Assembly (NCBI GenBank): GCA_016191815.1
Contig: JACPVI010000070.1
Location: 1-64,000 of the forward strand
Source: Myxococcales bacterium
Lineage (GTDB): Bacteria; Myxococcota; Myxococcia; Myxococcales; Myxococcaceae
Length of the DNA: 64,000 nucleotides
Direction of reading: 5' to 3'
Part shown: piece after piece, positions 1 to 64,000 of the stretch
How the letters are laid out: the number at the start of each line of letters is the position of its first letter
How positions within the stretch are numbered: the stretch's first letter is position 1
Notes under the pieces: model-generated
Databases searched by the model: none
Told to the model about the DNA's origin: nothing
What the model saw: only the letters and a program-made list of their open reading frames with translations
Translations under genes and position numbers: made by a program

Positions 1-787
1 CCCGGAGGGGCGGCTGACGCTGAAGGATGCGGCGGGGAATGTGACGTGCGAGGAGGACTCGCCGGGGAAGGTGTGCGGCCACCCGGGAGGCACCCCGTTC
101 GGCTTCGCCTCCGCCTGGCGCTCGCAGGCGACGGGCCTCGTCTACATGAGAAACCGCTGGTACTCGCCGGAGCTGGGCGAATTCCTGAGTCAGGACCCGC
201 TCGGCTACCACGACTCCTTCAACCTCTACGCCTACACCGCCTTCGACCCCATCAACGGCTGGGACCCGTTTGGGCTCGAAACCCAGAGTCTGGCGAAGCA
301 AGCACCAAAGATTTCAATCGCCGGCATGGAGCCAGGTGTCGAGCCTCCTCCACCGATGAAACCTCCTCCCGGCGCTCCCCCGAAGCTGCCGCTCCCGCGG
401 CCCCAGTTCGAACCGCCTATTCGTCCGTTGCCAAGGCATCCGGGTGTCGCTCTGGGCGCCGGAACAGCGGTGTCTGTTTCGGGTGCATTTGGGATCGGCC
501 TCATCATCGGTTTCCCGCTCGGGTGGCTTTTCGGGCCTGACGACCTCTTCCAAGATCCCAACCCGGTGGAGGCTCCACCCGCGGTCAAGCCGGAGCCGCC
601 CAACGCATGCCACGAGCCCTGTGGCCCTCCAGCATCTTTCCCGTCGCAGAATCAGCCAGCACCAGCATCCCTGCCTCCTCCGCAGCCATCGCCCCCACGA
701 CTAGAGGACCCGGGTGCGCCTGAGCCCCCTGCGCAGGCCGGCTCGGTTAACCAGATGAAGCGGCTCGGTCCTGGTGAGATCAACTGA
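1..787 (+). CDS. RHS-repeat polymorphic toxin, 3' end (5'-partial). It contains the RHS-associated core terminus (YMRNRWYSPELGEFLSQDP...DPFGL) and then a proline-rich variable C-terminal region with one hydrophobic TM-like stretch
   Basis: In-frame translation from base 2 gives PEGRLTLKDAAGNVT...YMRNRWYSPELGEFLSQDPLGY...DPINGWDPFGLETQ, which matches the RHS core / DPxGL boundary. Downstream is a low-complexity Pro-rich tail with GAGTAVSVSGAFGIGLIIGFPLGWLF. The stop is at 785-787. Confidence 0.8.
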   Translation, partial: PEGRLTLKDAAGNVTCEEDSPGKVCGHPGGTPFGFASAWRSQATGLVYMRNRWYSPELGEFLSQDPLGYHDSFNLYAYTAFDPINGWDPFGLETQSLAKQAPKISIAGMEPGVEPPPPMKPPPGAPPKLPLPRPQFEPPIRPLPRHPGVALGAGTAVSVSGAFGIGLIIGFPLGWLFGPDDLFQDPNPVEAPPAVKPEPPNACHEPCGPPASFPSQNQPAPASLPPPQPSPPRLEDPGAPEPPAQAGSVNQMKRLGPGEIN

Positions 788-938
788 TCAAAGCAGGAAT
801 CGATCCCGAAGAACTCAAGGGCGGCGTACGAACGGGCCAATGGGATCTCTATAAGGACAAGGAAGGGAACATCTACATCAACCCGAAGAGCGGCGAAGGG
901 CCCGGCGAACCCACCGGGATCAACATCAACGAGCTGCC

Positions 939-1382
939 ATGACCGCCCAAGGAACGGCGCTTGCCGACGATATGAAGTCGGAGGTTCGAGTCTCGATTGT
1001 GCTGGCCGAGTTTGTGTGCGATCCGGGCGCGATCGAAGGAGTCTTGGGCGTTCGACCTTCGAAGACTTGGCGCGCTGGAGATCGGATTGGGAAGTCCTCG
1101 AGAACCTATCGCGTCAACGGATGGGCGCTTCAATCCGAGTTGCCCAAGGATCGGGCCCTCCAAGAGCACGTCGACTGGCTGCTTGCCCGCATGCCAAGGA
1201 GCCTTCAAGCGCTGAAGGTCGTATCCCCATCGTGGACCGCCGAGGTGAGCTGTGTCGTGTACGTGGTCGAGCAGGTTCCGGAGTTGCACTTGAATGCGAA
1301 GACAATCGGCCGCATCGCGGAGCTCGGAGCGGAAATCGACATTGACCTCTACTGCCTAGGTGAAGATGGCGATGGCGGCTAG
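939..1382 (+). CDS. Putative immunity protein for the upstream RHS toxin (DUF4279-like small protein)
   Basis: A 147-aa ORF immediately 3' of the RHS C-terminal region, with an ATGA start/stop overlap with the preceding reading frame. The pattern (LGVRPSKTWRAGD ... W ... IDIDLY) resembles DUF4279, recalled from memory. Confidence 0.55.
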   Translation: MTAQGTALADDMKSEVRVSIVLAEFVCDPGAIEGVLGVRPSKTWRAGDRIGKSSRTYRVNGWALQSELPKDRALQEHVDWLLARMPRSLQALKVVSPSWTAEVSCVVYVVEQVPELHLNAKTIGRIAELGAEIDIDLYCLGEDGDGG

Positions 1383-1683
1383 GGGCTCCCCAATTGACGA
1401 GCTGGTTTTCTCCCCGGCCGCCCGCGGCTACGCCGGCCGCGCCTTCTGGCGCGCCGCGGGCGGCCTCTTGGAAGCGACTGCACGCTGCTGACGGCCGGAG
1501 GACCTGTCGGCCAGCAACTAAAAAGAAGAAGCGCGGGACGTCGAGCGGCTGATCAGCGCCGCTCCGCTCGACGCTTTGGCCGCGAGCTACTCGAGCTCGG
1601 CCGAGCCCCTCTCTCTAGTTGCCCGACGCTGCCGCCTCGAGCTCGTCGCTCTCGGACAACAGCTGCGCTACCGTGCCGGCGCA

Positions 1684-2265
1684 GTGACTCCCTCCGCGCT
1701 CAGACTCGCGAGCCTCGCGGCGTTCCTCCTGGCGCTGGTGCCAAGCACCGCGCCGGCGTCGGTGACGAGCGCCCCGAAGGAGCGCGTCTGGGTGGAGCCC
1801 GAGCGCATCCTCGTCACGGTGACGGAGCCTGCGCAGGCGACCGGCCCGAACCGCGGTTTTGCGAAAACTCACGTCGGGGGCATCGACTTCGGCGAAGAGC
1901 TCTGCATCTGGGCTCGAGAGGGCCCAAGCGCCGGACCGCGCCGGGTTTTTCGCTACTGCTTCGATTGCGATCCCAAGAAACTCGGCGGGGCACCGGATTC
2001 CAGGGGATTGGCGCCTGAGATCGTTGCTCCCGGTCGAGAACGGCCCCCTCCGCGCTCTGGCTCGCGAGCGTCGCTGCGCTCCTACTTGTGGCGGCCGAGT
2101 GTAGTGCCCACTCGTCGCGTCGCGCCGCGACGGCGGTCTTCGGCCCGAGCCGCAGCTCCTCGCGCTCGGCGCCGTGGTGGGCCACTCGGAGATGGGCTAC
2201 AGATTGCGCCCGCAAATGGCCACCGCGAGGAAGAGCGCCGCGCCGACGCGGGTACGCACTACTGA
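1684..2265 (+). CDS. Small secreted-protein cassette 1: signal peptide + APKERVWVEPERILVTVTEPA module + CDPKKLGGAPDSRGL tail. The stop/start boundary to the next cassette is deleted, so it reads through into a degenerate second signal-peptide module
   Basis: GTG at 1684 is in frame with the ORF-track entry 1576..2265. The N-terminus VTPSALRLASLAAFLLALVPSTAPASV is signal-peptide-like. The nucleotide repeat is shared with 2040-2100 and 2730-2925. Confidence 0.35.
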   Translation: MTPSALRLASLAAFLLALVPSTAPASVTSAPKERVWVEPERILVTVTEPAQATGPNRGFAKTHVGGIDFGEELCIWAREGPSAGPRRVFRYCFDCDPKKLGGAPDSRGLAPEIVAPGRERPPPRSGSRASLRSYLWRPSVVPTRRVAPRRRSSARAAAPRARRRGGPLGDGLQIAPANGHREEERRADAGTHY

Positions 2266-2410
2266 GCGACAGCGCCGGCATCGTCGTGCTCGCGGCCCCG
2301 ATTCGAGCCGGCGTTGGCGAGAAGTACCGGCACCCTCCCGGACAATCCACGATTCGGTTGCGCCTCGGCCCTGCGCTGCTGTTGCCCGGCTCCCGGTTCG
2401 CCACAGGGGG

Positions 2411-2764
2411 ATGCGGCGGAGCGGCGCGCCTTGGCTCGCCCTCGCACTCGCCCTCCTGGGCCTTGGCCTGGGCGTCTTCGTCGATGGCGCTGCGCTGACG
2501 ACGTCCGAGGTGCGGGAGCTGGACAAAGACGGCGTGCCGCTCGTGGGCACCGAGGTGGGCGGAGTGCGGACGAGGGTGACGAAGTGGAAGCGCGGCCCGG
2601 CCGGCTTCGTGGAGCAAGTCGAAAACCCCGACGGCTTCCTCACCAAGCTGTCGCGCAACCTCCTCGGCTGGCCGGAGGAGTGCGATCCCAAGAAACCCGG
2701 CGGGGCACCGAATTCCAGGGGTTTGGGGCTACAGCTCGTCGTTCTCGGCCGAGAACAGCGGTAG
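2411..2764 (+). CDS. Small secreted/membrane protein cassette 2 (MRRSGAPWLALALALLGLGLGVF...) ending in the shared ECDPKKPGGAPNSRGL tail
   Basis: ATG at 2411 is in frame with the ORF-track entry 2174..2764. It has a hydrophobic N-terminus and the same C-terminal motif as cassette 1. Confidence 0.35.
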   Translation: MRRSGAPWLALALALLGLGLGVFVDGAALTTSEVRELDKDGVPLVGTEVGGVRTRVTKWKRGPAGFVEQVENPDGFLTKLSRNLLGWPEECDPKKPGGAPNSRGLGLQLVVLGREQR

Positions 2765-2774
2765 CGTCCCGCCA

Positions 2775-2923
2775 GTGACTCCCTCCGCGCTCAGACTCGC
2801 GAGCCTCGCGGCGCTCCTCTTGGTGGCGAGCGCCGCGCCGCCTTCGGTGCCGAGCGCGCCGAAGGAGCGCATCTGGGTGGAGCCCGAGCGCATCCTCGTC
2901 ACCGTGACGGAGCCGGCTACCAA
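2775..2923 (+). pseudogene. Cassette 3 (signal peptide + APKERIWVEPERILVTVTEPA), truncated where the convergent terC gene ends
   Basis: GTG at 2775. The MTPSALRLASLAALLLVASAAPPSVPSAPKERIWVEPERILVTVTEPA sequence is ~90% identical to cassette 1 at the nucleotide level. From ~2925 onward the reading frame is the antisense of terC. Confidence 0.4.
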
Positions 2924-3859
2924 TCAAGTCTGCCCGCGGCCCGAGGCCCAGGCCCTTCGGGTGCGAAGGCTGGCGATCACCGCGGCGCCGATCATCGCCA
3001 GGATGATCGCCACCGAGAGCATCGGCGAGACGTGGACCCACCTGGCCGCCAGCATCTTGAGCCCGGCGAAGACCAGGACGGCGGCCAGTCCGAAGTGCAG
3101 GTAGCGAAGCTCGGAGATGGTCCTGGAGAGCGCGGCGTAGAGCGCGCGGAGTCCCAGGATGGCGAAGATGTTGGAGCTGTACACCACGAACGGGTTGAGG
3201 CTGATCGAGAAGGCGGCCGGGACCGAGTCCACCGCGAAGGCGATGTCCGTCACCTCGATCGCCAAGAGGGCCACGAGCAGCGGGCTGGCATGGCGGCGTC
3301 CGTCATGGTCGATGATGAACTTGGAGCCGCGGAACTCGTGGGTGATGCGGAAGTGCCGCTTCAGCCACTCCACCAGCTTGCTCTGCTGCTGCTCGAGCGG
3401 GTGCTCACGGGCGACTCGCACCGCGACGATCAAAAGGAGGGCGCCGAAGGCGTAGGTGATCGCCTGCCAGCGCTCGATGGCCTCCACGCCGGCGAAGATG
3501 AAGAGGCCGCGGAAGACGACCGCCCCGAAGATGCCCCACTGCAGGACGCGGCGCTGGCGCTCATGGGGCACCCTGAGCCCGCGGAAGATGACCAGGAAGA
3601 CGAACAGGTTGTCGAGGCTGAGGCTCTTCTCGATGAGGTAGGCGCCCAGGTACTCCTGACCCGCCTGGCCTCCGTACGCCGCCCAGACGAAGCCGGTGAA
3701 CGCGACCCCGAGCACTACCCAAGCGACGCTCCAGGCGATCGCATTTTTGCTCGAGAGGCCACGGCCTCCCCGGTGGGCGAAGAGGTCGACGGCGAACAGC
3801 GCCACCACGGTGAGGCCGAAGGCCAGCCAGCCGGCCGGGGAGACCTCGATGCGGTCCAT
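2924..3859 (-). CDS. TerC-family integral membrane protein
   Basis: 311 aa with multiple TM helices and the TerC signature region (KSLSLDNLFVFLVIF, EVTDIAFAVDSVPAAF). Confidence 0.8.
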   Translation of the reverse strand: MDRIEVSPAGWLAFGLTVVALFAVDLFAHRGGRGLSSKNAIAWSVAWVVLGVAFTGFVWAAYGGQAGQEYLGAYLIEKSLSLDNLFVFLVIFRGLRVPHERQRRVLQWGIFGAVVFRGLFIFAGVEAIERWQAITYAFGALLLIVAVRVAREHPLEQQQSKLVEWLKRHFRITHEFRGSKFIIDHDGRRHASPLLVALLAIEVTDIAFAVDSVPAAFSISLNPFVVYSSNIFAILGLRALYAALSRTISELRYLHFGLAAVLVFAGLKMLAARWVHVSPMLSVAIILAMIGAAVIASLRTRRAWASGRGQT

Positions 3860-3878
3860 CGCCTGGAGGGTAGTGACG

Positions 3879-4469
3879 CTAGCTGGACTTGGCCGGCTTG
3901 AGATGGGCGACCACCTCGGCCAGCTTCCGTTGCAGCTCTCGCCGCTCCTGGGCGACGTGACTGATCTCGAAGGCGTCGCGGACCGCCTGCTCCAGCGCCT
4001 TGAGGTTCCGGAACGGCTTGGGGAGGTACACCTCGAACTTCTCCTGGGAGGAGAAGAAGGCCTCGGGGCTGGCGGTGATGATCACCGCCGGGATGTCCGG
4101 GAACAGCCTCCGCGCCTCTTGGAGGAAGGCCAGGCCGCTCATCCGCGGGAGGTTCTTGTCGATCAGCAGCAGATCGACCGGGTTGGCCTTTAGGGTCTCC
4201 AGGGCCTCGACGCCGTCCTCCGCGAGGAGAACTTCGTAGCCGGCGCGGGAAAGGACGACCAGGACGAGCAGCCGTACGTCCGCCTCGTCGTCCACTGCGA
4301 GGATCCGCTTTCTCGGGGACTCTCCCCTCGGTTGGGTCCCTGTCCGTGTTGACGGCGGGTCAACACTTCCGTGTCTTTGCGACAGAGGCATTGGGCGCTT
4401 CAATATGGCCGGCGCGCGCCCGCGGCAACTGAACCTGCGGGCCACTGGATCGCTGTCGAACAGCACCAA
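3879..4469 (-). CDS. Single-domain response regulator (CheY-like receiver); the true start is probably at 4391 (MPLSQ...)
   Basis: Receiver motifs are present: [32 protein letters not shown]. Confidence 0.75.
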
Positions 4470-4558
4470 GGAGGAGCTGTCCGCATCAGCTAGAAGGCGT
4501 CGGACCTTGGGCCGACCTTGCCCCTGCCCTTAAGCGCGCTCTAACCTCGCCGGCCGCG

Positions 4559-7303
4559 ATGAGAGGGGGCGCCTTCCGACTGCTGGCCTTGGCCGCCGCT
4601 TCGTTGCTGCCGCTTCTGGCAGCGGCCGATCCGGTGGACCTCTTGGAGTCCGACGTCCAGGCGTTCGTGCAGGACAACGGCGCGATGGACGTCATCCATC
4701 GCCTGGTTTTTCGAGACAACGAGGGCCGCTCCTCCATCAAGCGGATGGGTCAATTCTACGAGCCGGTGCACTTCACCCGCGGGACGCTGACCGGCCCGGA
4801 GGGAGTGAGGCAGGTGCAGGCCGCGGCGCTTGGAGACGGCTACTACGCCGTCCAGTTTTTGGGCGCGCCGACCAGGTCCGGCCGCGACTACACCCTGGAG
4901 CTGCACTTCCGGTGCAACCGGCGCTTCGCCGAGCCGACCTCGAGGGGCAAGGAGGAGCTGCTCGCGGTGTGGTTCAACCCGGTCCGCTGGACACTGCCGG
5001 TCCGCCGCTCGGTGGTGAAGCTGGTGCTCCCGCTCGAGCTGCCCAAGGAGGTAGTCCGGCACGAGGACATCACGCCCGCGATGGTCGACGGCTTCGGGGT
5101 GGAGACGGATGAAGGCAACCTGGGCGCGCAGGACAAGTGGGCCTTCGTCTACGCCGACTACCGGGGCGGGCGGCGGCTGACCCTCTACGCCGAGCGGCAC
5201 CAACTGGCGCGCCAGGACACGCACCTGGTCCGGGTGTACCTGCCGCGGTCGGCGATGCCCCGGCTTTCGTCCGGGAGCGACGTGGAGGCGAGCGGCGCGG
5301 CGGTGGAGGAGCGCCTCACCGCCGAGGGCCAGGCGGTGCTGGTCTCGGAGTCCTACGAGATCTTGGGCGACGGAAAGCCGGCGCCCGGCACGCCCGCGAC
5401 GCTCGGGCCGAGGGTGCGGGCCTCCTTCGGCTTCGAAGAAGAGGGAAGCCGCAATTTCGTTCCGGCGCCCAAGCTCGGAAGCTCGCTCCAGGCGGCCACC
5501 TGCGATGCCAAGGTGGCCGGCAAGGAGGTGGGGTGCGAGCTTCGCGCGGAGGCGATGGTGCTCTCCGAGCCGACGCGGAAGGGCCAGCCCTTCGAGGTGG
5601 TGTACGTCTCCAGGGTGCAGTGGGCGCCGCGCTCGAAGATCCGGGTCCAGCAGCGGACCGCCTTCGTCGAGCTTTCGATCGCGGGCGCGGACGCTTCGTT
5701 CGCTCCGCGCAATCGCCTGCGGCTGTCGCGATGGGAGTTCTCCACCGGGCTTCCGGCTCCGCCCGGAACCGCGGCCGGCCAGTTGCTCGGCGAAGAGGCC
5801 CGGCTTCCGGTGGTGCTCATCGATCCTCCGCGGCAGGAGGTGAGGGTGAGCGCGCGCGATCGGGACTGGGGCGGCGACCCATATCCGCCGGCCTACGACT
5901 ACCCGGCAGTCTCCAGCACGGATCCGGAATGCGTGCTGGCGTTCGAGCGGCGGGGCGCGCTGGATGAGCCGCTCCGCGCGAGGCTCTTGGTGCCCGCAGG
6001 CCCCTACGGAATCGAGGTGCCCGCGCTCGCGGTGGCCCATGTGCTCGCCTCGAGGGCCATCGCCGGCGAGCTGACCCGGCGGGACAAGAGCGACGCGGAG
6101 ACTCTCGCCAGGCGCTCCTTCTACTGGGCGGTGCTGCTGTTCATCTTCAACGGGCCGCTGTTGGTCTTCTGGCTCTTGTCGGTGGGCTGGGGGCTGGCGA
6201 TCATAGACAAGCTGGCCGGCACCCGCCTGTGCAAGGACGTCCTCCTGCCGGCGGGGAAGATCGTCTGGATCCACCCAACCCGCGGGACGGTGTTCGGCTG
6301 GACCGCGGCCTTGGTCCCATTCCGGCTGTCGTGGATTGTCCTCTCGGGCCTGCTCGCGGTGACGGTGCGCCTCTTGAGGCTTCACCCGTACCTTTCCCTG
6401 GTCCTCAAGAAGAAGGCGCCCGATTACGTCTCGCCGGAGATCCTGGTGGCCACCTTCCGGAAAGAGGGCTTCGTCCCCGAGCTTCCTCCGGAGGAAGCGG
6501 CGGTGCTGCTCGACCGGCCGATCAAGGCGATCAACCTGGTGGTGCTGGGGCTGTGCCAGAAGCGCGCGGTGGAGCTGTTGAGCCGCAACCCTCTCCAGCT
6601 CCGGGTGCTCGACCGCTCGCTGGCGTCCACCGCCGCGGAGAACGCCCTTTTCCGCGCGCTCACCAAGGAGGGCACGCTCCCTCGCGAGGGGGTGAGGGAG
6701 GTGCTCTCCGCGCTGAACCGGTCGCTGCAGCCGAAGATCTGGCGGGCCGATCACGAGGCCACCCTCGGCGCGCAGCGGAGGGCGGCAGAGAGCGCCTGGG
6801 CCGAACTGGACGCGCTCCCGCCGCCGCGGAGGGTGGCGTACTTCGACACGCACTACGCGCCGCTGTACCTGAGCGACCGCTTCTTCGCCGGCGTGGACCG
6901 GAGCTTTGCTCCCATCCCCACCAGCGCTCCGCTCGACTCGCCGCTCCACACCCTGGGCGCGAGCCGGGAAGTGGCCTCGGTCAGCGGGGCGGTGGGCAGG
7001 GTGCAAGAGCTGGCCGAGGGAGTGGTCGAATCGGTGGAGAGCGCCGCCAAGGCCACGGTGGACCGCCTGGAGGGGCTGTTCAACTTCGACGGGAAGGCTG
7101 CGTCGGCCCCGGCGCGTTCCGAGGCGGTTGCGGCGGGGCTGGCTGCGTCCATCTCCGCCGGCTACGACGCCTGTCACTCGGCGTGCCACTCGGCTTGCCA
7201 CTCGGCTTGCCATTCGGCCTGCCACTCCGCCTGCCACGACGCCTGCGCCTGCCACTCGGCATGCCATTCGGCCTGCGTCTCCTCATGCGCGGGGAGCTTC
7301 TGA
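4559..7303 (+). CDS. Large secreted/membrane protein (914 aa) with an N-terminal signal peptide, ~2-3 central TM helices and a C-terminal (Ala-Cys-His-Ser)n repeat tail. Candidate protein substrate of the downstream rSAM/SPASM maturase
   Basis: Signal peptide [25 protein letters not shown]. The hydrophobic block is [28 protein letters not shown]...[12 protein letters not shown]. The C-terminus is [48 protein letters not shown], encoded by a 12-bp tandem repeat. Its stop overlaps the start of the next gene (TGATG). Confidence 0.7.
7176..7292 (+). repeat. Coding 12-bp tandem repeat (gcctgccactcg-like, ~9 units) that specifies the (ACHS)n tail
   Basis: Direct inspection shows gcctgtcactcg gcgtgccactcg gcttgccactcg gcttgccattcg gcctgccactcc gcctgccacgac ... 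Confidence 0.85.
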
Positions 7304-8709
7304 TGCGCTCGGGCTGGAGCTTCGAGGCGATGGACTCCTTCGTCGCCGCCACCCGAACCGCGGTGTTCGTGCGCCGGGCCGACAGCGTGCTCTTCATCCG
7401 CCCGGAGAAGACGCTCGGCCTGAACGGTACGGCCGCCCTCATCCTCGAGGCGCTCTACAACCGCGAGGGCCGCCGCTCGGCGGAAGTCTTGGGAGCGCTC
7501 GCCACCAGACTGGGCGTTGGTTTGGACCGGCTGTGCTTGGACTGCTCGGAGCTTCTCGAGGCGGTGCGGGCGTTGATGCAGGGCGATTTCACCCCGCGCC
7601 CCACGCTTCGCTTCGGCGGCTTCGAGCGGAGCCGGATCCGCTTCCCCACCCTGGCGGAGATCGCGCTCACCTACGACTGCCAGAACCGCTGCACTTTCTG
7701 CTACGCGGCGAGCCCTCACCGCTCGGCCGATCGCCCGCTGATGACCACCGCCCAAGTGGTACGGGTGATGGAGAAGATCTTCCATCAGGCGCACGTGCCC
7801 TCGCTCAGCTTCACCGGCGGCGAGGCCACGCTCCGGCCGGACTTGGCCGAGCTGGTCGGCCAGGGCAAGCGCATCGGCTTCCGGATGAACCTCATCACCA
7901 ACGGCGTGCGGGCGGGGAACGACCGCTACGCTGGCACCCTGGTGGAGGCGGGCCTGGACTCGGCCCAGGTTTCGCTCGAGGCCGCTCAGGCGGAGCTGCA
8001 CGATTCGATGGTCGGCCGGCGCGGCGCCTTCGCCCGCACCGTCCTCGCGGTGAAGAACTTCAAGGCGCTCGGGATTCACGTGCACACCAACACCACGCTC
8101 TCCTCGCGGAACGTGGAGGCGGCGCCGGAGCTGATCCGCTTCGCCGGGGGGGAGCTGGGCCTTCGGACCTTGTCGATGAACCTGCTCATCCCAACCGGCT
8201 CGGGGCTGGACGCCGCTGCCGGGCCGCTCAGCTACTCCGCGCTGGCCGAACGGCTCCCCAGCCTCGCCGAGGTGGCCAAGGAGGAGGGAGTGAAGCTGGT
8301 GTGGTACTCGCCTTTGCCCTACTGCATCCTCAACCCGGTGGTGGAGGGGTTCGGCGCCAAGGCCTGCGCCTGCATCGACGGTCTCTTGTCGGTGGATCCG
8401 GCCGGCAGCGTGCTCCCCTGCTCGTCGTTTGCCGACGGCATCGGCTCGCTGTTGGAAAGCTCGTTCGAGGAGATTTACTCCAGCAAAGCAGCGAGGTACT
8501 GGCGCGAGAAGCGGTACGTGCCTCCGCCCTGCAAGTCGTGCGGCGACGTGGACCTCTGCGCCGGGGCCTGTCCGCTCTACTGGGACGCAGCGAAGGGCTT
8601 CGAGGAGCTTCCGGTGGCGGGCGCGGCCGACCGTGTGGAGCGGCGCCGGTGGGAGCAGGGGCGCGCCGATGGGGGAAGCTTCGGTGTCCGGCTTCCGGCG
8701 GGAGGATGA
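7303..8709 (+). CDS. Radical SAM / SPASM-domain peptide/protein maturase with an N-terminal PqqD-like RRE (sactisynthase/ranthisynthase-like architecture)
   Basis: The ATG at 7303 overlaps the upstream stop. The N-terminus DSFVAATRTAVFVRRADSVLFIRPEKTLGLNGTAALILEAL looks like PqqD/RRE. The CX3CX2C motif is YDCQNRCTFCY. The C-terminal Cys cluster CACIDG...CSSF...CKSCGDVDLCAGACP fits SPASM. The long N-terminal extension in the ORF track (6229..) is Pro/Arg/Gly-rich and I reject it. Confidence 0.8.
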   Translation: MRSGWSFEAMDSFVAATRTAVFVRRADSVLFIRPEKTLGLNGTAALILEALYNREGRRSAEVLGALATRLGVGLDRLCLDCSELLEAVRALMQGDFTPRPTLRFGGFERSRIRFPTLAEIALTYDCQNRCTFCYAASPHRSADRPLMTTAQVVRVMEKIFHQAHVPSLSFTGGEATLRPDLAELVGQGKRIGFRMNLITNGVRAGNDRYAGTLVEAGLDSAQVSLEAAQAELHDSMVGRRGAFARTVLAVKNFKALGIHVHTNTTLSSRNVEAAPELIRFAGGELGLRTLSMNLLIPTGSGLDAAAGPLSYSALAERLPSLAEVAKEEGVKLVWYSPLPYCILNPVVEGFGAKACACIDGLLSVDPAGSVLPCSSFADGIGSLLESSFEEIYSSKAARYWREKRYVPPPCKSCGDVDLCAGACPLYWDAAKGFEELPVAGAADRVERRRWEQGRADGGSFGVRLPAGG

Positions 8710-8710
8710 G

Positions 8711-9955
8711 ATGGGAAGCCTGGGCGAGTTCGCCGCCTACCTGGAGGGCCGCATCGGCACGGTGGAGAAGGCCGAGGCGGGGTTGCTCGCGCTGCAGCAG
8801 AAGTACGAGACCTTCTTCCAGGAGGTCTCCCGGGTGCGCGAGGAGGAGTTGGCCCAGCTCACCGCGCACGTTGTTTCGCAGAAGGGGAAGCTGCCGGGGT
8901 GGCTGGAGAAGGCCATCGGCGAAGCGCGGGCGGCAGTGGAGCAAGAGTACGACCGGAAGCTGGCCCTGCTCAGGCTCGAGCACCAACGGGTGGTGGAGAG
9001 TGCGGAAGGAGTGAGGCAGAGCTCGCGGAAGCTGGAGCAGGAGCTGCGCGCGCAGAATTCCGAGCTGGACGCGGAGGAGGAACAGCTCAAGGCCCGGAAC
9101 CAGGCGCTGCTCGCGCGCATCGAGGAGTACAACCGGCGGATCCGCGCGCTGGGGAGCGGCTTCGGCTTCTTCTCCAACCTCTTCAAGATGCGCCAACTGG
9201 AGCAGGAGCGGCGCGCGCTGGACCGGGAGCACGCCGACCTTTCCGCCCGAATCGAGACCCTCCGCGCGCAGTGGGCGTCGGCCGCGGGAGAATCGGTCGC
9301 CGCCGAGGGCGACCTCCAGACGCGGTGGAAGCGCCTGCAGGACGAGGCGGCGGCGATGCAGGTGAAGGTGGAGCACCTCGAGACCAGCCGGCCGCGGATC
9401 GCCCTCCGCAGCACCATGGAGCGGGTGCTCTTCACGGTGACCAGGGGGCACGAGGAGCCCGGCCCGGGCGATCCACCTTGCCCGCGGTGCAAGGCGCGCA
9501 ACCGGCCCGCGCAGCACTTCTGCCACGCCTGCGCGATCAGGCTTTCCGGCGACCGGCCGGACCTGGAAGGGAGCCTTCCGGAGATCGCCGAGCTGAACCA
9601 GCACTTCCTGCGCTTCTCCGAGGGGATGAAGGGATGCCAGGAGATCATCGGGCTGGTGCGGGGGCTGCGTTCCGGCCTGCAGAGCTTCATCAAGAGCGTG
9701 GAGAGCATGCGGGACACCGAGCGCCGCCACCCGGTCTCGGCGCTGCGCATCGAGGTGCCCCAGGAGAGCATCCAGTACGGGAAGAACTTGGACGCGCTCT
9801 TCGAGCTGTCGAAGCAGGACCTCTCGCTGCACCCGCAGCCGTTCGCGACGCAAGTCCGGCGGCTCGTCGAGCAGGTGTTCGGCGAGGCCCAGCTCAAGGG
9901 TTACTTCGAGAGGATGGGGCAGGAGCTTTCGACGCAGGCGAACGCGCAGTGGTAG
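8711..9955 (+). CDS. Coiled-coil protein with an internal zinc-ribbon (CPRCKARNRPAQHFCHACAI); likely an accessory protein of the rSAM operon
   Basis: ATG at 8711 is 2 bp after the rSAM stop. The protein is ~415 aa with a long heptad-rich region (EQELRAQNSELDAEEEQLKARNQALLARIEEYN...) and a CxxC...CxxC motif. Confidence 0.55.
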   Translation: MGSLGEFAAYLEGRIGTVEKAEAGLLALQQKYETFFQEVSRVREEELAQLTAHVVSQKGKLPGWLEKAIGEARAAVEQEYDRKLALLRLEHQRVVESAEGVRQSSRKLEQELRAQNSELDAEEEQLKARNQALLARIEEYNRRIRALGSGFGFFSNLFKMRQLEQERRALDREHADLSARIETLRAQWASAAGESVAAEGDLQTRWKRLQDEAAAMQVKVEHLETSRPRIALRSTMERVLFTVTRGHEEPGPGDPPCPRCKARNRPAQHFCHACAIRLSGDRPDLEGSLPEIAELNQHFLRFSEGMKGCQEIIGLVRGLRSGLQSFIKSVESMRDTERRHPVSALRIEVPQESIQYGKNLDALFELSKQDLSLHPQPFATQVRRLVEQVFGEAQLKGYFERMGQELSTQANAQW

Positions 9956-9969
9956 CGGAGGGCTCTTTG

Positions 9970-10503
9970 ATGAAGCGCACCGGCGCGGTTCTCCTCTTGG
10001 CGGCGGGTGTGCCCCTGATGCTCCTCGGCCTCTTGTTCCTGGTGGGCGCTGGCGGGCAGGTGCGCCGCTACGCCATCGGGGCGGCCTGCACTGCCTTGGG
10101 CGCGGTGTTTGCCGGGCTGGGGCTTAGGGCGTGGCGCAGGGCGGAGTCGGAGTCGCCGGAGCGGCTCCGCTCGGAGGTGCTCGAGCTGGCCAAGCGGAGG
10201 AACGGGGAAATCTCGGAGGCCGACCTGTTGGCCGGCCTTGGGGAGAAGGCGGAGAAAGCGGCGCCGGTGCTGCGGGCGCTGGAGGAGGAGGGCCAGTGCC
10301 GGCGGGAGCGTAGGGAAGGGCAGGTGCACCTGGTCTTCCCGGGGCTACTGCCTCGGGTGCACGTGCGGAGGTGCGAATACTGCGCGGCGGAGCTGCCGCT
10401 GGCGGAGGAAGTCGCCAAGTGCCCGCGGTGCGGCGGCAGCGTGAAGACCGGAGTGGAGCGCCGCTCGCTCGGCGGGGCCGACGCCTATCGGATGGACGAA
10501 TGA
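9970..10503 (+). CDS. Small membrane protein with a C-terminal zinc-ribbon (CEYCAAEL...CPRCGG); fourth gene of the operon
   Basis: N-terminus MKRTGAVLLLAAGVPLMLLGLLFLVGAGG has two TM helices. C-terminus is RRCEYCAAELPLAEEVAKCPRCGGSV. Confidence 0.5.
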   Translation: MKRTGAVLLLAAGVPLMLLGLLFLVGAGGQVRRYAIGAACTALGAVFAGLGLRAWRRAESESPERLRSEVLELAKRRNGEISEADLLAGLGEKAEKAAPVLRALEEEGQCRRERREGQVHLVFPGLLPRVHVRRCEYCAAELPLAEEVAKCPRCGGSVKTGVERRSLGGADAYRMDE

Positions 10504-10512
10504 TCGCGCGCC

Positions 10513-10839
10513 TCACGGCGCGAACATCTCGGCCAGCACCGACAGCACCAAGCCAGCAGTCGCGGCATCGAGCTTGCCCAGGCGACGCTCCAGCCGGGTC
10601 TTGTCGACGGTCCGGATCTGGTCAAGGACGATCTGTCGAAGCTTGCCCTGGAAGCGCACCGAAACCCGGGTCGGGTAGCTGCGGCTCTTGGTCGTCAGCG
10701 GCGCCACGATGACCGTCGCGATGTGCCGGTTCATCTCATCAGGGGATACCACCAGGCAGGGCCGGGTCTTGCGCATCTCGCTGCCCTGGGTGGGGTCGAG
10801 ACGAACAAGGTAAACCTCGAAGCGGGCTACCACTCCCAT
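10513..10839 (-). CDS. mazF: MazF/PemK-family endoribonuclease toxin
   Basis: 108 aa. GVVARFEVYLVRLDPTQGSEMRKTRPCLVVSPDEMN is typical of the PemK/MazF fold. The start overlaps the upstream antitoxin. Confidence 0.8.
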   Translation of the reverse strand: MGVVARFEVYLVRLDPTQGSEMRKTRPCLVVSPDEMNRHIATVIVAPLTTKSRSYPTRVSVRFQGKLRQIVLDQIRTVDKTRLERRLGKLDAATAGLVLSVLAEMFAP

Positions 10840-11081
10840 TCAGCGCGCTCCCAGTCGCTTCGCGGCAGCGCCTCGCGATCCAGCAGCCGATCGTCGCGCC
10901 TTTCGGCCATGCGCTGGAAAGCTTCGTCCCAGCCCTTCCGGGCCTTGGAGACCGGCAGGATCACGATTTGGCCGCGCCGGACCTTCAACTCGACCTCGCC
11001 CACCAGCCCACACTCATCGAGGACGGTCTTCGGCAATCGGATTCCTCGCGAGTTGCCGATGCGGATGATGCTTGCCCTCAT
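10827..11081 (-). CDS. mazE: MazE/AbrB-type (SpoVT_AbrB) antitoxin
   Basis: 84 aa. MRASIIRIGNSRGIRLPKTVLDECGL matches the AbrB/MazE swapped-hairpin motif. It overlaps mazF by 13 bp. Confidence 0.75.
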   Translation of the reverse strand: MRASIIRIGNSRGIRLPKTVLDECGLVGEVELKVRRGQIVILPVSKARKGWDEAFQRMAERRDDRLLDREALPRSDWERAEWEW

Positions 11082-11169
11082 GATGCCTCCGTAGTCACAA
11101 AGTAATAACGATGTCAGGAGCTCGCGTCAAACGCTCGCCAGGCATGCCGCCGGCTGCGAGAGAGTGGGG

Positions 11170-11553
11170 CTAGCGCTTCCCTGGGCCCGGCCAGCGCCCC
11201 TCCGCCTCGAGGCGGCGGCGCAAGGGAGGGTTCTCGTCCAGGTAGGCCGAGAGCGACTCGTCGGTGATCCACACCTCCACGTCCTCGCTCCCCACCCGCG
11301 CCTGGCAGCCCAGCCTCGAGCTCGGCCTCACGTCGAAGGCCTGGTCCAGCCGGTCCAGCTCCGCGTCCTCCTGCTCCGAGAGCGAAGAGAGGCCGCTCTT
11401 CACCCACACGTGACAGGTGGAGCACGCGCACACCCCGCCGCAGGCGTGCCCCAGCTTCGCGCCGCACAGCTCCGCCGCCTCCAGCAAGGTGGTGCCCTCC
11501 GGCACCTCCACCTCGACATCGTCGAGCGGGCTCTTGAAGCGGACCTTTGGCAA
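11170..11553 (-). CDS. fdx: [2Fe-2S] ferredoxin, ISC-type (adrenodoxin-like)
   Basis: Cys ligand pattern CGGVCACSTCHV...C, with isc operon context. Confidence 0.8.
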   Translation of the reverse strand: MPKVRFKSPLDDVEVEVPEGTTLLEAAELCGAKLGHACGGVCACSTCHVWVKSGLSSLSEQEDAELDRLDQAFDVRPSSRLGCQARVGSEDVEVWITDESLSAYLDENPPLRRRLEAEGRWPGPGKR

Positions 11554-11556
11554 GAA

Positions 11557-13401
11557 TCAGTACTCCTCGACCGAATGCCCCGCCACCGCGTTCCGGAGCG
11601 CGCGGTTCATCACCCGCTCCACGAAGGGCCGGCAGGCCTCGTCCAGCGCACGGATGGCCTCCTGGATGCGCAGGTGCTCCGTGGCGCTTCGTCGCTCCTC
11701 CTCCAGGCGCGCGAAGGCCGTGTCGATCGCCGCGCGCTCGCCGTCGGAGAGCAGGTCGGCATTCTCGCGAAGCTGCTTCCCCGCGTCCTTGAGCACCCGC
11801 TCGGCCTCCACCTGCTGCTCGCGGAGCAGCCGCCGCTTCACGTCCCCCTCGGCGTTCTCGATCGAGTCGAGCAGCATCTGCTCGATCTCCTCGTCGGAAA
11901 GCCCGTGGCTCGGCCGGACGGTGATCTCTTGGCTGGCCCCGGTGGTCAGCTCCTTCGCGGCTACCGAGAGGATGCCGTCCGCGTCCACCTGGTACTTCAC
12001 CTCCACCCTGCCGAGCCCGGCGGACATGGGAGGGATGCCGGTCAGCCGGAAGCGCGCCAGCGAGCGGCAATCCTCCACCATCTCCCGCTCTCCTTGCACC
12101 ACGTGCACGTCCATTCCGGTCTGCCCGTCCTGGAAAGTGGTGAACACTTGAGCCGCTGCGGTGGGGATGGTCGAGTTGCGCGGGATCAGCCGCTCCACCA
12201 GCCCACCCATCGTCTCCACCCCGAGCGAGAGCGGGAGAACGTCCAGCAGGAGCACCTCGTCCTGCCGCTCCTGGCTGGTGAGCAGGTCCGCCTGGGCCGC
12301 CGCCCCCAGCGCCACCACCTGGTCGGGGTCGATGTCTCGCAGAGCCTCCCTCCCGAACAGCGAGGAGACGAACCTCCGCACCGCCGGCACCCTGGTGGAA
12401 CCGCCCACCAGCACCACCCCGTCGATCTCCGCCGGCCGAAGCCCCGCGTCCTTGAGCGCGCGCTTGCAGGCCACTCCGGTCTTCTGGATGAGCGGGGCGA
12501 TCCACGCCTCGAACTCCACCCGCGCTACCGCGCGCGCCCGACCGGAGACCGACACCTCGGCCAGCTCGCAGGCGGACAGCTCCTCCTTGGCGCGGCGCGC
12601 CGCCGAGAGCGCCTCCGCCACTTGAGCAGGAGAGGGATGGCCGATTCCCAGCGCCTCCAGCACCCGGTGGGCGATCACCCGGTCGAAGTCGTCGCCGCCC
12701 AGGGCCGAGTCGCCGCCGGTGGACTTCACCTCGAAGATGCCGTCCAAAAGCTTGAGGATGGAGATGTCGAAGGTGCCCCCGCCGAGGTCGTACACCGCGA
12801 AGGTGCCCTGGCTGCCTTTGTCCAGGCCGTAGGCCAGTGCCGCCGCGGTGGGCTCGTTGAGCAGGCGCAGCACCGTAAGCCCCGCCAGCCGGCCGGCATC
12901 CTTGGTGGCCTGGCGCTGCGCGTCGTCGAAGTAGGCCGGGACGGTGATCACCGCCTGCTCCACCCGGCCAGAGAAGTAGGCCTCCGCTTGCCGCTTGAGG
13001 GCGCGGAGGATCTCTCCCGACACCTCGATCGGCGTCACCGGCTGGCCCCCGGAGACCTCGAAGCGCACCACGCTCTTGCTCTCGGCGAACCGGTAGCAGC
13101 CGAGCTTCTGGGTCTCCGGATCGCCGGCGCTCTTCCCCATGAAGCGCTTCACCGAGCGGATGGTGTCGGTGGGGTGCGCGAAGGAGAGCGCGGACGCCCG
13201 CCGGCCCACCAGCACGCTCCCGTCGTTCGCGTAGTGCACCACCGAGGGCAAGAGCGGCTCTCCGCCCTCGTCCGCCGGCAGGCAGCGAGGCTTTCCCTGG
13301 ATCACCGCCGCGACCAGCGAATTGGTCGTCCCGAGGTCGATGCCCACCGCGCTCCCCTTCGGCTTCAAGGGGTCGTGGATCTGCAAGAGGCCGCCGCTCA
13401 C
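11557..13401 (-). CDS. hscA: Fe-S cluster assembly chaperone HscA (Hsp70 family)
   Basis: 614 aa with an Hsp70 ATPase N-terminus ([13 protein letters not shown]...) and isc operon position. Confidence 0.85.
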
Positions 13402-13928
13402 TCCAGCGCCTCCTCCTCGATCTGGTCCACTTCCTCTAGAAAACGGCTGAAGTAGCGGACCTTCGCCAACAGCCCTGCGGCCCGATCGATCGCCGCCCGA
13501 TCGGCAGGGGCGGTTGCAAGCGCCGAGGCCGCCTGATCCAGCAAGGCCTGCCTCTCCGCCTTCACCTCGGCGCCCATCCGCCTGACCTCCTCGAGGGCAG
13601 CCGACCTCCGCGCCGCGTCCAGCTCCTCATGGAGCGAGAGGATCCGCTCCAAGAACTCCGGGGGCAGGCCACTGCCCGCTCGCTCGTCATGCTCGAGGTC
13701 CACTCCGGCCAAGCAGAGCAAGTAGCAGGCGCGCCGCTCCGGATCCTTGAGCACCCGGTAGGCGTCGTTGAGGGCGGTGGTGCGCTCCACCGCGGCTCTC
13801 CGCGCCGCGCCGTCGCCTCGGGCCCGGTCGGGGTGCAGCTCGAGGGAAAGCTCGCGGTAGCGCCGCTCGAGGGCGTCGAGGTCGAGGTGGAACGAGGGCG
13901 GCAGCCCGAAGACTTCGAAGTGGCTCAC
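13398..13928 (-). CDS. hscB: Co-chaperone HscB (J-domain)
   Basis: GTG start gives [35 protein letters not shown], which has a J-domain HPD motif. The ORF-track extension to 14135 overlaps iscA and I reject it. Confidence 0.7.
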
Positions 13929-13939
13929 GAAAGGCCCGC

Positions 13940-14299
13940 TCAAACGGTGAAGCTCTCCCCGCAGCCGCAGGAGCCCTTCACGTTCGGGTTGTGCAGCTTG
14001 AAGCCCGAGGCCATCAGGCCTTCCTCGTACAGAAGCTCGGTGCCGGCGAGGTAGAGGTAGCTCTTCGGATCCACGAACACCCGGACTCCGTCGCGCTCGA
14101 ACACCTTGTCGCGCTCCTTGGGGGCCTCCGCCCACTCCATCTGGTAGGCGAGCCCGGAGCAGCCGCCTCCCCGGACGGCGATCCGGAGGCCGGCTTGCGG
14201 GGTATGCCGCTCCTCGAGGAGCTTCTTGAGCCGCTTGACGGCGCTCTCGCCGATCGCCACCCCGGATTTGGCAGAGCTCTGGAGCTGTGGTTCGGTCAC
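13940..14299 (-). CDS. iscA: Fe-S cluster insertion protein IscA (HesB family)
   Basis: The C-terminal GSCGCGESFTV motif and ~119 aa length fit IscA. The extended ORF-track entry (13940..16156) is rejected. Confidence 0.75.
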   Translation of the reverse strand: MTEPQLQSSAKSGVAIGESAVKRLKKLLEERHTPQAGLRIAVRGGGCSGLAYQMEWAEAPKERDKVFERDGVRVFVDPKSYLYLAGTELLYEEGLMASGFKLHNPNVKGSCGCGESFTV

Positions 14300-14307
14300 C
14301 TGGTCAC

Positions 14308-14736
14308 CTACTTCCCGGAGGCCTGCGCCTCGGCGTCCTCTCTCGCGGCCAGCTTCTCCGCCCGCTTGCGCTTGAAGTCGGCGATCGCGGCCTTGATCGC
14401 GTCCTCGGCCAAGACCGAGCAGTGGATCTTCACCGGGGGAAGCGACAGCTCGCGGGCGATCTCCTTGTTGGTGATGGAGGTGGCCTGCTCGATGGACTTC
14501 CCCTTCACCCACTCGGTGACCAAGGAACTGGAGGCGATCGCCGAGCCGCAGCCGAAGGTCTTGAACCTGGCGTCCTCGATGATCCCCTCGTCGGAGATCT
14601 TGAGCTGCAGGCGCATCACGTCTCCGCAGGCGGGGGCGCCGACCAGGCCGGTGCCCACGCTGGAGTCGGCCTTGTCCAGGGTGCCCACGTTCCTCGGGTT
14701 CTCGTAGTGGTCGATCACCTTGTCGCTGTACGCCAT
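14308..14736 (-). CDS. iscU: Fe-S cluster scaffold IscU
   Basis: MAYSDKVIDHYENPRNVG...GAPACGDVMRLQ...FKTFGCGSAIASSS are near-canonical IscU motifs. Confidence 0.9.
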   Translation of the reverse strand: MAYSDKVIDHYENPRNVGTLDKADSSVGTGLVGAPACGDVMRLQLKISDEGIIEDARFKTFGCGSAIASSSLVTEWVKGKSIEQATSITNKEIARELSLPPVKIHCSVLAEDAIKAAIADFKRKRAEKLAAREDAEAQASGK

Positions 14737-14754
14737 CTGCCGCTCCGATTCCTT

Positions 14755-16095
14755 CTAGTGGGCGTTCCAGGCCACCTGCTTCAAGTCCACTCCCTCCTTG
14801 GCCATCTCGTAGAGGGGGCTCATCTCGCGAAGCTTCTTCACCTTCTCCACCACCAGATGCGCCACGTAGTCGATCTCCTCCTCGGTGTTGAACCTCCCGA
14901 TGCCGAAGCGGATGGAGCTGTGCGCCAGCTCCTCGTCGACGCCGAGGGCGCGGAGCACGTAGGAGGGCTCCAGCGAGGCCGAGGTGCAGGCCGACCCGGA
15001 GGAGACCGCCACGTCCTTGATCGCCATCATCAAGGCCTCGCCCTCCACGAAGGCGAAGGAGACATTCAGGTTTCCCGGCAGCCGGTGCTCGAGCGAGCCG
15101 TTCACCGAGAGCATGTCCAACCCGGAGAAGAGCGCTGTCCGCAGCCGCTCGCGCAGCGCCATCACTCGCTCCGACTCCTCTCTTCCCTCGAGCCGGGCCA
15201 GCTCGGCGGCCTTGCCGAAGCCGACGATCGACGCCACCGGCAGGGTGCCCGAGCGCATGCCCCGCTCGTGGCCGCCTCCGTCGATGAGCGGCGCGATGCG
15301 CACCCGAGGCTTCCTCCGCACGTAGAGCGCGCCGATCCCCTTCGGCCCGTACATCTTGTGGGCGCTGATGGAGACCAGGTCCGCGCAGGCCTCCTCCACC
15401 TGGAAGGGGACCTTCCCCAGGCCCTGCACCGCGTCGCAGTGGAACAAGACTCCCTTCTCGCGGCAGAGCCGGCCAATCTCGTTCACCGGCTGGACCACGC
15501 CGATCTCGTTGTTGGCCAGCATGATCGACACCAGCACCGTGCGCTCGGTGAGCGCCGAGCGGAGCTCGTCGAGGTCCACCCTGCCGTCGCGGCCTACCCC
15601 GAGGTAGGTGACCTGCGCCCCCGCCGACACCTTGGAGAGCCAGCCCCGGAAGACCGAATCTTGCTCGGCCAGCTTCTCCGCCTTCACCTCCGGGCCGCCG
15701 ACCTCCGCGAGCCTGAGCTGCCGGAGCTCTTCGAGCCGGTCCTGCCGCGCGCGCTCCACGCGCTTGCAGGTGTCCAGCACCGCCTTGTGCTCGGTCTTGC
15801 AGGTGACGAGGTGGTCTCCCTTGCTCCGGGAGAACTCCACCGCGCCCTTGATGGCCAGGTTGTCCGACTCGGTGGCTCCGCTGGTGAAGACAATCTCCTT
15901 CTCCGAGGCGCCGATCAGCGCCGCCACCTGCTTTCTGGCCAGCTCCACCGCGGCCTCCGCCCTCCACCCGAAGGAGTGGCTGCGGGAGGCGGCGTTGCCG
16001 AAATCCTCCTTGAGGTACGGCAGCATCGCCTCCAGGACTCGCGGGTCCATCGGCGTGGTGGCGTGATTGTCCAGGTAGATCGGAAGCTTCAACAT
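14755..16095 (-). CDS. iscS: Cysteine desulfurase IscS/NifS (PLP-dependent)
   Basis: Start [24 protein letters not shown]. Motifs [11 protein letters not shown] and SSGSACTS are present. The gene carries an internal insertion relative to E. coli IscS. Confidence 0.85.
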
Positions 16096-16387
16096 CCCTC
16101 GAACCCGTGGGCGGCATACCACATCCGCCCACCGAAAGTGGACCAGACTGGTCCATTATTGTGGTCGGAGGCTTCGGCGATCAAGCGAGCCTGAGGTGCC
16201 GCGGCGGCGAACCGTCTGGCAACGAGCACTCGGACAGTGAGGCTGCCCAGCGATCCGGCCTGGAGCAGCCAGCCTCGATCGCCCGCTCCGCAACGGAGCA
16301 GGCGAGAGCCGCAACGGCGCGAATTCCGGGGAGGTCTCGCCGGCCCGTGGAGTGCAACTCGCCTGCTCGGACAGCCGAGGAGAAACC

Positions 16388-17920
16388 ATGACAGCAGCCG
16401 AGGAGTCGCGTCACCGCCCGAACGGCCAGGAGCGGTCCCGCGCGGCGAACGCCCCCGTCATCCCAAGCTCACCCGAGGCGCGGACGCGCTACCAGGAAGG
16501 GTGGAGGAGGGGGAAGCCGGAGGAGGACCCCTCGAAGCTGAAGCGGTGGGGCTTCGTGTCGGCGAGGCCGAGCGAGTTTCTCATCCGGATGAGGGGCGGG
16601 ACGGTGGTCAGCGCCGGGCAGGGAGCCTCGTGCTTCAAGTGGCCGTGGGACTCGGTGGCGATCGTCCCCACCACGGTGCAGAGGCTGCAGTTCACCGCCG
16701 ACCAGGTGACGAGCGAGAAGGCGGGCGTGCAGGTGACGGGGCTGGCGGTGTACCGGATCGCCGAGCCCCTGATCGCCTTCCGGATGCTGAACTTCTCTTT
16801 CCCGGAGAGCGCGCAGGAGAAGCTCGAGCAGATGCTCACCGAGATGTTCGTCGGGGCCACCCGCCGGCTGGTGGCGAACCTCACCGTCGAGCAGTGCCTC
16901 ACCCGCAGGAAGGAAGGCCTCGCCGCCGAGCTGATGCGGGAGATCTCCCCGGTGGTGTCGGGGAGCGGCAAGCCGGAGGACCGGACCTCGAAGGGCTGGG
17001 GAGTGGTCCTGGACACCATCGAGGTGCAGGACGTGCGAGTCCTCTCGGGGGCGGTGTTCGGCAACATGCAGGCTCGCTTCCGCCAGGAGCAGGAGCGGCT
17101 GGCGCGCGAGGCGGAGCTGGCGAAGGAGCGCGCGGTCAAGCAGGAGGAGGCCGTCTCCGAGCGGCAGATCCAGCTCTCGCGGGTGGCCGCCGAGACGGAG
17201 GTGCGCCACGAGAAGCAGTCGGCGGAGGAGAAGGTCCGGCTCGAGCAGCTCGCCTCCGAGGCGCGGGTGGCGGAGGCGCGGCTCTCCCAGGAGCGGATGG
17301 TCCGGCAGGGAGAGGTGACGAACGAGCGTGAGCTGGCGCTCGCCCACCTGGAGGCGGAGCTGGAAGTGGAGCGGCAGCGCCAGGTGGCGGAGGAGCAGGG
17401 GAAGCTGACGCAGCTCGAGGCCGAAGCGAGGCTCGCCGAGGTGAGGCTGGCCCACGAGCGCTCGATGGCCACGGCGAGGATGCAGGCGGAGATCGAGAAG
17501 GTGCAGCTCCAGGGGCAGGAAGCCCAGGCGCGGCACCAGCTCGAGATGGCTGGCCAGGCTCAGGCGGCCGAATCGCTGCGCGCCCAGGCGGAGGTGGCGC
17601 GGACGCGGCTCGAGCTGGCCGAGCTGGAGGCGAAGGCGGCGGAGCTGGAGGTGCGGAAGAGGAAGCTCTCGGAGGACCTCGAGCTGGAGCGGGCGAGGGC
17701 GCTCAAGGAGCTGGAGAACGCCGTTTCGGCGGAGGTGATCCAGCTCGCGGTGGCGCAGAAGCTGCCGGAGCTCGCCCGGGCCTTCCAGCAGAACATGGGG
17801 GAGGTGCACGTCACCGCGGTGGACGGGGCGAATCCCTTCGGCTACGTGGCGGCGGCGGTGGAGGGGGTGTTGGGGCTCGCCCGCTCGGCCGGTCTCAAGC
17901 TGCCCAAGAACGGGCAGTAG
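16388..17920 (+). CDS. Flotillin-like SPFH/band-7 protein with EA-rich coiled-coil repeats
   Basis: An SPFH-like N-terminal region is followed by a long ...EAELAKER...EARLAEVRLAHER... repeat region. Confidence 0.65.
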   Translation: MTAAEESRHRPNGQERSRAANAPVIPSSPEARTRYQEGWRRGKPEEDPSKLKRWGFVSARPSEFLIRMRGGTVVSAGQGASCFKWPWDSVAIVPTTVQRLQFTADQVTSEKAGVQVTGLAVYRIAEPLIAFRMLNFSFPESAQEKLEQMLTEMFVGATRRLVANLTVEQCLTRRKEGLAAELMREISPVVSGSGKPEDRTSKGWGVVLDTIEVQDVRVLSGAVFGNMQARFRQEQERLAREAELAKERAVKQEEAVSERQIQLSRVAAETEVRHEKQSAEEKVRLEQLASEARVAEARLSQERMVRQGEVTNERELALAHLEAELEVERQRQVAEEQGKLTQLEAEARLAEVRLAHERSMATARMQAEIEKVQLQGQEAQARHQLEMAGQAQAAESLRAQAEVARTRLELAELEAKAAELEVRKRKLSEDLELERARALKELENAVSAEVIQLAVAQKLPELARAFQQNMGEVHVTAVDGANPFGYVAAAVEGVLGLARSAGLKLPKNGQ

Positions 17921-17968
17921 GCGCAGTATCTTTGAAACCAGGCGCCGACTCTGCGCATATAGGCGAGG

Positions 17969-19375
17969 ATGCGCCGGAAGATCCTCCTCCTGGCCCTCGG
18001 CCTGGCAGCCGCGGTGGCGTTGGTGCCAACCCTGATTCCGGCGGGTCCCGACGCTTCCCTGGACGCGGCGGGCTTTCTGGAGAGCGGCCGTTTCCTGGTG
18101 GCCGCTGGCGTCATTTTCGTCGGCGGCCTGCTCACCTCGCTCACTCCTTGTGTCTACCCGCTGATTCCGATCACCGTGAGCGTGTTCGGCGCCCGGAACG
18201 CGGAGAGTCGGCTCAAGGCGGTGGCGCTCACCTCGGCCTACGTGGGAGGGATGGGGGTGGTGTTCTCGGTGCTCGGGGTGGCGGCGGCGCTGACGGGAAA
18301 GGCTTTCGGAACGGCGCTGGGGAACCCCTGGGTGGTGAGCGGGCTGGCGCTGTTCCTGCTCGTCTTGGCCAGCTCGATGTTCGGCGCCTTCGAGCTGGCG
18401 GTGCCCTCTGGGCTGGCGGCGAGGTTGAACCGGGTGGGAGGCAGTGGCCTCTTGGGTGCGCTGCTCATGGGGAGTGTGGCGGGTGTCATCGCCGCCCCGT
18501 GCACCGGGCCGGTCCTGGCGAGCGTGCTCGCGTACGTGGCGAAGTCGCAGAGCGCGGCCTTGGGCGGTGGGCTCCTCTTCGTCTACGCGCTGGGCATCGG
18601 AGTGCCGTTCTTCCTCCTCGGGGCTTTCACGGTGCGGCTGCCCAAGGCCGGGGTGTGGATGGAGTGGGTGAAGAGCGTGTTCGGGATCGCGCTGGTGGCG
18701 CTCGCCTTCTCTTACTCGCGCGACGCGTTTCCGGCGGCGCGATCGGCCGCGGGTGCGGCGGCCGACGAGGTGGGGCGGCTGGCCGGGGTTTCGCTCGCCA
18801 CGGCGCTCACCTTCGGAGGCATCGCGATCGGGGCGATCCACCGTTCCTTCAAGGAGGGCGGCCGGGAGATTCTCCTCAAGGGCGCGGGGGTGGCGGTGGT
18901 GGTGCTGGCGCTATTGCTCCGCTCCGGGGCCTCCGGAGCCCCCGCCTACGGCGGGCTGGCGGTGCGGATGGGCTGGGCGGCGGACGTGGACCGGGGCGTG
19001 AGGTGGCACCTGCACTTCCCGTCGGCTTTGGCGTCGGAGACGGCGCACTTCGACGACGCGCTGTCGCGGGCGAAGGGCGAGCGGCGGCCGGTGATGATCG
19101 ACTTCTTCGCCGACTGGTGCGAGGCCTGCAAGGAGCTGGACCGGCACGTCTACACCGAGGACGCGGTGGCGGCCGAGGCGGGGCGCTTCCTGAACATCAA
19201 GGTGGACGCCACGAACGTGGACGAGCCCATCGAGGCGCTGTTCGAGCGCTTCGAGGTGCAGGGTCTGCCCACGGTGGCCTTCATCGACTCGAACGGAGAG
19301 CTGCTGGAGGATCCGCGGGTGACCGGCTTTCTCCCGGCGGAGAAGTTCCTCGGGCAGCTCCGCAAGGTGCGCTGA
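17969..19375 (+). CDS. dsbD: Thiol:disulfide interchange protein DsbD-like (CcdA-type TM domain + C-terminal thioredoxin)
   Basis: The TM Cys pair is TPCVYP ... APCTGP. The C-terminal thioredoxin motif is FFADWCEACKELD. Confidence 0.8.
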   Translation: MRRKILLLALGLAAAVALVPTLIPAGPDASLDAAGFLESGRFLVAAGVIFVGGLLTSLTPCVYPLIPITVSVFGARNAESRLKAVALTSAYVGGMGVVFSVLGVAAALTGKAFGTALGNPWVVSGLALFLLVLASSMFGAFELAVPSGLAARLNRVGGSGLLGALLMGSVAGVIAAPCTGPVLASVLAYVAKSQSAALGGGLLFVYALGIGVPFFLLGAFTVRLPKAGVWMEWVKSVFGIALVALAFSYSRDAFPAARSAAGAAADEVGRLAGVSLATALTFGGIAIGAIHRSFKEGGREILLKGAGVAVVVLALLLRSGASGAPAYGGLAVRMGWAADVDRGVRWHLHFPSALASETAHFDDALSRAKGERRPVMIDFFADWCEACKELDRHVYTEDAVAAEAGRFLNIKVDATNVDEPIEALFERFEVQGLPTVAFIDSNGELLEDPRVTGFLPAEKFLGQLRKVR

Positions 19376-19420
19376 CGGCGTTCGGCCGAGCTATGATGCG
19401 CCGCCTCGGGAGGAGGCAGC

Positions 19421-20254
19421 ATGCGGAACGTCTGGTTCGCGCTGGCAGCGCTGGCATTTGGCTGTGGCATTCCCAAGGAGCAGTTCGACGCCAAGGTGCT
19501 GGAGGCGGAAGAGCTGGCCCGGAAGTACCGCGACGAGTCGGGGAAGGCCACCGCGCTGGAGCAGCGGGTACGCGATCTCGAGGCGAAGGTGACCGCGCTT
19601 GCCGAGGAGCGGGCATCCTTGGAGTCCCGCCTCACCGCGTCGGAGGGGCAGCTCACCAACAAGGAGGCGGAGCGGCGCGCGCTCGAGGAGAAGAACGCCC
19701 AGCTCGCCGCCCTCAACGAGGAATTGTCGAAGTCGAAGAAGAAGCTCGCCGAGGCGAAGGAGGAGCTGGAGAAGAAATCTTCCGAGTACGAGAGCCTGGC
19801 GAAGAGCCTGAAGGGCGAGATCGACGCTGGGAAGATCGAGCTCTCCGAGCTGCGCGGGAAGATGACGGTGAAGATGAAGGACAAGATCCTCTTCGCCTCC
19901 GGCTCGGCGAAGATCGGCAAGGAAGGGCAGGAGGCGCTGGACAAGGTGGCCCAGGCCCTGGCCGGAGTGCGGGGGAGGATCATCCGCGTGGAGGGGCATA
20001 CCGACGACGTGCCGACCGATCCGAAGAGCCAGTTCCCCTCCAACTGGGAGCTTTCGTTGGCGCGGGCGATGGCGGTGGTGAAGCACCTGCAGGACCGCGG
20101 GGTGGATCCGACCAAGCTGTCGGCGGCGGGCTACGGCCCGTACCAGCCGGTGGCGCCCAATGACTCGCCGGAGAACAAGAGCCTCAACCGGCGGATCGAG
20201 ATCGTCCTCGCAACGGCGACGGGAACGCCGGAGGCGCCTGCCGCCGCTCGCTGA
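19421..20254 (+). CDS. OmpA/MotB-domain lipoprotein with an N-terminal coiled-coil
   Basis: Lipobox LAALAFGCG. The coiled-coil is followed by an OmpA-like domain (VEGHTDDVPT...NWELSLARA...NRRIEIV). Confidence 0.75.
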   Translation: MRNVWFALAALAFGCGIPKEQFDAKVLEAEELARKYRDESGKATALEQRVRDLEAKVTALAEERASLESRLTASEGQLTNKEAERRALEEKNAQLAALNEELSKSKKKLAEAKEELEKKSSEYESLAKSLKGEIDAGKIELSELRGKMTVKMKDKILFASGSAKIGKEGQEALDKVAQALAGVRGRIIRVEGHTDDVPTDPKSQFPSNWELSLARAMAVVKHLQDRGVDPTKLSAAGYGPYQPVAPNDSPENKSLNRRIEIVLATATGTPEAPAAAR

Positions 20255-20306
20255 TCGACGACGCACCGCGGACTGGATCTCCAAGGGCTACGCCGGGTAC
20301 CGAGGC

Positions 20307-20768
20307 TCAGCCGCACGGAGCGGTCGAGCAAGCGCCCCAGAGGCCGCGGCGCTCTGCCTTGGCCTGGGCCTCCACCTCTTCAAACTCCGCCTTCCGGCCG
20401 GCGCCTGCCGGCGGGATGAAGAGCACGCAGCCGAAGCCGCGCTCCACCATCAGCCGGTTCACCTCGCGGCCCTCCACCGCGACGTAGGCGAGCCGGCGGC
20501 CGAAGCGGTCCTTGCACTCGGCATCGTAGCGGAGCGTCACCACCTTCCCGAGCACCAAGGAGCGGTTGAAGTCGCGCGCCTCGGCGCCGTAGCAGTCGGA
20601 CTTCCCTCCGGTGGTCTCCGGCGCGTCCAGCAGGAGGTAGCGGATCTTCTCTCCCCCGGCGAGCGTGATGGTGTCGCCGTCGGTGACGTCCACCACCTCC
20701 GCCGAGTCCGGCCCGCACGGGGTGCAGGCCCACCCCGCGACGGCCAGCGCGGCGGCGAGAAGCTTCAC
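20307..20768 (-). CDS. Secreted staphylococcal-nuclease (SNase/thermonuclease)-like protein
   Basis: GTG start. VKLLAAALAVAGWACTPCG...VVDVTDGDTI...RYLLLDAPE...YGAEAR...DRFGRRLAYV are SNc motifs. The stop overlaps the start of the LTD gene. Confidence 0.7.
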   Translation of the reverse strand: MKLLAAALAVAGWACTPCGPDSAEVVDVTDGDTITLAGGEKIRYLLLDAPETTGGKSDCYGAEARDFNRSLVLGKVVTLRYDAECKDRFGRRLAYVAVEGREVNRLMVERGFGCVLFIPPAGAGRKAEFEEVEAQAKAERRGLWGACSTAPCG

Positions 20769-22486
20769 GGACACGTCTCGTTCACGTCCCCGGGTGTCCC
20801 GCGGTCGCCGAGGGTGGGCCCTCCGTCCGCGCCTCCGTCCGGCGAGCCGCCGTAGGTCTTCGCCGCCGAGGTGACGCAGAAGCTCCCCGCGTCGTCGTTG
20901 AGCACCGGGTCCAGCTTGTCCGCGCTGAGCTGGGCGGAGGCCCCCGAAATGGAGGTGGCGTAGGCGATCTGGTCCAGCACTCCGCCGTCCAGCCGGAGCG
21001 TGAGCGCCCGCAAGCCGGTATTGCCCAGGTCGAACCCGAACGTCCCCAGCACCTTGTCCGGCAGCCCGCCATTCACCGCCGGATCCCCGCTGCGGGCGAA
21101 CAGGACGTAGGCGTCCGCGCCCGGGCGCAGGCAGCTCTGCGAATTCAGCGACGCCCGCCCGGTGCCCTCGTTGACCAGCTCGAGGCCGTTGAGGTCCACC
21201 TCCGACTTCACCAGCACCTCGAACCACTCGCCGTCCGAATCCAACACCGCCGCCGGGTTGGGCATCAGCTCGGTGATGATCAGATCTCCCACCGCCGGCC
21301 TCACCATCGCCCGCGGCTGGCCGCTCGTCGGGTCCAGGCACTGGTTCGGATCCGGCGGGGTAGGGCAGGCGCTGTTGGGTGCGCCGGGCGTCCCCTTGTC
21401 CCCCGCCCCGTAGGTCTGGGTGGCCGGGCAGAACGCCGCCGGATCGTCGTTCGCGGCCGCGTCCAGCTTCGCCGGATCGAGCTGGCTCGCCACTCCGCTC
21501 TGCGCGGCCCCGTAGGAGATCTGGTCCACCCCGGCGTCTCCCACCCGGACGGCGATCTGCCCGCCCGAGTTGACCAGGCCGAAGGTGAAAGTCCCGGCCA
21601 CCTCCGCAAGCCCGCCATTCACCCCACCGTCCCCTTGCCGGGCAAACACAGCGTAGGTCCCGGTCGGGACCCGCAGGCACTTCTCCGCCGAGACCACCGA
21701 CTTGCTGCTGCCGTTGGACAGCTCGAGTCCGTTCAGGTCCACGTCTGCCCGGACCAACACTTCGAACCACTCGCCGTTGGTGTCGGTCACCGCCTTCGGA
21801 TCCGGCATCAGCTCGGTGATCACCAGCTCTCCAGCCGCCGGCGAGACCACCGGCCGGCTCGCGTTGGTGAGCGAATCGACGCAGCTTCCCGGCAGTCCCG
21901 CGCAGGGTGCGTTGGCCGCGCCCGGCGAGCCATAGGAGTTGGTGGCGAACTCCGCCGGGGCGTCGCACCAGTTGCCCTCGATGTCGTTCACCGCCGAGTC
22001 GGGCACGTACTTGCCGTCCAGCGTGCGCGCCCGGCCGGCCTTGCCGGCGCTGTAGTACTTCACCTCGTCGATCACGGAGCTGCCGCAGCGAAGGCCGATC
22101 GAGCCCTCCGAGTTTCCCAGGGACATCGCATCGCCGTAGCTGTAGCTCAGGAAGGCCGGATAAGGCTGCTCGCGCGCGTCGCCCAGGACGAAGTAGCCCT
22201 TCGAGGCCACCGTCCCCGAGCGGAGGACATGGGTCTTCGAGCTGGAGCCGTCCACCCTCCCGGCGTACAGCGTCAGCCCGTTCAGACCGATCGCCTGCCC
22301 GGTGGCGTTGAACAGCTCCAGGTACTCGTGGCCGGTGTCCACGCCCTCCGGGTCGTTCATGAACTCGCTGATCACCAGGTCTCCGGCGACCAGCCCCTTG
22401 CAGGCGCGGTCCGGAGGAGGGGGCGCGCAGGCGAGGACCAGCGCCAGGGCGCCTGCGGCGTGAAGGAAAGTGGGACGTGCGTTCAT
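20765..22486 (-). CDS. Lipoprotein with three lamin-tail-domain (LTD) repeats
   Basis: Lipobox LALVLACAPP. Three copies of the LV/IISE(L)MxDPxxV...EY/WxEL/V...GL motif at residues ~35, ~220 and ~400. Confidence 0.7.
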   Translation of the reverse strand: MNARPTFLHAAGALALVLACAPPPPDRACKGLVAGDLVISEFMNDPEGVDTGHEYLELFNATGQAIGLNGLTLYAGRVDGSSSKTHVLRSGTVASKGYFVLGDAREQPYPAFLSYSYGDAMSLGNSEGSIGLRCGSSVIDEVKYYSAGKAGRARTLDGKYVPDSAVNDIEGNWCDAPAEFATNSYGSPGAANAPCAGLPGSCVDSLTNASRPVVSPAAGELVITELMPDPKAVTDTNGEWFEVLVRADVDLNGLELSNGSSKSVVSAEKCLRVPTGTYAVFARQGDGGVNGGLAEVAGTFTFGLVNSGGQIAVRVGDAGVDQISYGAAQSGVASQLDPAKLDAAANDDPAAFCPATQTYGAGDKGTPGAPNSACPTPPDPNQCLDPTSGQPRAMVRPAVGDLIITELMPNPAAVLDSDGEWFEVLVKSEVDLNGLELVNEGTGRASLNSQSCLRPGADAYVLFARSGDPAVNGGLPDKVLGTFGFDLGNTGLRALTLRLDGGVLDQIAYATSISGASAQLSADKLDPVLNDDAGSFCVTSAAKTYGGSPDGGADGGPTLGDRGTPGDVNETCP

Positions 22487-22513
22487 CAGCGCCTCATCGA
22501 AGGTTGCCGGCCG

Positions 22514-23650
22514 TCAGTCGGGTTCGTCGGGCGGGGGCGGCGCGGGCTTCCCGTCGCCGTTCCAGTGCTCGTTGAGCAGTTTCTCCAGCTCGTGGCTGGG
22601 CGCCAGCACCTGTCCGGGGAGGCTCACCAGGACCTGGAGCCGGTCCACGTTGCGATAGCGGTCGCGGAACTTGTTCACCACGCCGCGGACCTGCACGTAC
22701 TCGCCCTTCTTGTGGAGGACGCCCGAGGAGAGCACCACGTCCTTGTCGAAGAACACCACGTCGAAGTCGTTGCCCCGGCTTCGGCCGAGCTTCACGATGG
22801 TCGGGCCCTTGTCCCCGAGCTGCACGTCGTTGACCGCCCCGAGCAGGACCACATCCTGGCCGAGGCGCTGCTCCAGCTTGAGGAGCGCGTCCCAGCGGGT
22901 GAGGGCCACGTACTCCGGGTTGCCGGCCATCTCCTTCTCGAAGCGGGTGATGGCCCGCTCCCGCTCGCCCCACCAGGCGTGGCGCTCCTCGTAGTCGTCG
23001 TAGTGCTGCTTGGCGGGATCCCAAACTCCCCGCTTGGCGTTTTGGGCTTCCTCTTGGGCCTCGAGGAACTCCCGGTGGAAGCGCCGCGAGCGGCCATACT
23101 TCACGAAGTACGGGCTCATGCCCGCGCGGACGCACTCCACGTTGAAGTTCATCCTTTGGCCGTCCTTCTCCACCACCACGTAGGCGAGGTAGCGGCCGTA
23201 GTAGTCGCGGATTTCCCCGGGGTGGTCGCGCTCCAGCCGGATCTTCCTCACCCCCTCGAAGAACTCCTGCGCCCACTTCTTGGCGTCCTCTCCGAGCGGG
23301 GTGGCCATCTTCACCGGCCGGGCCGAGTTGCCGCGCATCGCCTTCTTGTACTGCTCCCAGCCGTCGGCGAAGACGCGCCGCTCCTCGTCGGTCTTGAAGG
23401 TCTCCTCGGTGTCGATGGCCAGAAGCCGCAGCGAGTTGTCGAGCCCCTTCACCCGGATGGTGTCCCCGTCCACCACCGCGGAGGCGCCGTCGATGGCGAA
23501 CTCGCCCAGCTCGAGGGCGACCACCTCCAGGCGCCTAAGCGCCTCGTCGGCCCGCTCGCGGCTGTACCTTCGGGCCGCCCTGGTGTCGCTGCAGCCCGAG
23601 AGCGCGAGGAGGGCGGCGGCCAGGGCGGTGGAGGCGAGGGCTCGGTGCAT
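22514..23650 (-). CDS. Lipoprotein with an SNase/thermonuclease domain plus a C-terminal extension
   Basis: Lipobox ALLALSGCS. VVDGDTIRVKG...LRLLAIDTEE...YYGRYLAYVVVEKDG are SNc motifs. Confidence 0.7.
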   Translation of the reverse strand: MHRALASTALAAALLALSGCSDTRAARRYSRERADEALRRLEVVALELGEFAIDGASAVVDGDTIRVKGLDNSLRLLAIDTEETFKTDEERRVFADGWEQYKKAMRGNSARPVKMATPLGEDAKKWAQEFFEGVRKIRLERDHPGEIRDYYGRYLAYVVVEKDGQRMNFNVECVRAGMSPYFVKYGRSRRFHREFLEAQEEAQNAKRGVWDPAKQHYDDYEERHAWWGERERAITRFEKEMAGNPEYVALTRWDALLKLEQRLGQDVVLLGAVNDVQLGDKGPTIVKLGRSRGNDFDVVFFDKDVVLSSGVLHKKGEYVQVRGVVNKFRDRYRNVDRLQVLVSLPGQVLAPSHELEKLLNEHWNGDGKPAPPPPDEPD

Positions 23651-23715
23651 TCGCGGGCGGTGAAACGGCCAGGGACCAATGCCAGTCTAGCTCGCCGCCG
23701 TGGAAACCCATCGCG

Positions 23716-24138
23716 CTACAGAGGCTGCACCCCCAAGCCCAGAGCGTCGGCGTTCTCGCGCACCCGGCGGTCGCAAGAGAAGACGACCACCTCCTCCACC
23801 TGCTCCCGCCACAGCAGCGCGGTCGCGACATGGATGGCATCGAGGGCCCGAATCGGCTCGACCGGGAAGGTGTCGCGCCCCCTGGCCAGGACCGTGGAGT
23901 CGACCGCCCGCTGGTGCCAAGCTTGCTCCAGCGAACGCAGCTTCCCTCGAGCAGACCTGAGCAGCGCGCGGTCTGCACGGCCCTCGATCTCAGCCCAGCG
24001 AAGGGTCCGATGGGCCTCGAGGAACGTGAGGGTCGAAGTGACCACGCGCTTGCTGCGGCCCAGGCGCTTCTCGAGCCGCTGATCTCCCTCCAACAGAGCG
24101 CGGATCAACGCGCTCGTTTCGACGTACGCAGTGGCCAT
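23716..24138 (-). CDS. vapC: PIN-domain toxin VapC
   Basis: MATAYVETSALIRALL ... ALDAIHVATAL shows PIN acidic residues. It overlaps the upstream antitoxin. Confidence 0.75.
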   Translation of the reverse strand: MATAYVETSALIRALLEGDQRLEKRLGRSKRVVTSTLTFLEAHRTLRWAEIEGRADRALLRSARGKLRSLEQAWHQRAVDSTVLARGRDTFPVEPIRALDAIHVATALLWREQVEEVVVFSCDRRVRENADALGLGVQPL

Positions 24139-24434
24139 CCGCGCTCCCCGCGCACGAGATCGAGCAGTCGCTGGCCTTGTCCCGGCCCAAGGCCGACGCC
24201 CTTCCACCCCTTGAGCGGGCGGGCCCCAGGCGTCTTGGCGGGCAAAAGCTCGCCGCGTTCGGCGAGCGCCGCGATTTTCTCTTCCGCCGAGGGTTCGTGG
24301 CGCAGGCGCGCGATCGGGCGCAGCTCAGCGACCGCCTGACCGCGCTCCGTGATGAGGACGCTCTCGCCTCCCTTCACCCGGCGGACGTACGCGCTCAGGT
24401 GAGCCTTCAGCTCTCGGATTCCCGCCTTGCGCAC
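24105..24434 (-). CDS. Phd/YefM-type antitoxin
   Basis: GTG start. IRELKAHLSAYVRRVKGGESVLITERGQAVAELRPI matches the Phd/YefM core. The long ORF-track extension to 26093 is rejected. Confidence 0.65.
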   Translation of the reverse strand: MRKAGIRELKAHLSAYVRRVKGGESVLITERGQAVAELRPIARLRHEPSAEEKIAALAERGELLPAKTPGARPLKGWKGVGLGPGQGQRLLDLVRGERGWPLRTSKRAR

Positions 24435-24487
24435 GCCGCCACGGTATCCACCGGTGACCACAAATGCAATGAGGTGGTTACAAAGCG

Positions 24488-26737
24488 TCAGAACTTCGCG
24501 GACACCTCGAGCCGGAAGCGCTGCTCGGGGTTGGGCTTGCGCTCCTTGGAGGAGTCTCGCTGGTCCAGCCAGACGTAGAGGTCGTAGCGCCCTCGCACCG
24601 TGAGGGCCTTGGGGGAGATGACCGAGACGTCGAGGAACGCCCAGACAGAGCGCTCGAGGTAGTCGTCCTTGTCGTTGGCCTCGTCGAGGTAGCGGGCCCG
24701 GGCGCGGAGCCTCAGCCAGCTTTGCGCCTTGGAGCCCACCTCCACCCAGCCCGCGGAGTCCTGCCGGTAGCGATCCTGGTACTTCGCGTCGTCGAGGAGC
24801 GTGTGCGCGTAGTGGACCGCGAGGGTCAGCTTCTGATCGAACGGATCCACCACCACCTTGCCGGCGAGGCGCGCCAGCTCGCCGGAGCAGGTGAATTGGT
24901 CCAAAGCCTCGGGGTCGGGCCCGCCTCCGAGCGAATCGAACTGGTACTCCACCACCTCGTACTCGTAGCATTCGCCGCGGGCGCTCTTCTTGAGGTCCTT
25001 GTCCCGGTAGTCGGCCCAGGCGCTCGCCTTGAGCGATTTGAGCCCCACGAAGTCGACCCGGGCCGAGGTGTAGAGGTTGGTGCGGCCGGCGGTGCCCGCC
25101 AGCTCGCCGTCGAAGGGGAGCACCCAGAGGTCCGCCGAGCCGCGCACCCGCCAGTCCTCGGTCAGCCGGTCCCGGTAGGAGAGCCGGGCGCCCGCTTCGT
25201 TCCGGGCTCTCAGCCCGTCGTAGAGGTCGGGCCCGGAGATCGAGCCGGCGTAGGGGTTGGCGAACTTCCGGTCGTAGTAGCGAAGCGACAGCTCCAGCTC
25301 CCTTCGCTTGCTGCTCATGGTGGTGCGCTCGATGACGCCCAAGCCGCCGCCTCCTCCGGGGAGCGAGTCGAACGAGCGGGTCACCTCCATGGCCAGGTCC
25401 AGCGGCCCGACCCTGGTCTGCGCGTCCGCTCCCAGGGCGCCGAAGGGGCCGCCGTAGGGCCAGCGCGCCCACTCCTGGAAGTCGATGCTCGCTCCCTCCA
25501 CTCGCCAGAGCGGGGCGGCGTAGTAGCCGGTCATCCCGACCCGCAAGGTGGGCCCCGCCGCAAGGGTCGCGTTGCCCCCGCCCGCCAGCTCGTCGAACAG
25601 GCCCGGCAAGGTGCTGAAGGAGAAGCGCGGAGCGGGCGCGAAGGGATCCGACAGCTTGGAGAACACCTTGGGCGCGTCGCAGTCCCCATCGCCGTCGTCG
25701 TGGGGATCGGCGCAAAGGCGGCGATTGAAGAGCTGGTACTGGTAGACCGAGCGTGACTGATAGGAGCCGAACCCGTGGAGCGCCAGCCTTCCCGCTCCCG
25801 TCTCGAGGTCCTCCACGGTGAAGGCCATGCCCCGGAAGCGCTCGTTCCAATCGAAGTCCGGCGTGCCATAGCGGATGCGCTCCACCGTACAGGCGATGCT
25901 CCCGGGGTCGCCGACCGACATCCGGCACAGCCGGATCAAGTCCTCGAAGTTGCGCATGAAGACGACGTTGTCCGGGTAGAAGCCGTTGGGCTCGGTGCGG
26001 GTGGTGTTGTCCAGCGTGAGCCTCTGGCCGAAGCCGGCCTCGAAGTGGCCGAGCACTGCGGACCTCCCCGGCGTCTTCCAGCGGAGGTGCCACTTGGGGA
26101 GCTGCGGCGCATAGGAGGGCGGAACCGCCGCCAGCGCCTCTCGGTTGGGGTCGTAGCTCACCGTTCCGAGCTGCAAGCGGGTGGTGAGCAGGGCGGCCGC
26201 GGCGCTCACGTCGTAGGGCAGCTTGAGAGTGGCCTGCAGCGCGGCGGGGGGAGGGTTCCCATCCTCCGCCGAGTAGGCCGACCTCACCTTCGCGGTGCCC
26301 GAGAAGATGCGGACGGCCCGCGGCTCGACCACCAGGAACGCAGTGAGCTGCCTCAGCTCCTCCCCTGTGATGACTTGCATCTGCACCAGCTCGGCGGGAT
26401 CACCGATGCTCCCCACCTGCTTTCGGTAGAGGAGGATCGCGTCCACCTGGGCGAGCGTGAGGTTGGGCAGGACGTACAGGTCGCGGCGGCTGGCGCGGTT
26501 GAGATCAACCCCCTCGTTGATCAGCTCGACCAGCGCCTCCAGCGTGGCGTCGGAGATCTGCCGCTGCGCGTAGAGGTCGTAGAGGTCCTGCTCGTCATCG
26601 ACCTCGATCTCGATCTCGTACTCGGCCGCAGAGGCGAATGCCCCCGCCACCAGCGTCAGGGCAAAGGCGGTGATGCGCAATGTCCACGCCGCGCCCCGGA
26701 GCATTCGGCGGGGGAGTCTAGAACAGCCGCCAGCCAA
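24488..26737 (-). CDS. Large outer-membrane beta-barrel-like protein with an N-terminal ComEA-like helix-hairpin-helix DNA-binding module
   Basis: Signal peptide, then HhH LNRASRRDLYVLPNLTLAQVDAILLYRKQ. A long Gly/Tyr/aromatic-alternating region follows and the protein ends in a C-terminal aromatic (...EVSAKF). Confidence 0.55.
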   Translation of the reverse strand: MAGGCSRLPRRMLRGAAWTLRITAFALTLVAGAFASAAEYEIEIEVDDEQDLYDLYAQRQISDATLEALVELINEGVDLNRASRRDLYVLPNLTLAQVDAILLYRKQVGSIGDPAELVQMQVITGEELRQLTAFLVVEPRAVRIFSGTAKVRSAYSAEDGNPPPAALQATLKLPYDVSAAAALLTTRLQLGTVSYDPNREALAAVPPSYAPQLPKWHLRWKTPGRSAVLGHFEAGFGQRLTLDNTTRTEPNGFYPDNVVFMRNFEDLIRLCRMSVGDPGSIACTVERIRYGTPDFDWNERFRGMAFTVEDLETGAGRLALHGFGSYQSRSVYQYQLFNRRLCADPHDDGDGDCDAPKVFSKLSDPFAPAPRFSFSTLPGLFDELAGGGNATLAAGPTLRVGMTGYYAAPLWRVEGASIDFQEWARWPYGGPFGALGADAQTRVGPLDLAMEVTRSFDSLPGGGGGLGVIERTTMSSKRRELELSLRYYDRKFANPYAGSISGPDLYDGLRARNEAGARLSYRDRLTEDWRVRGSADLWVLPFDGELAGTAGRTNLYTSARVDFVGLKSLKASAWADYRDKDLKKSARGECYEYEVVEYQFDSLGGGPDPEALDQFTCSGELARLAGKVVVDPFDQKLTLAVHYAHTLLDDAKYQDRYRQDSAGWVEVGSKAQSWLRLRARARYLDEANDKDDYLERSVWAFLDVSVISPKALTVRGRYDLYVWLDQRDSSKERKPNPEQRFRLEVSAKF

Positions 26738-27362
26738 GCCCGAGCTTGATCTGCCAGGCGGGGCGGACCTTCGGCTCCCCCAGGGGCTCCTTGATCACCT
26801 CCGCCCCGAGCTGCGCCAGCACCGCGCCGGTCATCTCCTGGCCGAGGAAGAACTCGGCTCCGCCTCCCAGGAGCGATCGGAACCGCGCCCCTAGGGCCGG
26901 CGAGAGCGGCAAGTCCCAGGGCACGTCCAGCGCCACCAACACCCGCGCCGTCTCCGCCACTCGAATGGTGGAGAGGAGCCCGGCCCGAAGCCGCAGGCCC
27001 AAATACTGGAAGTTCTCCGGATCCACGTAGCGCGAGCCGGTGTCGTAGGTGAGCCCCAGGCCGAGCGAAGGCGCGATCTCGGCGATGCCCTCGCGGTAGA
27101 CCGTGAGCTTCCCGATGGCCTCCCCGGCGAAGGCCAGGGCGAGGTAGTCGAAGGAGGCCCGGCCCTCGAATTCCAGAGGGCCGATCCCCTGGCGGTAGGC
27201 GCCTCCCACCTCAGGGCCCCCGAGGAAGCCGTACAAAGAGGAGGAGCCCGCGCGCATCGCCGCCGGAGCGAAAGCCGCCCCTAACTCCTCTCGGCTCGAG
27301 GGAGCCTCCTCCGCCGACGCCGCGGAGGCAAAGAGCAGCACGCTGGCGACGCGTAGCGACAT
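26718..27362 (-). CDS. Small outer-membrane beta-barrel protein (start MSLRVASVLLFASAASA; C-terminal ...GWRLF)
   Basis: Signal peptide, alternating hydrophobic pattern, terminal Phe. It overlaps the upstream OMP gene by 20 bp. Confidence 0.5.
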   Translation of the reverse strand: MSLRVASVLLFASAASAEEAPSSREELGAAFAPAAMRAGSSSLYGFLGGPEVGGAYRQGIGPLEFEGRASFDYLALAFAGEAIGKLTVYREGIAEIAPSLGLGLTYDTGSRYVDPENFQYLGLRLRAGLLSTIRVAETARVLVALDVPWDLPLSPALGARFRSLLGGGAEFFLGQEMTGAVLAQLGAEVIKEPLGEPKVRPAWQIKLGLGWRLF

Positions 27363-27529
27363 GGCGGAGGCGACGATTTCCCCACACCGGCCCGCGAGCA
27401 AGTTTTTTGACGGATCTCGCCCCGCGCACATCGATCTAGATCCACCGCTGAGGTAGGATTTGGACGCAACTTGCGCACATTTCGGCCGAAAACCAGCTAA
27501 GCCTGGCCCCTCGCCGAGAGGATCGACGT

Positions 27530-29668
27530 ATGTCTGCGGTATTACAGAAAGTTAGAGCCCCCCGTCAGCCTTTGGAGGCCGCCTCGGAAGCCGAGGTGCA
27601 GGCCCCGATGGTGCTGGTGGTGGATCCGGGTGACAGCTCGCGGTCAACTCTTCAAACAACGCTGGCTCGGGAAGGGTTCGAGGTGGTGGCGGTGACGAGC
27701 GCGGCGGAGGGTAGCCGGCAGCTCGCTCCGGGGCGGCCGATTCCCTGGGCCGTGGTGGCGGAGGCCGAGCTGCATGGCGAGGACGGCTTTGCGTTCTGCG
27801 GGAGGCTCCGCGCCGAGCGGCGGACGGCCCAGTTGCCGATCCTCCTTCTCGGGCGGCGGCCCGAGGGATTCCACGGCGAGCTGGCGAGCGGCGCTGGCGC
27901 CGACGACTATCTGGCCCGGCCGGTGTTCGCCAAGGACGTGGTGGCGCTGGTGCGGCTGGCCACCGCTCCGCGCGGGCTGGACGGAGCGCTGCGCCTCTCC
28001 ACCTCGGTGGTCCCCATCCCTCATCTGTTGCGGGCGCTTTTGGCGGGCGTGAGATCCGGCAGGCTGGAGCTGAAGACCCGCAAGGGCGACCTGGCCTTCC
28101 GCCGAGGGAAGGTGATCGCCGCCTCCTTCGACTCGCTGCGGGGGCCGGAGGCGCTGGCGCGGCTGCTCTTGCTCGCAGACGGTGAGTACCAGGTGACTTT
28201 GGGGCCGTCGCTCGAGCGCGGCAGCATGCGCTACGGGCTCAAGGAGTTGGTGAGCGGGGCCTTCCCGCGCATCCTCCGCTGGCAGGCGCTGCTCGCGCGC
28301 AGCGTTCCGCTCGATGCGGTCCTCGCGGTTGATTTCGCGCAGCTCGCGCAGTGTCTGGACCAGTTGCCGGACGGGATCAACCCGTTGGTGCGTCTGTTCG
28401 ACGGGAAGCGCTCGGTGCGCGACGCGCTGGTGGACTCCGAGCTGTCCGAGGCCACCACCTTGGAAGTGGCCACCCGCCTGTACGCGATGGGAGTGATCGC
28501 TCCGGTTCCGAAGGAGCAGGTGCATGAGGTGCCGCCACTGCCGGAGCCGCGGCTGTTCGAGCCGAGCCAGTTCAGCCCGAGCGAAGTCGAGGGCTCGAGC
28601 GTGTTGCAACCACCCCGCCCGAGCCATGGTGCGGGCTCGAGTGCGCTGGAACCGCCCCGCCCGAGCCAAGTAGAGAGCTTGACCCAGCTCCGCCGAGCTA
28701 CCGATCCGCGCCCTGCGCCGCGCACCGATTGGTTCGCCGAGGAACAACCGGTTGGGGTGCAGGCCATAGCGCCCGAGCTGCTCACCCGGCTCTCCGACAC
28801 CGCCGAGTTGAGCCCGGAGGCGGCCGCCGGCTTGGAGGATTCGCTGGTCCGCCAGCTCGAGGCCTTCCGCGTCCCCGCGGTGGTAGAGCGACCGGTGCCG
28901 GCCCCCGTGCAGTCGGAGGTGGAGGCATTCGCGCGAGGGAAGGCACCCGAACAGGATGCCTCCATCGGGAAGGCGCTCGGCGCGGAGGGCCCACCGATTC
29001 CGCTCACCGACGTGATCTGGGAGCCTGAGCGGGCCTCCACATCGATCCCCAAAGCGTTGAAGCTTGCCGCCGCCGCGATGCTCGTTGCCGGCGCCGCGCT
29101 CGCCGCGTGGAGTCTCGCCAATTCGGAGGACCCCGCCCGCGCCGCCGCCGTGGAGGCCGCTTGGCCGGTCGCGGCACCCGCATCGCAGACACTGGACGAG
29201 TCGTGGCCGGTGGCTCCGCCTTCGCACGTTCCTCCTCAGGCGGCGCAGGCCTGGCCGATCACCGAGCCGCGGCTGGCGGAGCCGCCGATGGCCCCGCCTC
29301 CCCCGAGCTCCGCCCCTGAGGTGGCTGCCCCCACGATCGAGGAAGGGCTTGCCCTCTACAACTCAGGCCGTGCGGCCGAGGCGGCCGCGGTGCTCGCGAA
29401 GGTGGTGGAGGCAGCGCCTTCCGCCGAGGCCTGGACGCTGCTCGGGCTGGCGCGGTTCGATGCCGGGGATGGTCCGGGAGCCGAGCAGGCCGCGATGAAG
29501 GCGCTCGAGGTGGAGCCGAAGAACGGGCGCGCGCTGATCCTGTTGGCCTCGGTGTACTTGGATCAGGGCCAGCGGGCGAAGGCCGAGGCGGAGCTTCGCC
29601 GCTACTTGCAGCTCGAGCCCAACGGCCCCTTCGCCGAGGAAGCGCGGCAGCTTCTTTCCACTCGCTAG
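27530..29668 (+). CDS. Receiver-like domain + DUF4388 (PATAN-like) + C-terminal TPR protein
   Basis: The N-terminal receiver-like domain is MVLVVDPGDS...ADDYLARP. IPHLLRALLAGVRSGRLELKTRKGDLAFRRGKV fits DUF4388. The C-terminal TPRs are LALYNSGRAAEAAAVLAKVVE... Confidence 0.6.
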   Translation: MSAVLQKVRAPRQPLEAASEAEVQAPMVLVVDPGDSSRSTLQTTLAREGFEVVAVTSAAEGSRQLAPGRPIPWAVVAEAELHGEDGFAFCGRLRAERRTAQLPILLLGRRPEGFHGELASGAGADDYLARPVFAKDVVALVRLATAPRGLDGALRLSTSVVPIPHLLRALLAGVRSGRLELKTRKGDLAFRRGKVIAASFDSLRGPEALARLLLLADGEYQVTLGPSLERGSMRYGLKELVSGAFPRILRWQALLARSVPLDAVLAVDFAQLAQCLDQLPDGINPLVRLFDGKRSVRDALVDSELSEATTLEVATRLYAMGVIAPVPKEQVHEVPPLPEPRLFEPSQFSPSEVEGSSVLQPPRPSHGAGSSALEPPRPSQVESLTQLRRATDPRPAPRTDWFAEEQPVGVQAIAPELLTRLSDTAELSPEAAAGLEDSLVRQLEAFRVPAVVERPVPAPVQSEVEAFARGKAPEQDASIGKALGAEGPPIPLTDVIWEPERASTSIPKALKLAAAAMLVAGAALAAWSLANSEDPARAAAVEAAWPVAAPASQTLDESWPVAPPSHVPPQAAQAWPITEPRLAEPPMAPPPPSSAPEVAAPTIEEGLALYNSGRAAEAAAVLAKVVEAAPSAEAWTLLGLARFDAGDGPGAEQAAMKALEVEPKNGRALILLASVYLDQGQRAKAEAELRRYLQLEPNGPFAEEARQLLSTR

Positions 29669-29875
29669 CGCGCTGGAAAGTCCTCGTGTGGGTGGTCGGT
29701 GCTCGCGGGCGAGCCAAAGCACCAAGCCCCTGGAATCTGGTGCCCAGCCGGGTTTCCTGCGATCGCAGCCGACGCGTCAGCAACATCGGCAAGAGGATCG
29801 GCAAAAATATTGGACGCGAATGTAGATTCTGCTTATCACTGGCTGAGGTCGGACCATCCAGCAATCGGCAGATTG

Positions 29876-31111
29876 ATGAACGTCTCGGCAATGGAGCCAA
29901 CGCTGCCGATGGGCGGTCCGGTCGACGGGCAACTCTTCGAACGGTCCACCGAGCTCTTGGTGGGCGCCGCGCGGCTCGGGGCGCGCCTGCCGGAAGCGCT
30001 GCGACGCAGCCTGGCCCACCGCGTGCGGGCGATGAACAGCTACTACTCGCACCTCATCGAGGGACGGGCGACGCATCCGCTCGACATCGACCGCGCCCTG
30101 ACGAACGACTATTCGGCCGAGCCGAAGAAGGCCGAGCTGCAGTACGAAGCACGCGCGCACATCGGGGTGCAGGTCGAGGTCGAGCGCCGACTGGGCCAGG
30201 AATCTGACCTGGCCATCTGCTCGACCGCGTTCGTGCGGTGGCTGCACCGGGCCTTCTACGAACAGATGCCGGAGCAGTTCCGCTTCGTCATCCACCGCGG
30301 CGAGCGCGTCCCCATCGTCCCCGGAGAATGGCGCACCCGCGATGTGGCGGTGGGCCGGCACGTGCCGCCGGAACACGGGGCGGTCCCCAGATTCATGCAG
30401 CGCTTCGAAGAGGTCTACGACCCGCCGCGCATCCCCGTCCATCAACGCGTCGTCGCTGCCTGCGCCGCCCACCACCGCCTGGCATGGATTCACCCCTTCA
30501 TCGACGGCAACGGCCGCGTCGCCCGCATTCTCACCGACGCGTACCTGGTAAGAATCGGGTTCGCCGTGCCCCCTTTGTGGACGGTGAGCCGCGGCCTTGC
30601 CAACCGCCGCGACCGATACATGGAGGCGCTCACCTGGGCCGACGCTCCCCGCCGCGGCGACCTCGATGGGCGCGGACCGCTGTCACTCGAGGGTTTGCAG
30701 CGGTTCTGCCTCCTCATGCTCGACGTCGCCATCGACCAGGTGGCGTTCATGGCCGGCCTGTTCGACCTCGACCGACTCGAAGAGCGCATCGCCGCGTACG
30801 TTCACCTCCGCGCCACCGAACGCGAGCTGCGCCCGGAAGCGCGCCACCTGCTGACCGAGGTCTTGCACCGCGGGCCCATCGCGCGCGGCGATGCGGTTCG
30901 CGTGTCCGGCCTCGGAGAACGCGTCGGCCGCGACCTCTTGTCGAAACTGCTCCGGATGGGCCTGCTCGAAACCGACGGCCCCAAGCGGCCGGTGAGGTTG
31001 GGGCTGCCGGCGCGGGTATTGCCGTACTACCTGCCGAACCTCTACCCGACTCCCATCGAGGAAGATTTCCGCAACCTCCCTCCGCCCGAGCCGCCGAAGA
31101 ACGGAGACTGA
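29876..31111 (+). CDS. fic: Fic-family protein (HPFIDGNGRVAR motif) with a C-terminal wHTH-like region
   Basis: The canonical Fic motif HPFIDGNGRVARIL is present. The region upstream (29700-29900) has lower GC than the surroundings. Confidence 0.8.
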   Translation: MNVSAMEPTLPMGGPVDGQLFERSTELLVGAARLGARLPEALRRSLAHRVRAMNSYYSHLIEGRATHPLDIDRALTNDYSAEPKKAELQYEARAHIGVQVEVERRLGQESDLAICSTAFVRWLHRAFYEQMPEQFRFVIHRGERVPIVPGEWRTRDVAVGRHVPPEHGAVPRFMQRFEEVYDPPRIPVHQRVVAACAAHHRLAWIHPFIDGNGRVARILTDAYLVRIGFAVPPLWTVSRGLANRRDRYMEALTWADAPRRGDLDGRGPLSLEGLQRFCLLMLDVAIDQVAFMAGLFDLDRLEERIAAYVHLRATERELRPEARHLLTEVLHRGPIARGDAVRVSGLGERVGRDLLSKLLRMGLLETDGPKRPVRLGLPARVLPYYLPNLYPTPIEEDFRNLPPPEPPKNGD

Positions 31112-31153
31112 CAGGCGCTGGAAAGTCCTCCGCGACGGAGGCATAAGACCGGC

Positions 31154-31900
31154 ATGTCTGGTCACAACCGTTGGACGAAGATCAAGCGCCAGAAGGAGGC
31201 CGCGGGGGCGGCCAAGGGCAAGCTCTTCACCAAGCTCATCAAGGAGATCACCATCGCGGCGCGGCTTGGGGGAGGGGACCCGGCCGGCAATGCGCGGCTG
31301 CGGGCGGCGATCACCCTGGCGCGCGAGGCGAACATGCCCTCCGACTCGATCGCGAGGGCGATCAAGAAGGGCACCGGGGAGCTGGAGGGAGTGAGCTACG
31401 AAGAGGCGCTCTACGAGGGCTACGGGCCGGGCGGGGTGGCGATGCTGGTGGAGTGCCTGACGGACAACCTCACGCGCACCGCGGGGGACGTGCGGGCGAT
31501 CTTCTCCAAGGGAGGAGGGAACCTGGGGGCGCCGGGCTCGGTGAAGTTCAACTTCCAGAAGAAGGGTGTGATCGCGGTGAAGGCGGGGCCTTCCGAGGAC
31601 GTGGTGATGGAGAAGGCGATCGAGGCGGGGGCGGAGGACGTGATTGGCCAGGGGGCGGAGGGCTTCGAGGTGCGGACGGAGCCGGCGGAGTTGCACTCGG
31701 TGGCGTCGTCATTGGAGAAGGGTGGGCTCGAGCTGGGCGAGCAGCGGTGGACGTACCTGCCGCAGAGCACGGTGAAGCTGGAGGGCGAGGCGGCGAAGAA
31801 GATGCTCAAGCTGATGGAGATGCTCGAGGACAACGACGACGTGCAGAACGTGCACGCGAACTTCGAGATCGACGAGGCCCTGCTCCAAGCGCTGGCCTGA
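31154..31900 (+). CDS. yebC: YebC/PmpR-family transcriptional regulator
   Basis: MSGHNRWTKIKRQKEAAGAAKGKLFTKLIKEITIAAR... is near-canonical YebC. Confidence 0.9.
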   Translation: MSGHNRWTKIKRQKEAAGAAKGKLFTKLIKEITIAARLGGGDPAGNARLRAAITLAREANMPSDSIARAIKKGTGELEGVSYEEALYEGYGPGGVAMLVECLTDNLTRTAGDVRAIFSKGGGNLGAPGSVKFNFQKKGVIAVKAGPSEDVVMEKAIEAGAEDVIGQGAEGFEVRTEPAELHSVASSLEKGGLELGEQRWTYLPQSTVKLEGEAAKKMLKLMEMLEDNDDVQNVHANFEIDEALLQALA

Positions 31901-32092
31901 CCGCGGACAGGGAGTGAGCGGTTCAGAGCCAGGACCGGGCTCTCGGCCGGCCTCGGACATGTTCGCTCAGAGTGATGTGCGCGGGAGAGCGCCCGAGGTG
32001 TGATGGTCATTCCACGAGGCCGCCCGTTCTGCCCTTCGTCGTCGCGGCGGTTCGGGCGCCTCGTGGGGTCCATTGCTATCGTGAGGCCGACT

Positions 32093-32710
32093 ATGTCGGC
32101 GTATCCTCCGGTTCGGTCGTTCGATGAGGCGGCGCGGCTCGCGGGGGAGTACTTCATGGGGAAGTCGCCAATCCACGAGGCCGCCGAGGCCATCGCTCGC
32201 GCCCTTGCCGAAGAGGGCATCGACTTCGCCGTCGCGGGCGCGCTGGCGCTCAACGAGCACGGGGTTCTTCGCGCCACCGAGGACGTCGACCTGCTCATTA
32301 CCCGCGAAGGCTTGGCGCGCTTCAAGGAAAAGTGGCTCGGCCGAGGCTTCGTCGAGATCCGTCCGGGCGGGAAGCCGGTACGGCACACTGCCACGAAGGT
32401 GAGGATTGACTTCCTGATCAGCGGCGACTTCCCCGGGGACGGCAAGCCCAAGCCAGTCGCGTTTCCTCTTCCAGCGGGCGCCTCCGAGGCAGGGGGCCGC
32501 TATCCGGTCCTCTCGCTGCCAAACCTCATCGAGCTCAAGCTCGCCGCCGCGATGACCGCTCCCGACCGCCCGCGGGACTACGACGACGTCATCCGGCTCA
32601 TTCGCGCGCGGAATCTACCCGACGAATTCCAGCAGCGGCTCAGCGAGTACGTCCGCGCCGAGTACGCTCGGCTCTGGAACATCGCCCAGAAGCCCGAAGA
32701 CGAGTACTGA
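32093..32710 (+). CDS. Nucleotidyltransferase-fold hypothetical protein
   Basis: GIDFAVAGALALNEHGVLRATEDVDLLI resembles a minimal NTase GS...D.D core. I could not place it in a family. Confidence 0.35.
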   Translation: MSAYPPVRSFDEAARLAGEYFMGKSPIHEAAEAIARALAEEGIDFAVAGALALNEHGVLRATEDVDLLITREGLARFKEKWLGRGFVEIRPGGKPVRHTATKVRIDFLISGDFPGDGKPKPVAFPLPAGASEAGGRYPVLSLPNLIELKLAAAMTAPDRPRDYDDVIRLIRARNLPDEFQQRLSEYVRAEYARLWNIAQKPEDEY

Positions 32711-32836
32711 GGGCGCCTGACCGCCGAGTTTCTTTCTAGCTTCGGCGGTCCTGCTGCGGCGTCGACAGCCTCCGGCATCCGCGGTAGCCTCTGTACATCC
32801 GTTCCGTGGCGGGCGACGCCCGCGAGGAGGGGACGT

Positions 32837-33517
32837 TTGCGCGTGCTCGGCATCGACCCGGGGAGCCGCTTTCTCGGCTACGGCGCAGTCGAGGAGCGCG
32901 GCGGGCGGCTCTCCTACGTCTCCCACGGCGTCATTCGCACCGAAGCCTCGGCGCCGCTGGAGGACCGGCTCCGGCACCTCTTCGAAGAGCTGAGCCGCGC
33001 GGTCAGGGCCATAGGCCCCGACGCGGTCGCCGTGGAGGGGGTGTTCGCCTTCCGCAACGCGCGCAGCGCCCTGGTGCTCGGCCACGCTCGGGGCGTTGCC
33101 CTCTTGGTCGCCGCTCGCAGCGGCCTCCCGGTGCACGAATACGCCCCAGCTCGGGTAAAGCGGGCAATCGGCGCTGGCGGCAGAGGCGACAAGCACGCGG
33201 TGGCGCGGATGGTGAGCACCTTCCTCGGGCTCCGGCAGCTCGTGCGGCATGACGCCTCCGACGCGCTCGCCATAGCCATCTGCCACCTGAGCCACCGCAG
33301 CTCGGTGCCCGCGCGGACGCTGCGCCCGCGGACCAAGAAGGGCCGAGCTCTGCCCATGAACCTCCGGCCAAGCTACATCGGCCCTCCGGGCCGAGCCGTG
33401 GCCACCGCCGGCGAGATGGCGCGGAGGCCGAACGGCGTCGCGCCTCCGGGCAAAGTGGGAGGCGCCGCGCCGCGAGCGCCGGGCCGACTGGCGCCTCCCG
33501 GCGGAGCGCGGCGATGA
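32837..33517 (+). CDS. ruvC: Holliday junction resolvase RuvC (with a C-terminal low-complexity extension)
   Basis: MRVLGIDPGSRFLGYGAVE matches the RuvC N-terminus. Confidence 0.85.
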   Translation: MRVLGIDPGSRFLGYGAVEERGGRLSYVSHGVIRTEASAPLEDRLRHLFEELSRAVRAIGPDAVAVEGVFAFRNARSALVLGHARGVALLVAARSGLPVHEYAPARVKRAIGAGGRGDKHAVARMVSTFLGLRQLVRHDASDALAIAICHLSHRSSVPARTLRPRTKKGRALPMNLRPSYIGPPGRAVATAGEMARRPNGVAPPGKVGGAAPRAPGRLAPPGGARR

Positions 33518-34119
33518 TCGCCTCCCTGCGCGGCACCATCGCGGAGAAGGGTCTCTCCGAGGCGGTGATCGACGTGGGCGGCGTCGGCTACCGGGTGGCC
33601 TTCTCGCTCATCACCCTGGCTCGCCTCCCCGAAGAAGGCCAGATGGCAAAGGTGCGCATCCGCACCGTGGTCCGCGAGGACGCCCTCGAGCTGTACGGCT
33701 TTCTCAGCCGGCCCGAGGAGGACATGTTCTCGCTCCTCACCTCGGTCTCCCACGTGGGGCCCAAGCTGGCGATGACCGTGCTCTCCGGCCTGGAGGTGGG
33801 CGAGCTGGCCACCGCCATCGCCCGCGGCGAAGTGGCGCGCCTCACCCGCATCCACGGCGTCGGGAAGAAGACCGCCGAGCGGCTGGTGCTCGAGCTCAAA
33901 GAGCGCGTGAAGGGCCTCGCGCTGGAGGCAAGAGCCGAGGGGCGGGCGGCGCCTCCTCCGGCGATGCGGGATGACCTCGTCTCCGCCTTGGTCAATCTGG
34001 GCTACAAGCCCGCCCAGGCCGAGAAGGCCGCCGACGCCGCCGCCGAGCGGGTGGGCACCGAGGGCGCCTTCGAGCTCCTGTTCCGGGAAGCACTGAAAGG
34101 CCTTCGCTCGGGCGCCTGA
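33514..34119 (+). CDS. ruvA: Holliday junction DNA helicase subunit RuvA
   Basis: MIASLRGTIAEKG...VDVGGVGYRV...HGVGKKTAERLVLELK. Confidence 0.9.
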   Translation: MIASLRGTIAEKGLSEAVIDVGGVGYRVAFSLITLARLPEEGQMAKVRIRTVVREDALELYGFLSRPEEDMFSLLTSVSHVGPKLAMTVLSGLEVGELATAIARGEVARLTRIHGVGKKTAERLVLELKERVKGLALEARAEGRAAPPPAMRDDLVSALVNLGYKPAQAEKAADAAAERVGTEGAFELLFREALKGLRSGA

Positions 34120-34149
34120 GGCCGAAGCTGCGCTAGCCTCGCCTGCCCT

Positions 34150-35565
34150 ATGCGCATGTTCGTTGCCGGAAGCTGGGTGGAGAAGAAGACCGCCATCCCG
34201 GTGGTGAGCCCCTTCGACGGGAAGGCGATCGGCGAAGTTCCCCGCGGCGGGCCCGAGGACGTGGAGCGCGCCGTCGCCAGCGCGGTGTCGGGGGCGAAGG
34301 CGATGGCGGCGGTGCCTGCCTTCGATCGACACCGGATGCTCACCCGTGCCGCCCAGCTCATGGCGGCGCGGGCCGAGGAGCTGTCGCGCACCATCAGCCA
34401 GGAGGAGGGGAAGGTCCTCGCCGAGGGCCGGCTGGAGGTGTCCCGCGCGGTTGAAACCATCACCGCCTCCGCGGAAGAGGCCAAGCGCATCCACGGCGAG
34501 ACCATCCCGGTGGACGCGGCGCCCGGCGGAGCGGGGAAGCTCTCCTTCACCTTGCGGGTGCCGTGCGGAGTGGTGGCGGCGGTGACACCCTTCAACTTCC
34601 CGCTCAATTTGGTCTGCCACAAGGTGGGGCCGGCCCTGGCGGCGGGGAATTCGGTGGTGCTCAAGCCGGCCACCGACACGCCGCTCTCCGCCTTGAAGCT
34701 GGTGGAGATTCTCCTCGAGGCGGGCGTGCCTCCGCTCGCCATCCACTGCGTCACGGGGAGCGGAGCGGACGCCGGCGAGCCGCTGGTCTCCGACCCGAGA
34801 ATCCGGAAGGTGAGCTTCACCGGAAGCCGGGACGTGGGAGAGCGCATCACCCAGCGGGCAGGGCTCAAGCGGGTGACGCTGGAGCTCGGCTCCAACTCGC
34901 CGATCATCGTGATGCCGGACGCCGATCCCGAGAAGGTGGCCGACGCGGTGGCCAAGACCGGCTACTCCAACGCGGGCCAAAGCTGCATCTCGGCGCAGCG
35001 GGTGCTGGTGTCGAAGAAGCGGATGGCCGACGTCATCTCGGCGCTCTTGCCCAAGGTCCGCTCGCTCCGGGCGGGAGACCCCTTCGACGCCTCGGTGCAG
35101 GTGGGGCCGCTCATCAAGCAGAAGGAGGCGGCGCGGGTGCAGGCATGGATCGCCGAGGCGGTCTCCAGCGGGGCACGAGTCCTGGTGGGCGGCGGCCGGC
35201 AGGGCGCGGTGCACGAGCCGACGGTGGTGGCGGACGTGGGGCCCGCGATGAGGCTGTTCCGCGACGAGCTGTTCGGCCCGGCGGTGGGGCTGACCGCGGT
35301 GGAGAGCCTGGACGAAGCGATCGCCATGGCCAACGATTCGCGCTACGGGCTATCGGCCTCCATCTTCACCGAGAGCCTGGAGCAGGCGATGCGCTTCGCC
35401 CGCGAGGTGGAGGCGGGCAACCTCCACGTCAACTTCGGGCCCTCCTGGCGCGCGGACCTCCAGCCCTACGGCGGGCTCAAGGAGTCCGGCTTCGGCAAGG
35501 AGGGCCCGCGCTACGCGGTCGAGGAGATGACCGAGCTCAAGACGGTGGTGCTGCACCTCCGTTGA
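34150..35565 (+). CDS. NAD(P)-dependent aldehyde dehydrogenase
   Basis: Catalytic Cys region SNAGQSCIS. Motifs ELGSNSP and FTGS are also present. Confidence 0.85.
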   Translation: MRMFVAGSWVEKKTAIPVVSPFDGKAIGEVPRGGPEDVERAVASAVSGAKAMAAVPAFDRHRMLTRAAQLMAARAEELSRTISQEEGKVLAEGRLEVSRAVETITASAEEAKRIHGETIPVDAAPGGAGKLSFTLRVPCGVVAAVTPFNFPLNLVCHKVGPALAAGNSVVLKPATDTPLSALKLVEILLEAGVPPLAIHCVTGSGADAGEPLVSDPRIRKVSFTGSRDVGERITQRAGLKRVTLELGSNSPIIVMPDADPEKVADAVAKTGYSNAGQSCISAQRVLVSKKRMADVISALLPKVRSLRAGDPFDASVQVGPLIKQKEAARVQAWIAEAVSSGARVLVGGGRQGAVHEPTVVADVGPAMRLFRDELFGPAVGLTAVESLDEAIAMANDSRYGLSASIFTESLEQAMRFAREVEAGNLHVNFGPSWRADLQPYGGLKESGFGKEGPRYAVEEMTELKTVVLHLR

Positions 35566-35573
35566 CGGAGGCG

Positions 35574-36101
35574 TCAGCGGTGCGCGTCGAGGTACTTCTC
35601 CACTCCCTTCGACACCGCCACCAGGTTCGGCTTGATGCTCCCCACCAGGAACTTCTCCACCGTGGGGCCGACCGTCCCCGCCAACAGCCTGGGCACCAAG
35701 CGGATCTTCGCCGCGTCCACCTCCAGCATCCCGGCGATCACCAGCCGGGTGCGGCTCCCGCCGAGATCCTCGAAGCGGTTTTTTCCCTCCGAGCGCACCG
35801 CGTCCTTGAAGGCCGGCACCACCGTGCGCCACTCGCAGGTGAACTGCTCCTGGTTCCAGGTGGCGTAGTCGTCCCACTCCAGCATGTCGTCGGAGAGCAG
35901 CTTCCGCACCACCCCCGGAAGCTCCCCGCCGCCCTTCCAGCGGTTGAGCAGCTTCGTCAGCTGCCCCTCCTCGGAGCGCGAGCTGACCGTGATGCCCCGG
36001 ACGTTCGGCAAATAGGGCACCAGCTCCGGCAGCTTGTCGCGGTAGGTGGTGAAAACCTTCTCGCGCGGGTAGGGAATCTCCACCGAGACGTCGAGCTTCA
36101 C
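35574..36101 (-). CDS. SRPBCC (START/polyketide-cyclase-like) superfamily protein
   Basis: 175 aa. The composition and pattern resemble the Bet v1-like fold. Low certainty. Confidence 0.4.
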   Translation of the reverse strand: MKLDVSVEIPYPREKVFTTYRDKLPELVPYLPNVRGITVSSRSEEGQLTKLLNRWKGGGELPGVVRKLLSDDMLEWDDYATWNQEQFTCEWRTVVPAFKDAVRSEGKNRFEDLGGSRTRLVIAGMLEVDAAKIRLVPRLLAGTVGPTVEKFLVGSIKPNLVAVSKGVEKYLDAHR

Positions 36102-36255
36102 GGTCGGGCTCCTGGATGTGGCCGCCCGCGCCCACCGAGCGGCGAGGCCGCCAACTTAGCGGCGCCAACCGCTCAAAGGCCAGATTTTCCGGTCAGGCCA
36201 GGGCGGGAGCTTGGTTGCGTGCCGCGGGGTTCGAGAAGCTGCCCTGACCTCCCCT

Positions 36256-37134
36256 TCAGAGGGGCTCATCCTCCTCCTCGCTCTCCTGGAGCCGCCGCTC
36301 GTCCTCCTCGGCTCCCGCGTCCGTCTTTTGTGCCTGGGTGGCGATGGCGAAGGTGAGCGAGGGAAAGAGCAAAAAGCCGTGGCCCCCGCCCGCCTCGACC
36401 ACGCTCTGGCCGGAGCGCACGTGGCTGGAGATGGCCGGGGTGAAGATCGCCGCCACCTCCGGCCGGAGCCGCACCCACTCGAGCTTCCACTCGTAGCCCA
36501 AGGCCAGAGCGATGTTGTGCTGGAGCCAGCCGGTGCTGCTCTCCACCTTCTGCGCCGCCCCGCCTTGGCCCACCATCTGGGTGGAGACGCTGGTGAGGGA
36601 TTGGAAGTCGTAGCCCACTCCGCCGTAGACGCCCGAGCGGTGCGAGGCCAGTACCTTGAGCCCCGCCAAGAAAACCAGCGAGGTGGTCGCCTGCGGGCTC
36701 AGCTCGGTCTGCCGCCCATCGGCGCCGGTGGCGAAGGTGCTCGCCGCCGAGGAGGAGTAGCCCAGCCCTACCTGCGGCATCAGCGCCAGCCGGGCCGGCC
36801 CCTTGTTCAAGGTCCACTTCGCCCCCGGCTGCAGCCCCGCCGCGCTCGCGTGCAGGTTCAGCCCCCACGCGTCGGCAAGCCCAATTTGCCCGTTGGCCTC
36901 GAACGCCGGGATGCCAAACCCCCTCGCCACCGACTGCACCGGCAGGGCTCGCCCCTGGGCGTCGGTCGCCTGCGCCGGCGGAGCGCTCTGCGACTGGTAG
37001 GCGAAGCCCGTCGACAGCGCCACCTCGGATGCACCGAGGCCGATCGGAGAAGCGGTCTGGCCCAGGACCGCCGAGCGCGGGGTGAGGCAACCTGCCCCGG
37101 CCAGCGCCAGCGCCGAAAGGACAAAAGAGCGCAT
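36256..37134 (-). CDS. Secreted beta-rich (OMP-like) protein with an acidic C-terminal tail
   Basis: Signal peptide MRSFVLSALALAGAG, Gly/Ser/Ala-rich alternating pattern, and a ...EEDERRLQESEEEDEPL tail. Confidence 0.45.
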   Translation of the reverse strand: MRSFVLSALALAGAGCLTPRSAVLGQTASPIGLGASEVALSTGFAYQSQSAPPAQATDAQGRALPVQSVARGFGIPAFEANGQIGLADAWGLNLHASAAGLQPGAKWTLNKGPARLALMPQVGLGYSSSAASTFATGADGRQTELSPQATTSLVFLAGLKVLASHRSGVYGGVGYDFQSLTSVSTQMVGQGGAAQKVESSTGWLQHNIALALGYEWKLEWVRLRPEVAAIFTPAISSHVRSGQSVVEAGGGHGFLLFPSLTFAIATQAQKTDAGAEEDERRLQESEEEDEPL

Positions 37135-37233
37135 CCTTCCTCCAAGGGTCTGCGGGCAAGGTGCCAGGTAGTGGAAACTTCGCGTTCGGCGTGCCCCCAA
37201 GTCCATCGCCCGCATGCTAACGGACAAGCTGCC

Positions 37234-39219
37234 ATGCGGATCGTCAGCATCGGCGGTGGGCCGGCGGGGCTTTTCTTCGGCGTGCTGATGAAGTCCGCCT
37301 TCCCCCGGGCGGAGATCACCGTCCTCGAGCGCAACCGCCCCGACGAAACCCAGGGCTGGGGCGTGGTCTTCTCCCACGAGACATTAGGCAACATCGGCGC
37401 GGCCGACCCGAAGACCTACCGCGCTCTCTCCGAGCGCTTCGCCCACTGGGACGAGGTGGAGGTGCGCTTCCGGGGACAGCGGATCACCTCCGCGGGGCAC
37501 GGGCTCTGCGGCCTCCCCCGCCGGGAGCTGCTCGGCGTCCTCCACGCCCGCTGCACCGAGGTGGGCGTGAAGCTGGAGTTCCAGCGCGAGGTGAAGACCC
37601 TCTCGCAGCTCGACGGGGTGGACCTCATCATCGGCGCCGATGGAATCGGTAGCTGGGTGCGGGATCAGCTATCGGCTCAGTTGGGCCCCAACCTCGACTG
37701 GCGGAGGTGTCGCTACTGCTGGATGGGCTCCACGCTGCCGCTTCGCGCGCTCACCTTCATCCTCAAGGAGAGCCCGCACGGGCTCTTCCAGGTGCACGCC
37801 TACCCCTCCGACGCGCGCAGCTCCACCTTCGTGGTGGAGTGCCGCGAGGAGGTGTGGCGAAGGGCCGGGCTGGAACGCGCCATGGAGGCCGACACCGTCG
37901 CCTTCTGCGAGCGGCTGTTCGCCGAGGAGCTGCAAGGCGCGAAGCTCCTCACCAATCGCTCCAGTTGGCGCGCCTTCCCAATCGTGCGGAGCGAGCGCTG
38001 GCACCACGAGCGGGTGGTGCTGCTCGGCGACGCCGCGCACACCGCCCACTTCTCCATCGGCTCGGGCACCAAGATGGCCATGGAGGACGGCATCGCCCTG
38101 GTGGCCGCCTTCCGCGAGCTGGGCCTCAACGACGTCCCCCGCGCCCTCGCTGCCTACGAAGCCGCCCGGAGGCCCGAGGTGGAGAGGGCCCAGCGCACCT
38201 CCCAGACCAGCCTGGAATGGTTCGAGGACGCCTCCCGCTACCTCGAACAGGAGCCGATCCAGCTCGCCTTCAACCTGCTCACCCGCGCCAAACGCACCCA
38301 CGAAACCCTCCGCAAGCGCGACCCGGCCTTCATCCGCCGGCTGGACGAGTGGATGGCCGACCGCCAAAAGGCGCCTCGCGCCTCCGACGGCTCGCCCCCT
38401 CCACCCATCTTCACTCCCTTCGAGCTCCGTGGCCTTGCGCTCGCAAACCGCATTGCCCTCGCCCCTTTGGGCCTGGAGGAAGCGGCGAACGGCACGGTGG
38501 GGGACGCGCAGCTCGTCCATCTGGGCAGCCGCGCCCAAGGCGGAGTGGGCCTGGTCTGCACCGAGGTGACCGCCATCAGCGCCGACGGACGGGCCACCGC
38601 GGGCAGCGCGGGCATCTATCGCGCCGAGCACGCCTCGGCATGGAGGCGGATCGTCGATTTCATTCACGGCCGCTCACGGGCCAAGGTCTGCCTGGTCCTG
38701 GGGCATGCCGGCCCTGCCAAGAAGTGGGAGGACTTCTCCCGCGCCGCCGCGCACGCCGCCGAGGCCGGCTTCGACCTGCTCGCGGTGGAGCTGTCGCCTT
38801 TCCTCCGCCGCTCCGGCGGCCACCTCGAGGCGCTGGAGGCGGTGCGCCGGGGCTGGGGTGAGCAGCGGCCGCTCTCGGCGCTGCTCTCCGCTGGCGGGAG
38901 AGAGGACGCCACCGCCGGCGAGCTGGTCGAGCTGGCTCGGCTGCTCCGGACGCGCGGAGTGGATCTCCTCCACCTGCTCTGCCCCACCTCGATGGCGCCG
39001 GGAGCGCACGCGCCCATCGCCGAGCGGCTCCGCTTCGAGGCCAAGCTGCCCGTGCTGGTGCAAGCCGGCCTCCGCTCGGCCGACGAGGCCAACACCCTGG
39101 TCGCGGCGGGGAGGGCGGACCTCTGCGCGCTCTCCTCGCCGCTGCTCGAGGATCCCCACCTCGTGCTCAGGGCCGCTCGGGACGCCGGCTACGATGCGGC
39201 TCCCTACGGGCCCCGGTAG
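37234..39219 (+). CDS. Fusion of an FAD-dependent aromatic-ring monooxygenase (N-terminal) with an Old-Yellow-Enzyme-like NADH:flavin oxidoreductase (C-terminal). It resembles bifunctional salicylyl-CoA 5-hydroxylase-type proteins
   Basis: IVSIGGGPAGLFFGVLM is the FAD GxGxxG. LLGDAAHTAHFSIGSGTKMAMEDG is the DAAH motif. The C-terminal half FTPFELRGLALANRIALAPL...GGVGLVCTEVTAIS is an OYE N-terminal signature. The ORF-track extension from 36211 is rejected. Confidence 0.7.
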   Translation: MRIVSIGGGPAGLFFGVLMKSAFPRAEITVLERNRPDETQGWGVVFSHETLGNIGAADPKTYRALSERFAHWDEVEVRFRGQRITSAGHGLCGLPRRELLGVLHARCTEVGVKLEFQREVKTLSQLDGVDLIIGADGIGSWVRDQLSAQLGPNLDWRRCRYCWMGSTLPLRALTFILKESPHGLFQVHAYPSDARSSTFVVECREEVWRRAGLERAMEADTVAFCERLFAEELQGAKLLTNRSSWRAFPIVRSERWHHERVVLLGDAAHTAHFSIGSGTKMAMEDGIALVAAFRELGLNDVPRALAAYEAARRPEVERAQRTSQTSLEWFEDASRYLEQEPIQLAFNLLTRAKRTHETLRKRDPAFIRRLDEWMADRQKAPRASDGSPPPPIFTPFELRGLALANRIALAPLGLEEAANGTVGDAQLVHLGSRAQGGVGLVCTEVTAISADGRATAGSAGIYRAEHASAWRRIVDFIHGRSRAKVCLVLGHAGPAKKWEDFSRAAAHAAEAGFDLLAVELSPFLRRSGGHLEALEAVRRGWGEQRPLSALLSAGGREDATAGELVELARLLRTRGVDLLHLLCPTSMAPGAHAPIAERLRFEAKLPVLVQAGLRSADEANTLVAAGRADLCALSSPLLEDPHLVLRAARDAGYDAAPYGPR

Positions 39220-39433
39220 CTCCGGCCCGACGCTGGTGTGACCTGTTAACCCCATTGGTGTACGAATTCCGCACACCTGCCGGCATTTGGAAGGCGGCGC
39301 TCGATTCTTCTTCTGATTTCTAGCGGACTTGAGAGCGTTAAATGGAGCTGACGAATGGCACATCGATTGCTGTCTAGCCGCGGATTTCACCGACCGCCTC
39401 CGCGGCGGGTAAGTCGGCAAGCGAGGGTCATCA
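39220..39433 (+). promoter_or_regulatory. Lower-GC intergenic region, presumed promoter/5'UTR of the protease gene
   Basis: 214 bp, visibly AT-richer than the flanks (ttaaccccattggtgtacgaattcc...tttctagcggacttgagagcgttaaatgg). Confidence 0.3.
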
Positions 39434-41155
39434 ATGAGTCAGCGCGTCCTTCATCTCGTGATTGTTTTGGGGCTCCTCCCCGGCGCCGCCCTGGCGGCCG
39501 ATGGGCGGTACATGGTGAAGTTTGCCGATGCCGCACAGGGGAAGGCGGCGGTGTTCGCGGCCGGAGGGAAGATTGCCCTCGAGCTGGGCCCTCAGAGGGT
39601 GGCGGCGGTCTACCTTCCCGCCTCGGCGGTCGCGGCGCTGGAGAAGAGCCCGCATGTCGAGTACGTGGAGGATGATCCGCGGCGCTTCCCCTCGGCGCAG
39701 TCAGTGCCCTACGGCATCGACATGGTGCAGGCGCCGCTGGCCTGGCCGCTGGCCACCGGCGTCAATCGCACGGTGTGCGTGATCGACTCCGGCTTCTACG
39801 TCGGGCATCAGGATCTCCAGAGCGCCGGAGTCTCCGGGTACCCGGCCGGCTGGGACAAGGACGGCTGCGGCCACGGCTCCCACGTCTCGGGCACCATCGC
39901 CGCCCTCAACAACGCGGACGGCGTGGTGGGAGTGTTGCCGAACGGGGTGAACCTCCACATGGTGAAGGTGTTCGGCGACGACTGCAGCTGGACCTACTCC
40001 TCGGGCCTGGTGGACGCGCTCAACCGCTGCCGCTCCGCCGGCGCCAACGTGGTGAGCATGAGCCTGGGCGGCAGCTTCAAGAGCATCACCGAGCAGCGCG
40101 CCTTCAACGATGCCTACGCGGCCGGGGTGCTCTCCGTCGCCGCCGCCGGCAACGGCGGCAACACCACCTTCAGCTACCCGGCCTCCTACTCGTCGGTCAT
40201 CTCGGTGGCGGCGGTCGACTCGGCCAAGCAACACGCTTCCTTCTCGCAGCGGAACAGCCAGGTGGAGCTGGCGGCGCCCGGCGTGGCGGTGCTCTCCACC
40301 GTGCCCTGGCTCGAGTCCAACTCCCTCACCGTCGACGGGGCGAGCTACCAGGCCAACTACGTGGACGGCGCGGCGCGGACCGCGGGTGTCTTGGGCGCGC
40401 TGGTCGACGGCGGCCTGTGCGACTCGGTCGGCTCCTTCGCTGGCGCGGTGGTGCTCTGCCAGAGAGGAACCATCAGCTTCCTCGACAAGGTGAAGAACGT
40501 CCAGGCCGGAGGCGGCGCGGCGGCGGTCATCTACAACAACGCCCCGGGCAACTTCTTCGGCACCCTGGGCACCGGCAACACCAGCGCCATCCCGGCGATC
40601 AGCCTGAGCCAGGAGGACGGCCAATTCCTGGTCTCCCAGAAGCTCGGCCTCTCGGGCACGGTAGTGAGCCTGCTCAGCAAGCCCGCCAGCGGCTACGAGG
40701 CATGGGACGGCACCTCCATGGCCACTCCGCACGTCTCCGGAGTCGCCGCGCTGGTGTGGAGCTACAACTCCGCCTGGACCAACGAGCAGATCCGCAAGGC
40801 GCTGCAGGCCACCGCGGAGGACTTAGGGGACGCCGGCAAGGACAACTCCTTCGGCTACGGGCTGGTGCAAGCCAAGGCCGCCCTCGATTACCTCATCAAC
40901 TCCTCCGGCGGGAGCGGCGGCTTCTCGCTCAATGCGGTCGGCTACAAGTCGAAGGGCCAGGCCAAAGTGGACCTCTCCTGGTCCGGCGCAGCCTCTGCGA
41001 GCGTGGACGTCTACCGGAACGGCTCGCTCGTCGCCACCACCGCCAACGACGGGGCGCACACCGACTCGCTGGGAAGGGTGACGGGGACGTTCACTTACAA
41101 GCTCTGCGAAGCTGGCACCGCCACCTGCTCGAACGAGTCCACCGTCACCTTCTAG
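39434..41155 (+). CDS. Secreted subtilisin-family (S8) serine protease with an inserted PA domain
   Basis: Catalytic triad contexts are VCVIDSGF, HGSHVSGTIAA and GTSMATPHVSG. PA-like insert is GGLCDSV...VVLCQRGTISF. Confidence 0.85.
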   Translation: MSQRVLHLVIVLGLLPGAALAADGRYMVKFADAAQGKAAVFAAGGKIALELGPQRVAAVYLPASAVAALEKSPHVEYVEDDPRRFPSAQSVPYGIDMVQAPLAWPLATGVNRTVCVIDSGFYVGHQDLQSAGVSGYPAGWDKDGCGHGSHVSGTIAALNNADGVVGVLPNGVNLHMVKVFGDDCSWTYSSGLVDALNRCRSAGANVVSMSLGGSFKSITEQRAFNDAYAAGVLSVAAAGNGGNTTFSYPASYSSVISVAAVDSAKQHASFSQRNSQVELAAPGVAVLSTVPWLESNSLTVDGASYQANYVDGAARTAGVLGALVDGGLCDSVGSFAGAVVLCQRGTISFLDKVKNVQAGGGAAAVIYNNAPGNFFGTLGTGNTSAIPAISLSQEDGQFLVSQKLGLSGTVVSLLSKPASGYEAWDGTSMATPHVSGVAALVWSYNSAWTNEQIRKALQATAEDLGDAGKDNSFGYGLVQAKAALDYLINSSGGSGGFSLNAVGYKSKGQAKVDLSWSGAASASVDVYRNGSLVATTANDGAHTDSLGRVTGTFTYKLCEAGTATCSNESTVTF

Positions 41156-41966
41156 AAACACTGGCGGCCAGCTCGAGCTGGCGCCGCCACTGGCCGTAGG
41201 CCCGCCCTCGGCCCGCCAGGCTCAGCAGATGCTTTCGGACCGGCTCCAGGCTTCCTCGTGGCGCGCTCCGCCAGGCGGTGCCCGGGAGCGGCATGAAGGC
41301 GTGCGCATGCACCCGCGCCCCAAGCTCGGTGAGCCTTCCCACGAGCGTGAGCGTGGCCCGGACGTCCTCGGGCGTTTCCCCCGGAAGGCCGAAGATGAAG
41401 TCCACGTTGGGCACGAAGCCGGCCTCGGCCGACAGCCGCACCGCGCGCTCCACCGACTCGGCGTCGTGCCCCCGGTGGCACTCGCGGAGGAGGCGGTCCG
41501 AGCCGGACTGCCCGCCGATGATCAGGTTGTCGTTGTCCACGTAGCGGCGGATGACGGCCAGGGCCTCGGCGGTGACCTGCTCGGGGCGAAGCTCCGAGGG
41601 GAAGGTGCCGAAGAAGACGCGGCCGGACGGGCCGATCTCCTCCCTTGAAGCGGCGAGCAGTTCCTCGACCGCCGCGAGGTGCACCGAGCCGTCGGAAGAG
41701 CCGTAGGAGAGCGCGCTCGGGGTGATGAAGCGCACGTCGCGGAGCTTCGCCTTGCGGATCTGTCGCACCCACCTTCGTACCTCCGGCACGGAGCGGTGGC
41801 GAAAGCACGCGCGATGCAGGGACGGAGTCTGGCAGAACCGGCAGGCCCAGATGCAGCCGCGGGTCAGCTCGATCGGGCCGAACATCCGCTGCCGCACCGA
41901 GAAGGGAGGAAAGTCGTCCAGCTCGATCGGCTCGGCTCGCCCCTGGCTCGAGAGCTTCCCTTCCAC
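41145..41966 (-). CDS. Radical SAM domain protein (CX3CX2C = CIWACRFC), small (~273 aa)
   Basis: ELTRGCIWACRFCQTP and a downstream glycine-rich motif FFGTFPSE. Confidence 0.6.
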   Translation of the reverse strand: MEGKLSSQGRAEPIELDDFPPFSVRQRMFGPIELTRGCIWACRFCQTPSLHRACFRHRSVPEVRRWVRQIRKAKLRDVRFITPSALSYGSSDGSVHLAAVEELLAASREEIGPSGRVFFGTFPSELRPEQVTAEALAVIRRYVDNDNLIIGGQSGSDRLLRECHRGHDAESVERAVRLSAEAGFVPNVDFIFGLPGETPEDVRATLTLVGRLTELGARVHAHAFMPLPGTAWRSAPRGSLEPVRKHLLSLAGRGRAYGQWRRQLELAASVSRR

Positions 41967-42127
41967 CAGGTGGGCCAGGCCGCGGCCCTGGAGCGGTTCT
42001 TCTCCACGGAGGAGCCGCCGGAGAAGCTCGATCAGCGTTCGCTCCCCCTCTCCGACGGCGACCGCGTCGAAGCCGGCTCGGAGGGACGCTCGAGCTGGAG
42101 GGCAGCTTCGGCGGTCCGCTGGCCAAG

Positions 42128-42652
42128 GTGGCGGGCACTGTGCTCCCGCTGCCGCTGACCACGGTGGGGGCGAGCTACGGAATCTCCGAGCGCGCGGACC
42201 TCAATGCTCACCTGCACGGCACCACCTTGGCGTTCGGAGTGGCGGGCCTCGACGCGGGCGGGACCTACCTGGCAGCGCGTCAGGACGGCTGGGTGCCGGC
42301 CCTGGCGGTGCACGGGCGCCTGTATGGCTTCACCGACCTGAAAGCCTTCCGGCCGTATCTCGAGCTGGGAGGCGCGGCGAGCTACCTGTGGCGCGAGCGC
42401 TTCACCAGCTACCTCTCCGCGAATGCGCTCGGGCAGGCCGGTGCGCCTCCGCTCCTCTCTTTCGCTGCCGGCGAGGAGGTGCGGCTGGGGCGAGCGGCGC
42501 TGCAGCTCGAGCTTCGCTGGTTCCAGCCCGGCATCGACACCCAGAGGATGGCGGTGGACTGGCTGCCTTTGGGGCGGCTTGGGACCTGGGGAGTGGTGCT
42601 GGGCACCAGGGTGCAGCTCGGCTCGGACGGATCGGCAGGAGGCTCCCCATGA
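42128..42652 (+). CDS. Hypothetical beta-rich protein; the start is uncertain (no clear signal peptide) and the stop overlaps the next start (ATGA)
   Basis: GTG at 42128. Alternating hydrophobic pattern. Translationally coupled to the hydrolase gene. Confidence 0.35.
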   Translation: MAGTVLPLPLTTVGASYGISERADLNAHLHGTTLAFGVAGLDAGGTYLAARQDGWVPALAVHGRLYGFTDLKAFRPYLELGGAASYLWRERFTSYLSANALGQAGAPPLLSFAAGEEVRLGRAALQLELRWFQPGIDTQRMAVDWLPLGRLGTWGVVLGTRVQLGSDGSAGGSP

Positions 42653-43479
42653 GGTCCGCCGCGCTCCTGCTCTTCGCCTTGGCCACGAGCGGCTGCTTCA
42701 AGCTGGATCCGTTCCTCTACGAGCCGGAGCGGAAGGAGAAGTACGATTTCGAGCCCGACGGCGGCACTCCCGAAGAGACGGTGACCGCCGACCGGATCGA
42801 GCCGGTCCGCATCGAGGTGGACGCCACCCTCTCCCTGGGAGCGGTCTACCTCAGGGGCAGCGTCCAGCCGCCCCTGGCGCATGTGATCTTCTTCCACGGC
42901 AAGGGCGGGCACCTGGACAAGGCTTTCCCGCGGGCGAAGCGGTGGGCCAACCTGGGCTTCGACGTGCTCGCCTTCGACTACCGCGGCTGGGGCAACTCCA
43001 CCGCGGTGACCCCGACCGAGGCGGGCATCGAGCAGGACACCCGCGCGGTGCTGGCCTGGATGGTGGCGCGGGTTGGCGCCGATCGGCTCGTCTATTACGG
43101 ACAGTCGTTCGGGACCGCCACCTCCACCCAGCGCGCCGAGCTGGATCCGCCGCGGGCGCTGATCCTCGAATCCGGGTTTGCCTCCGTCCAGGCGTTCGCG
43201 CGCGACTCGACGCAGATGGACTTCCCGGCGAGCTTCATCGCCAATGACGGCTGGGACACCGAGGGCCGGCTGGGGAACGTGCGGGCGCCGGTGCTGATCC
43301 TCCACGGCCTTTCGGACGACTTCGTGCGGCCGGAGTTCTCCCAGGCGCTCTATGAGGCGGCCAACCAGCCGAAGAAGCTCATCCTGGTGGAGGGGGGCGG
43401 CCACAGCGATCTCCCCAAGGTGATGGGCGAGGAGTACGGCGAGGCCATCCGGAGCTTCGTCGCCGCTCATCTCCGCTGA
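42649..43479 (+). CDS. Alpha/beta-hydrolase lipoprotein
   Basis: Lipobox LFALATSGC. GQSFG is the nucleophile elbow GxSxG. HGKGGH and the C-terminal HGLSDDFV...GGGH are also present. Confidence 0.7.
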   Translation: MRSAALLLFALATSGCFKLDPFLYEPERKEKYDFEPDGGTPEETVTADRIEPVRIEVDATLSLGAVYLRGSVQPPLAHVIFFHGKGGHLDKAFPRAKRWANLGFDVLAFDYRGWGNSTAVTPTEAGIEQDTRAVLAWMVARVGADRLVYYGQSFGTATSTQRAELDPPRALILESGFASVQAFARDSTQMDFPASFIANDGWDTEGRLGNVRAPVLILHGLSDDFVRPEFSQALYEAANQPKKLILVEGGGHSDLPKVMGEEYGEAIRSFVAAHLR

Positions 43480-43543
43480 CGCCGCCGGCCCGCGGGGGCC
43501 GCATGGGTGACCCCTTGCTATGTTAGTCAACCTTAGCTAGGTT

Positions 43544-43786
43544 TTGGAGGTGCGCCGGGTCAACGTTCATGAGGCAAAGACGCAGCTCTCACGCCTCCTG
43601 GAGGAGGTCGAGGCAGGCGAGCGCGTGGTGATCGCGCGAGCGGGGGAGCCCGTCGCTGTGCTCGCGCCATACCGGGCGGCGGTGCGCAAGCGGCGCCTCG
43701 GGCTGTTTGCAGGCCAGGCGCGCATTCATGACGACTTTGACCAGTTGCCCCCGGACATCGCGGCGGCGTTCGGGGAGACCGAGTGA
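43544..43786 (+). CDS. Phd/YefM-family antitoxin
   Basis: RVNVHEAKTQLSRLLEEVEAGERVVIARAGEPVAVL. Confidence 0.75.
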   Translation: MEVRRVNVHEAKTQLSRLLEEVEAGERVVIARAGEPVAVLAPYRAAVRKRRLGLFAGQARIHDDFDQLPPDIAAAFGETE

Positions 43787-44172
43787 AGCTGCTGCTCGAC
43801 ACGCACGTGGTTCTGTGGAGCGCAAGCGAGCCCCAGAATCTGTCATCGGTGGCGCTGGCGGCGCTCGAAGACGGCGCGAATGAGGTGCTGGTCAGCGTGG
43901 TGTCGGCGTGGGAGATCGCGATCAAGCAGTCCCTCGGGAAGCTCGATCTGCCCAAGCCGGCTGAGCGGTGGCTGCCGGAAGTGCTGCGGCGGACGGGCTT
44001 CGAGGTTGCAGAGCTGGGCCTCTCGGCCGCACTGCGGGTTCGTGGTTTGCCCTGGCACCATCGCGATCCGTTCGATCGACTGCTGATCGCCCACGCGCTC
44101 GAGGACGGCTATACGCTCGTGACCCGCGACGGTGTCTTGGCGGAGTACGGCGTGCCGCTTTTGGAGGCTTGA
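43783..44172 (+). CDS. vapC: PIN-domain toxin VapC
   Basis: MKLLLDTHVVLW...VSAWEIAIK...DPFDRLLIAHAL; overlaps the antitoxin by 4 bp. Confidence 0.8.
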   Translation: MKLLLDTHVVLWSASEPQNLSSVALAALEDGANEVLVSVVSAWEIAIKQSLGKLDLPKPAERWLPEVLRRTGFEVAELGLSAALRVRGLPWHHRDPFDRLLIAHALEDGYTLVTRDGVLAEYGVPLLEA

Positions 44173-44196
44173 GAGGGAGGTCGCGGCAGGGCGGCG

Positions 44197-45951
44197 TCAG
44201 GGCCTTGTGGCCTTCCGCGCCGAGAGCAAGAGCCCGTCCGGCTCGGCGGTGACCAGGAACCGCCAGAAGAAGTTGACCCCGAGGATGGCGTCGGTGCCCT
44301 CCGGCAGCTCCTCCACCACCGCGACTCGCAGCCTCTCGGCCGACGCCTTGCCGAGCCCCAGTCGGTCTAGCTCTACGAGGCGCGCCGGCACCATCTTGCC
44401 CGCTGCTCGGACCTCGATCGCCGGCTGCTCGGAAGGCTTCAAGCCGATCCGCGAAGCGAAGGCGCTGCCGACGAGGGTGTAGCTCGTCCGCCCGGAGATA
44501 ACGAGCTGCGCGGGCTTGCCGTTCAACCGCGCCGCCACCTTCACCACCGGCTGACCGGGCTCGAAGCGGAGCGTGGCCTTTCCCCTTCCGGCGAGCTTGT
44601 CGCAGCCGCCGGCCAAGAACAGCTCGGAGCGGCGCTCGAGCGCCCAGTCCTCCTCCTGGTCCGGGCGCTGTTCCAGCCAGTACTGCAGCGCGAACGCGGC
44701 CTCGCAGGGGCGGGCGAGCTTCTCTTCCGCCCACTTCGCGTACCGCCCGGCGGCGAACCCGTTGGGCCGGTTGGCCATCGACTGGTGGTAGTCGCTCGCG
44801 GCCTGCTCGTACTCTCCCCGCTCGGCGTTCGCCTGCCCGCGCCACCACCAGAAGTCGGAGTCCTCCGGCGCATCCTCGATGAGCTGGGTGGCCACCAGGG
44901 CGGCCTCCTTCCACTCGCCCCGCTGCTCGCGGGCGACCATCGACACCCACAGCAGCCGAGGCCACTCGCCGCAGCGCCCCAGGAACCTCTCCACCAGGAG
45001 GAGCGCGGCGCCGTGATCGCCGTCGCGGTTCAGCCGCTCGCCCAGCTCGAGCGCTCTGCGCTTGTTGCACTGCACTCCGTCGATTGCCGCCTCGGTGTGG
45101 CGCTTGCGCGCCGCCGCCGCGTCCTCGAGCCGCCCGGCCTTGGTGTAGATGTCGGCGAGCTGCTCGGCCGCCAAGGCGTTCGCCGGGGTTTCCTGGTGCT
45201 CGCGCTCCAGCCTGGCGCGCACGTGGCGGTCGGCGTAGCTCTCCACGCTCTCGGTCCGCCGGGTGAGGACGAAGGGCACCGCCGAGACCCCGCCGGCCAC
45301 CACGAGCTCGAAGGCGACCACGAAGGCGATGCGCCGCCGCCGCCGCCGGGACCGTTCGGCTCGCTCGTCCTCGTCTTCCGGCGCGGCTTCCGGTCGGGCG
45401 CGGATCACCATGGTGCGAGAGACGAGATCGGCCAGGGTCCGACGGTCCGGCCGCTGGAGGGCGAGGAACGTGCCCAGCACCGCCGCGGCGAGGACGAAGA
45501 CCGAGGCGTAGGCGAGGACGGCGCTCATCCCGGAGGGAGCGAGGAAGGTGGCCACTCCGAGGAGCGAGGCCACGAAGCCCATCGCCAGGGTGAGGAGAAA
45601 GGCCGCCGGGAAGAAGCCGCGGCCGATCAGCTCGCGGAACAGGAGGTCGCCCGGATTGGCCGGGTGGCCATTCAGCGCCACCAACTGGAGTCCGCACAGG
45701 CGCATCCCCAAAGTGGCGCGGAAGGCGCCGAGCGGGACCACCGAGTAGCCGAGCACCGCCGCGAGCACTCCCCACATCGGAAGCACCACCCCCTGGGTGA
45801 GGAGCGGCACCAGGAAATACGCCGCGGCGAGCCCGACAACAATCGCCGCGTCCAGCAACCCGGCGATGATGCGGCGCCCGAGGGGCGCGGGGGGCAACGG
45901 CGGGGGATCTTTGGGCATGGGCTCTCCGGTGCGGCAGGCGGACGCGCTCAT
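44197..45951 (-). CDS. RDD-family membrane domain + TPR region + C-terminal retropepsin-like (TIGR02281-type) domain whose catalytic Asp appears replaced
   Basis: N-terminal RRIIAGLLDAAIVVGL with ~4 TM helices. TPR-like repeats in the middle. The C-terminal domain aligns to the bacterial clan-AA aspartic protease pattern, but DTGA reads SGRTS. Confidence 0.5.
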   Translation of the reverse strand: MSASACRTGEPMPKDPPPLPPAPLGRRIIAGLLDAAIVVGLAAAYFLVPLLTQGVVLPMWGVLAAVLGYSVVPLGAFRATLGMRLCGLQLVALNGHPANPGDLLFRELIGRGFFPAAFLLTLAMGFVASLLGVATFLAPSGMSAVLAYASVFVLAAAVLGTFLALQRPDRRTLADLVSRTMVIRARPEAAPEDEDERAERSRRRRRRIAFVVAFELVVAGGVSAVPFVLTRRTESVESYADRHVRARLEREHQETPANALAAEQLADIYTKAGRLEDAAAARKRHTEAAIDGVQCNKRRALELGERLNRDGDHGAALLLVERFLGRCGEWPRLLWVSMVAREQRGEWKEAALVATQLIEDAPEDSDFWWWRGQANAERGEYEQAASDYHQSMANRPNGFAAGRYAKWAEEKLARPCEAAFALQYWLEQRPDQEEDWALERRSELFLAGGCDKLAGRGKATLRFEPGQPVVKVAARLNGKPAQLVISGRTSYTLVGSAFASRIGLKPSEQPAIEVRAAGKMVPARLVELDRLGLGKASAERLRVAVVEELPEGTDAILGVNFFWRFLVTAEPDGLLLSARKATRP

Positions 45952-46077
45952 CTACCAGAGCGGCGCCCGTGCTCCCACGGCCGACGCGAATTGGGCGGAA
46001 GCCGCACGCGGCTGGGCGCCATGGCCCCACCGGCGACACGCATGCCCGCCGTCTGGGCCTCGGGTACGCTGTGAGCG

Positions 46078-46782
46078 ATGAGGTGGTTTGCGCGCCCCGC
46101 GGCGTCCCGGGCCGGCCGCTCCGGACTCTTCTCTCTGCTCGCCGTGGCTTCCGGCTGCATCGTGCCGGGCATCCCTCCTTTGGCATCGCTTGGCCACGCG
46201 GTGAATGCCCGGCCAACCGTGGAGGACGAGTCGCAGGTCCACCGGCTCCATGCCGGCGCCGGGCCGCTGGTGGCCGTCACCGATCGTTCGGTGGTGGCGG
46301 CAGGGTTCCCGGTCCAGGCCGCGCTCTCCCTCAGGCTGGCGCCGGAGTACGAGCTCTCGATCGTCGGGGCGAACTGGCTCCTGGGAGTCGAGGGCGACCT
46401 GACGCTCCAGCGCGGCCCGAGGACGCGAATCGGCTTCCTCCATGGAGTAGCGACCGCGGCGTACTTCGAGTCGCCAGGCAGCTCTTCCCTGAGATGGGCG
46501 CTCTTCGTGAATCCCACCGCCGGGATTCTCTTCGAGCTGCCCGCCGGTGAGAACGACCGCTTCTTCGCCGGGGCTCGGTACGCCTACGCCACGGCGATCG
46601 CCAACAGCGGCGTCTTCATCCAGCCCGCCCACTACCTCCTCGCCGGAGGAGGCTACAGCCTCTCGGCGGGCAGGCTTCGGGTATCCCCGGAGCTGCTGCT
46701 CGGAGCCACCTGGAATGACTCCAGCAGCACGGGCCCGGCCTGGCTCATCCTTCCCTCGGTCGGCTTCTCCGCTCCGTTTTGA
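46078..46782 (+). CDS. Lipoprotein / OMP-like hypothetical
   Basis: Lipobox LLAVASGCIV. Beta-rich, ends ...GFSAPF. Confidence 0.45.
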   Translation: MRWFARPAASRAGRSGLFSLLAVASGCIVPGIPPLASLGHAVNARPTVEDESQVHRLHAGAGPLVAVTDRSVVAAGFPVQAALSLRLAPEYELSIVGANWLLGVEGDLTLQRGPRTRIGFLHGVATAAYFESPGSSSLRWALFVNPTAGILFELPAGENDRFFAGARYAYATAIANSGVFIQPAHYLLAGGGYSLSAGRLRVSPELLLGATWNDSSSTGPAWLILPSVGFSAPF

Positions 46783-46801
46783 CCGCATCGCCGGTGCGAC
46801 C

Positions 46802-48496
46802 ATGAGCCGCCTCCAGACGCTGTGGGACCGGGCGCGACGGAGCCGCTGGACGGGCCCGCTCCTCGCCACCGCCTTCGGCCTCATCTGGTACTGCGCGCTG
46901 GTGGGGCCGGGCACCCTCTGGCCGCTCCACATCGACTGGCTGATGTCCGGCGACTGGTCGGCCCACCTGCTCGGCTGGCTGTTCTTCCGCATCGAGCAAT
47001 GGCAGCTCCCGCTGGGCGCGCTCTCGGGGCTGTTGCACCCCACCGGCACCTCGGTCGGTTACACCGACTCGATGCCTTGGCTGGCGGTGCTGTTCAAGCT
47101 CGCCTCGCCGGCGCTCCCGCCGGACTTCCAGTACGTCGGGCTGCACCTTGGTGCGTGCTTCGCGCTCCAGGGCTTCTTCGGCGCGCGGATCGCCGCCCTG
47201 CAGTCCGACCGACCCCTGGTGCAGGCACTTGGAGGCAGCCTGTTCGTCGCTACTCCGGTGCTCCTGGACCGGCTCGGGCACGACAGCCTCTGCGCGCACT
47301 GGATGCTGCTCGCGCTCGCGCTGTTCAACCTCCGGCCGTATGCGTCCCAAGCGGAGCGTCGCAAGACGCTGGGCTGGACGGTGGGGATGGTGGTCCTGGC
47401 GGCCGGCATTCACCCGTACCTGGCGGTGATGGCGCTGGCGCTCGCGCTCGCGCTTTTGGTCCGGCTGTCGGTGATCGACCGAGGGACGGGCTGGATGGAG
47501 GCCGCCCTGTGGACCTTCGCGCTCGGGCTCGGCGCGCTCGCCCCCTGGTACCTCTTCGGCTACATCGGCTCCGGCACCGCCCTCGGCGTTTCCGAATTCG
47601 GCCTTCGCTCTGCGGATCTGCTCACCCTCATCAACCCGGCCGGGCGCTCGCGCCTCTTCCCCGCGTTCCACACCGGGCCACTGCAGGCCGAGGGCTACGG
47701 CTACCTCGGGTCGGGCGTGGTGCTGCTCACGGTGGAGGCGCTTGCGGGGGTGGCGGCGAGATGGGGAAAGGCCGTTCCACGTGCGTGGGCTCGGGCGATT
47801 CCGCTGGCGGCCGTCTCGCTGCTCGCCGCGGGCTTTGCCCTGGCCACGCCGATAACGCTCGATGGGGAGCCGATCCTGGAGCTCGATTGGCTCTACCTCC
47901 CGCTGGAGAGCGTGGTCGCGCCGTTTCGGTCGACCGGCCGCTTCATCTGGCTGCTTCACTACCTCTGGATCACCGCGGCGGTGCTGTTGGCGATCCGGGT
48001 GTTCGGGCGGGAGCGCCTGGCGGCGGCGCTGCTCGGCCTGGTGCTGGCCACCCAGGTGGTGGAGGTCGGCCTGGCACACCAGGCTGCGGCGCTCGAGCAG
48101 CGGCCGTGGCGGCGCCCGAACCTGGCAGTGTGGGAGCCGGCGCGCGGCGGCTACCGGCACCTGGCGCTCTATCCCCCGCAGGTGTTCGGGGCGTGCGCCT
48201 GGATCGACCACGACGAGGTGATCAGGCTCTCGTACGTGGCCTACCGGCTCGGCCTCACCATCAACAGCGGCTACGTGGCTCGGGTGAAGGAGCCAGCGCG
48301 CGTGGGGTGCCTTGCCTCGACCAAGGAGCTGATGTCCGGGCTGCTCCGGCCAGACACCATCTATGTCGTGGACCCGCGGGCGGAGCACTGGTCCTGGCGC
48401 GGGGCGCGCTGCGGGGCGGTGGACGGGGTGATCGCCTGCGTCTCGCGGGCGAACCGCGATCCCTTCGCGGCACTCTTGGCGCACTCCAGAGGCTGA
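46802..48496 (+). CDS. Polytopic integral membrane protein (>=10 TM) of unknown function
   Basis: Hydrophobic helices throughout. The ORF-track N-terminal extension is rejected. Confidence 0.55.
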   Translation: MSRLQTLWDRARRSRWTGPLLATAFGLIWYCALVGPGTLWPLHIDWLMSGDWSAHLLGWLFFRIEQWQLPLGALSGLLHPTGTSVGYTDSMPWLAVLFKLASPALPPDFQYVGLHLGACFALQGFFGARIAALQSDRPLVQALGGSLFVATPVLLDRLGHDSLCAHWMLLALALFNLRPYASQAERRKTLGWTVGMVVLAAGIHPYLAVMALALALALLVRLSVIDRGTGWMEAALWTFALGLGALAPWYLFGYIGSGTALGVSEFGLRSADLLTLINPAGRSRLFPAFHTGPLQAEGYGYLGSGVVLLTVEALAGVAARWGKAVPRAWARAIPLAAVSLLAAGFALATPITLDGEPILELDWLYLPLESVVAPFRSTGRFIWLLHYLWITAAVLLAIRVFGRERLAAALLGLVLATQVVEVGLAHQAAALEQRPWRRPNLAVWEPARGGYRHLALYPPQVFGACAWIDHDEVIRLSYVAYRLGLTINSGYVARVKEPARVGCLASTKELMSGLLRPDTIYVVDPRAEHWSWRGARCGAVDGVIACVSRANRDPFAALLAHSRG

Positions 48497-48941
48497 CAGA
48501 GTTGCTCCGAACGCAGCTCGAAAGGCTCACCGCCGGCAGACGCGGGCAGGTGAGGCTTCGGTGGCCCGGCCGCTGGAAATCCAAGAGGGGGAAGCGGCCA
48601 ACCCGCAAGTTCAGCGCTCCCGGCGCGATCAGGTTGTGCAGTCCCACCACCAAGGTGTGCACCGTGGGCGAGGGAGTCATCCCCATGGTGGCCAGGGCCG
48701 ACACGTCCTCCGCGATGGAGCCGCCCAAGACGATGTCCAGGCGGCGCGGGACGAAGGTTTGAACGCGGTCGACGTTGCCGGTTGGTTTCGTCGCCGTCGC
48801 CGTCAACGCCTCCACGTTCACGTCAACGTTCACGTCGTCCCAATGACACTCGATCAAGGCGAGATTGTTTAGGTCGGTGCTTCGCCTGGTCGCCTCCCTG
48901 ATGGGGGCGCCGGCCGCTTTCTGCTACAACCGCCCCTCCGG

Positions 48942-49963
<1,022 letters not shown>

Positions 49964-49967
<4 letters not shown>

Positions 49968-51451
49968 GCACCGCCGCCGTCAAGAGCCGCGGGCGCCCGG
50001 CGGAGATCCGCCACCGGCCTTCGCGCGACTTCTTCTCCGAGCTGATGAAGGATTCGCAGTCGGGCTCGGCGGGCTTCTTGGCGGAGCGTGAGCGTTGGCT
50101 CCGCTCGGTGCAGGTGGAGGGCCGGGAGGAGCTGCTCTTCGAGTTCGAGATGATGCTCCGCGGGGTGGAGCGCTACTTCAACCTCCACAACCTGCCCATC
50201 GACGAGAAGCGCCCGGTGGTCACCCGCGACTTCCGCGAGGAGCTGAGCGACGTCCGAGACGCCATCGACTGCGCGATCCGCATCGCCCGGCAGCTTCTCG
50301 ACCCGGACAGCGACCAGAAGATGGTGTTCCGCCGCTACCTCGAGTCGCAGCTCGCCGACGACCGCGAGCGGCGGTTGCTCATCGAGGAGGAGCTGGACCA
50401 GGACTCGCCCCAGGAGAGCCTGTTCATCCTCCGGCAGTCCTTTGACTCGCTCCGGGCGGTGATCGACCACCTGCTCAGGCTTCAAGTCTGCAGCTTCAGC
50501 CTCTTCTGCGACATCGGGAACCTGGCCCTGCGCGAGGTGGTGCTCAACCGCTTCTTCCGGCCTTTCCGGCCGCTGGAGTTCCGCCTCGAGTACGACCGGA
50601 TCAAGTCGGTGCCCATCCTGGAGGCGCTCTCCGCCCTGGCGGAGGCCGACCGCCGGCCGTTCACCGTCGCCTTCCTCGCGCTCTTCAGGCTGCTCCACTA
50701 CCTCTCCTACGTGGGGGCGGAGGCCGGCGAGCCGCCCGAGCGCCGCTGCCGGGTGATCCTCGCGCTGGTGCGGAGCGAGTCGATGACGCTGGCCGGCCAC
50801 TTCAAGGTCGAGCTGGCCGCGCGCGCCGGGCAGAAGCGGCACCAGGGGGCCGCCCTCAAGGCTGCGAGGGACATCGCCCGGGAGACGGAGCGCATCCAGC
50901 GGCGGCTCTCCGAGGGGAACGACGCCTCCGGAGAGTGGATGCTCCAGGCGGCGGTCGACTTCACCACGCTCTTCCGCCGGCAAATCTGCACCCTGGCCTC
51001 GGCGCTGCAGCCCGGCCTCTCCGGAGAGGATCTCTTCCGGAAGCTGGTCAACCGGTCCGAGATGGCCCAGAGGCTCAGAGCGGACCTCTGGGTGCTGGCC
51101 GAGCTGTGCAAGGACGCCGAGGCAAATCTCCGCACGGAAAACGCCGACGCCGCCCCGGCCCTTTTCTGCCTGGCCCGCTTCATCGCCTACTTCCAGGAGG
51201 TGAGCTACCAGCTCCTCCGCTACGGCGATTACGAGGCCTTCGACCGCAGCGCCGGCCTGGTCCTCGAGATGGGAGAGCCGCCCAAGGGACCGGTCGCCCG
51301 CGCCCGGCTCGCCGAGGACCTGCGCCTGTTCTCCCAGGTGGCCGAGACCACCTTCGCCGCGGTGAACCGCCGCTCCGAGCTGGGGGGCAGGAAGTTCGAC
51401 CTCGCCGAGGCCAAGAAGCTCGCCTCCCGGTTCCGCCCCGAGCCCGCCTGA
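49964..51451 (+). CDS. Hypothetical protein (495 aa), translationally coupled to ruvB
   Basis: 4-bp overlap with ruvB. No recognisable domain. Confidence 0.5.
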
Positions 51452-51860
51452 GCGCCGCCAGCGGAGAATCCGGCTTGCTCCCCCGCGCCCGCCTGGGCTA
51501 GACACGCTGCGCCAGTCGGGGAGGCGCCCGCCAGTCGCGGCTTGCGCCCGGTGAGGGAGAAGGCAGTGCCCCAGCATTCGAGGCAGCGGTGTCGCGAGGC
51601 GGAGATCCCCGAATGCGACGCACATGCACCTATGACACGTCCGTCGCGATTTCTGGCTCGCTCCCGCTGCGGTGCTGAGGGATTTCGCACTCTTCGCCCG
51701 CCGCGGGCCCGCCGTTTTCCTGACAAGTAGACACTTTCATGGCATATGCCTTGCTCAGCAACGCGCCGCATCACTCACAAGAAGTGAACGCCGCGGACAC
51801 CAGCGACGGTCAGTTGGGAGCGGATTCCATCGGGGATTGACCAGCGGGGCGACAGCGAAA

Positions 51861-52799
51861 ATGTCCAATTCCTCCTTCAACCAGCGCACCATCGCCGAGA
51901 CGATCAGTTGTCAGGGCGTGGGGCTGCACTCCGGTGCGCAGGTCACCATGAGGCTTCTTCCGGCGCCGGCGGGGCACGGCGTGGTCTTCGTGAGGACGGA
52001 CCTGGGGCCGCCTTTGGCGATCAAGGCGCTGGCGGAGAACGTGGTGGACACCTCGCTGGCGACCACCCTGGGCAACGGGGGGGCGAAGGTCGGCACCGTC
52101 GAGCACCTGATGGCGGCGCTTTGTGGGCTGGGCATCGACAACGTGCGCGTCGAGCTGGATGGGCCGGAGGTGCCCATCATGGACGGCAGCGCCGGCCCGT
52201 TCGCCTACCTCATCCGCACCGCGGGAATCCGCGTGCAGGACGAGCCGAAGAGCTTCTTGGTGGTGAAGAAGCCGATCACCGTGAGCGACGGGGACAAGGA
52301 GGCCACCCTCCAGCCGGCCAGCCGCTTCCGCATCGACTGCACCATCGATTTCCGCCACCCGCTCATCTCGGATCAGTCCTTCGGGCTGGAGTTCTCCGAT
52401 CGGACCTTCATCCGGGAGATCTCCCGGGCGCGGACCTTCGGCTTTTTGAGGGACGTGGAGCACCTGCGCAAGATGGGGCTGGCGATCGGCGGCTCCTTGG
52501 ACAACGCGGTGGTGGTGGACGAGTTCTCCATCCTCAACCCTGACGGGCTTCGCTTCCCCGACGAGTTCGTGCGCCACAAGGTGCTGGACGCGATGGGGGA
52601 CCTGGCGCTGTTCGGCCGGCCGGTGATCGGCCACCTCAAGGTGCTCAAGAGCGGGCATGCCCTCAACCACCGGCTGGTGCAGATGGTGCTGCAGGATTCG
52701 AGCTGCCACGCGGTGGTCCACGCCCGGAGGCGAGACGTGGAGCGGCTGGACTTGCGCTTCCCGGACCTGGCCGGAGTGCTGGAGCCGAGTGCGGCCTGA
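51861..52799 (+). CDS. lpxC: UDP-3-O-acyl-N-acetylglucosamine deacetylase LpxC
   Basis: MSNSSFNQRTIAETISCQGVGLHSGAQVTMRLLPAPAGHGVVFVRTDL...HALNHRLV match the LpxC N- and C-terminal signatures. Confidence 0.9.
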   Translation: MSNSSFNQRTIAETISCQGVGLHSGAQVTMRLLPAPAGHGVVFVRTDLGPPLAIKALAENVVDTSLATTLGNGGAKVGTVEHLMAALCGLGIDNVRVELDGPEVPIMDGSAGPFAYLIRTAGIRVQDEPKSFLVVKKPITVSDGDKEATLQPASRFRIDCTIDFRHPLISDQSFGLEFSDRTFIREISRARTFGFLRDVEHLRKMGLAIGGSLDNAVVVDEFSILNPDGLRFPDEFVRHKVLDAMGDLALFGRPVIGHLKVLKSGHALNHRLVQMVLQDSSCHAVVHARRRDVERLDLRFPDLAGVLEPSAA

Positions 52800-53015
52800 G
52801 CGCTGAGCCAAAAGAAGCATAGGGCATTCAACCCGCGTTTTTGAGGGGGAGCTCGTGAGGGAGGGGCGTGGAGGAGCAGAACGGCGCCCGCGGAGTCGCG
52901 GTCGAGTTGGTCGCGATGGCCTGGTTTCCGGCCCTCGCGCACACCTCTCCCTCACCGGCGCTGGCGGCGGGGGCGAGCGCGTGGAGGACGGCGAACTGGA
53001 GGCGGCGCGTTCGCC

Positions 53016-54365
53016 TCACAACCCCAGGGGTAGCTGCGGCGGCGAGCACGCTCTGGGCAGCGGCGGCGGTCCGGCAGGCAGGCCCAGGTGCGCCAGCACG
53101 GCGTGACACGCGGCGCGCGAGGTGACGACGGCCAGCACGCGCCGCCGCCCTCCGCAGCGGCACGTCATGATGTCCACGGCCCACGTCCGATGCAGCAGCG
53201 TTGCCCAGTCGAGCCGCGGTCGCCTGGGCAGCTCCCGCTTGGGCGCGGCGCCGAGCGGGGCGTTCCCCACCCCAGGCGGCAGCGGCGGCGGGGCCGGCTT
53301 CGGCACCACCTGCGCGCGGGCCTTCGCATTCGGCGCCAGCACGCCGTGAAACCGCAGGAGGTGCTTCCTTTCCTGAGGCAGCACCGCTCCCGCTCTGCGC
53401 AAAAGCTGCAGCGGCGTCAGCACCAGCGCCGTCGCGCCCGAGCGCAGCGGCCGCTTCAGCGCGTACTCGTACCGTCCGTCATCCCGCCGGGTGAGGCGCT
53501 CCTCGCACAGCGGCCCCCGCGCCCCGTACCGCGCCAGCCGCTCGAGCCCGTCCCTGTCGCGCGCCTGCACCGCGGTGCCCGCGTGCAGCGAGAACCCGTC
53601 CACCACCGCCTGGTGGGCACGCGGCCGCCGCGGCAGAGGCTCCACGGCCAGGGCCAGCCGCTCCTGCAGCCCATACCACTGCAGCGCCTCCATCGAGTCC
53701 TCCTCCGGCCGCTCGACCTCCTGCGGCGCCAGCACGCCCGCCGCCTCGAGCCGCCGCGTCACCCGCCTCACCACCCGCTCCAGCACCTTCGTCACCTCCT
53801 CGTCCGAGGGCGGCGGCACCGCCACGAAGGCGCAGCCCGGGCCCGCGAAGACGCCGTCCGGTACCAGCACGTGGAAGTGCGGATGCGGTTGCAGCGCCCC
53901 GCTGAAGAGCTGCAGCATCGACACCGCCCCACACTCCAGCGTCCCCATCGCCCCCTGCCGCCGCGCGCGGCGCCGCTGCCAGGCGAAAGTCGCGCGGAGC
54001 AGCTCGCGCAGGCACAGCGATAGCGATGGCCCGTCGCGCAGCAGCAGCCACCGCAGCCGCCACGGGAAGGCCAGCGTCCACTGGCGAATGGGCACCTCGG
54101 GCAGCACCGCGTCCACCAGCTGCGCCGCCGCGTCGTGCGGCATCACCGCCAACGTGGCGGTGCTGGGCTTCACCGACACCGAGCGGCTGCGCGAGCGAAT
54201 CGCCGGCAGCGACGAGGCCCGCGAGCGGCTGGTGGACGCCAGCGCCCTCAAGCGCCTCACCACCCCCGAGGAGGCCGCCGACGTGGTGGCCTTCCTCTGC
54301 TCCGAGCGCGCCTCGGCCATCACCGGCGCGGTGGTGGACGTGACCGGCGGAGCCCATCTGGGCAA
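53016..54365 (-). mobile_element. IS91-family (HUH/Y2 rolling-circle, ISCR-like) transposase gene; the N-terminal zinc-binding region appears missing or degenerate
   Basis: VPIRQWTLAFPWRLRWLL; the HUH block is QPHPHFHVLVPDGVF. The C-terminal zinc-finger tail CRCGGRRRVLAVVTSRAACHAVLAHLGLP is characteristic of IS91/ISCR transposases. The first ~70 residues are low complexity. Confidence 0.65.
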
Positions 54366-54378
54366 TCTTTGGGGCTGA
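54140..54378 (+). pseudogene. 3' fragment of a short-chain dehydrogenase/reductase (FabG-like) gene, truncated at the transposase
   Basis: The frame ends ...GITANVAVLGFTDTERL...LKRLTTPEEAADVVAFLCSERASAITGAVVDVTGGAHL, which is an SDR C-terminal consensus. No N-terminal Rossmann part is present. Confidence 0.6.
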
Positions 54379-54514
54379 CGCCGCTGGAGCCTGGACAGTC
54401 CAACTGAGGCGCGCGGGCGCCAGGCGCCGGCTGCAGGCGCTTGATTTCACGCGGCGCGCCACCCTGCGCACACGCCCGCGGAGGCTGGCGCGGCAGTTGC
54501 CTTGCCCAGGGCTG

Positions 54515-56701
54515 ATGGATCCGACGACCCCTTCACCGCGGTTTCAAGCGCCCTGGCTGCTGGGCGTAGCGGCGCTGGCCCTGGCCGCCTGCCTCGTGGA
54601 GGATGGGGGCCCCGACGGGGGCAGGCGGCGGGACGACTCCGAGGGGCTCGGCGATGCGTCCACCCTGCGGAGCTCTAGCCCATACGACGCGGGCGAAGAC
54701 GCGGGAGAAGCCGCCGTCGAGGCCTGCGACGGCTGGGACAACAACGGCAATGGCCTGGTGGACGAGGGAACCGGGGGCGAACGGTGCACCACCTCGGCCG
54801 GCGAGGAGGGCACCCTCATCTGCGTCCAGGGCGGCCTCAAGTGTGTGCGCTGCAGCCCGGGCCAGCAGAAGAATGAGCCCTGCGGCTGCGGCATCGATCG
54901 GACCGACACCTGCAATGAGACGGGCCGCTGGGTGTTCGGCTCGTGCGACGGCTGCCCCGCTTCCTACACGCCGTCCGGCTGCGACAAGGTCGGCGCGTGC
55001 ACCCCGGGCGACGTCGAGTACCGGCCCTGCGACATGTGCCCCGCCGACGGCGGAGCCTGCGGCACCCGCTGCGTAGGAGCCCGCTGGATGTGTTCCAACT
55101 CCTGCGCCTGGGTGCAGGCTGCTCCCTGCGAGGTGCTGAGCCAGCCCGAGTGCACCGCCGACCAGGTGTTCGAGGAGCCCTGCGGCGCCTGCGGCAAGCG
55201 ACAAGTCGTCTGCGACGGCTGCTTCTGGACGCGCAAGCCCTGCCGCGACCAGGGCGCCTGCGTGCCGGGACGCATTCGCGACGTGCCGTGCCTGTCCGGC
55301 GCCTGCCTCCCCGGGCACGTCGCCACCTCTACCTGCACCGAGCAATGCCAGTGGGGGGCGACCTCGGCATGCCGCGGCTGCACCCTGAGCACGCCGGCAC
55401 AGGAGACCACCGAGTACTGCGTGGCCGGACACCCGCTCTGCGGCGCGAAGTTGACGCGCACCCAGTGCGTCGGCGAACCCACCGACTCGTGCGGCCCCGG
55501 CGGCGGCCCCCTCGAGGGCCAGCTCACCACCACCACCGTCAAGGACGAGTGCCCGCTGGTCGAGTGCAACCCCGGCGACGTGGTGGACCTGGGTGCCTGC
55601 CAGTGCCCCACCTACCGGCGCAGCAAGACGTGCGGCGCCGACTGCCGCTTCCAGCTCACCGAGTGCCCCACGCCGGTGTGCGTGCTGGGTCAGCTGAGGA
55701 CCGTGGCCTGCACGCAGTACGACAACGCCTCGCGCACCGAGAAGTGCGAGTCCTGCGGCTGGGCCGCCGCCGGCGGCTGCGCGGGCAACGTGAGCGGCCT
55801 TCCCTGCCAGTGCTACCCCGGCCAGGCCCAGACGCTCTTGCGGAGCTGCGGGCCGAGCAACGGCTGCATGCGGCAGCAGGTGACTCGAACCTGCGTCGAC
55901 TGCCGCTGGGAGGAAACCGTCGGCGCCTGCAACCAGCCGCCACCCTGCACCACGGCCGACAACTCGGTGACGCAGGTCTCCTGTGGCGCCAACACCTGCG
56001 GCAAGACGTTCACTCGCACCACCACCTGCGACCTCACCACCACCTGCAGCCTGCTGGTGAGCGACGACCGCTCCAGCTGTCCGCCCTGCCAGCAGGGCCA
56101 GACGCGTCAGACGTCGTGCACCACCGGCACCGGCGCCTGCGGCACGCAGACGTCGACCTGCGACGCCACCTGCTCCTGGGGCGCCCCGTCGGCCTGCCAG
56201 GCCTCGCCGAGCTCTTGTACCCCGGGCACCACCAAGACCGAATCCTGCACCACCAGCGCCTCGCTCTACTGCGGTGTGCCAGGCAGCCGGACGCTCAAGT
56301 GCGCCGCCAACGGCTGCGGCTGGAACCCGATCACCGACTGCCTGCCCACCGACCCGAGCCGCTGCAAGAAGGGCGACTCCCAGGCGGTCGGCACCTGCTC
56401 GTGCGGCACTCCCGACGTACGCACCTGCGACTCCACCTGCCAGTGGGGCCCCTCGAGCTGCTCCCCGGCCTGCACCGCGGGGACGGTGATGTCCCAGACC
56501 TGCGTGGCCACCGACACCTGCAACGCCGCCGGCCACAAGCGCGTCAAGTGCACCGGCTGCGCCTGGGTCGACGACGGGCCCTGCGTCCCCGACGACGCCA
56601 GCCGCTGCAAGCCCGGAGACACCAAGACCGTCGTCTGCCAGGACCTCGGCACCAAGACGCTGACCTGCACGGCGAGCTGCTCCTGGCCGACGTGTCAGTG
56701 A
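54515..56701 (+). CDS. Cysteine-rich repeat lipoprotein (myxobacterial MopE-like CDGxDNxxNGxxDE motif plus ~100 Cys)
   Basis: Lipobox LALAACLVE. CDGWDNNGNGLVDE is present. Repeated C..C...C..C modules run throughout. Confidence 0.65.
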   Translation: MDPTTPSPRFQAPWLLGVAALALAACLVEDGGPDGGRRRDDSEGLGDASTLRSSSPYDAGEDAGEAAVEACDGWDNNGNGLVDEGTGGERCTTSAGEEGTLICVQGGLKCVRCSPGQQKNEPCGCGIDRTDTCNETGRWVFGSCDGCPASYTPSGCDKVGACTPGDVEYRPCDMCPADGGACGTRCVGARWMCSNSCAWVQAAPCEVLSQPECTADQVFEEPCGACGKRQVVCDGCFWTRKPCRDQGACVPGRIRDVPCLSGACLPGHVATSTCTEQCQWGATSACRGCTLSTPAQETTEYCVAGHPLCGAKLTRTQCVGEPTDSCGPGGGPLEGQLTTTTVKDECPLVECNPGDVVDLGACQCPTYRRSKTCGADCRFQLTECPTPVCVLGQLRTVACTQYDNASRTEKCESCGWAAAGGCAGNVSGLPCQCYPGQAQTLLRSCGPSNGCMRQQVTRTCVDCRWEETVGACNQPPPCTTADNSVTQVSCGANTCGKTFTRTTTCDLTTTCSLLVSDDRSSCPPCQQGQTRQTSCTTGTGACGTQTSTCDATCSWGAPSACQASPSSCTPGTTKTESCTTSASLYCGVPGSRTLKCAANGCGWNPITDCLPTDPSRCKKGDSQAVGTCSCGTPDVRTCDSTCQWGPSSCSPACTAGTVMSQTCVATDTCNAAGHKRVKCTGCAWVDDGPCVPDDASRCKPGDTKTVVCQDLGTKTLTCTASCSWPTCQ

Positions 56702-56709
56702 GGCACACG

Positions 56710-58290
56710 ATGAAGACCAGCGCCTCGGCCCTGCTGCTGCTCGCCCTCGGGTGCACCCAGGTGGAGCTCTACAAGCCGGTGGACGACGATCCCCCCATTC
56801 CGCGGGAGCGCCTCTACGCCCGCGTCTGCGGCCCGGCCGAGCGCACCCTGCCCACGCCTTACAAGATTCTCTTCGTCGTCGACACCTCGGCCTCCAACCT
56901 CATCAACGAGACTGACCCGCCGATGTACAACGGCCTCATCGACCTGGTGAACGGCGTCACCCGTCGCGAGACTTCGGTGCGCAGCGCCATCAGCGCCCAC
57001 CAGGCGAAGCCGGACGTGAGCTTCGGCATCATCACCTTCAACGACTTTCCTCAGGTGCAGACGTTCGGCTTCACGCGCGACTTGAAGGCGCTCGACGCCG
57101 CGGTCCGGAACATCGGCGCCGCCACCGGCTGGACCAACTACTCCGACACCCTCATCCGCGCCGGAGAAGTCATCACCGGCGACCTCGGGCGAGTAGACGC
57201 CTCCGAGGCCCTGCGAACGCACTACCTGGTGTTCTGGATCAGCGATGGCTACCCGACCCGCGGCATCACTCACCAGGACCCCGAGGTGCTCTCCAAGGCG
57301 CTGGGCGACTTCGTCAAGGGCATCAAGGAGGGCGCGGCGGGGCGCGCGGCCGAGGTGCGCTTCAACACCGCCTTCCTCGGCGGCGGCAAGCCGATGGGCG
57401 AGGAAGACCCGCTGGCCTGGGCGCAGGAGGCCGAGAACGCCCGGCGCCTCTTGGCGAGCATGGCCGAAGTCGGAGGAGGCTCCTTCACCAACATCGCCGC
57501 CGGCGAGCCGATCGCCTTCGACATCAACCCCGCGCCGGTGCTGCGGCGCTTCCGACTGTCCACGGTGGTGGTGGCCAACCGCAGCGTGGTGTTCGGAGAC
57601 GTGCGGCCGCGGCCCGACACCGATCAGGACGGGCTGGGGGACCTCGAGGACCCCGACCCGCGCAACGCCGACACCGACGGCGACGGGTTGCGCGACGGCG
57701 TCGAGGCGCAGTTCCCCGGAGGCGATCCGCTGGCGAAGGAGGTGCCCGGAGGGTGCGCCTCGGCGGGGCTCGACTCCGACGGCGACGCGCTGTGGGACTG
57801 CGAGGAGGCCTTCATCGGGACGGACCCGAACAACCCCGACACCGACGGCGACCTGCTGCTCGACTCGCTCGAGGTCCGGGCCCGGGCGTCTCCGTTGAAC
57901 GCCGCCAACCTCGACCTCGACGGGGACGGCCTGGGCGAGCAGGCCGAGGTGCTGGCGCAGCTCAACGCGCGCGAGCCCAACCCGCCGGACGTGGTGAAGC
58001 GCTGGGCGCGCAAGTGGCTCGTCTCACCCGACGGGGCCGCGGCCGGCGGCAGCCTGTGCTACCAGGTGGAGGTGGCGAACCTGTACATGCTGGAGACGCT
58101 GGCCGCCGCAGGCGAGCCCGCGGGCAGCAACACCCTCGAAGTCGTCGCGGCGTTCGAGCCGGACGACGGCGGCAAGCCCATCTTCCATTTCCGGGCCACC
58201 GCCGGCGGCGTGTTCCGCGGACCGAACTACGTCGAGCCCGCCTCGCGGATGTTCGAGCTGGACTCGTCCGCTTTCGGAGGCCTGCGATGA
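56710..58290 (+). CDS. Lipoprotein with a VWA domain (MIDAS DxSxS) and thrombospondin-type-3-like Ca-binding DxDxDG repeats
   Basis: Lipobox LLLALGCTQ. ILFVVDTSASN. DTDQDGLGDLEDPDPRNADTDGDGLRDGVE...DSDGDALWD...NPDTDGDLLLD. Confidence 0.7.
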   Translation: MKTSASALLLLALGCTQVELYKPVDDDPPIPRERLYARVCGPAERTLPTPYKILFVVDTSASNLINETDPPMYNGLIDLVNGVTRRETSVRSAISAHQAKPDVSFGIITFNDFPQVQTFGFTRDLKALDAAVRNIGAATGWTNYSDTLIRAGEVITGDLGRVDASEALRTHYLVFWISDGYPTRGITHQDPEVLSKALGDFVKGIKEGAAGRAAEVRFNTAFLGGGKPMGEEDPLAWAQEAENARRLLASMAEVGGGSFTNIAAGEPIAFDINPAPVLRRFRLSTVVVANRSVVFGDVRPRPDTDQDGLGDLEDPDPRNADTDGDGLRDGVEAQFPGGDPLAKEVPGGCASAGLDSDGDALWDCEEAFIGTDPNNPDTDGDLLLDSLEVRARASPLNAANLDLDGDGLGEQAEVLAQLNAREPNPPDVVKRWARKWLVSPDGAAAGGSLCYQVEVANLYMLETLAAAGEPAGSNTLEVVAAFEPDDGGKPIFHFRATAGGVFRGPNYVEPASRMFELDSSAFGGLR

Positions 58291-58784
58291 GCGGGCGCAG
58301 CGTGCTTGGGGCGGGCTTGCTGGCGCTGTGCGGCGGGTGCGGCGCGGGCAACTCGCTCGAAGGGAGCCTGAGCCAGGAGCTGGCGCTGGGTTTCGATGAC
58401 GTCGAGGTGCGCTACTCCGCCGGCGCGCTGGCGCTGTCGTACCTGCGGCTCTCCGGCCCCGCGCCGGGGACGACGTTCCAGCTGCTCGTGCGAATGGACT
58501 CGCCCGAGGCGGTGGCACCCGGAAGCGTCGACCTCGCCTCGAGGCTTTCGACCGGCGAGCCGCGGGCCGCTGCCTCGCGGGCGATGGGCGATGAGGACAG
58601 CCGCTTTCCCCCGGTGGCGGCGGGCGTCATCCGGCTCGACGCCTGGCGGGGCAAGGACGGGCTGACGCGCGGCAGCTTCGGGCTTTCCTTCGCGAACGAG
58701 GCGGCTACCCGCTACGTCGGCGCCGGCCGCTCGGTCCATGGCACCTTCGCGGTGGAAGGCTCTGCCGAGGTCGAATCGCACTGA
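58287..58784 (+). CDS. Small lipoprotein, translationally coupled (ATGA) to the VWA gene
   Basis: Lipobox LLALCGGCGAG. Confidence 0.5.
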   Translation: MSGRSVLGAGLLALCGGCGAGNSLEGSLSQELALGFDDVEVRYSAGALALSYLRLSGPAPGTTFQLLVRMDSPEAVAPGSVDLASRLSTGEPRAAASRAMGDEDSRFPPVAAGVIRLDAWRGKDGLTRGSFGLSFANEAATRYVGAGRSVHGTFAVEGSAEVESH

Positions 58785-58801
58785 GCCGCGGCCGCGGACA
58801 G

Positions 58802-59137
58802 TCACCGGCGGCCGAGCCAAAGGAAGCCGGCGGCAAAGGGCAGCCCGACCAGCGCCATGACGTAGAAGACGCCGCGCTCGCCGTGGGCGTAGACGTTCAG
58901 GAAAAGCAGCGGCCCCACCACCGTCATCAGGTCGGTCATCGTCGCCAGCACTCCGAAGACGCCGCCGTAGCTGCCGTCGGTGCCGTGCGCCTTGCCGGCG
59001 TGCTTCAGCGTCGCGGTGAAGATGGCCGAAGAGGCGCACACGTACCCGGCGTAGGGGCCCGAGCCGTCAGTTGCCGGTGCGATCCTCAAGGATGGAGATC
59101 CGCCGCTCGTGGTCCTCGACCTTCTCCTTAAGATCAA
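58802..59137 (-). pseudogene. 3' remnant of an MFS-type transporter gene (last ~2 TM helices)
   Basis: The C-terminal ...VFYVMALVGLPFAAGFLWLGRR tail is typical of MFS. No upstream N-terminal TMs. Confidence 0.4.
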
Positions 59138-59360
59138 GTCGGGTGGCCAGAAGGTCGCGCACCTGCTGGACGGCGGTCGCGACAGCTACCAGCTCGGTCG
59201 CCAGCCGGGTCTCCGACTCGAGCTGGCGTCGCTCCGCCCGGTCGAGCCGATCGTTATTGGCGTCCAGCCGCTCGTTGGTCTGCTTGACCTCGCCCTTGAG
59301 ATCCCGGATCTCGTCGCGGATCTCCCGGAGGATCTGAACGGTGATATCGGAGGGCTCCAC
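59067..59360 (-). CDS. Small coiled-coil protein (97 aa)
   Basis: Heptad-rich: EIRDEIRDLKGEVKQTNERLDANNDRLDRAERRQLESE... Confidence 0.35.
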   Translation of the reverse strand: MEPSDITVQILREIRDEIRDLKGEVKQTNERLDANNDRLDRAERRQLESETRLATELVAVATAVQQVRDLLATRLDLKEKVEDHERRISILEDRTGN

Positions 59361-59563
59361 GGGGTGCGACGTTAGTCGGCACCTCCCGGAGCGTCAAACG
59401 GCTCAGCCGTGCAAGGTGAAAGCGGCGCCGCATGCCGACCGGGTGCCAGAACGCCCTCCGTGTGCTGCGGCGCCCACGCGCCAGGTGCTGTCCGCTCCGC
59501 TCGTCGCGCCAGCGTTTTCTCTCCTGATCCGTTACTTGCTGGGAGGCGTCACCCTGACGGAGA

Positions 59564-60055
59564 TCATGTACTCAACTGCCCCAGCTCGGTCAGCTCGTAG
59601 CCGGCCGGCGGAATGGTGAACGCTTCACCGCGGCGCGCCTTGTTCCACCGCGCCTCCACCATGCGGTGCACCGAGTTGTCGCGCTCCAGCTCGCTCACCT
59701 GGCCGCGCACGCCGAGCACCATGCGGTCTGCGCTCGAGGCCGGCTCGTAGACGCCGTGCTCGTCGGCGATGAGCGTGTTCGTCCACCGGCACAGGTAGAC
59801 GAGGTGGTGCCAGTCGGCGTCGTTGCGCGAGAGGCGAGAAATCTCCAGGCTCATCACGATGCCCACCTCGCCGCGGGCGACGGCGCTCACCAGTCGCGCG
59901 AAGCCCGCCCCTGCGGGACTCCAGTTCCGCGTCGATCGCGTCCATCGCTCGGGTCGGCGATTCCGAGTGCGCTCGTAGACCTGGCGACGGTGTTCGAGGA
60001 TCTCGGCCTCTCGGTTGAAGTGTCGCTCGTCCGGGGTCACGAAGCGGATCGCCAA
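59564..60055 (-). pseudogene. N-terminal catalytic-domain fragment of a (large) serine recombinase
   Basis: GEVGIVMSLEISRLSRNDADWHHLVYLCRWTNTLIADEHGVYEPASSADRMVLGVRGQVSELE fits the resolvase core. It is truncated at 163 aa and the first ~60 aa are degenerate. Confidence 0.55.
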
Positions 60056-60119
60056 GACGCGGCTGGCCGCGCCCGTCGCCCTGGCCAGGGTGAAGAGGAT
60101 TCAGCGGCTGGGGAACGAG

Positions 60120-61346
60120 TCATCCGGCGTTCGGCGGAGGAGCCGCCTGTAGGCCGGCGATGAAGTCGAACACCCGCTGCATTTCGCCCTCGTCGTCCTT
60201 CTCCCGACCGAGCTCGAAGCCGTATTTCAGAAGCAGAAAATCGGTGTAGGCGACGGCGAAGAACTCGTTCTCATTGCGGAGCTGGTACTGCCGCCAGATC
60301 CACCGGTGTTTCTTCGCGCGCTGGAACAAGGCGGTGATGCCTTCCGCGACCGAGTCGGGCATTGAGCCGTGAGCGAGGTGCGCCAGCTCGTGGGCGAAGG
60401 TCCAGCCTTCCGGCGTCACGTCCAACAGCTCGCCGATTGAGGCCACCGCGATCCGGTCCGAGGCCAGGCCATGCAGCGCGGCGAAGGACCGATGGTCGTC
60501 ATCCGCTCGCTCGCCCGCTAGCTCCTGAAGCTCGGGCAGGTCGACCGGTCGCACGTCCATGGGAAGGATGCGCATTACCGCGCCGCGTTCGGCCAGCGCC
60601 AGAAAGAACCGCTCGAGCGGGAGCGCCGAGGCGCAAACCACCCTCCCCTCCGCGCGGGTGAGAGCCGGCCAGTCGGGGACGATTCGCTGCAACGCCTCCG
60701 GCGCATCACTCGCCGGCAGCCTGGCGACCAGCCCGAAATGGTTCTCGTGCTCGGTGGCGAGCGCGGCCCCGTAGCCGAATGCCGCGCCGAAGTGCGAGGG
60801 ACTTGCCTCACGCGCTTGCTCAAAGAGCGAAATGGCTGAAGACAGTCTCTCTCGCCTCAGCTCCGCGGTGGCGAGCTGGCAGAGCCCCTCGGCGGTCTTC
60901 CCCTCGGCAAGTAGCTTCTCGCCGAGCGCCTTCGTCTCCTCGATGCTCCCCAGCCTCAAGGTGGGCGCGATGCGAGGCGATTCGGCGGTCAGCTTGCCCG
61001 CCAGGAGCTTGAAGTTCACCGCATGCGCGATGAGCCGCCCCCGTTGCGCGTGATCATGCACCACCGCCTCTTCGCCTTCGAGCCGCGCCACGAGCTCGTC
61101 GTGCAACTGTCCTACCTCGGTGGCCTCGTCGCGGTCCCAGGCGCCTGTCCAACCACGCTTCATCTGCGCGTCGTGCCAGGCGACCGCCCGGGCCGCGAGC
61201 TCGCGCGCTTTCTCGAGCTGGTTTCCCGCGAAGTACGCCTGCGCGAGCAGGAACCAGATGCGTGGGTCCGGCTCATCGCGGAAGGGCTCTAGCACCGGCG
61301 CTGCCTCGTGCCCCTGGCCGTGCTCCAGCAAGAGCTGGGCGAGCAC
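60120..61346 (-). CDS. TPR-containing protein with an HExxH (HELAHLAH) metallopeptidase-like motif
   Basis: TPR-like helices at the N-terminus. FAHELAHLAHG near the C-terminal third. Confidence 0.45.
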   Translation of the reverse strand: MLAQLLLEHGQGHEAAPVLEPFRDEPDPRIWFLLAQAYFAGNQLEKARELAARAVAWHDAQMKRGWTGAWDRDEATEVGQLHDELVARLEGEEAVVHDHAQRGRLIAHAVNFKLLAGKLTAESPRIAPTLRLGSIEETKALGEKLLAEGKTAEGLCQLATAELRRERLSSAISLFEQAREASPSHFGAAFGYGAALATEHENHFGLVARLPASDAPEALQRIVPDWPALTRAEGRVVCASALPLERFFLALAERGAVMRILPMDVRPVDLPELQELAGERADDDHRSFAALHGLASDRIAVASIGELLDVTPEGWTFAHELAHLAHGSMPDSVAEGITALFQRAKKHRWIWRQYQLRNENEFFAVAYTDFLLLKYGFELGREKDDEGEMQRVFDFIAGLQAAPPPNAG

Positions 61347-61387
61347 CCGCGCCTCCCGCCAGCGGGAGAGGGGATCCCCAGGTCCAA

Positions 61388-61700
61388 TCAGCGGCTCTTC
61401 GGCGGAGGAGAAGCCTGCAGCGGATCGTCAGGCCATGCGTGCCTGGGACAGCGGCGGGCGAGCTCGTTCCGAATGGCGGGGTAATGCCGCGACCAGAAGC
61501 CCGCCAGATCGGTGGTGATTTGCACCGCCCGCCGGTTGGGCGCGAGCAGGTGAAGCACCAGGGGTACCCGCCCGGCGCACACCGCCGGTCCGCGTGACAG
61601 GCCGAAGAAGTCCTGCAGGCGCGACTCCACCCAGGGCGGCTTGCCCCGCTCATAGCTCACCTTCACTTGCCGGCCACCGGGGCCCCCTCCACACTCCACG
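61388..61700 (-). pseudogene. hrpB: 3' fragment of ATP-dependent helicase HrpB (C-terminal domain only)
   Basis: [50 protein letters not shown] matches the HrpB C-terminal RYPKHxWPDDP region. No helicase core upstream. Confidence 0.55.
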
Positions 61701-61916
61701 CCGCCCGCCTCTCTCGGGCATGCGTAGCCCACCGGGCTGACACCCGCGGCTTGGGGGAACGCGACGGGTGCACGACCAGATGCACTCGACGCCAAGCTGC
61801 GCCAGCCCTGCCTGGCCCACCGCGTCGAGCCAAGTGAGGTGCTCGCGGTCTTGCCGAGGCCACCGCCTCCATGGACGACGAATGACCTCCGAGACGGCTA
61901 CTTCTTAGCGTTGGGC

Positions 61917-62212
61917 TGCACTCGGGTGCGCAGGTCACCATGAGGCTTCTTCCGGCGCCGGCGGGGCACGGCGTGGTCTTCGTGAGGACGGACCTGGGGC
62001 CGCCTTTGGCGATCAAGGCGCTGGCGGAGAACGTGGTGGACACCTCGCTGGCGACCACCCTGCCGCGGGCATGCCCTCAACCACCGGCTGGTGCAGATGG
62101 TGCTGCAGGATTCGAGCTGCCACGCGGTGGTCCACGCCGGAAGGCGCGACGTGGAGCGGCTGGACTTGCGCTTCCCGGACCTGGCCGGGGTGCTCGAGCC
62201 GAGCGCGGCCTG
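61917..62212 (+). pseudogene. lpxC: Internally deleted second copy of lpxC (5' ~150 bp joined to 3' ~150 bp)
   Basis: 61917-62072 is ~99% identical to 51917-52072 and 62060-62215 is ~95% identical to 52655-52810. The junction leaves the reading frame out of phase. Confidence 0.8.
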
Positions 62213-62271
62213 AGCGCTGAGCCGGCGCGCTTTCCCTTGCGTCCCGCTAAGGGGGCCTGTATGCGGCCCCG

Positions 62272-63339
62272 ATGAAAGAGCTCCTCGGAACTGCGGCTCT
62301 CACTGCGGCCTTCGCCCTCGTCTGGGCGTGCGCCTGCAGCAAGGACAACAAGCCCGCCGGAGGAGGCGCCGTCGCGGCCCGCAGCTTCGAGCCTCCCCCC
62401 GACACGGTGGTCGGCATCTGGGGCGGCGGGAAGAAGATCACCCTCGCCGAGGTCGACCAGAAGATCGCCAACCAGCTCCAAGACATGGAGCAGAAGAAGT
62501 ACGAGCTCCGCCTCCAGGCGATCGAATCGATGGCCGTGGACGCGGTGCTGGAGGAGGAAGCCAAGAAGAAGGGAATCACCAAGGAGCAGTACTTCCAGGC
62601 CGAGGTGGACTCGAAGGTGCCCGCCCCCTCCGAGGAGGAGATGCGCAAGTTCTTCGACCAGGTCGCCCCGCAGCTCCCGCCCGGCGCCAGCTTCGAAGAG
62701 CTCAAGGACCGCATCGCCCGCTCCCTCACCGGCCCCAAGCGCGAGGCCTTGGCGAAGCAGCTCTTCGAGCAGCTCAAGGCCACCGCCGCGGTGGAGGTGA
62801 AGCTCGAACCCCCGCCCAAGCCGCGCAAGCAGGTCGAAGCCAAGGGCCCCTCCCGCGGCCCGGAGAACGCCAAGGTGACCATCGTCGAGTTCTCCGACTT
62901 CGAGTGCCCCTTCTGCTCCCGGGCCCACGACACCGTGGAGGAGGTGATGCAGGCCTACGCCGGGAAGGTGCGGCTGTTCTTCCGCCACTACCCGCTGCCC
63001 TTCCACAAGAAGGCCGGAAAGGCAGCGGAGGCCGCGAGCTGCGCGCACGAGCAGGGCCGCTTCTGGGAGTACCATGACCTGCTCTTCAAGAATCAGCAGA
63101 AGCTCGAAGTGCCGGACCTCAAGGAACACGCCAAGTCGCTCGGGCTCGACCAGGCGCGCTTCGAGCAGTGCCTCGATTCGGGCAAGAACCTCCAGACCAT
63201 CCAGGAGGACATGCAGGCGGGCCAGAAGGTCGGGGTCGACGGGACGCCGGCGTTCTTCATCAACGGAGTGATGCTCTCGGGCGCCCAGCCGCTGGAAGAG
63301 TTCAAGAAGGTGATCGACCAGGAGCTGGCCGCCCACTAG
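62272..63339 (+). CDS. DsbA-family thiol:disulfide oxidoreductase lipoprotein with an N-terminal coiled/linker region
   Basis: Lipobox LVWACACSK. The thioredoxin active site is FSDFECPFCSRAH. GVDGTPAFFING is also present. Confidence 0.8.
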   Translation: MKELLGTAALTAAFALVWACACSKDNKPAGGGAVAARSFEPPPDTVVGIWGGGKKITLAEVDQKIANQLQDMEQKKYELRLQAIESMAVDAVLEEEAKKKGITKEQYFQAEVDSKVPAPSEEEMRKFFDQVAPQLPPGASFEELKDRIARSLTGPKREALAKQLFEQLKATAAVEVKLEPPPKPRKQVEAKGPSRGPENAKVTIVEFSDFECPFCSRAHDTVEEVMQAYAGKVRLFFRHYPLPFHKKAGKAAEAASCAHEQGRFWEYHDLLFKNQQKLEVPDLKEHAKSLGLDQARFEQCLDSGKNLQTIQEDMQAGQKVGVDGTPAFFINGVMLSGAQPLEEFKKVIDQELAAH

Positions 63340-63349
63340 CCTTGAGGCG

Positions 63350-64000
63350 ATGAGCGCTCCCCTGCGCGCCAGCGTGCAGCCGTCCGGCGAGACCGTCGCC
63401 ATCGAGCTGCCGCGGTCGCTCGCCTCCGCCTACCGAGCCGGGGAGTCGCTCCGCCTCATCGTCCACGGCGCCGATGCGCTGCTGCTCCTCCGGGAAAGCC
63501 AGCAGGGCTACTTCGCCGGAGATCTCTCCTCGGTCAGCATCGGCGAGCTGTTCGGCCTGGTGGTCTCGGGCGTCCGGAGCGGCAAGCTGGTGCTCACCCG
63601 CGGGGCGGCGCGGAAGACCGTCCGCTTGGTGGATGGGGAGATCGTCTTCGCCACCTCCACCGAGCCCTACGAGCGGCTGGGCCGGTCGATGATCCGGCAG
63701 AAGCTGCTCACCCCCGAACAGGTCGAGGAGGCCTTGGCCCAGGTGAAGCAGGGCCTCAGGCTCGGCCAGGTGTTGACCTCCTCTCGGCTGATCACTCCGG
63801 CCGCCCTGTATTCGGCCATGGGGGGGCTGGTGAAGGAGATCGTCCTCAGCCTCTTCGAGCTGGAGGACGGCCAGTGGATGTTCCTCGAGGGCCTCGCCCC
63901 GGCCGACGATGCGGTGAAGCTGTCCGAGAGGACCCAGGACGTGCTCCTGCAGGGCATGCGTCGGGCTGAGGAGGTCTCGAGGCTAAGGAAGAAGTTCCCT
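63350..64000 (+). CDS. DUF4388-domain protein (3'-partial)
   Basis: GELFGLVVSGVRSGKLVLTRGAARKTVRLVDGEIVFATS is the same motif family as the protein at 27530. It runs off the window end. Confidence 0.55.
   Translation, partial: MSAPLRASVQPSGETVAIELPRSLASAYRAGESLRLIVHGADALLLLRESQQGYFAGDLSSVSIGELFGLVVSGVRSGKLVLTRGAARKTVRLVDGEIVFATSTEPYERLGRSMIRQKLLTPEQVEEALAQVKQGLRLGQVLTSSRLITPAALYSAMGGLVKEIVLSLFELEDGQWMFLEGLAPADDAVKLSERTQDVLLQGMRRAEEVSRLRKKFP

Follow-up and report, generated by a model that had tools for sequence, protein, structure and literature searches.

To our knowledge, work on RRE-bearing radical SAM/SPASM maturases has dealt almost entirely with enzymes that make small secreted peptides. 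The RRE is the peptide-recognition domain of RiPP maturases and is typical of those that act on the product of an adjacent gene, and SPASM is a domain for auxiliary Fe-S clusters. SkfB, CteB, AlbA, PapB, NxxcB, GggB and QmpB share one plan, an RRE - radical SAM - SPASM enzyme with a Cys-rich substrate encoded next door, and sactipeptide and ranthipeptide maturases act on short leader-core peptides, which undergo cleavage and export. In QhpD/QhpC and in anaerobic sulfatase-maturating enzymes (anSME), a radical SAM/SPASM enzyme modifies Cys of a protein that stays functional; the target in these systems is either one small subunit or a lone C-x-P/A-x-R site, with neither a repeat array nor a membrane carrier, and anSME is without an RRE. 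Cys repeats as radical SAM targets are described by TIGR04117 ('Syntroph_Cxxx') and PF27846 ('tSAM_targ_Cxxx_rpt', Cys-Xaa-Xaa-Xaa repeat radical SAM target), whose proteins have a C-terminal Cys at every fourth residue and are annotated as radical SAM targets. Both families appear to be computational predictions, for which our literature search found no published biochemistry. The ACGX system takes its name from a four-residue repeat that starts with Ala-Cys and is paired with a radical SAM/SPASM enzyme.

Here we describe a cassette, present in several phyla and in hundreds of metagenome contigs, in which the same machinery is tied to the tail of a membrane protein of 600-1000 aa. The cassette differs from the sactipeptide and ranthipeptide systems in that the candidate substrate is a membrane-protein tail, with neither protease nor exporter. 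The body of the protein recalls DUF2207 proteins and ribophorin I/Ost1, with which it shares a signal peptide, a beta-sandwich outer domain, a membrane helix or helices and, as predicted, a cytoplasmic C-terminus; the His-x-Ala-Cys tail and the linked radical SAM gene are its own and are absent from DUF2207 proteins as described.

Results

The cassette consists of four tightly coupled genes on the + strand, g1-g2-g3-g4, within positions 4559-10503 of the window (the whole 64-kb stretch of DNA analysed). By translation, g1 (4559..7303) encodes a 914-aa membrane protein with a repeat tail, the predicted substrate. Domain matches and a structural model identify g2 (7303..8709) as a maturase of 468 aa, and sequence, hydropathy and alignments define g3 (8711..9955), a 414-aa cytoplasmic protein with a coiled coil and a zinc ribbon, and g4 (9970..10503), a 177-aa protein with two N-terminal membrane helices and a zinc ribbon. 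The g1 stop codon TGA (7301-7303) overlaps the g2 start codon ATG (7303-7305), g3 begins at 8711, one base past the g2 stop, and g4 begins 14 bp past the g3 stop at 9955. These gaps of -1, 1 and 14 bp leave no room in the operon for a short precursor. An earlier sequence-only reading had given the same gene coordinates, overlap and gaps, all of which hold on re-reading of the sequence. The motif GGGGAG (7291..7296, + strand), likely the ribosome-binding site of g2, lies inside the last g1 codons, and the DNA of the last four g1 codons is nearly invariant among 18 loci compared. An antisense or chance ORF is ruled out for g1 by a third-position GC of 0.90 on the + strand and by homologues that keep the same frame.

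The repeat tail occupies aa 868-914 of g1 (7160..7300, + strand; translation and alignments) and reads G-YDAC-(HSAC)5 followed by a further 22 residues or, in another register, GYD(ACHS)5 followed by 24, so that 11 Cys and 8 His fall within 47 residues. No other run of (Cxxx)>=4 occurs in any of the six reading frames of the window, which upholds the earlier view that the tail is the only Cys-rich repeat candidate here. All complete g1 homologues have the tail in nearly invariant form, so that it is not lost from g1 orthologues, whereas outside the tail they share about 50% identity. In the last 22 codons, a pair of loci differs on average by 7.96 synonymous and 0.95 non-synonymous codon differences (18 loci), and the tail is under strong purifying selection as protein. 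A recent tandem repeat of DNA or an assembly artefact is ruled out, as the repeat units differ by synonymous codons and the tail shows this excess of synonymous over non-synonymous differences between loci. Across 59 distinct tails, insertions fall almost always directly after Cys, keeping H-x-A ahead of the next Cys, and YDA precedes the first Cys in 35 of the 59. The insertion positions define the tail unit as [His/Tyr]-x-Ala-Cys, in which the residue after His is variable (S, D, T, N or A). The AlphaFold model of g1 draws the tail as a helix at low confidence. His-x-x-Cys repeats would also be expected of a plain metal-binding helix.

The enzyme g2 is a RiPP-type RRE - radical SAM - SPASM maturase. 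It passes the Pfam models Radical_SAM (PF04055; 3.9e-23, 82.9 bits against a cut-off of 29.5) and SPASM (PF13186; 1.7e-7, 31.9 bits against 21.5) as well as TIGR04085 for SPASM (40.1 bits against 27), and both Radical_SAM and SPASM match 35 of 35 members of the g2 family. The [4Fe-4S] cluster motif C126-x3-C130-x2-C133 (7678..7701, + strand), expected within a partial TIM-barrel core, is invariant in alignments A3 and A6. Seven invariant Cys mark the SPASM region (8323..8571, + strand), namely C341, C355, C373, C410, C413, C419 and C423; the spacings C355-x12-G368-x4-C373 and C410-x2-C413-x5-C419-x3-C423, with G368 likewise invariant, satisfy the SPASM pattern CX9-15GX4C ... CX2CX5CX3C. The RRE, a PqqD-like winged helix at aa 7-92 (7321..7578, + strand), is recognised from its modelled fold and from homologues: the PqqD match of g2 itself is weak (E 0.017, 15.9 bits, under the Pfam cut-off of 23.4), PqqD matches 25 of the 35 family members (best E 1.6e-5), and the region weakly matches a lasso-peptide PqqD chaperone model (E 0.0088). 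In the AlphaFold model of g2 (pLDDT 83.7), residues 21-92 fold as three strands (21-24, 29-32, 36-39) and then three helices (42-51, 59-70, 74-92) at pLDDT 77-94. The sequence-only reading had proposed a radical SAM core, a SPASM domain and a PqqD-like RRE; model cut-offs confirm the first two, and homologues and fold bear out the third.

Among solved structures, the best matches of g2 are SkfB, SuiB, anSME and CteB; SkfB, SuiB and anSME align with the core of the model, and in Foldseek SuiB and CteB align along the entire model. A QhpD-family match lies in the SPASM region. None of the named NCBIfam radical SAM equivalogs compared with g2, which include PqqE, MftC, ACGX, HxsC, StsB, SkfB, PapB and SCIFF, is reached at its cut-off: the best is PqqE (105 bits against 381), the sactipeptide and ranthipeptide maturase models are far from reached, the ACGX model (TIGR04340, 'radical SAM/SPASM domain protein, ACGX system') gives 2.3e-21 and 76 bits against 400, and all 25 matches listed lie far under cut-offs of 180 bits or more. 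The radical SAM enzyme of a distant relative is likewise under every named NCBIfam equivalog cut-off.

The body of g1 has no match in Pfam or NCBIfam and no solved structure related to it by sequence. It opens with a signal peptide (aa 1-24, ...LLAAA/DP; 4559..4630, + strand), visible in the sequence, in a hydropathy peak at aa 3-29 and in a model helix at 4-16. The outer domain that follows (4631..6058, + strand; AlphaFold and Foldseek) comprises a first beta-sandwich (aa 25-230, with pLDDT 72-89 at aa 26-230), a second beta domain and a linker; alignment of long and short forms shows that the second beta domain (aa ~259-374, linker to ~500) is missing from the short forms. The g1 model was built on a 6-sequence alignment and is of poor quality beyond the folded domains (pLDDT 59.7). 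By Foldseek, the outer domain resembles ribophorin I/Ost1 (3e-10 to 1e-7) and also the N-terminal domain of M1 aminopeptidases. Pfam DUF2207 (PF09972) does not match g1 at E <= 0.1, and the relative P0129 scores just under its cut-off (4.6e-5, 24.1 bits against 24.4). Hydropathy and charge counts place the membrane region at aa 520-553 and 583-608 (6116..6382, + strand), a pair of hydrophobic segments, each about 30 aa long, with a conserved HPT-G loop between them; the model has low-confidence helices at 507-553 and 581-606, and R589, W592, H609 and P610 are invariant among homologues. A conserved, putatively cytoplasmic domain (aa ~620-800; 6416..6958, + strand; pLDDT 72-91) is common to g1 and its single-helix relatives, as seen in the match to residues 324-443 of the relative P0134 (27% identity, E 6e-23). 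Between this domain and the tail, an amphipathic segment of 31 residues (aa ~815-845; 7001..7093, + strand) is conserved in clades A and B and is a candidate recognition site for the g2 RRE.

Were both hydrophobic segments of g1 to span the membrane, the tail would lie outside the cell, where g2 could not reach it. Distant relatives combine a DUF2207-like outer domain with one membrane helix and an (ACH[SD])n tail, and those with a signal peptide and a single helix carry Lys/Arg right after the helix and a C-terminal domain homologous to that of g1. This layout and the homology would place the tail in the cytoplasm, and we predict that the tail and the conserved C-terminal domain of g1 also face the cytoplasm.

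The two remaining proteins are conserved in the cassette, consistent with the earlier suggestion that they could be partners. g3 has a coiled coil (aa ~20-235), a zinc ribbon CPRC...CHAC (C257, C260, C271 and C274; 9479..9532, + strand) and a conserved C-terminal domain ending in QW; its matches in PADLOC and NCBIfam are of the coiled-coil type only. g4 has membrane helices within aa 3-52, a winged-helix-like domain (aa ~60-130) that weakly matches the SNF8 winged helix (E 0.0015), and a C-terminal zinc ribbon CEYC...CPRC (C135, C138, C151 and C154; 10372..10431, + strand). All eight ribbon Cys are invariant in the alignments. Apart from weak zinc-ribbon and winged-helix matches, neither protein has a relative with a solved structure. 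The g3 and g4 zinc ribbons belong to a cytoplasmic type, which we count in favour of a cytoplasmic tail. An anti-phage defence system was considered and rejected, as PADLOC returned only generic radical SAM (viperin models) and coiled-coil (JetC, LmuB) matches.

The cassette occurs in uncultured Myxococcota and in other phyla. It was found again in about 28 genome and metagenome loci, with g1 homologues in more than 90 loci; word-index searches with g1 gave only 5-6 homologues, and the larger family was seen by genome and metagenome scans. The order g1-g2-g3-g4 is kept in 17 of 17 loci found via g1, with differing flanking genes. Three radical SAM homologues picked regardless of g1 each have a tail gene upstream (3/3). 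A metagenome scan with the radical SAM alignment gave 455 relatives, the best 80 of which were examined, 71 of them with enough upstream DNA. Among these best 80 of 455, a tail gene ends right at the radical SAM start in 58 of the 71 testable loci: 33 of 34 in the group of at least 58% identity and 25 of 37 in the 43-49% group, where tails were called by a loose repeat test with ORF inspection since strict (Cxxx)x5 misses most. Six more loci of the 43-49% group have the permuted order g4-g2-g3-g1. The linkage is not absolute, given three loci (L106, L110 and L111) that hold the radical SAM gene, g3 and g4 without g1 within 5 kb. The co-occurrence of tail and adjacent radical SAM gene, which the sequence-only reading had put forward as a check, recurs well beyond the window. 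Neither the window nor about 100 further loci contained a conventional short precursor near the radical SAM gene; the neighbours there are large tail-bearing proteins. Across more than 90 loci, the surroundings of the cassette contain neither a conserved protease nor a conserved transporter or exporter, and we found no other conserved candidate substrate near the cassette.

The pairing extends to distant relatives. The distant tail proteins P0134, P0131, P0150, P0137 and P0143 adjoin radical SAM enzymes of the g2 family that are 35-47% identical to g2 over the full length, so that the pairing persists at identities as low as 35% and where the accessory genes differ. The distant cassettes have three genes, the third of which showed no homology to g3 or g4. 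An unrelated pair of radical SAM/SPASM genes also adjoins proteins with C[H/Y]xx-repeat tails.

The g1 tail has the features that TIGR04117 and PF27846 describe, with a Cys at each fourth position close to the C-terminus and an adjoining radical SAM/SPASM gene. Membership in TIGR04117 was nevertheless rejected: the tail in the window scores 12.0 bits (E 0.17) and its relatives 12-16 bits against a cut-off of 50. For PF27846, no match is on record for g1 or its close homologues, and weak or faint precomputed matches exist on the distant relatives P0134, P0131 and P0136. The TIGR04117 profile describes a small protein of 98 positions, whereas the carrier here is a membrane protein of 590-1050 aa, and the unit is specifically [H/Y]-x-A-C. 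The idea of a Cxxx-repeat radical SAM target is thus already known, and the cassette with its tail-bearing membrane protein fails the models that embody it. Our literature search found nothing on the tail/radical SAM cassette. The sequence-only reading had not recognised the combination as a known system; this stands insofar as no paper was found and the window proteins reach neither model, and has to be qualified in that the general idea is contained in those models. The cassette also falls outside the usual definition of a RiPP natural product (a short precursor, a leader that is removed, a core that is released or exported), the candidate substrate being 590-1050 aa long.

Discussion

We consider it somewhat probable, at roughly 0.6, that the four genes form a protein-maturation cassette in which g2 crosslinks the cytoplasmic tail of g1 in place and the tail is kept on the protein. 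The linkage of the genes, the type of enzyme and the selection on the tail all point to the tail as the substrate of g2. They support the sequence-only reading, which had suggested crosslinking by the radical SAM enzyme of a Cys/His repeat appended to a protein. The cassette would be a self-contained four-gene unit, with the ribophorin-I/DUF2207-like domain of g1 facing outward, its C-terminal domain and [His/Tyr]-x-Ala-Cys tail in the cytoplasm, and translation of g2 coupled to that of g1. The enzyme would dock on the C-terminal region of g1 and proceed along roughly ten repeat units, and in each of them 5'-deoxyadenosyl radical chemistry would yield a covalent crosslink involving Cys. The modified tail would stay on g1 as a rigid Cys/His-derived module, perhaps metal-binding or redox-active, and g3 and g4 would be cytoplasmic partners, g4 being anchored in the membrane.

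The same tail could instead be a bare array of Cys and His that ligates a metal or an Fe-S cluster, serving as a sensor, a store or a cluster carrier without covalent modification, with g2 acting elsewhere or using the tail as a cluster or electron partner. Its wealth of Cys and His, the variable and polar position between them, and a helix, albeit modelled at low confidence, in which His and Cys at i and i+3 would make a chelating pair all suit such an array. What makes it unlikely in our judgement is that an RRE is typical of maturases acting on the adjacent gene product, that no other conserved candidate substrate lies nearby, that tail and enzyme stay paired down to 35% identity while accessory genes change, and that an unrelated radical SAM/SPASM pair lies beside C[H/Y]xx-repeat tails as well. 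A purely ligating role would also be assumed if overlapping C-x3-C-H motifs bound c-type haem and made the tail a dense haem wire: CHSACH is a CX3CH, there are two Cys and two His per eight residues, and one locus (L027/L028) adjoins cytochrome genes. However, insertions break the CX3CH spacing yet keep H-x-A-C, haem c attachment happens outside the cytoplasm whereas the homologous domain is predicted to be cytoplasmic in single-helix relatives, haem-attachment genes are not linked, and the linked enzyme is a RiPP-type radical SAM protein, all of which renders a haem wire highly improbable.

A different departure concerns the fate of the tail. If it were modified and then cut off as a free RiPP, g1 would be a giant precursor and its body a membrane-bound leader or scaffold. 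Large leader domains occur in other RiPP classes, and the end of g1 is laid out much like a leader and core, with a conserved segment, a variable Ala/Gly-rich linker and a repeat core; but the cassette and its surroundings lack a conserved protease or exporter in more than 90 loci, and a 600-1000-aa body that is itself conserved, outer domain included, is hard to square with a disposable leader. We give this reading a small chance.

Under crosslinking of the tail in place, the most likely product would be a small thioether ring within one unit, from Cys (i+3) to His/Tyr at i, or a sactionine-type link from Cys to the backbone. The acceptor atom is uncertain, since the position after His is variable and the C-beta of Ala lends itself poorly to hydrogen abstraction. 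It is possible, if still doubtful, that a RiPP-type maturase builds a ladder of about ten single-unit His/Tyr-Cys rings in the cytoplasmic tail of an integral membrane protein and thereby a permanent, genetically encoded, cofactor-like module for metal binding or redox chemistry. Were the tail modified in place, RiPP chemistry would extend to whole-protein maturation, with a new repeat-based modification of about ten [H/Y]-x-A-C units that may serve a metal or redox function; a ladder of rings would moreover add a new class to the post-translational modifications of proteins, and it would be the first RRE-guided radical SAM reaction on a membrane protein of full length. Because candidate substrate and enzyme are well defined, the proposal is directly testable. 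NxxcB closes a ring within the four-residue motif N-x-x-C by linking Asn-C-beta to Cys-S, and GggB and QmpB form similar links (PMC11851443). These enzymes are a precedent for crosslinks inside a short motif.

Gene layout and coding evidence

The cassette consists of four plus-strand genes, g1 to g4, whose translated open reading frames and gaps match exactly the positions assigned in the sequence-only reading. g1 (4559-7303, +) encodes a 914-aa membrane protein ending in a Cys/His repeat tail (aa 868-914), the predicted substrate of the radical SAM (rSAM) enzyme encoded by g2 (7303-8709, +; 468 aa), whose ATG overlaps the g1 TGA by a single base. g3 (8711-9955, +; 414 aa) starts one base past the g2 stop and is separated by a 14-bp gap from g4 (9970-10503, +; 177 aa). 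The plus-strand frame is the real one, because the third-position GC of g1 reaches 0.90 in a window of 69% GC. Synonymous codons differ among the repeat units in the DNA of the tail, and a search of every frame of the window for other runs of at least four Cxxx units returned none, leaving the tail as the sole Cys-rich repeat of this kind, as had been proposed. A database record with 100% identity to g2 is an rSAM protein from a 'Myxococcales bacterium' MAG. The likely ribosome-binding site of g2, GGGGAG at 7291-7296, lies inside g1 codons 911-914 (Ala-Gly-Ser-Phe). At the DNA level these codons (GCGGGGAGCTTC) hardly vary among 18 loci, in contrast to the synonymous variation of adjacent codons; translational coupling may therefore account for part of the conservation of the AGSF terminus.

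g2 has the architecture of a peptide-modifying radical SAM enzyme

Pfam models for Radical_SAM (82.9 bits) and SPASM, the auxiliary Fe-S cluster domain (31.9 bits), both passed their cut-offs on g2, as did the SPASM-domain model TIGR04085. The match of g2 itself to PqqD, the peptide-recognition domain (RRE), is weak (15.9 bits); PqqD was matched by 25 of 35 g2 homologues (best E 1.6e-5). An AlphaFold model built on an alignment of 35 sequences (pLDDT 83.7, pTM 0.86) folds residues 21-92 into three strands and three helices. Foldseek searches with this model gave SkfB as top match, followed by anSME, PqqE and TigE, with whole-chain alignment to SuiB and CteB, and a sequence-profile search agreed with this picture. 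The predicted RRE thus holds up at the family level despite the weak match of g2 alone, and with it the RRE-rSAM-SPASM architecture first read from the sequence. Three radical SAM and seven SPASM cysteines are invariant in the family, even at 33-37% identity. None of the NCBIfam equivalogs came near its cut-off on g2 (best PqqE, 105 versus 381 bits), and g2 falls in no named maturase family.

g1 is a large membrane protein with a probable cytoplasmic tail

Pfam and NCBIfam searches with g1 returned no match, although Pfam DUF2207 was almost reached by one distant relative. In an AlphaFold model that is good for the folded parts only, fold comparison matches the outer domain to ribophorin I/Ost1 and to the N-terminal domain of M1 aminopeptidases. 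g1 occurs in long (~910-1050 aa) and short (~590-710 aa) forms, both within one clade (L001, L002, L009-L013 and L015), which differ by the whole second beta domain of the outer part (window 5290-6058, aa ~245-500).

Two hydrophobic segments of ~30 aa are present in g1, each followed by a Lys/Arg-rich stretch; AlphaFold draws two helices in this region at low confidence. Because of homology to single-helix relatives, in which the tail domain is unambiguously predicted to be cytoplasmic, and the positive-inside rule, we infer one true crossing and one re-entrant or peripheral segment, an arrangement in which the tail would share the cytoplasm with g2, g3 and the soluble portion of g4.

As described from the sequence, g3 combines a coiled coil with a zinc ribbon, and g4 two membrane helices with a zinc ribbon; the four ribbon cysteines are invariant in each. 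g3 also has a conserved C-terminal domain and g4 a winged-helix-like domain. Neither protein matched a known family in the libraries compared.

The tail gene and the rSAM gene co-occur across genomes

The order g1-g2-g3-g4 is kept wherever the contig permits, in three contigs with g1 homologues and in 14 species-representative genome loci from Myxococcota (including Polyangiaceae and Haliangium, with locus L004 labelled H. ochraceum), Thermoanaerobaculia/Acidobacteriota and Riflebacteria. Flanks vary between loci, and g1-g4 are the only recurrent gene families. When three rSAM homologues were picked blind to g1, each had, upstream, a gene for a tail-bearing protein (673-954 aa) whose end coincides with the rSAM start.

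A metagenome scan with the rSAM alignment found 455 relatives; the best 80 loci were examined, 71 of which had enough upstream DNA for testing. Within these best 80, the tail gene lies directly upstream of the rSAM gene in 33/34 testable loci at 58% identity or more and in 25/37 at 43-49% identity. Six more loci of the latter group (L069, L070, L074, L076, L084 and L097) carry the permuted order g4-g2-g3-g1; they form one sub-lineage whose tail begins ...ACYSACVEHDACHSACVHDAC.... Three contigs were too short to be judged, and locus L071 has an rSAM gene truncated at the N-terminus. Three others (L106, L110 and L111) have rSAM-g3-g4 with g1 absent within 5 kb, and in this lineage the gene for the substrate may lie elsewhere in the genome; in L110 the rSAM gene and g3 are separated by an ORF of 490 aa that runs on the opposite strand. 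A short Cys-rich precursor, the conventional partner that would have spoken against the proposed pairing, was seen at none of the loci examined; the rSAM homologues adjoin a large tail protein instead.

In a Polyangiaceae-type locus (L027), a 442-aa Cys-rich repeat protein (8661-9989) occupies the g4 position, followed by cytochrome b and multihaem cytochrome genes. In one lineage only (L003, L024 and L025), g1 is immediately preceded by a radical SAM gene of the lipoyl-synthase type, and a gene for an iron-dependent repressor is found a few genes downstream of g4.

The repeat unit is under selection

Among g1 homologues the body is ~50% identical and the tail, far from being absent from orthologues, is almost invariant. 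Comparison of 18 loci across the final 22 codons of the tail gives 7.96 synonymous and 0.95 non-synonymous codon differences per pair. Inter-Cys segments in 59 distinct tails are HSA (376), HDA (70), VHDA (28), VHSA (9) and rarer forms. H-x-A is kept right before the next Cys in ~45 of the 53 segments of at least four residues, so insertions sit right after a Cys; YDA precedes the first Cys in 35/59 tails. The selected unit is therefore [His/Tyr]-x-Ala-Cys rather than Ala-Cys-His-x. About 25-35 residues upstream of the tail, an amphipathic segment (...FAEGVV.S.E....TVDR.E.LFNFDG) is common to both four-gene clades and is a reasonable candidate for the docking site of the g2 RRE.

When the C-terminal 107 residues of g1 served as query in an exhaustive search, distant tail proteins emerged, all from MAGs or metagenomes and annotated 'hypothetical'. 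Their signal peptide is succeeded by an outer domain of DUF2207-like type, one membrane helix with Lys/Arg right after it, a cytoplasmic domain that is a homologue of g1 aa 622-740 (27% identity, E 6e-23) and a C-terminal (ACH[SD])n-ACVSGGxx tail. Every one with readable context adjoins a g2-family rSAM gene whose product is 35-47% identical to g2 along its full length, RRE included. The third gene of these cassettes encodes a four-helix membrane protein unrelated to g3/g4; the conserved core is thus the tail protein and the rSAM enzyme. The same search returned P0135, a 493-aa protein whose long (Cys-Tyr-Asp-Ser)n repeats show the four-residue period in a Tyr form. In ocean metagenome loci L022 (366-1055, 3-359) and L023, two paralogous small proteins with terminal C[H/Y]xx repeats (...CHSACHGSRGWR), one of which (P0136) has a signal-like N-terminal segment, adjoin two rSAM/SPASM genes unrelated to g2 (20% identity) and below NCBIfam cut-offs. 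The pairing suggests an independent rSAM system whose target is a comparable Cys-His repeat.

Relation to known systems and proposed mechanism

Modification of proteins by rSAM enzymes has precedents in QhpD and anSME. The combination had been put forward as undescribed, and full-text literature searches indeed found no paper on the tail protein/rSAM cassette, but curated libraries already contain the general idea of a Cxxx-repeat rSAM target: TIGR04117 of NCBIfam carries the name 'Cys-Xaa-Xaa-Xaa repeat radical SAM target protein', and Pfam PF27846 ('tSAM_targ_Cxxx_rpt') has weak precomputed matches on distant tail relatives. Tails of the cassette family nevertheless score 12-16 bits against TIGR04117 (cut-off 50), and g1 and its close homologues have no PF27846 match on record. 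The cassette is real, widespread and uncharacterised; as an rSAM/SPASM maturase with a Cys-repeat target it is known in kind, its unusual feature being the nature of the target, an integral membrane protein that is large and conserved.

In the best-supported reading, the g2 RRE would recognise the C-terminal region of g1 and the enzyme would modify the repeat units one by one. By analogy with SkfB, CteB, PapB and above all NxxcB, an enzyme that joins Cys S to Asn C-beta inside N-x-x-C motifs (PMC11851443), the product is likely a thioether, probably with Cys (i+3) bonded to the His/Tyr (i) of its own unit. The chemistry and the fate and function of the tail are inferred. Rival readings have the tail as a plain metal-binding element, as a haem-binding array or as a RiPP that is cleaved from g1. 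In the best-supported reading the modified tail would be expected to remain on the protein, because no protease or exporter is linked to the cassette. The proposal of enzymatic tail modification is open to direct testing.

Other features of the window

No tRNA genes or Rfam matches were found within the 64-kb window. Right past g4, on the converging strand, lie a MazF/MazE toxin-antitoxin pair (10513-11081, -) and ISC Fe-S assembly genes (11170-16122, -) for a ferredoxin, an Hsp70-family (HscA-like) protein, IscU (NifU_N) and an IscS-like class-V aminotransferase; other loci do not share this neighbourhood. A DsbD-like thiol-disulfide transporter with a thioredoxin domain is encoded at 17969-19375 (+) and a Y2-type transposase at 53016-54365 (-). 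A second radical SAM protein (273 aa; 41145-41966, -), unrelated to g2, is encoded by a gene overlapping the end of a converging subtilase/PA-domain protease gene (39434-41155, +).

Follow-up and report, generated by a model that had tools for sequence, protein, structure and literature searches.

A Conserved Set of Four Genes for Lipoprotein Nucleases, a Lamin-Tail Protein and a Predicted ComEA-Type Barrel in Uncultured Myxococcota, with a Probable Role in the Use of Exogenous DNA

Extracellular DNA is a major pool of phosphorus, nitrogen and carbon as well as a component of biofilms, and bacteria make use of it through secreted or anchored nucleases or through the pilus, secretin and ComEA route of competence. 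A 64,000-nucleotide stretch of contig JACPVI010000070.1 from a Myxococcales bacterium, referred to here as the window, contains three minus-strand lipoprotein genes at 20307-23650, transcribed in the order C-B-A, and raises the question of what their products do together and whether they do it alone. The first-pass annotation had read them as an operon of three, in which a lamin-tail protein flanked by two SNase-type nucleases forms a surface-anchored complex that binds and degrades extracellular DNA. The genes concerned, with two that are inserted among them, are as follows.

20307..20768, minus strand: gene A, predicted small lipoprotein SNase, 153 aa (open reading frame and Pfam SNase)
20765..22486, minus strand: gene B, predicted lipoprotein with three lamin-tail-domain (LTD) units, 573 aa (Pfam LTD)
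22514..23650, minus strand: gene C, predicted lipoprotein SNase with C-terminal OB fold, 378 aa (Pfam SNase, AF2/Foldseek)
23716..24138, minus strand: vapC-like PIN toxin gene, an insertion and not a module member (Pfam PIN, 1.3e-06)
24105..24434, minus strand: Phd/YefM-type antitoxin gene, start approximate, same insertion (Pfam PhdYeFM_antitox, 3.4e-07)
24488..26704, minus strand: fourth module gene, predicted ComEA-like helix-hairpin-helix (HhH) domain and outer-membrane barrel, 738 aa (ATG at 26704)

The three open reading frames at 20307-23650 lie at the coordinates and on the strand first assigned to them, and their packing is indeed tight, with A and B overlapping by 4 bp in a GTGA that combines the GTG start of A with the TGA stop of B, and with 27 bp separating B from C. 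A third-position GC content of 0.91-0.94 supports B and C as coding; A lies inside a longer open reading frame that extends upstream past its real start, and the GC filter gave it no separate score. The signal peptides or lipoboxes claimed for all three are likewise present, as by inspection each product begins with a hydrophobic signal sequence followed by a lipobox cysteine that aligns with that of its orthologs. The lipobox of C (LALSG-C) is canonical, that of B reads LVLA-C, and that of A (AGWA-C) is atypical at -3 and -2. From these motifs A, B and C are predicted bacterial lipoproteins (SPase II substrates), and none has a lysine at +2, which is an inner-membrane retention signal in M. 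xanthus.

The assignments of the two nucleases and of the LTD protein between them are borne out by profile matches. Gene A matches Pfam SNase PF00565 with 70.7 bits (1.7e-19; cut-off 21) and aligns with the S. aureus nuclease at 2.7e-15, with DGDT (including D32), R43, D48, E51 and R91 in the places of D19/D21, R35, D40, E43 and R87. The one departure is an alanine at the position of the calcium ligand T41, presumably tolerated because T41 binds calcium through its backbone carbonyl. Across 62 orthologs, these active-site residues and six cysteines show conservation of at least 90%. Gene C matches the same Pfam family at 6.6e-15 (55.9 bits, cut-off 21) over residues 74-211, and carries DGDT (including D63), R75, D80, T81, E83 and R153; the catalytic residues are invariant in 20 orthologs with the exception of T81, which is at least 90% conserved. 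A and C thus appear by sequence to be Ca2+-type SNase lipoproteins with intact catalytic residues. Of the two outcomes that would have refuted the first-pass annotation, a lack of LTD or SNase matches and a loss of these residues, neither was observed. NCBIfam equivalog cut-offs were reached by neither protein: A scores 63 against 250 for NucI (NF047694) and 52.1 against 180 for EcnA (NF047969), and C scores 47.3 and 56.5 against the same two thresholds. The C protein is 100% identical to an NCBI entry named 'MAG: thermonuclease family protein [Myxococcales bacterium]'.

The first-pass annotation had noted an extra C-terminal domain in C; such a domain exists, and its identity can be refined. 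The SNase domain carries an insertion of about 25 aa and is followed by a helical linker, and the roughly 160 aa after it have no Pfam match. In an AF2 model, residues 245-345 (pLDDT 71-92) fold as b1-b2-b3-helix-b4-b5, and a Foldseek search with this domain returns the anticodon-binding OB domains of AsnRS, AspRS and LysRS, SSB, RPA32 and Stn1, with E values of 2e-5 to 7e-4 against the aminoacyl-tRNA synthetase OB domains, SSB and RPA32. The tRNA_anti family PF01336 has no match in the window C protein at E <= 0.1, and a precomputed PF01336 record is present in a few C homologs only. At the level of fold, we therefore describe the domain as a predicted OB-fold nucleic-acid-binding domain.

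The product of gene B matches Pfam LTD PF00932 in three stretches (1.5e-21, 77.2 bits, cut-off 34.3), corresponding to units of about 185 aa that start near residues 35, 219 and 400, share 39% pairwise identity between neighbours and contain about four cysteines each. These cysteines are conserved among 31 three-unit orthologs. By length, the B orthologs group at about 560-610, 750-800, 920-940 and 1118 aa. Their cysteine counts are mostly 13, 17, 21 and 25, respectively, and from these lengths and counts they are taken to contain three to six LTD units.

Comparison with other Myxococcota, the course that the first-pass annotation had recommended, both strengthens the association and changes its extent. 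Among the 49 related loci with enough flanking DNA, all 49 keep C-B-A, with overlapping or near-zero gaps, and an A ortholog follows B in every sufficiently long related locus. The gene for a large HhH-barrel protein lies directly beside C-B-A in 47 of these 49. The four genes are co-oriented; the gaps between them have medians of 6, 0 and -1 bp, and stop and start codons frequently overlap. In distant lineages the order is C-B-A-barrel, with the barrel gene downstream of A and not upstream of C, and the linkage is still kept where identity has fallen to about 45-50% for C and about 36-40% for the barrel. The unit is a conserved set of four genes and not of three; of the proposed operon, the idea of a functional unit holds, in so far as synteny points to one, but its membership was too small. 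A physical complex of three or four proteins is suggested by synteny only. The module was seen only in uncultured Myxococcota, which come from many environments, and all carriers found are metagenome-assembled genomes (MAGs).

The protein encoded at 24488-26704 is predicted to combine a large outer-membrane barrel and a ComEA-type domain in one chain. Proteins of this family are about 740 aa long, with an N-terminal HhH domain followed by about 24 beta strands, and that of the window ends in SAKF; its signal peptide is of the SPase-I type, with AxA-type sites in orthologs. The HhH domain matches Pfam HHH_3 at 31.1 bits (cut-off 27), and a profile of 36 orthologs matches ComEA (8dss_A) at an E value of 1.2e-7 with the entire HhH domain covered. 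In the predicted model (pLDDT 86.6) 24 long strands are joined alternately by turns of 2-6 and loops of 8-65 residues; the HhH domain meets strand 1 on the short-turn side. Because the short-turn side is periplasmic by the usual rule for outer-membrane proteins, the DNA-binding HhH domain would be periplasmic, lying beneath the barrel or plugging it from within, a placement taken from the secondary-structure string only. Structural matches were limited to wide barrels of 22-26 strands (ushers, MtrB and TonB-dependent transporters) that pass or hold macromolecules, with TM-scores of 0.3-0.4, and no close solved structural relative was found. Plug, TonB_dep_Rec, Usher, LptD and MtrB-type domains have no Pfam match in the protein. 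The family comprises about 355 clusters at 50% identity, annotated as 'helix-hairpin-helix domain-containing' or 'hypothetical'. Several cysteines are invariant in the barrel loops, and these, with the six conserved in A and the four or so per LTD unit of B, fit an extracytoplasmic, oxidising location.

The separation of the barrel gene from C by a vapBC pair is peculiar to this window. No PIN match lies between the two genes in any of 79 related loci, and in the nearest relative (L080) the barrel gene stops at 7272 and C begins at 7274. The insertion may uncouple barrel expression from that of C-B-A in this genome. A scan of 20000-27800 for sigma-70 promoters and terminators found nothing above shuffled sequence. 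Because a divergent sensor kinase and an NtrC-type regulator adjoin the module in L080, a sigma-54 consensus was also searched for; matches were no more frequent than expected by chance, and none lay upstream of the barrel gene or of C. Farther from the module, we note an AbiEii gene at 32000-32710.

Other neighbours are less constant. In 23 of 44 loci, all in one subclade, the barrel gene is preceded by a gene for a TonB_2-domain protein, which is absent from the window; this protein was considered as an energising partner and set aside, being restricted to that subclade, and the barrel having no plug or TonB box family signature. A 148-aa protein and a trypsin-like protease are syntenic in one subclade as well and, like the TonB_2-domain protein, are lost outside it. 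Neither the OmpA-lipoprotein, DsbD and SPFH genes downstream nor, upstream, the gene for a putative outer-membrane protein of 237 aa is conserved beside the module. An apparent fusion of C and B in one locus (L081, 1414 aa) was considered as Rosetta-stone evidence and rejected: within the open reading frame, a proline-rich read-through of low complexity is followed by a lipoprotein signal peptide, MSIAPPPPRPLARRLGVAPLASLALVALAAC, and because that internal peptide is intact, loss of a stop codon or an assembly error is likelier than a true fusion.

We consider that the four genes most likely form a module in the cell envelope for binding and breaking down exogenous DNA, most likely as food, in uncultured Myxococcota, and put the probability of this reading at roughly 0.55. 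The HhH domain at the periplasmic mouth of the barrel would hold or ratchet DNA as free ComEA does in competent bacteria, and the tethered C and A proteins would cleave it, yielding short oligonucleotides and 3'-nucleotides. An extended scaffold, a spacer or an additional binder could be provided by the multi-LTD protein, with its reach set by its variable number of units, and the products would be dephosphorylated and imported by unlinked functions. The barrel may, more speculatively, be a conduit for DNA. A bolder version, in which double-stranded DNA threads through a monomeric, roughly 24-stranded barrel in an import system free of pilus and secretin, with a ComEA-type ratchet, periplasmic SNase cutting and an organising LTD rod, seems to us rather unlikely.

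Several observations weaken the DNA-capture reading. The loci examined show no consistent linkage of the module to a nucleotidase, phosphatase or nucleoside transporter, the only candidates being a weak HAD/acid-phosphatase-like gene in one locus (L082) and Metallophos genes near L080 and L081. ExeM does not need its LTD to degrade DNA in vivo (PMC6085458). The promoter and regulatory searches found no recognisable site, the vapBC insertion may have uncoupled the barrel from C-B-A here, and all of the carriers are MAGs.

The alternative that survives best, which we hold to be unlikely, is one of surface display. A, B and C would be surface-exposed, the barrel would be their export or anchoring partner and not a DNA channel, and prey or matrix DNA would be cut outside the cell in the course of predation or matrix remodelling. 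LptD-LptE, MtrCAB and Slam-type systems offer analogues, and the surface is where the first-pass annotation had placed its complex; however, because the predicted barrel topology puts the HhH domain on the periplasmic side, digestion in the periplasm appears at least as likely as digestion at the surface.

It is far less probable that the module is a barrier, destroying foreign DNA as it enters the envelope and so limiting transformation or the entry of mobile elements, with no part in nutrition. A and C do match the PADLOC candidate PDLC01096, 'SNc+LTD' (2.1e-12 and 1.7e-09), a vapBC pair sits in the module and AbiEii is nearby. These PADLOC matches, however, cover the SNase part only (model positions 45-180 of 279 for A and 80-180 for C), B and the barrel have no such match, and a full-length match to this fusion model was not found for A, C or B. 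Moreover, the vapBC insertion is unique to this genome, the flanking genes elsewhere are housekeeping or lineage-specific and do not form defence islands, and phage DNA would not ordinarily come within reach of non-specific nucleases in the periplasm. Least probable of all is that the genes have no joint function, being independent secreted hydrolases and a porin unrelated to them that happen to stay together within a single lineage. Although the evidence for coupling is entirely genomic and three further genes are also syntenic in a subclade, the four-gene linkage outlasts both the divergence of C and barrel and a change of gene order, its stop and start codons overlap, and those other neighbours are lost outside the subclade, while the OmpA, DsbD and SPFH neighbours in the window are not conserved.

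If the reading of DNA capture and degradation is correct, the module joins ComEA-type capture to an outer-membrane barrel, tethered nucleases and an LTD scaffold, and it may be part of the feeding of uncultured myxobacterial predators or scavengers. The bacterial lamin-tail domain gains a testable context, as a separate protein with variable copy number and fixed partners, and a family of about 740-aa HhH or hypothetical proteins gains a functional hypothesis.

The closest known systems share parts of this arrangement. ComEA binds incoming double-stranded DNA in the periplasm and biases its movement inward, and with the PilQ secretin it belongs to the route of natural competence and also to that of 'DNA as a nutrient' in E. 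coli. The barrel protein resembles it in having a ComEA-type HhH domain that is predicted to be periplasmic. ComEA itself, however, is small, either free or anchored in the membrane, and acts together with a type IV pilus and a multimeric secretin. Here the HhH domain forms one covalent chain with a monomeric barrel (about 600 aa, about 24 strands), the neighbouring genes are for nucleases in place of ComEC or pilus components, and the module contains no com or pil gene; by sequence, then, the protein would be ComEA-like in its domain and not in its size or company. LptD-LptE, MtrCAB, ushers and SusCD likewise set large barrels of 22-26 strands beside lipoprotein partners, but the module barrel differs from LptD, MtrB, ushers and TonB-dependent transporters in its low TM-scores and in having none of the family-specific sequence domains.

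Among nucleases, A and C share catalytic fold and residues with Nuc and Nuc2 of S. aureus, and C has the combination of SNase and OB fold in common with YhcR of B. subtilis, which consists of OB folds, SNase and a 5'-nucleotidase. They differ from the staphylococcal family in being predicted lipoproteins of a Gram-negative type, neither secreted nor sortase-anchored, and in having no fused nucleotidase. ExeM of Shewanella oneidensis and Xds of Vibrio cholerae carry LTD, OB and nuclease on one polypeptide and function in degradation of extracellular DNA, nutrient acquisition and biofilm formation (PMC6085458); PADLOC, too, includes a model in which SNc and LTD are fused. The catalytic domain of ExeM and Xds is of the EEP (DNase I-like) type, and the single chain ends in a hydrophobic anchor. 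In contrast, the module divides its functions among three lipoproteins with SNase catalysis and three to six LTD units and has an obligate ComEA-barrel neighbour; the EEP domain has no Pfam match in A, B or C, and the C-termini of the three (APCG, ETCP and DEPD) are not hydrophobic, so that by sequence they would fall outside the ExeM/Xds type.

The catalytic parts of the module are thus ordinary, and the combination of LTD, OB and nuclease is already known from ExeM and Xds. No description of a C-B-A-barrel module was found in the literature, and the split architecture and the obligate link to a ComEA-barrel appear to be undescribed. Finally, Ca. Izemoplasma and other marine DNA foragers have clustered nucleases with a large protein combining nucleic-acid binding, nuclease and LTD, read as a sign of DNA foraging (PMC8289736). 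Those loci belong to a different phylum that has no outer membrane, and they have other nuclease types, other linked transporters and no fusion of barrel and ComEA. The myxobacterial module, should the rather unlikely reading of the barrel as a DNA-import channel hold, would be a self-contained DNA-feeding apparatus, distinct both from the competence machinery and from secreted nucleases.

The first-pass annotation described three tightly packed minus-strand genes at 20307–23650, encoding an SNase-like nuclease (gene A), a lipoprotein with three lamin-tail domains (LTD; gene B) and a second SNase lipoprotein with an extra C-terminal domain (gene C), and as a description of the genes this is correct in every particular. 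The three consecutive ORFs give Pfam matches to SNase, LTD and SNase, and a signal peptide with a lipobox is recognizable in each product. The GTG start of A overlaps the stop of B as GTGA, and the gap between B and C is 27 bp. In a window of ~69–70% GC, B and C are marked as coding by a third-position GC of 0.91–0.94; for A there is no separate value, since the mechanical ORF begins far upstream of its true GTG.

Genes of the module and the pair inserted within it
start GTG 20768, minus strand: gene A, 3′ part of a long mechanical ORF; 153 aa; N-terminus MKLLAAALAVAGWA↓C...; Pfam SNase 1.7e-19
20765–22486, minus strand: gene B; 573 aa; N-terminus ...ALALVLA↓C; Pfam LTD 1.5e-21, in three stretches
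22514–23650, minus strand: gene C; 378 aa; N-terminus MHRALASTALAAALLALSG↓C; Pfam SNase 6.6e-15, residues 74–211
23716–24138, minus strand: PIN (VapC-like) gene
~24105–24434, minus strand: Phd/YefM antitoxin gene
24488–26704/26737, minus strand: barrel gene; 738/749 aa; sole Pfam match HHH_3, a ComEA-type helix-hairpin-helix (HhH) domain

Both nucleases keep the SNase catalytic residues on alignment. Gene A aligns to S. aureus nuclease (E 2.7e-15) with counterparts of D19 and D21 (DGDT), R35, D40, E43 and R87 all present and Ala in place of T41, and its active-site residues, together with six cysteines, show at least 90% conservation among 62 orthologs. Across 20 orthologs of C (61–76% identity), DGDT, R75, D80, E83, R153 and the lipobox Cys are invariant and T81 is at least 90% conserved; a ~25-residue insertion follows ETFK within the SNase domain of C. 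Enzymes of the SNase family depend on Ca2+ and degrade DNA and RNA to 3′-phosphorylated mono- and dinucleotides. A and C both score far below the cut-offs of the NCBIfam equivalogs NucI and EcnA, and judged by sequence they belong to the family without being orthologous to any characterised enzyme. The extra C-terminal domain of C is present and reads as an OB fold: AlphaFold2 models it as b1-b2-b3-helix-b4-b5, with pLDDT 71–92 over residues ~245–345 (the whole model reaching only 64.7), Foldseek matches it to the anticodon-binding OB domains of Asn/Asp/Lys-tRNA synthetases, SSB, RPA32 and Stn1, and a precomputed PF01336 match occurs in a few C homologs. Gene C is thus predicted to be an SNase joined to an OB fold.

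B contains three ~185-aa units, which start near residues 35, 219 and 400 and share ~39% identity with one another. Its orthologs fall into classes with different numbers of units, ~4 cysteines being gained per LTD unit and conserved within the three-unit class, and some distant modules encode an extra single-LTD protein in a separate gene upstream of C.

Length classes of B orthologs
~560–610 aa: typically 13 Cys, 3 LTD units
~750–800 aa: typically 17 Cys, 4 LTD units
~920–940 aa: typically 21 Cys, 5 LTD units
1118 aa: typically 25 Cys, 6 LTD units

Ig-like units that vary in number and sit on a lipid anchor point to B as a putative extended spacer or scaffold.

A scan of one genome per GTDB species for C orthologs, using the C alignment and two peptide patterns from C, yielded 79 loci, every one from a metagenome-assembled genome (MAG), labelled as Myxococcaceae, Archangiaceae, Myxococcales, Myxococcota or Haliangiales or, in a few cases, just as Proteobacteria, Deltaproteobacteria or Pseudomonadota; as scanned with the two peptide patterns, the module appears to be absent from cultured myxobacteria. 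Loci were compared by tblastn with the window's proteins, counts being limited to the 49 with enough flanking DNA. The three genes stay together in the order C, B, A in 49/49, but the unit is larger than proposed, since the barrel gene directly adjoins C-B-A in 47 of the 49. It mostly lies immediately upstream of C (median gap 6 bp, range −4 to 90); the distant loci L056, L069, L073 and L076 have it directly after A, on the downstream side, in L065 it is upstream on the opposite strand, and no barrel gene was found within the DNA fetched for L070. Further contigs, reached through protein look-ups, repeat this pattern. In the closest relative, L080 (C 76% identical), the barrel gene stops at 7272 and C starts at 7274, and in L083, a 6.1-Mb MAG contig, stops and starts overlap across all four genes. 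Two further related loci, L081 and L082, have barrel homologs 40% and 36% identical, in the order LTD-C-B-A-...-barrel. None of the window's other neighbours (an OmpA lipoprotein, DsbD, SPFH and a 237-aa putative outer-membrane protein) is kept beside the module in the compared loci.

A 1414-aa called gene in L081 (3173–7417) runs from a C-like SNase-OB protein through a Pro/Ala-rich stretch into a five-unit LTD protein; we rejected it as a true C-B fusion, as the internal lipoprotein signal peptide is intact, and it probably reflects a lost stop codon (read-through) or an assembly error. Two MAGs carry two distinct copies of the module on separate contigs, with C 65% and 54% (L012/L059) or 63% and 50% (L045/L063) identical to that of the window; either one genome has paralogous modules or the bins are mixed. 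Of 44 long loci, 23 encode a ~376-aa protein with a TonB_2 C-terminal domain and a protein of 148 aa a short way upstream of the barrel gene, on its strand (for example L010:2521–3651 and L010:3662–4108, and 20+ further loci). All carriers of this pair belong to one 'Archangium'-labelled MAG subclade, both proteins are absent from the window, and the pair may represent lineage synteny or an energising partner.

ComEA is a periplasmic dsDNA binder that biases DNA movement inward. The barrel-family profile matches its DNA-binding domain (8dss) at 1.2e-7, and also the HhH repeats of EEPD1. When 1.84 billion representatives were searched exhaustively by profile, 355 clusters matched at E ≤ 1e-30 and 659 at E ≤ 1e-10, annotated at source just as 'helix-hairpin-helix domain-containing protein' or 'hypothetical protein'; barrel orthologs have AxA-type signal peptides and no lipoboxes. 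The AlphaFold2 model (pLDDT 86.6, pTM 0.84; 36-sequence alignment) comprises a signal peptide, a helical domain (~38–123), a ~10-residue linker and 24 beta strands of at least 9 residues (135–737), ending ...SAKF. Strand connections of 2–6 residues strictly alternate with connections of 8–65 residues, and the helical domain meets strand 1 on the side of the short ones. As periplasmic turns of outer-membrane barrels are generally short and external loops long, the model would place the HhH domain in the periplasm, or entering the lumen from the periplasmic side. This predicted orientation makes the surface-anchored complex of two nucleases and the triple-LTD lipoprotein, envisaged in the first-pass annotation, a possible but less likely arrangement.

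The gap between the barrel gene and C is 837 bp in the window, and a vapBC-type pair (23716–24434) sits exactly within it. No PIN or Phd gene lies inside the module in the compared loci (the 79 scanned and L080–L083), and the gap is therefore due to a vapBC insertion peculiar to this genome, where it may uncouple expression of the module; it is a clean case of a toxin-antitoxin (TA) cassette inserted within an operon. A few kb away, between the housekeeping genes YebC and RuvA, are genes for a Fic/DOC-domain protein (29699–31111, plus strand) and an AbiEii-type nucleotidyltransferase toxin (32000–32710, plus strand), and together with vapBC these show a region with several TA or defence-type insertions. 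The 237-aa (or ~214-aa) ORF at 26718–27431 (minus strand; ATG 27362 is the likely start) stops 13 bp short of the ATG of the barrel gene. It has a signal peptide, and its C-terminus (...GWRLF) is typical for small beta-barrels of the outer membrane; Pfam, NCBIfam and PADLOC gave no match, and other genomes have no counterpart beside the module.

Searches revealed no regulatory signal for the module, and no sigma-54 promoter consensus lies upstream of it in the window. In L080 a sensor histidine kinase and an NtrC-type sigma-54 activator (1933–4980) are divergent from the module. As a by-product, the sigma-54 pattern search picked out a tandem repeat with a 12-nt period (units resembling TGCCACTCGGCT) at 7172–7264 (plus strand), near the 3′ end of a 914-aa ORF (4559–7303), where it probably encodes a short peptide repeat. 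Neither a nucleotidase nor a transporter is consistently linked to the module among the compared loci. Metallophos genes lie within a few kb of it at L080:868–1932 and L081:13471–15144, and a HAD/class-B acid-phosphatase-like gene (a weak match, E 1.9e-5, below the Pfam cut-off) lies between A and the barrel gene at L082:6505–7506; these phosphoesterase-type genes are candidate nucleotide-dephosphorylating partners, with linkage that is not consistent.

On evidence that is wholly computational, the four extracytoplasmic proteins are encoded by a tightly coupled and evolutionarily persistent gene unit, three of them with nucleic-acid-binding or -cleaving domains in apparent working order, and we infer that they act together on DNA in the envelope. 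The simplest model would run in three steps: DNA would arrive at the barrel's periplasmic face, perhaps by way of the barrel, be retained there by the HhH domain, and then be degraded by the tethered nucleases, with the OB fold assisting C and the LTD rod organising or spacing the components. The likely purpose is nutrition, with DNA from the environment or from prey supplying phosphorus, nitrogen and nucleotides. This reading fits the roles of ExeM/Xds (PMC6085458), the DNA-foraging loci of other phyla (PMC8289736), and what is described for Myxococcota, namely large secretomes and a putatively predatory lifestyle (PMC11495043). A role in defence has a single point in its favour, a partial PADLOC match to an 'SNc+LTD' candidate model.

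We found no published description of this arrangement in open-access text, and class the module among envelope-associated DNA-degrading systems, a known kind. It shares a domain vocabulary (LTD, OB, nuclease) with ExeM/Xds, but whereas ExeM/Xds is one polypeptide with an EEP nuclease, the module is split, with SNase used twice and LTD multiplied; the combination of SNase and OB in gene C recalls B. subtilis YhcR. It is possible, though less likely than not, that the barrel represents a new way for DNA to cross the outer membrane. Its HhH domain is like that of ComEA, which cooperates with a secretin, whereas in the module the domain is fused to the barrel.

Follow-up and report, generated by a model that had tools for sequence, protein, structure and literature searches.

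Introduction

Insertion sequences of the IS91 family have two distinct ends, with terIS preceding and oriIS following the transposase gene tnpA, and insert without target duplication; their one-ended transposition carries DNA on the terIS side (PMC13181058). The terIS cleavage tetranucleotide is 5'-CTCG in IS91 and 5'-GTTC in the other three characterized members, and in IS91 it resembles the target tetranucleotide adjacent to oriIS (PMC13181058). For ISCR1, the Toleman model proposes a circular intermediate that is rescued by homologous recombination, which leaves flanking partial duplications (PMC7707992, PMC3575428).

Here we describe a locus of comparable architecture in a groundwater Myxococcales metagenome-assembled genome (MAG). 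Within the window, i.e., the whole 64,000-nt stretch of DNA that we analyzed, a relic IS and 7.8 kb of mosaic DNA beside it are both bracketed by direct repeats of the gene lpxC. Taken as a whole, the locus is probably the scar of a recombinational insertion around a relic element of the IS91/ISCR type, and not an active system.

Results

A partial second lpxC copy and an empty target site

lpxC is generally essential in Gram-negative bacteria. The left copy in the window (Table 1) is intact, with a Pfam match covering 267 of the 268 profile positions and a TIGR00325 score (366 bits) well above the cutoff of 187, and it is continuous with its native upstream genes, which encode RuvB (48942-49967) and a 494-aa protein (49964-51451). 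By repeat search and pairwise alignment, we located two lpxC segments (numbered from the ATG at 51861) that recur as direct repeats: nt 56-210 are copied 9,992 nt downstream and nt 791-949 are copied 9,414 nt downstream, with exact shared runs of 138 nt (51933-52070) in repeat A and 74 nt (52651-52724) in repeat B. Repeat B extends 10 nt beyond the lpxC stop codon, and its end coincides exactly with the IS terminus. A sequence-only reading of the locus had proposed such a partial duplication, and its segments (nt ~57-212 and ~795-950, at 61917-62212) lie close to those we measured (61908-62223), which differ at 2 of 155 and 6 of 159 positions. Repeats of this length and identity cannot have arisen by chance. 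In the right copy, the two segments are joined via a 2-nt filler (CC, 62063-62064); the 580 nt equivalent to 52071-52650 are missing, the reading frame is broken, and there is neither a start codon nor a promoter. This second lpxC should be annotated as a pseudogene.

In about 20 Myxococcaceae and Archangiaceae loci, lpxC is directly followed by a DsbA-like gene, with a gap of roughly 50-200 nt. The nearest relative, at 81% aa identity, has the same order, and the lpxC neighborhood contains no cargo gene in any of these. The 9,098 nt between the lpxC copies are thus an insertion, since relatives have lpxC and dsbA adjacent within a conserved ruvCAB-x-lpxC-dsbA synteny. The proposal that the bracketed region was inserted is thereby confirmed, and its absence from related genomes favors mobilization. 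The DNA downstream of the right copy aligns with the native spacer between lpxC and dsbA in the nearest relative (L122), and the site preceding it is therefore the empty target site. Comparison of the occupied (GAGCC/IS) with the empty (GAGCC/GGCGC) state reveals no duplicated bases at the oriIS junction, the terIS junction having been lost. The tetranucleotide next to oriIS is GGCT (tnpA sense), which is non-canonical; the comparison within this family covers two insertions (the window and L081). The insertion parts the DsbA-like gene from lpxC, otherwise its universal upstream neighbor, and may affect its expression.

Table 1. Features of the lpxC locus, with positions in the window.
Feature	Position	Strand	Evidence
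lpxC, left copy, intact, 312 aa	51861..52799	+	Pfam LpxC 4e-111; TIGR00325 366 bits
Repeat A, left copy (lpxC nt 56-210)	51916..52070	+	155 nt, 2 mismatches vs 61908-62062
Repeat B, left copy (lpxC nt 791-949)	52651..52809	+	159 nt, 6 mismatches vs 62065-62223
oriIS-type end region of IS91/ISCR-like element	52810..53015	-	206 nt after transposase stop
HUH/Y2 transposase gene, 5'-truncated	53016..54139	-	Pfam Y2_Tnp 3.7e-21; NCBIfam ISCR_clade_Ia 9e-45
SDR oxidoreductase 3' fragment, last ~79 codons	54139..54378	+	adh_short_C2 positions 174-236 of 236, 1.4e-12
Cys-rich lipoprotein, 734-aa ORF (module gene 1)	54497..56701	+	ORF, lipobox
VWA and bacterial TSP3-repeat lipoprotein, 526 aa (module gene 2)	56710..58290	+	Pfam TSP3_bac, VWA_2
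Small lipoprotein, 165 aa (module gene 3)	58287..58784	+	ORF, lipobox
MFS-transporter-like 3' fragment (weak assignment)	58802..59137	-	NCBIfam Tet(A)-type MFS match
Serine recombinase, internal fragment	59564..60055	-	Pfam Resolvase positions 50-144 of 145, 1.8e-10
TPR protein with HELAH motif, 408 aa, apparently intact	60120..61346	-	Pfam TPR_16, TPR_19
hrpB 3' fragment, C-terminal domain only	61388..61795	-	Pfam HrpB_C 1.7e-32, positions 47-133 of 133
Junction stretch between hrpB' and lpxC'	61796..61907		8-nt CCGAGACG match
Degenerate lpxC', right copy	61908..62223	+	Repeat A' 61908-62062, filler CC, repeat B' 62065-62223
Unoccupied target site	62203..62228		Imperfect palindrome across insertion point GAGCC/GGCGC (62223/62224)
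Native DsbA/thioredoxin-like lipoprotein gene	62272..63339	+	NCBIfam Rcas_1661-family 1.5e-37; synteny

A truncated IS91/ISCR-like element

The insertion was said to begin with an IS91-family transposase, and the family assignment (IS91-type, ISCR-like) holds; the gene itself, however, is a minus-strand relic whose match starts only at residue 77. It retains the HUH motif (HPHFHVL) and the RY...Y region without any frameshift, scores 76.4 bits against Pfam Y2_Tnp (PF04986; cutoff 20.9), and matches positions 87-487 of the 509 positions of the ISCR_clade_Ia profile. Codons 1-76 with the Zn-binding domain (PF14319, Zn_Tnp_IS91), the promoter and terIS are missing. In a tblastn search with the full-length protein P0002, residues 77-450 aligned at 88% identity to 54137-53019, and no counterpart of its CxxC...CxxC region was present in the window. 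The DNA homology to L081, a full-length 88%-related element, likewise stops at 54139, and an SDR gene fragment replaces everything upstream of transposase codon 77. On this evidence, the transposase gene, including the 366-aa protein annotated at NCBI, is a truncated relic, and the element cannot now move by itself. The transposase is ~34% identical (aa) to that of ISCR1 and to that of ISVsa3, which we take to be ISCR2, and scores 153 bits for ISCR clade Ia (NF052416; cutoff 925) and 38 for the IS91 equivalog (NF033538; cutoff 125). By these scores, the element is a distant myxobacterial lineage of the IS91/ISCR superfamily that falls below both named-clade cutoffs.

A search for IS91-type ends near 52810 and 54400 had been suggested. 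An oriIS-type end does lie at 52810, and we found neither a terIS upstream of the transposase gene nor any second end-like motif within the window. The terminus reads ...AAAAACGCGGGTTGAATGCCCTATGCTTCTTTT up to its last nucleotide, homology to L081 reaches to within about 5 nt of 52810, and the CCTAT motif is kept in ~50%-identical relatives (L117-L119). The end region has a DNA fold z-score of -2.9. For ISCR1, we determined the terminus empirically from three plasmids (...AAAAAGGTGGTTTATACTTCCTATACCC; ...TTCCTATACCC; ISCR1 loci L125-L127); it lies 232 nt beyond the ISCR1 stop, in agreement with a published oriIS region of 232 bp (PMC6218425), and the motif in the window is colinear with it.

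Mosaic cargo

The SDR fragment directly adjoins the truncated transposase. Four gene remnants had been listed in this region, of which the SDR 3' end and the C-terminal hrpB fragment stand, as does the MFS-like 3' end, albeit weakly (Tet(A)-type C-terminal positions ~310-361, E about 0.002-0.004; no Pfam match). The recombinase remnant, which had been read as a 5' end, turned out to be internal: the first ~49 residues, and with them the catalytic-Ser region, are missing, as are the C-terminal domains; the ORF opens with 49 unassigned residues, and further matches, of the Ccr/XisF type, are weak. The intact three-gene lipoprotein module that had been recognized is corroborated by homologues in the same gene order in locus L121. 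These comprise a 62% (aa) homologue of the leading Cys-rich lipoprotein, which itself has no match in Pfam, NCBIfam or PADLOC, a 55% homologue of the VWA/TSP3 lipoprotein, which partially matches NCBIfam MtsD and CglD, and a 42% homologue of the small lipoprotein. The TPR gene with its HExxH motif (60120-61346) was missing from the earlier list. Between hrpB' and lpxC', the 8-nt stretch CCGAGACG equals lpxC nt 35-42, placed 2 nt out of register; the similarity is marginal (P about 0.018) and may represent microhomology.

Differences between the lpxC copies

The copies differ at eight positions, seven of which are third codon positions, and six of the seven altered codons are synonymous. Under position-neutral decay, such a third-position bias would have a probability of 0.0026. 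All eight differences are located at the outer repeat edges, leaving a 212-nt tract free of differences (P about 8e-4), and edge divergence amounts to ~8% overall and ~23% at third codon positions. Together, the third-position bias and the restriction to the edges indicate that the copies reflect recombination between two diverged, functional lpxC alleles. Against an in-situ duplication with the intact copy under selection, the bias has a P of about 0.02-0.13, depending on the assumptions, and thus only moderately rejects this scenario; divergent edges can also come from ongoing gene conversion between in-situ duplicates. Neither a donor lineage, with lpxC joined to the IS and no duplication, nor a sister strain with an empty site was found in databases: the closest lpxC among 5.8 billion proteins is 81% identical, and the insert junction had no match in JGI metagenomes.

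Assembly support

Logan, which assembled run SRR12113421 independently, yields a contig (L120; 9,210 bp) identical over its full length to window positions 52745-61954. The reads thus genuinely contain the whole mosaic together with both of its junctions (lpxC 3' end to IS, and hrpB' to lpxC'). The Logan contig ends inside the repeats, a further one (L124) begins at window position 62159, and the linkage of the two repeats in one molecule is based on the single MAG contig.

Discussion

The model that best accommodates the lpxC locus is a Campbell-type homologous integration of the 3' part of lpxC together with the IS relic and its cargo, followed by a 580-bp deletion, and we hold it with moderate confidence. 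Initially, an IS91/ISCR-like rolling-circle element entered a small palindrome with its oriIS end leading, at a point 10 nt beyond the lpxC stop; GAGCC/GGCGC was thereby turned into GAGCC/oriIS. A mosaic of SDR 3' end, lipoprotein module, MFS-like 3' end, recombinase fragment, TPR/HExxH gene and hrpB 3' end might then have built up on the flank that one-ended transposition carries, that of terIS. The anatomy of the element records the loss of terIS, promoter and the first 76 transposase codons, which would belong to the same phase. Subsequently, as we infer from the sequence pattern, a molecule in which lpxC sequence (nt 56 to 10 nt beyond the stop) preceded the IS relic and the cargo may have recombined into the chromosomal lpxC, either as a postulated circle integrating Campbell-style or as a linear fragment recombining ends-in. 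Its donor would have been a related lineage with an lpxC ~8% different (~23% at third codon positions). This could have made the left lpxC an intact hybrid and placed at the right a copy without promoter and start codon that runs into the native, unoccupied lpxC-dsbA intergenic region, the interiors of both being homogenized by the crossover or a heteroduplex tract. The deletion of 580 internal nt from the useless right copy, which left the 2-nt filler, would have come last; it also reduces the homology available for excising the insert. The junction of hrpB' with lpxC nt 56 may reflect circle closure or an illegitimate end join, with the marginal 8-nt microhomology as the sole clue.

A purely in-situ origin, in which IS and cargo inserted 3' of lpxC without horizontal transfer and lpxC nt 56-949 was copied later by segmental duplication or illegitimate rearrangement, appears unlikely to us. 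Gene conversion would in this case keep the interiors of the duplicates the same while the edges mutate; as such conversion typically spares homology edges, the 212-nt identical tract fits, and so does the failure to find a donor lineage. The exact unoccupied target site behind the right copy is harder to explain, as a tandem duplication needs a second IS copy that was precisely excised. Seven of eight differences fall at third codon positions although one copy is a promoterless pseudogene, and ~23% third-position divergence at the edges is large for a duplicate that still has identical runs of 138 and 74 nt. An assembly artefact is improbable as well. Here, the native chromosome with an intact lpxC-dsbA region and a separate molecule or second population would have been threaded together, the separate 9,414-bp unit (B1-IS-cargo-hrpB'-lpxC', deleted) existing as an excised circle, in tandem array or inserted at a different locus. 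Such a 9.4-kb circle, without replication gene and with a truncated transposase, would not be heritable absent an integrated form, and the remaining alternative pairings leave no functional lpxC. Threading through the 138-nt and 74-nt identical runs is conceivable in a metagenome-assembled genome, the k=31 Logan assembly breaks exactly at these runs, so that its graph permits an alternative pairing, and the two forms would be partners in Campbell integration and excision. Yet a typical 150-nt read is longer than either shared run, and typical paired-end inserts are much longer still, so that the MAG assembler probably had direct support.

The sequence-only reading had explained the second lpxC by co-mobilization, i.e., a one-ended, IS91-type rolling-circle transposition that picked up the cargo plus part of lpxC at an earlier site and brought both to lpxC. 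We consider this very unlikely. Three observations favor homologous recombination between diverged lpxC alleles instead: the end of the repeat coincides exactly with both the IS terminus and the unoccupied target site, nearly all differences between the copies are synonymous, and these differences are restricted to the outer repeat edges. Moreover, it is the oriIS end, not terIS, that abuts the intact lpxC, and this side is not carried in one-ended transposition (PMC13181058). It is true that the right-hand lpxC' is found on the side of terIS, where rolling-circle replication from oriIS would lead, that the 10 nt flanking oriIS (GCGCTGAGCC) recur at the end of the unit 52810-62223, which itself starts with oriIS, and that the terIS cleavage and oriIS-adjacent tetranucleotides are alike in IS91 (PMC13181058). 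However, termination in the donor and the hit in the recipient would have to fall on the same nucleotide, 10 nt past lpxC, a coincidence under tetranucleotide specificity, and GAGCC is also present earlier (52783-52787) without termination there. A prior insertion of the unit within lpxC at nt 55/56 would also be needed, which is implausible for an essential gene; the identical interior with divergent edges is left unexplained, and the transposase present is truncated. There is a slim chance at best that the unit 52810-62223 (9,414 nt, from the oriIS terminus to the second GCGCTGAGCC) is a functional rolling-circle unit, in which the duplicated lpxC tail recreates the oriIS-flanking sequence at the far end of the cargo. 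If so, a transposase provided in trans by an intact member of the family would use the lpxC tail as surrogate terminator, the unit would alternate between circle and integrated state with a fragment of an essential gene as homology landing pad, and an ISCR-like gene-capture vehicle would be at work in Myxococcota.

Recombinational integration, the reading we prefer, makes the locus a clean example of a known process. It is no new kind of system and opens no new biological question; its value lies in showing the target site of an IS91/ISCR-like element in both states, occupied and unoccupied, side by side on one contig, which fixes the oriIS terminus to the nucleotide for a previously uncharacterized myxobacterial lineage of the family. 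As in IS91, IS801 and IS1294, an HUH-Y2 transposase is combined with a family plan of distinct oriIS (3' of tnpA) and terIS (5' of tnpA) ends, no target-site duplication is visible at the oriIS junction, and adjacent DNA was gathered on the terIS side (PMC13181058). Unlike in these elements, terIS and the N-terminal Zn-binding domain are deleted, and GGCT (tnpA sense) stands beside oriIS instead of the CTTG, GTTC or GTCC of characterized members; a flanking lpxC duplication is not expected of one-ended transposition products.

The direct duplication of a homologous segment that brackets the insert resembles Campbell-type single-crossover integration, as in suicide-plasmid merodiploids, or ends-in/homology-facilitated recombination. 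The left copy is continuous with native upstream and the right copy with native downstream DNA, and an identical crossover or conversion tract is flanked by divergent, allele-specific edges. In contrast to suicide-plasmid integration, the event was natural, an IS relic was linked to the homologous segment, which belongs to an essential gene, an internal deletion of 580 bp subsequently arose in one copy, and the present arms are short (155 and 159 nt).

The closest counterpart is the ISCR1 complex class 1 integron, which likewise combines an IS91-like/ISCR element without usable terIS and non-cassette cargo (PMC7707992, PMC3575428, PMC6218425), enclosed as a whole by direct repeats of part of a conserved resident segment (qacEdelta1-sul1 of the 3'-CS in the integron, lpxC in our locus), and for which rescue of a circle by homologous recombination in the duplicated segment has been the explanation. 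The orientation is mirrored, as we checked against the ISCR1 loci L125-L127: here the cargo is on the terIS side and lpxC at oriIS, whereas there the 3'-CS is at terIS and the variable region at oriIS (PMC6218425). The present locus also differs in having no integron and no resistance genes, a myxobacterial chromosome as host and a truncated transposase. The architecture of clinical ISCR1 complex integrons, in which partially duplicated resident sequence flanks an IS91-like element and the mosaic DNA it captured, is thus also present on the chromosome of an environmental myxobacterium, beside an essential housekeeping gene.

Two lpxC segments recur downstream of the intact gene

We found that intact lpxC is followed by a second, decayed copy sharing two segments with it. 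This partial duplication, reported in an earlier sequence-only reading at nearby coordinates, is borne out by repeat search and pairwise alignment. Block A (51916-52070 and 61908-62062; lpxC nt 56-210, counted from the ATG at 51861) comprises 155 nt with 2 mismatches, and block B (52651-52809 and 62065-62223; lpxC nt 791-949) comprises 159 nt with 6 mismatches and extends 10 nt past the lpxC stop codon. The left gene is full-length (Pfam 4e-111; TIGR00325 366 bits, cutoff 187). The right copy has its blocks linked by a 2-nt filler, CC (junction ACCCTG-CC-GCGGGC), so that 580 internal nt (52071-52650) are missing and the sequence is frameshifted; the first 55 nt and any promoter are missing as well. 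It retains a frameshifted ORF of 111 aa (61940-62275) that starts at lpxC Met30 and runs into the DsbA-like gene, its TGA stop sharing ATGA (62272-62275) with the start codon of that gene, an overlap that is probably fortuitous. A laboratory allelic-exchange construct, consisting of a deletion allele and vector, was rejected as the source: its arms would be just 155 and 159 nt long, the reading frame is not kept across the deletion, and what lies between the copies is not vector.

Seven of the eight differences between the copies fall on third codon positions (binomial P 0.0026 against position-neutral decay), and six of the seven altered codons are synonymous. All eight lie at the outer repeat edges. 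Block A has two, within its first 17 nt (51920G/61912T and 51932C/61924G), and block B has six, within its last 85 nt (52725-52790 in the left copy). A 212-nt tract free of differences flanks the deletion on both sides (P about 8e-4 if differences are placed uniformly; a test on third positions alone gives much the same value). The edges diverge by about 8% overall and by about 23% at third positions. Judged from the sequence, this pattern fits recombination of two diverged functional lpxC alleles, with an interior crossover or conversion tract and allele-specific edges, and is unlike the simple decay of a fresh duplicate. The foreign edges would be those adjoining the insert, namely the left 3' edge by the oriIS end of the IS element and the right 5' edge by the hrpB fragment.

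The insert interrupts a conserved gene order

About 20 loci from Myxococcaceae and Archangiaceae share the order ruvC-ruvA-ruvB-(494-aa gene)-lpxC-DsbA-like-PatA_N-pyrF, as does that of the nearest relative (L122, 81% aa identity). In all of these, roughly 50-200 nt separate lpxC from the start of the DsbA-like gene, and no cargo gene is present within 10 kb. This arrangement identifies the extra DNA as an insertion, in keeping with its earlier description as material deposited next to lpxC. The left lpxC runs on from the native upstream genes, and the right copy leads into the native intergenic region followed by the DsbA-like gene, a stretch that aligns with L122; the unoccupied site is thus preserved there. 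It reads GAGCC/GGCGC, and both the insertion point and the anatomy of the locus can be read directly.

In the unoccupied copy, the insertion point (62223/62224) falls within an imperfect 26-nt palindrome (62203-62228; GCGCGGCCTGAGCGCTGAGCCGGCGC) just past the lpxC stop. This palindrome may form a hairpin resembling a terminator, and its structure is possibly what the HUH transposase targets. Through the insertion, the DsbA-like gene is cut off from the gene that normally precedes it and from its likely promoter. When the lpxC protein was used to look for a donor lineage or a sister lineage with the empty site, no match exceeded 81% identity, and an exact search of JGI metagenomes for the lpxC-IS junction gave 0 matches.

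In several Myxococcota that are less closely related, 3-5 kb of additional genes separate lpxC from the DsbA-like gene (L008 4492-8195; L020 5983-9700; L021 9311-14584; L023 1597-4473), which marks this gap as a recurrently variable spot; those of L008 and L020 include a putative lipoprotein of ~740 aa. In another Myxococcales MAG (L018 10906-15245), a 43%-GC stretch lies 3' of lpxC in an otherwise high-GC group. It holds two long ORFs, one of them kinase-like, and a piece of an IS91-like transposase where the contig ends. Either the stretch is a foreign island occupying the equivalent position, or the contig is chimeric.

The insert combines an IS relic with mosaic cargo

The lpxC copies are separated by 9,098 nt (52810-61907). 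The view of this DNA as mosaic cargo with an intact three-gene lipoprotein operon holds, as profile matches identify the gene fragments and the lipoprotein genes keep their order on another Myxococcales contig (L121; 62, 55 and 42% aa identity), so that these genes form a true module within the cargo. The serine recombinase is a remnant as described, with the correction that its internal part, not its 5' end, is present.

Features of the DNA between the two lpxC copies
Feature	Position	Strand	Remark
IS non-coding end region, 206 nt	52810-53015	-	
HUH/Y2 transposase gene	53016-54139	-	5'-truncated
SDR 3' fragment	54139-54378	+	
Cys-rich lipoprotein	54497-56701	+	
VWA + TSP3-repeat lipoprotein	56710-58290	+	
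Small lipoprotein	58287-58784	+	
MFS-like 3' fragment	58802-59137	-	weak
Stretch without assignment	about 59140-59560		
Internal serine-recombinase fragment	59564-60055	-	Resolvase profile positions 50-144 of 145
TPR/HExxH gene, 408 aa	60120-61346	-	apparently intact
HrpB C-terminal fragment	61388-61795	-	
Stretch without assignment, about 110 nt	61796-61907		

The first 49 residues of the recombinase ORF were suspected to be an IS3-type transposase tail, which no profile library (Pfam, NCBIfam) backed. Between the MFS-like and recombinase fragments, the minus strand of 59140-59380 would encode a coiled-coil-like peptide (including ILREIRDEIRDLKGEVKQTNERLDANNDRLDRAERRQLESE) with no clear start codon, probably another gene fragment. 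The region contains no RNA families (Rfam), tRNAs or defence-system matches (PADLOC), and to the left of 61908 the only degraded lpxC homology was an out-of-register 8-mer of marginal significance, which we do not count as evidence. Besides the module, L121 (JGI, sample 3300045502; 1-3129 and 4690-8033) has another Cys-rich and VWA pair, of greater divergence and in opposite orientation, and the same sample yielded L081, the contig with the closest full-length IS relative. Elsewhere in the window, 12-nt tandem repeats resembling GCCTGCCACTCG (7157-7288, at least 8 units) would encode a Cys/His-rich repeat if coding, and several direct repeat families (1682-2917; 76-96% identity, spacing about 1.1 kb) point to small paralogous genes arrayed in tandem close to the window start.

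The element heading the insert, called an IS91-family transposase in the sequence-only reading, does belong to the IS91/ISCR superfamily but is truncated. Its transposase matches Pfam Y2_Tnp, scores best among NCBIfam models with ISCR clade Ia, far under that model's cutoff, and shares about 34% identity with ISCR1 and with ISVsa3 (ISCR2). It begins at residue 77 of its full-length relative on L081 (P0002, 88% identity) and shows no frameshift thereafter; DNA homology to L081 ends at 54139, the start of the SDR fragment. The Zn-binding domain, promoter and terIS are all lost, so the IS is a relic.

On the opposite side of the element, homology to L081 reaches within about 5 nt of 52810, where the minus strand terminates in AAAAACGCGGGTTGAATGCCCTATGCTTCTTTT, and a CCTAT motif occupies the equivalent place in family members about 50% identical. 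Three plasmid copies of ISCR1 are identical through AAAAAGGTGGTTTATACTTCCTATACCC, 232 nt past the stop, and diverge beyond, which agrees with the 232-bp oriIS region described for ISCR1 (PMC6218425). The terminus in the window lies 206 nt past the transposase stop and is colinear with the ISCR1 motif. This conservation and colinearity identify 52810 as an oriIS-type end, the only one of the two expected IS91 ends still present, and the left lpxC repeat ends exactly there. In IS91-type elements, the transposase gene has terIS on its 5' side and oriIS on its 3' side; the elements replicate from oriIS to terIS, make no target duplication and carry terIS-side DNA when termination fails (PMC13181058, PMC13393415). 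Here, the cargo lies on the terIS side and intact lpxC on the non-carried side.

A degenerate oriIS motif scan of metagenomes gave 35 loci, with a related transposase only at L081 and unrelated sequences at the others, and was of no help in defining the target site; a genomic context look-up for P0033 (Hyalangium) found nothing. On L081, a 73-aa ORF (1482-1703) just 5' of the transposase gene recalls, in its position, orf121 of IS91. On a Providencia plasmid (L127, about 3133-3190), the 28-nt ISCR1 oriIS terminus is tandemly doubled, with AAAAAGGTGGTTTATACTTCCTATACCC present twice, upstream of blaPER-4.

Origin of the duplication

The best explanation, which we hold to be somewhat probable, is homologous integration of a donor block comprising part of lpxC, the IS relic and its cargo; we infer the donor, the form in which its DNA arrived and the sequence of events as follows. 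In a related lineage, an IS91/ISCR-like element would have landed 10 nt 3' of lpxC, gathered mosaic DNA on its terIS side and decayed. A molecule made up of lpxC (starting at nt 56 and reaching 10 nt downstream of the stop codon), the relic and the cargo, either a circle (Campbell-style) or a linear fragment (ends-in), would have recombined within lpxC of the present chromosome, and the promoterless right copy would afterwards have shed 580 nt, acquiring the 2-nt filler at the join. Such integration would account for the left repeat stopping at the IS terminus and the right one where the empty site lies, for each copy joining native DNA on one side, and for a hybrid intact lpxC.

The sequence-only reading had instead proposed that transposition co-mobilised part of lpxC, a claim we hold less likely because homologous recombination better explains the edge-confined, mostly synonymous differences and the repeat ends at the IS terminus and empty site. 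Direct carriage of lpxC by one-ended transposition is quite improbable: donor termination and recipient insertion must share one nucleotide, an earlier GAGCC (52783-52787) did not cause termination, and a prior insertion inside lpxC, a generally essential gene in Gram-negative bacteria, is needed. A target or terminator preference of the IS lineage for at least 10 nt matching GCGCTGAGCC would favour it. In-situ duplication with continuing gene conversion has a somewhat better, still small, chance of being correct; the exact empty site 3' of the right copy and the synonymous bias both strain it. Tandem duplication followed by deletion was rejected, as the empty site could then be regenerated only if another copy of the IS and cargo were excised precisely.

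We rate as equally small the chance that native chromosome and a 9,414-bp circle were miscombined during assembly. The sequence stems from a groundwater MAG, Logan k=31 contigs end where 31-mers are shared, and pairing via the identical runs of 138 and 74 nt depends on the MAG contig; chromosome and circle would moreover be the excision partner of the integrated form. However, in the Logan assembly of run SRR12113421, one contig (L120) equals window 52745-61954 exactly and another (L124) begins at 62159, so both junctions and both 3' alleles are real, and a circle of this size lacking a replication gene would require the integrated state for its inheritance anyway.

The locus is a tidy natural example of occupied and empty target sites kept in tandem and does not point to a new mechanism. 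What is new is a myxobacterial IS91/ISCR-like lineage without a name, found in an ISCR1-like recombinational architecture, the process being already known. In the model for ISCR1 complex class 1 integrons, homologous recombination rescues a circular intermediate and thereby gives rise to partial 3'-CS duplications (PMC7707992, PMC3575428). The proposed homologous integration at lpxC follows essentially the same model, in mirrored orientation.

Follow-up and report, generated by a model that had tools for sequence, protein, structure and literature searches.

The locus analysed here raises the question of whether a transposase gene that directly adjoins the 3' end of an SDR gene reached its position by inserting into that gene. 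The sequence under study (the window) is a stretch of 64,000 nucleotides from a metagenome-assembled genome (MAG) of an uncultured Myxococcales bacterium, with a G+C content of about 70%. In this stretch, the first-pass annotation had described an IS91-family, ISCR-like rolling-circle transposase gene at positions 52810-54378, had regarded it as having disrupted an SDR gene, and had suggested that the transposase itself might be a decaying copy. The outer coordinates of this description fit the sequence well. Position 52810 is the first base that departs from the native downstream sequence of lpxC, where the right lpxC copy reads GGCGCGC, and position 54378 is the end of the SDR stop codon.

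The minus-strand ORF at 53016..54365 is present, and its product is 100% identical to the NCBI entry 'MAG: transposase [Myxococcales bacterium]', which belongs to a contig of 90.6 kb. It matches the Pfam family Y2_Tnp PF04986 (E 3.7e-21; 76 bits, cutoff 20.9) and, below their cutoffs, the NCBIfam models transpos_IS91 (NF033538, 38 bits) and ISCR_clade_Ia (NF052416, 153 bits). With the same two models, scores of 88 and 210 bits were obtained for an intact relative encoded on contig L001, and of 112 and 652 bits for ISCR1, the cutoffs being 125 and 925. Because ISCR1 itself falls short of both, the family is not bounded by these cutoffs, a score below them says nothing against membership, and their use as a membership test was dropped. 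The ISCR1 transposase shows 35% identity to the window family protein over almost its full length (E 3e-77), and identities of about 35%, extending over about 93% of the protein, were obtained for each of ISCR1, ISCR2/ISVsa3 and ISPps1. The earlier family assignment is upheld by these matches.

The motifs that had been read by eye were also recovered in the alignments. Both His residues of the HUH block (HPHFHVLVPDG) are invariant in an alignment with 26 homologues (27 family members), and the Cys pair of the C-terminal zinc-finger motif (C-x-C / CGGRRRVLA) is likewise invariant across the 27 aligned members. The Tyr of the LERLARY motif is invariant and a second Tyr, 21 residues on, is nearly so, in a 27-member alignment that includes no IS91 reference. 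The Y-x3-Y pair is the canonical IS91 tyrosine reference; this spacing was not seen in the window family, and ISCR1 carries the same single-Tyr LCRY motif. The ORF at 53016-54365 is confirmed as an IS91-family (ISCR-like) HUH transposase, predicted to be a defunct copy. Judged by its protein similarities, the element is a distant (35% identity to ISCR1) and apparently defunct addition, in Myxococcota, to the already known IS91/ISCR family.

What the copy has lost can be read from its intact relative, P0002, which is encoded on the 3.7-kb JGI contig L001 and is 88% identical to the window transposase protein. P0002 contains both Zn_Tnp_IS91 (residues 40-114) and Y2_Tnp in profile searches, and its start on L001 is probably a GTG at 1768, which gives a protein of 466 aa. 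Other relatives of the transposase, L090 and L091, are 51% identical (L091 comes from Pyxidicoccus caerfyrddinensis), and the metagenome scan returned no relatives of P0002. On the minus strand of the window, positions 54139 to 52815 correspond to L001 2042-3368 with 86.6% nucleotide identity. The transposase remnant occupies 53016..54139 on the minus strand and equals residues 92-466 of the intact 466-aa protein; it retains the HUH block, the C-terminal Cys pair and the Tyr of the RY motif, which is invariant, but not the zinc-binding domain. A Pfam search detected no Zn_Tnp_IS91 domain in the window copy, and the Cys-rich N-terminal zinc block, present in nearly all aligned homologues, is missing from it.

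The first-pass annotation had proposed that the N-terminal zinc-binding domain was replaced by low-complexity sequence. The absence of the domain is correct, but the supposed low-complexity part is not a protein: codons 1-74 of the long ORF (54365 to 54144) are an antisense reading of the SDR fragment. Since the zinc domain was lost through the replacement of 248 nt, its absence is a defect of the window copy and not of the family assignment. Between the remnant and L001, the dN/dS ratio is 0.23, with 0 stop codons and 0 frameshifts, and these values are consistent with a fairly recent inactivation. The suggestion of a decaying copy agrees with a transposase that, lacking its zinc-binding domain, would be defunct.

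The SDR similarity itself is genuine. The plus strand at 54139..54378 encodes 80 residues (GITAN...NLWG, followed by the stop codon) that match adh_short_C2 positions 149-236 of 236 (E 2.9e-14), so that the description of this region as only the last ~80 residues of an SDR was accurate and a chance similarity is not involved. The fragment starts at GITAN, past YxxxK, and lacks the Rossmann motif TGxxxGxG and the catalytic Ser, Tyr and Lys; by these motifs the piece is a gene fragment and not a functional SDR. Its nearest homologues are 59-65% identical and are located in unrelated contexts. An apparent extension of the SDR similarity upstream to 54091, seen in tblastn, was rejected, as this DNA shares 87% identity with the IS.

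The transposase and the SDR gene are both cut at one common joint, 54139/54140, where the homology of the IS to L001 ends. This shared truncation argues against a family-typical insertion, after which an intact terIS and a complete 5' end of the gene would be expected. Furthermore, the other side of the IS piece is occupied not by the 5' half of the SDR gene but by the 3' end of lpxC, 18 nt from the lpxC stop codon. The missing 5' part of the SDR gene was sought with tblastn and other window searches, and no SDR N-terminal sequence was found anywhere in the 64 kb.

The downstream end of the element has the anatomy expected of an oriIS. Past the transposase stop codon, 198 nt of non-coding sequence (52818..53015, minus strand; 86.6% nucleotide identity to L001) form an oriIS-type end that terminates in ...AAAAACGCGGGTTGAATGCCCTATG. 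The sequence CCTAT[GCA] followed by C[T/G]TN, located 170-240 nt past the stop, is common to five members: the window element, L001, L090, L091 and ISCR2. In the IS91 family, a tetranucleotide of the CTTG/GTTC type with T at position 2 adjoins oriIS (PMC13181058). In the window, a spacer of 8 nt (AAAAGAAG, 52810..52817) separates the end of the lpxC homology from the IS terminus, and within it GAAG, which reads CTTC on the strand of the IS, is found where the family has its target tetranucleotide. The corresponding tetranucleotide in L001 is CTTT; both have T at position 2, in the only two insertion sites known. Folding of the single-stranded oriIS end gave no significant hairpin relative to shuffled controls (z-scores +0.4 to +1.3), and the only Rfam match within 52500-54600 was to mir-3132, below the threshold (25 bits, gathering score 84) and taken as chance. 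A metagenome scan for the oriIS motif AACGCGGNTTGAANGCCCTAT retrieved 2 contigs (L088 and L089), neither with an IS91-like gene nearby, where by a rough estimate about 4 chance hits were expected; these contigs contributed nothing to the placing of the ends.

The upstream end of the element was found far from the remnant. A blastn comparison aligned L001 1732-1793 with window 61745-61683, in the orientation of the remnant, at 82.5% identity over 63 nt (E 1.4e-11). The alignment scores 61.7 bits, where 100 shuffles reached at most 38.3, and it is the sole significant match of the L001 part that is absent from the remnant. The resulting terIS-type 5' end (61685..61760, minus strand) contains GTTC at 61757-61760, the palindrome GTCAGCCC-GGT-GGGCTAC at 61724-61741, together with ~9 codons from the start of the transposase gene, GCG standing in for the initial GTG. 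A subterminal palindrome with an adjacent tetranucleotide is described for terIS ends (PMC13181058), and comparable palindromes were observed in L001 (GTCAGCC-CGAGA-GGCTAC) and L090 (GTCAGA...TCTGAC). The tetranucleotide adjoining the terIS-side palindrome is GTTC in the window and CTCG in L001.

Because the missing 5' end lies at 61685-61760, on the same strand and 7.5 kb away, the element spans 52818-61760, or 8,943 bp. Its ends are defined by one intact relative only (L001, 87% nucleotide identity), which places each boundary to within a few nucleotides. Our first working model, a simply 5'-truncated IS produced by one deletion into the SDR gene, was dropped once this 5' end had been located. 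A repeat search detected no terminal inverted repeats between the element ends, and there is no target duplication, the flanks ...AAAAGAAG and GCGACGGG... having no repeat in common. With the ends placed in this way, the SDR fragment is inside the IS, and the IS is not inside the SDR gene. The terIS piece is short (~76 nt) and may derive from a second IS copy instead of the same one.

Enclosed between the two IS parts is a cargo block of 7,545 bp (54140..61684), whose gene content was established from Pfam and from the gene calls on a second contig, L082. The block replaces 248 nt equivalent to L001 1794-2041, the part that codes for the zinc-binding domain. Its left edge is formed by the SDR fragment, followed on the plus strand by genes for a Cys-rich protein (54497-56701; HYZ28 locus tag of the same MAG) and a VWA/TSP3 lipoprotein (56722-58290). 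On the minus strand are a resolvase-domain fragment (59567-60100), a TPR protein gene (60120-61346) and, at the right edge, a C-terminal fragment of hrpB (61421-61681) that covers HrpB_C model positions 47-133 of 133. Small ORFs are also present in the block, and no replication gene was found in it. At the two edges, the SDR and hrpB genes are represented by 3' fragments that both point inward and both lack their 5' parts. Homologues of the Cys-rich gene were found in L086 and L087, and in L087 it is followed by a VWA gene; no SDR gene is located beside either locus. The cargo block is absent from the lpxC loci of the relatives examined.

These relatives comprise the Myxococcaceae loci of Pyxidicoccus (L004), Myxococcus xanthus (L006) and two MAGs (L007 and L008), together with L002, L012 and L020. 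In the first four, an uninterrupted run is formed by ruvB, a gene of 495 aa, lpxC, a dsbA-like gene and a DUF4388 gene; in 7 of the 7 loci, the dsbA-like gene is the immediate downstream neighbour of lpxC. In the window, an intact lpxC (51861..52799, plus strand; Pfam LpxC E 7e-111, model positions 1-267 of 268) forms the left flank and ends at 52799, and the dsbA-like gene (62272-63339) begins only near 62272, preceded by native intergenic DNA that continues from a partial second lpxC. On the terIS side, the element is flanked by a 147-nt fragment of a putative P-loop NTPase gene (61761..61907, minus strand), assigned only by the Walker A motif in its translation; no further copies of this flank were found in the window or in the fetched loci. 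The partial second lpxC follows at 61908..62223 (plus strand); in it, a dinucleotide CC joins CDS nt 56-210 to a segment that runs from CDS nt 791 through the stop codon and 10 nt beyond. Exact look-ups with LpxC and with P0001 matched no contigs.

The two lpxC repeats, of 155 nt (CDS nt 56-210) and 159 nt (the 3' end), are 99% and 96% identical to the full copy, respectively. Between the copies there are 8 differences, of which 7 fall on third codon positions (dS 0.091, dN 0.005), and they cluster at the repeat edges, leaving a central 212 nt with none. This pattern suggests two alleles that diverged under selection and subsequently underwent recombination or conversion; an older in-situ duplication of lpxC would, by our own estimate, be only mildly disfavoured. 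A tetranucleotide of the family type is lacking at the joints 61907/8, 62062-65 and 62223, which are for this reason not attributed to the transposase. Transposase-mediated termination at 62223, considered as the right boundary of the element, was rejected because AGCC/GGCT is unlike the tetranucleotide pattern of the family.

A further assembly was available for comparison. The Logan contig L082 (SRR12113421, 9,210 bp) is 100% identical to window 52745-61954 and repeats all of the inner joints, namely those of the lpxC 3' end with oriIS, of the transposase with the SDR, of hrpB with the IS 5' end and of the filler with lpxC. L082 was assembled with k=31 and breaks inside the identical lpxC tracts, so that its support is confined to the inner joints and does not extend to the outer linkage, by which an integrated unit would differ from a circle, and it may stem from the same sample or reads as the MAG. 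As the joints of the IS with the SDR and hrpB fragments are identical in L082, the finding of cargo between the two IS parts is independent of the outer linkage.

Taken together, we consider it probable that 52818-61760 is one defunct, cargo-bearing IS91/ISCR-like rolling-circle IS in a Myxococcales chromosome. Its ancestor would have been an element of about 1.65 kb similar to that on L001, encoding a 466-aa HUH transposase with an N-terminal zinc-binding domain. The two ends of this ancestor would have differed, the gene being preceded by a terIS-type end that carried a subterminal palindrome and followed, about 200 nt downstream, by an oriIS-type end terminating in CCTATG. Family membership, end anatomy and the flanking tetranucleotides point to its arrival by single-strand rolling-circle transposition, without target duplication. 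In the present sequence, the 248 nt for the zinc domain are exchanged for 7,545 bp of chromosomal DNA, with the SDR and hrpB genes cut at the edges. The entry of the cargo may have proceeded through two illegitimate joints, for instance by break repair with captured DNA or by template switching during replication. The lpxC duplication could have arisen by recombination with imported DNA, or else by an earlier tandem duplication with filler DNA. The element is predicted to be unable to move alone; as both ends are kept, its mobilisation in trans by an intact copy would be conceivable.

Several alternatives were weighed against this reading. The one that survives best, though we regard it with considerable doubt, is an ISCR-style capture combined with homologous recombination, in which a 9.4-kb unit (52810-62223) from another lineage, circular or linear and carrying lpxC sequence, integrated within lpxC. 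This scenario is an addition to the preferred explanation and does not exclude it. It would account for the direct lpxC repeats of 155 and 159 nt that flank the insertion, and the 7 of 8 lpxC differences that are synonymous third positions are as expected for alleles that diverged while functional. Additionally, the central 212 nt without differences looks like a conversion or crossover tract. Circles of IS91 are documented (PMC13181058), and 3'-CS duplications linked to ISCR1 have been described (PMC3575428). On the other hand, the three lpxC joints without family-type tetranucleotides were not made by the transposase, a neutral in-situ duplication would produce such a synonymous excess with a probability that we estimate ourselves at P ~0.07, which is only mildly unlikely, and no donor locus or empty site was found.

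A more ambitious version of the preferred reading appears to us unlikely. In it, the 8.9 kb form a non-autonomous IS91/ISCR-like element that took up fragments of host genes between its two intact ends, is still mobilisable in trans by an intact copy, was carried between myxobacterial lineages with a piece of lpxC and was integrated beside the resident lpxC by homologous recombination. Such an element would be a counterpart, in bacteria, of gene capture by Helitrons. The 8.9 kb are known from a single genomic context, and their movement as a unit would be conjecture.

The origin of the short terIS piece bears on another alternative, also unlikely in our judgement, in which two IS copies of the same orientation once flanked the SDR...hrpB region and separate deletions, removing adjacent gene sequence as well, left a 76-nt terIS end and a 5'-less copy. 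The anatomy would be the same as under the preferred explanation, and members of the IS91 family can start at one oriIS and stop at a downstream terIS (one-ended transposition; PMC13181058). However, two independent deletions would be required, each across an IS-chromosome boundary. One interrupted copy would be expected to leave two IS parts that fit together almost completely, as the retained parts do: they do not overlap, and just 248 nt are absent between them. A single interrupted copy is accordingly preferred over the remains of two.

An assembly artefact, in which a separate molecule (a free 9.4-kb circle or DNA of another strain) was threaded into the chromosome through the shared lpxC tracts, is in our estimation quite improbable. 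The source is a MAG, L082 ends exactly inside the identical lpxC tracts, and an integrated element and a circle sharing the repeat would give the same assembly graph. The shared tracts, however, are only 74 and 138 nt long and can be spanned by ordinary 150-nt reads; the block contains no replication gene, and all inner joints are identical in L082. Finally, the insertion of one IS91-like copy into the SDR gene, now simply 5'-truncated and decaying, hardly deserves credence and appears already largely refuted: the remnant does lack its N-terminus and does directly adjoin the SDR 3' fragment, but both genes are cut at the same joint, lpxC is on the far side of the IS, the window has no SDR N-terminal sequence, and the 5' end of the IS lies 7.5 kb away, past the cargo.

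Interest in ISCR/IS91 elements has centred almost wholly on their role as carriers of antibiotic-resistance genes in Proteobacteria, and the element described here is a distant relative from Myxococcota with recognisable oriIS- and terIS-type ends. The cargo-bearing reading implies that an IS91/ISCR-like element can hold several kb of ordinary chromosomal DNA between its ends, in this case beside a partly duplicated copy of the essential gene lpxC. It also has a consequence for annotation: where a truncated transposase adjoins a truncated gene, insertion into that gene should not be assumed until the other end of the element has been located. As it stands, the case is one decayed element in one MAG; if the unit is mobilisable, it would add to the modes known for the packaging of host DNA by rolling-circle elements.

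Among known systems, IS91, IS801 and IS1294 share with the window family an HUH transposase with Zn_Tnp_IS91 and Y2_Tnp. They share with the window element an oriIS and a terIS that are unlike each other, a terIS palindrome beside a tetranucleotide of the GTTC/CTCG type, a CTTG/GTTC-like tetranucleotide at oriIS and the absence of target duplication. In contrast to these elements, the window family matches NF033538 more weakly (88 bits for L001, cutoff 125) and no orf121 is present here. Relative to the Y-x3-Y pair of IS91, the first Tyr is apparently a Leu in the window family (RLARY).

Non-autonomous Helitrons are eukaryotic relatives of IS91 that retain both termini and hold host gene fragments in place of a working transposase. 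The likeness of the window element to them is a resemblance only; it concerns one instance without repeated capture, in a different domain of life. Complex class 1 integrons, with ISCR1 and a duplicated 3'-CS, likewise combine an ISCR-type element and foreign DNA within direct repeats of host sequence, which are the 3'-CS in that case and lpxC in this one (PMC3575428). The geometry, however, is mirrored: in the window, the repeat adjoins the element at oriIS, with the extra DNA placed towards terIS; moreover, one of the lpxC repeats is internally deleted and no integron is present.

The closest comparison is provided by the ISCR elements. In ISCR1/orf513, ISCR2 (= ISVsa3) and ISPps1, as in the window family, a CxxC...CxxC zinc domain, PxRQW, HUH, GFSLHA, LERLxRY with a single Tyr and a C-terminal CxxCGG follow one another in the same order. 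ISCR2 also shares with the window element an oriIS-type terminus, GAAAA... and then CCTAT[ACG]C, about 200-240 nt past the stop. Unlike the window element, which has 35% identity, a host in Myxococcota and no resistance genes, ISCR elements are found in Beta- and Gammaproteobacteria. Both are associated with non-IS DNA, but in the ISCR elements it lies beyond an end, whereas in the window the foreign DNA lies inside the element, from the retained terIS-type end to the remnant, and the transposase is destroyed.

The terIS-type end of the defunct IS91/ISCR-like element is flanked by a 147-nt minus-strand fragment encoding a Walker A motif (window 61761-61907), which probably represents what is left of a P-loop/STAND NTPase gene at a site that the element occupied earlier. 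Next to it, directly upstream of the dsbA-like gene, lies an internally deleted second copy of lpxC (window 61908-62223). This copy is composed of nt 56-210 of the coding sequence, the dinucleotide CC, and nt 791 to the stop codon followed by a further 10 nt. The partial and intact lpxC copies differ at 8 sites, 7 of which are synonymous third positions.

Within the chromosomal block carried by the element, we observed a Cys-rich secreted protein gene, whose product matched no Pfam domain, followed by a gene for a VWA_2/TSP3 lipoprotein (together window 54497-58290). The same gene pair was identified in a distant contig (L087, 3631-7423), with relA and aspS on either side, and a homologue of the Cys-rich gene was found in a further contig (L086, 432-2582; 53% protein identity). 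The cargo also includes a minus-strand resolvase-domain ORF (window 59567-60100) that covers only positions 50-144 of the 145-position catalytic domain and lacks the DNA-binding domain; this ORF is probably a further gene remnant. At the edge of the cargo, the SDR 3' fragment has as its closest homologues ORFs that are themselves short, encoding 126-aa C-terminal halves of SDR proteins (P0123 and P0125; L083, 1-507). In contig L083, SDR-like sequence also lies upstream of the short ORF, beyond an in-frame stop codon.

Elsewhere in the window, ruvA (33253-34116) and ruvB (48873-49964) are separated by approximately 14.8 kb (34117-48872) filled with metabolic and other genes, including those for an aldehyde dehydrogenase, a flavin oxidoreductase, a subtilase, a radical SAM protein, an RDD/aspartyl protease and a DUF6311 protein. 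No mobile-element genes were seen in this interval, and the two ruv genes are adjacent in the closest relative (L002).

The oriIS-like motif GCGAAAACGCGGCTTGAAYGCCCTATSC was also detected in two unrelated metagenome contigs, on the minus strand of L088 (6487-6509) and the plus strand of L089 (1861-1885), and no IS91-like transposase was found near either occurrence. In L088, an imperfect inverted copy of the motif is located about 2.2 kb away, with IS3-type ORFs nearby. These motifs could represent orphan ends or chance matches.

A fragment of a different IS91-family transposase (46% identity) was observed in another Myxococcales MAG (L019, 14869-15108), at the contig end and about 4 kb downstream of lpxC; its proximity to lpxC is probably a coincidence. 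The IS91-like copy in L090, with 51% identity, is surrounded by resolvase, DruA (Druantia) and phage-integrase genes (1-2739 and 7062-7416), suggesting that it lies within a mobile or defence island.
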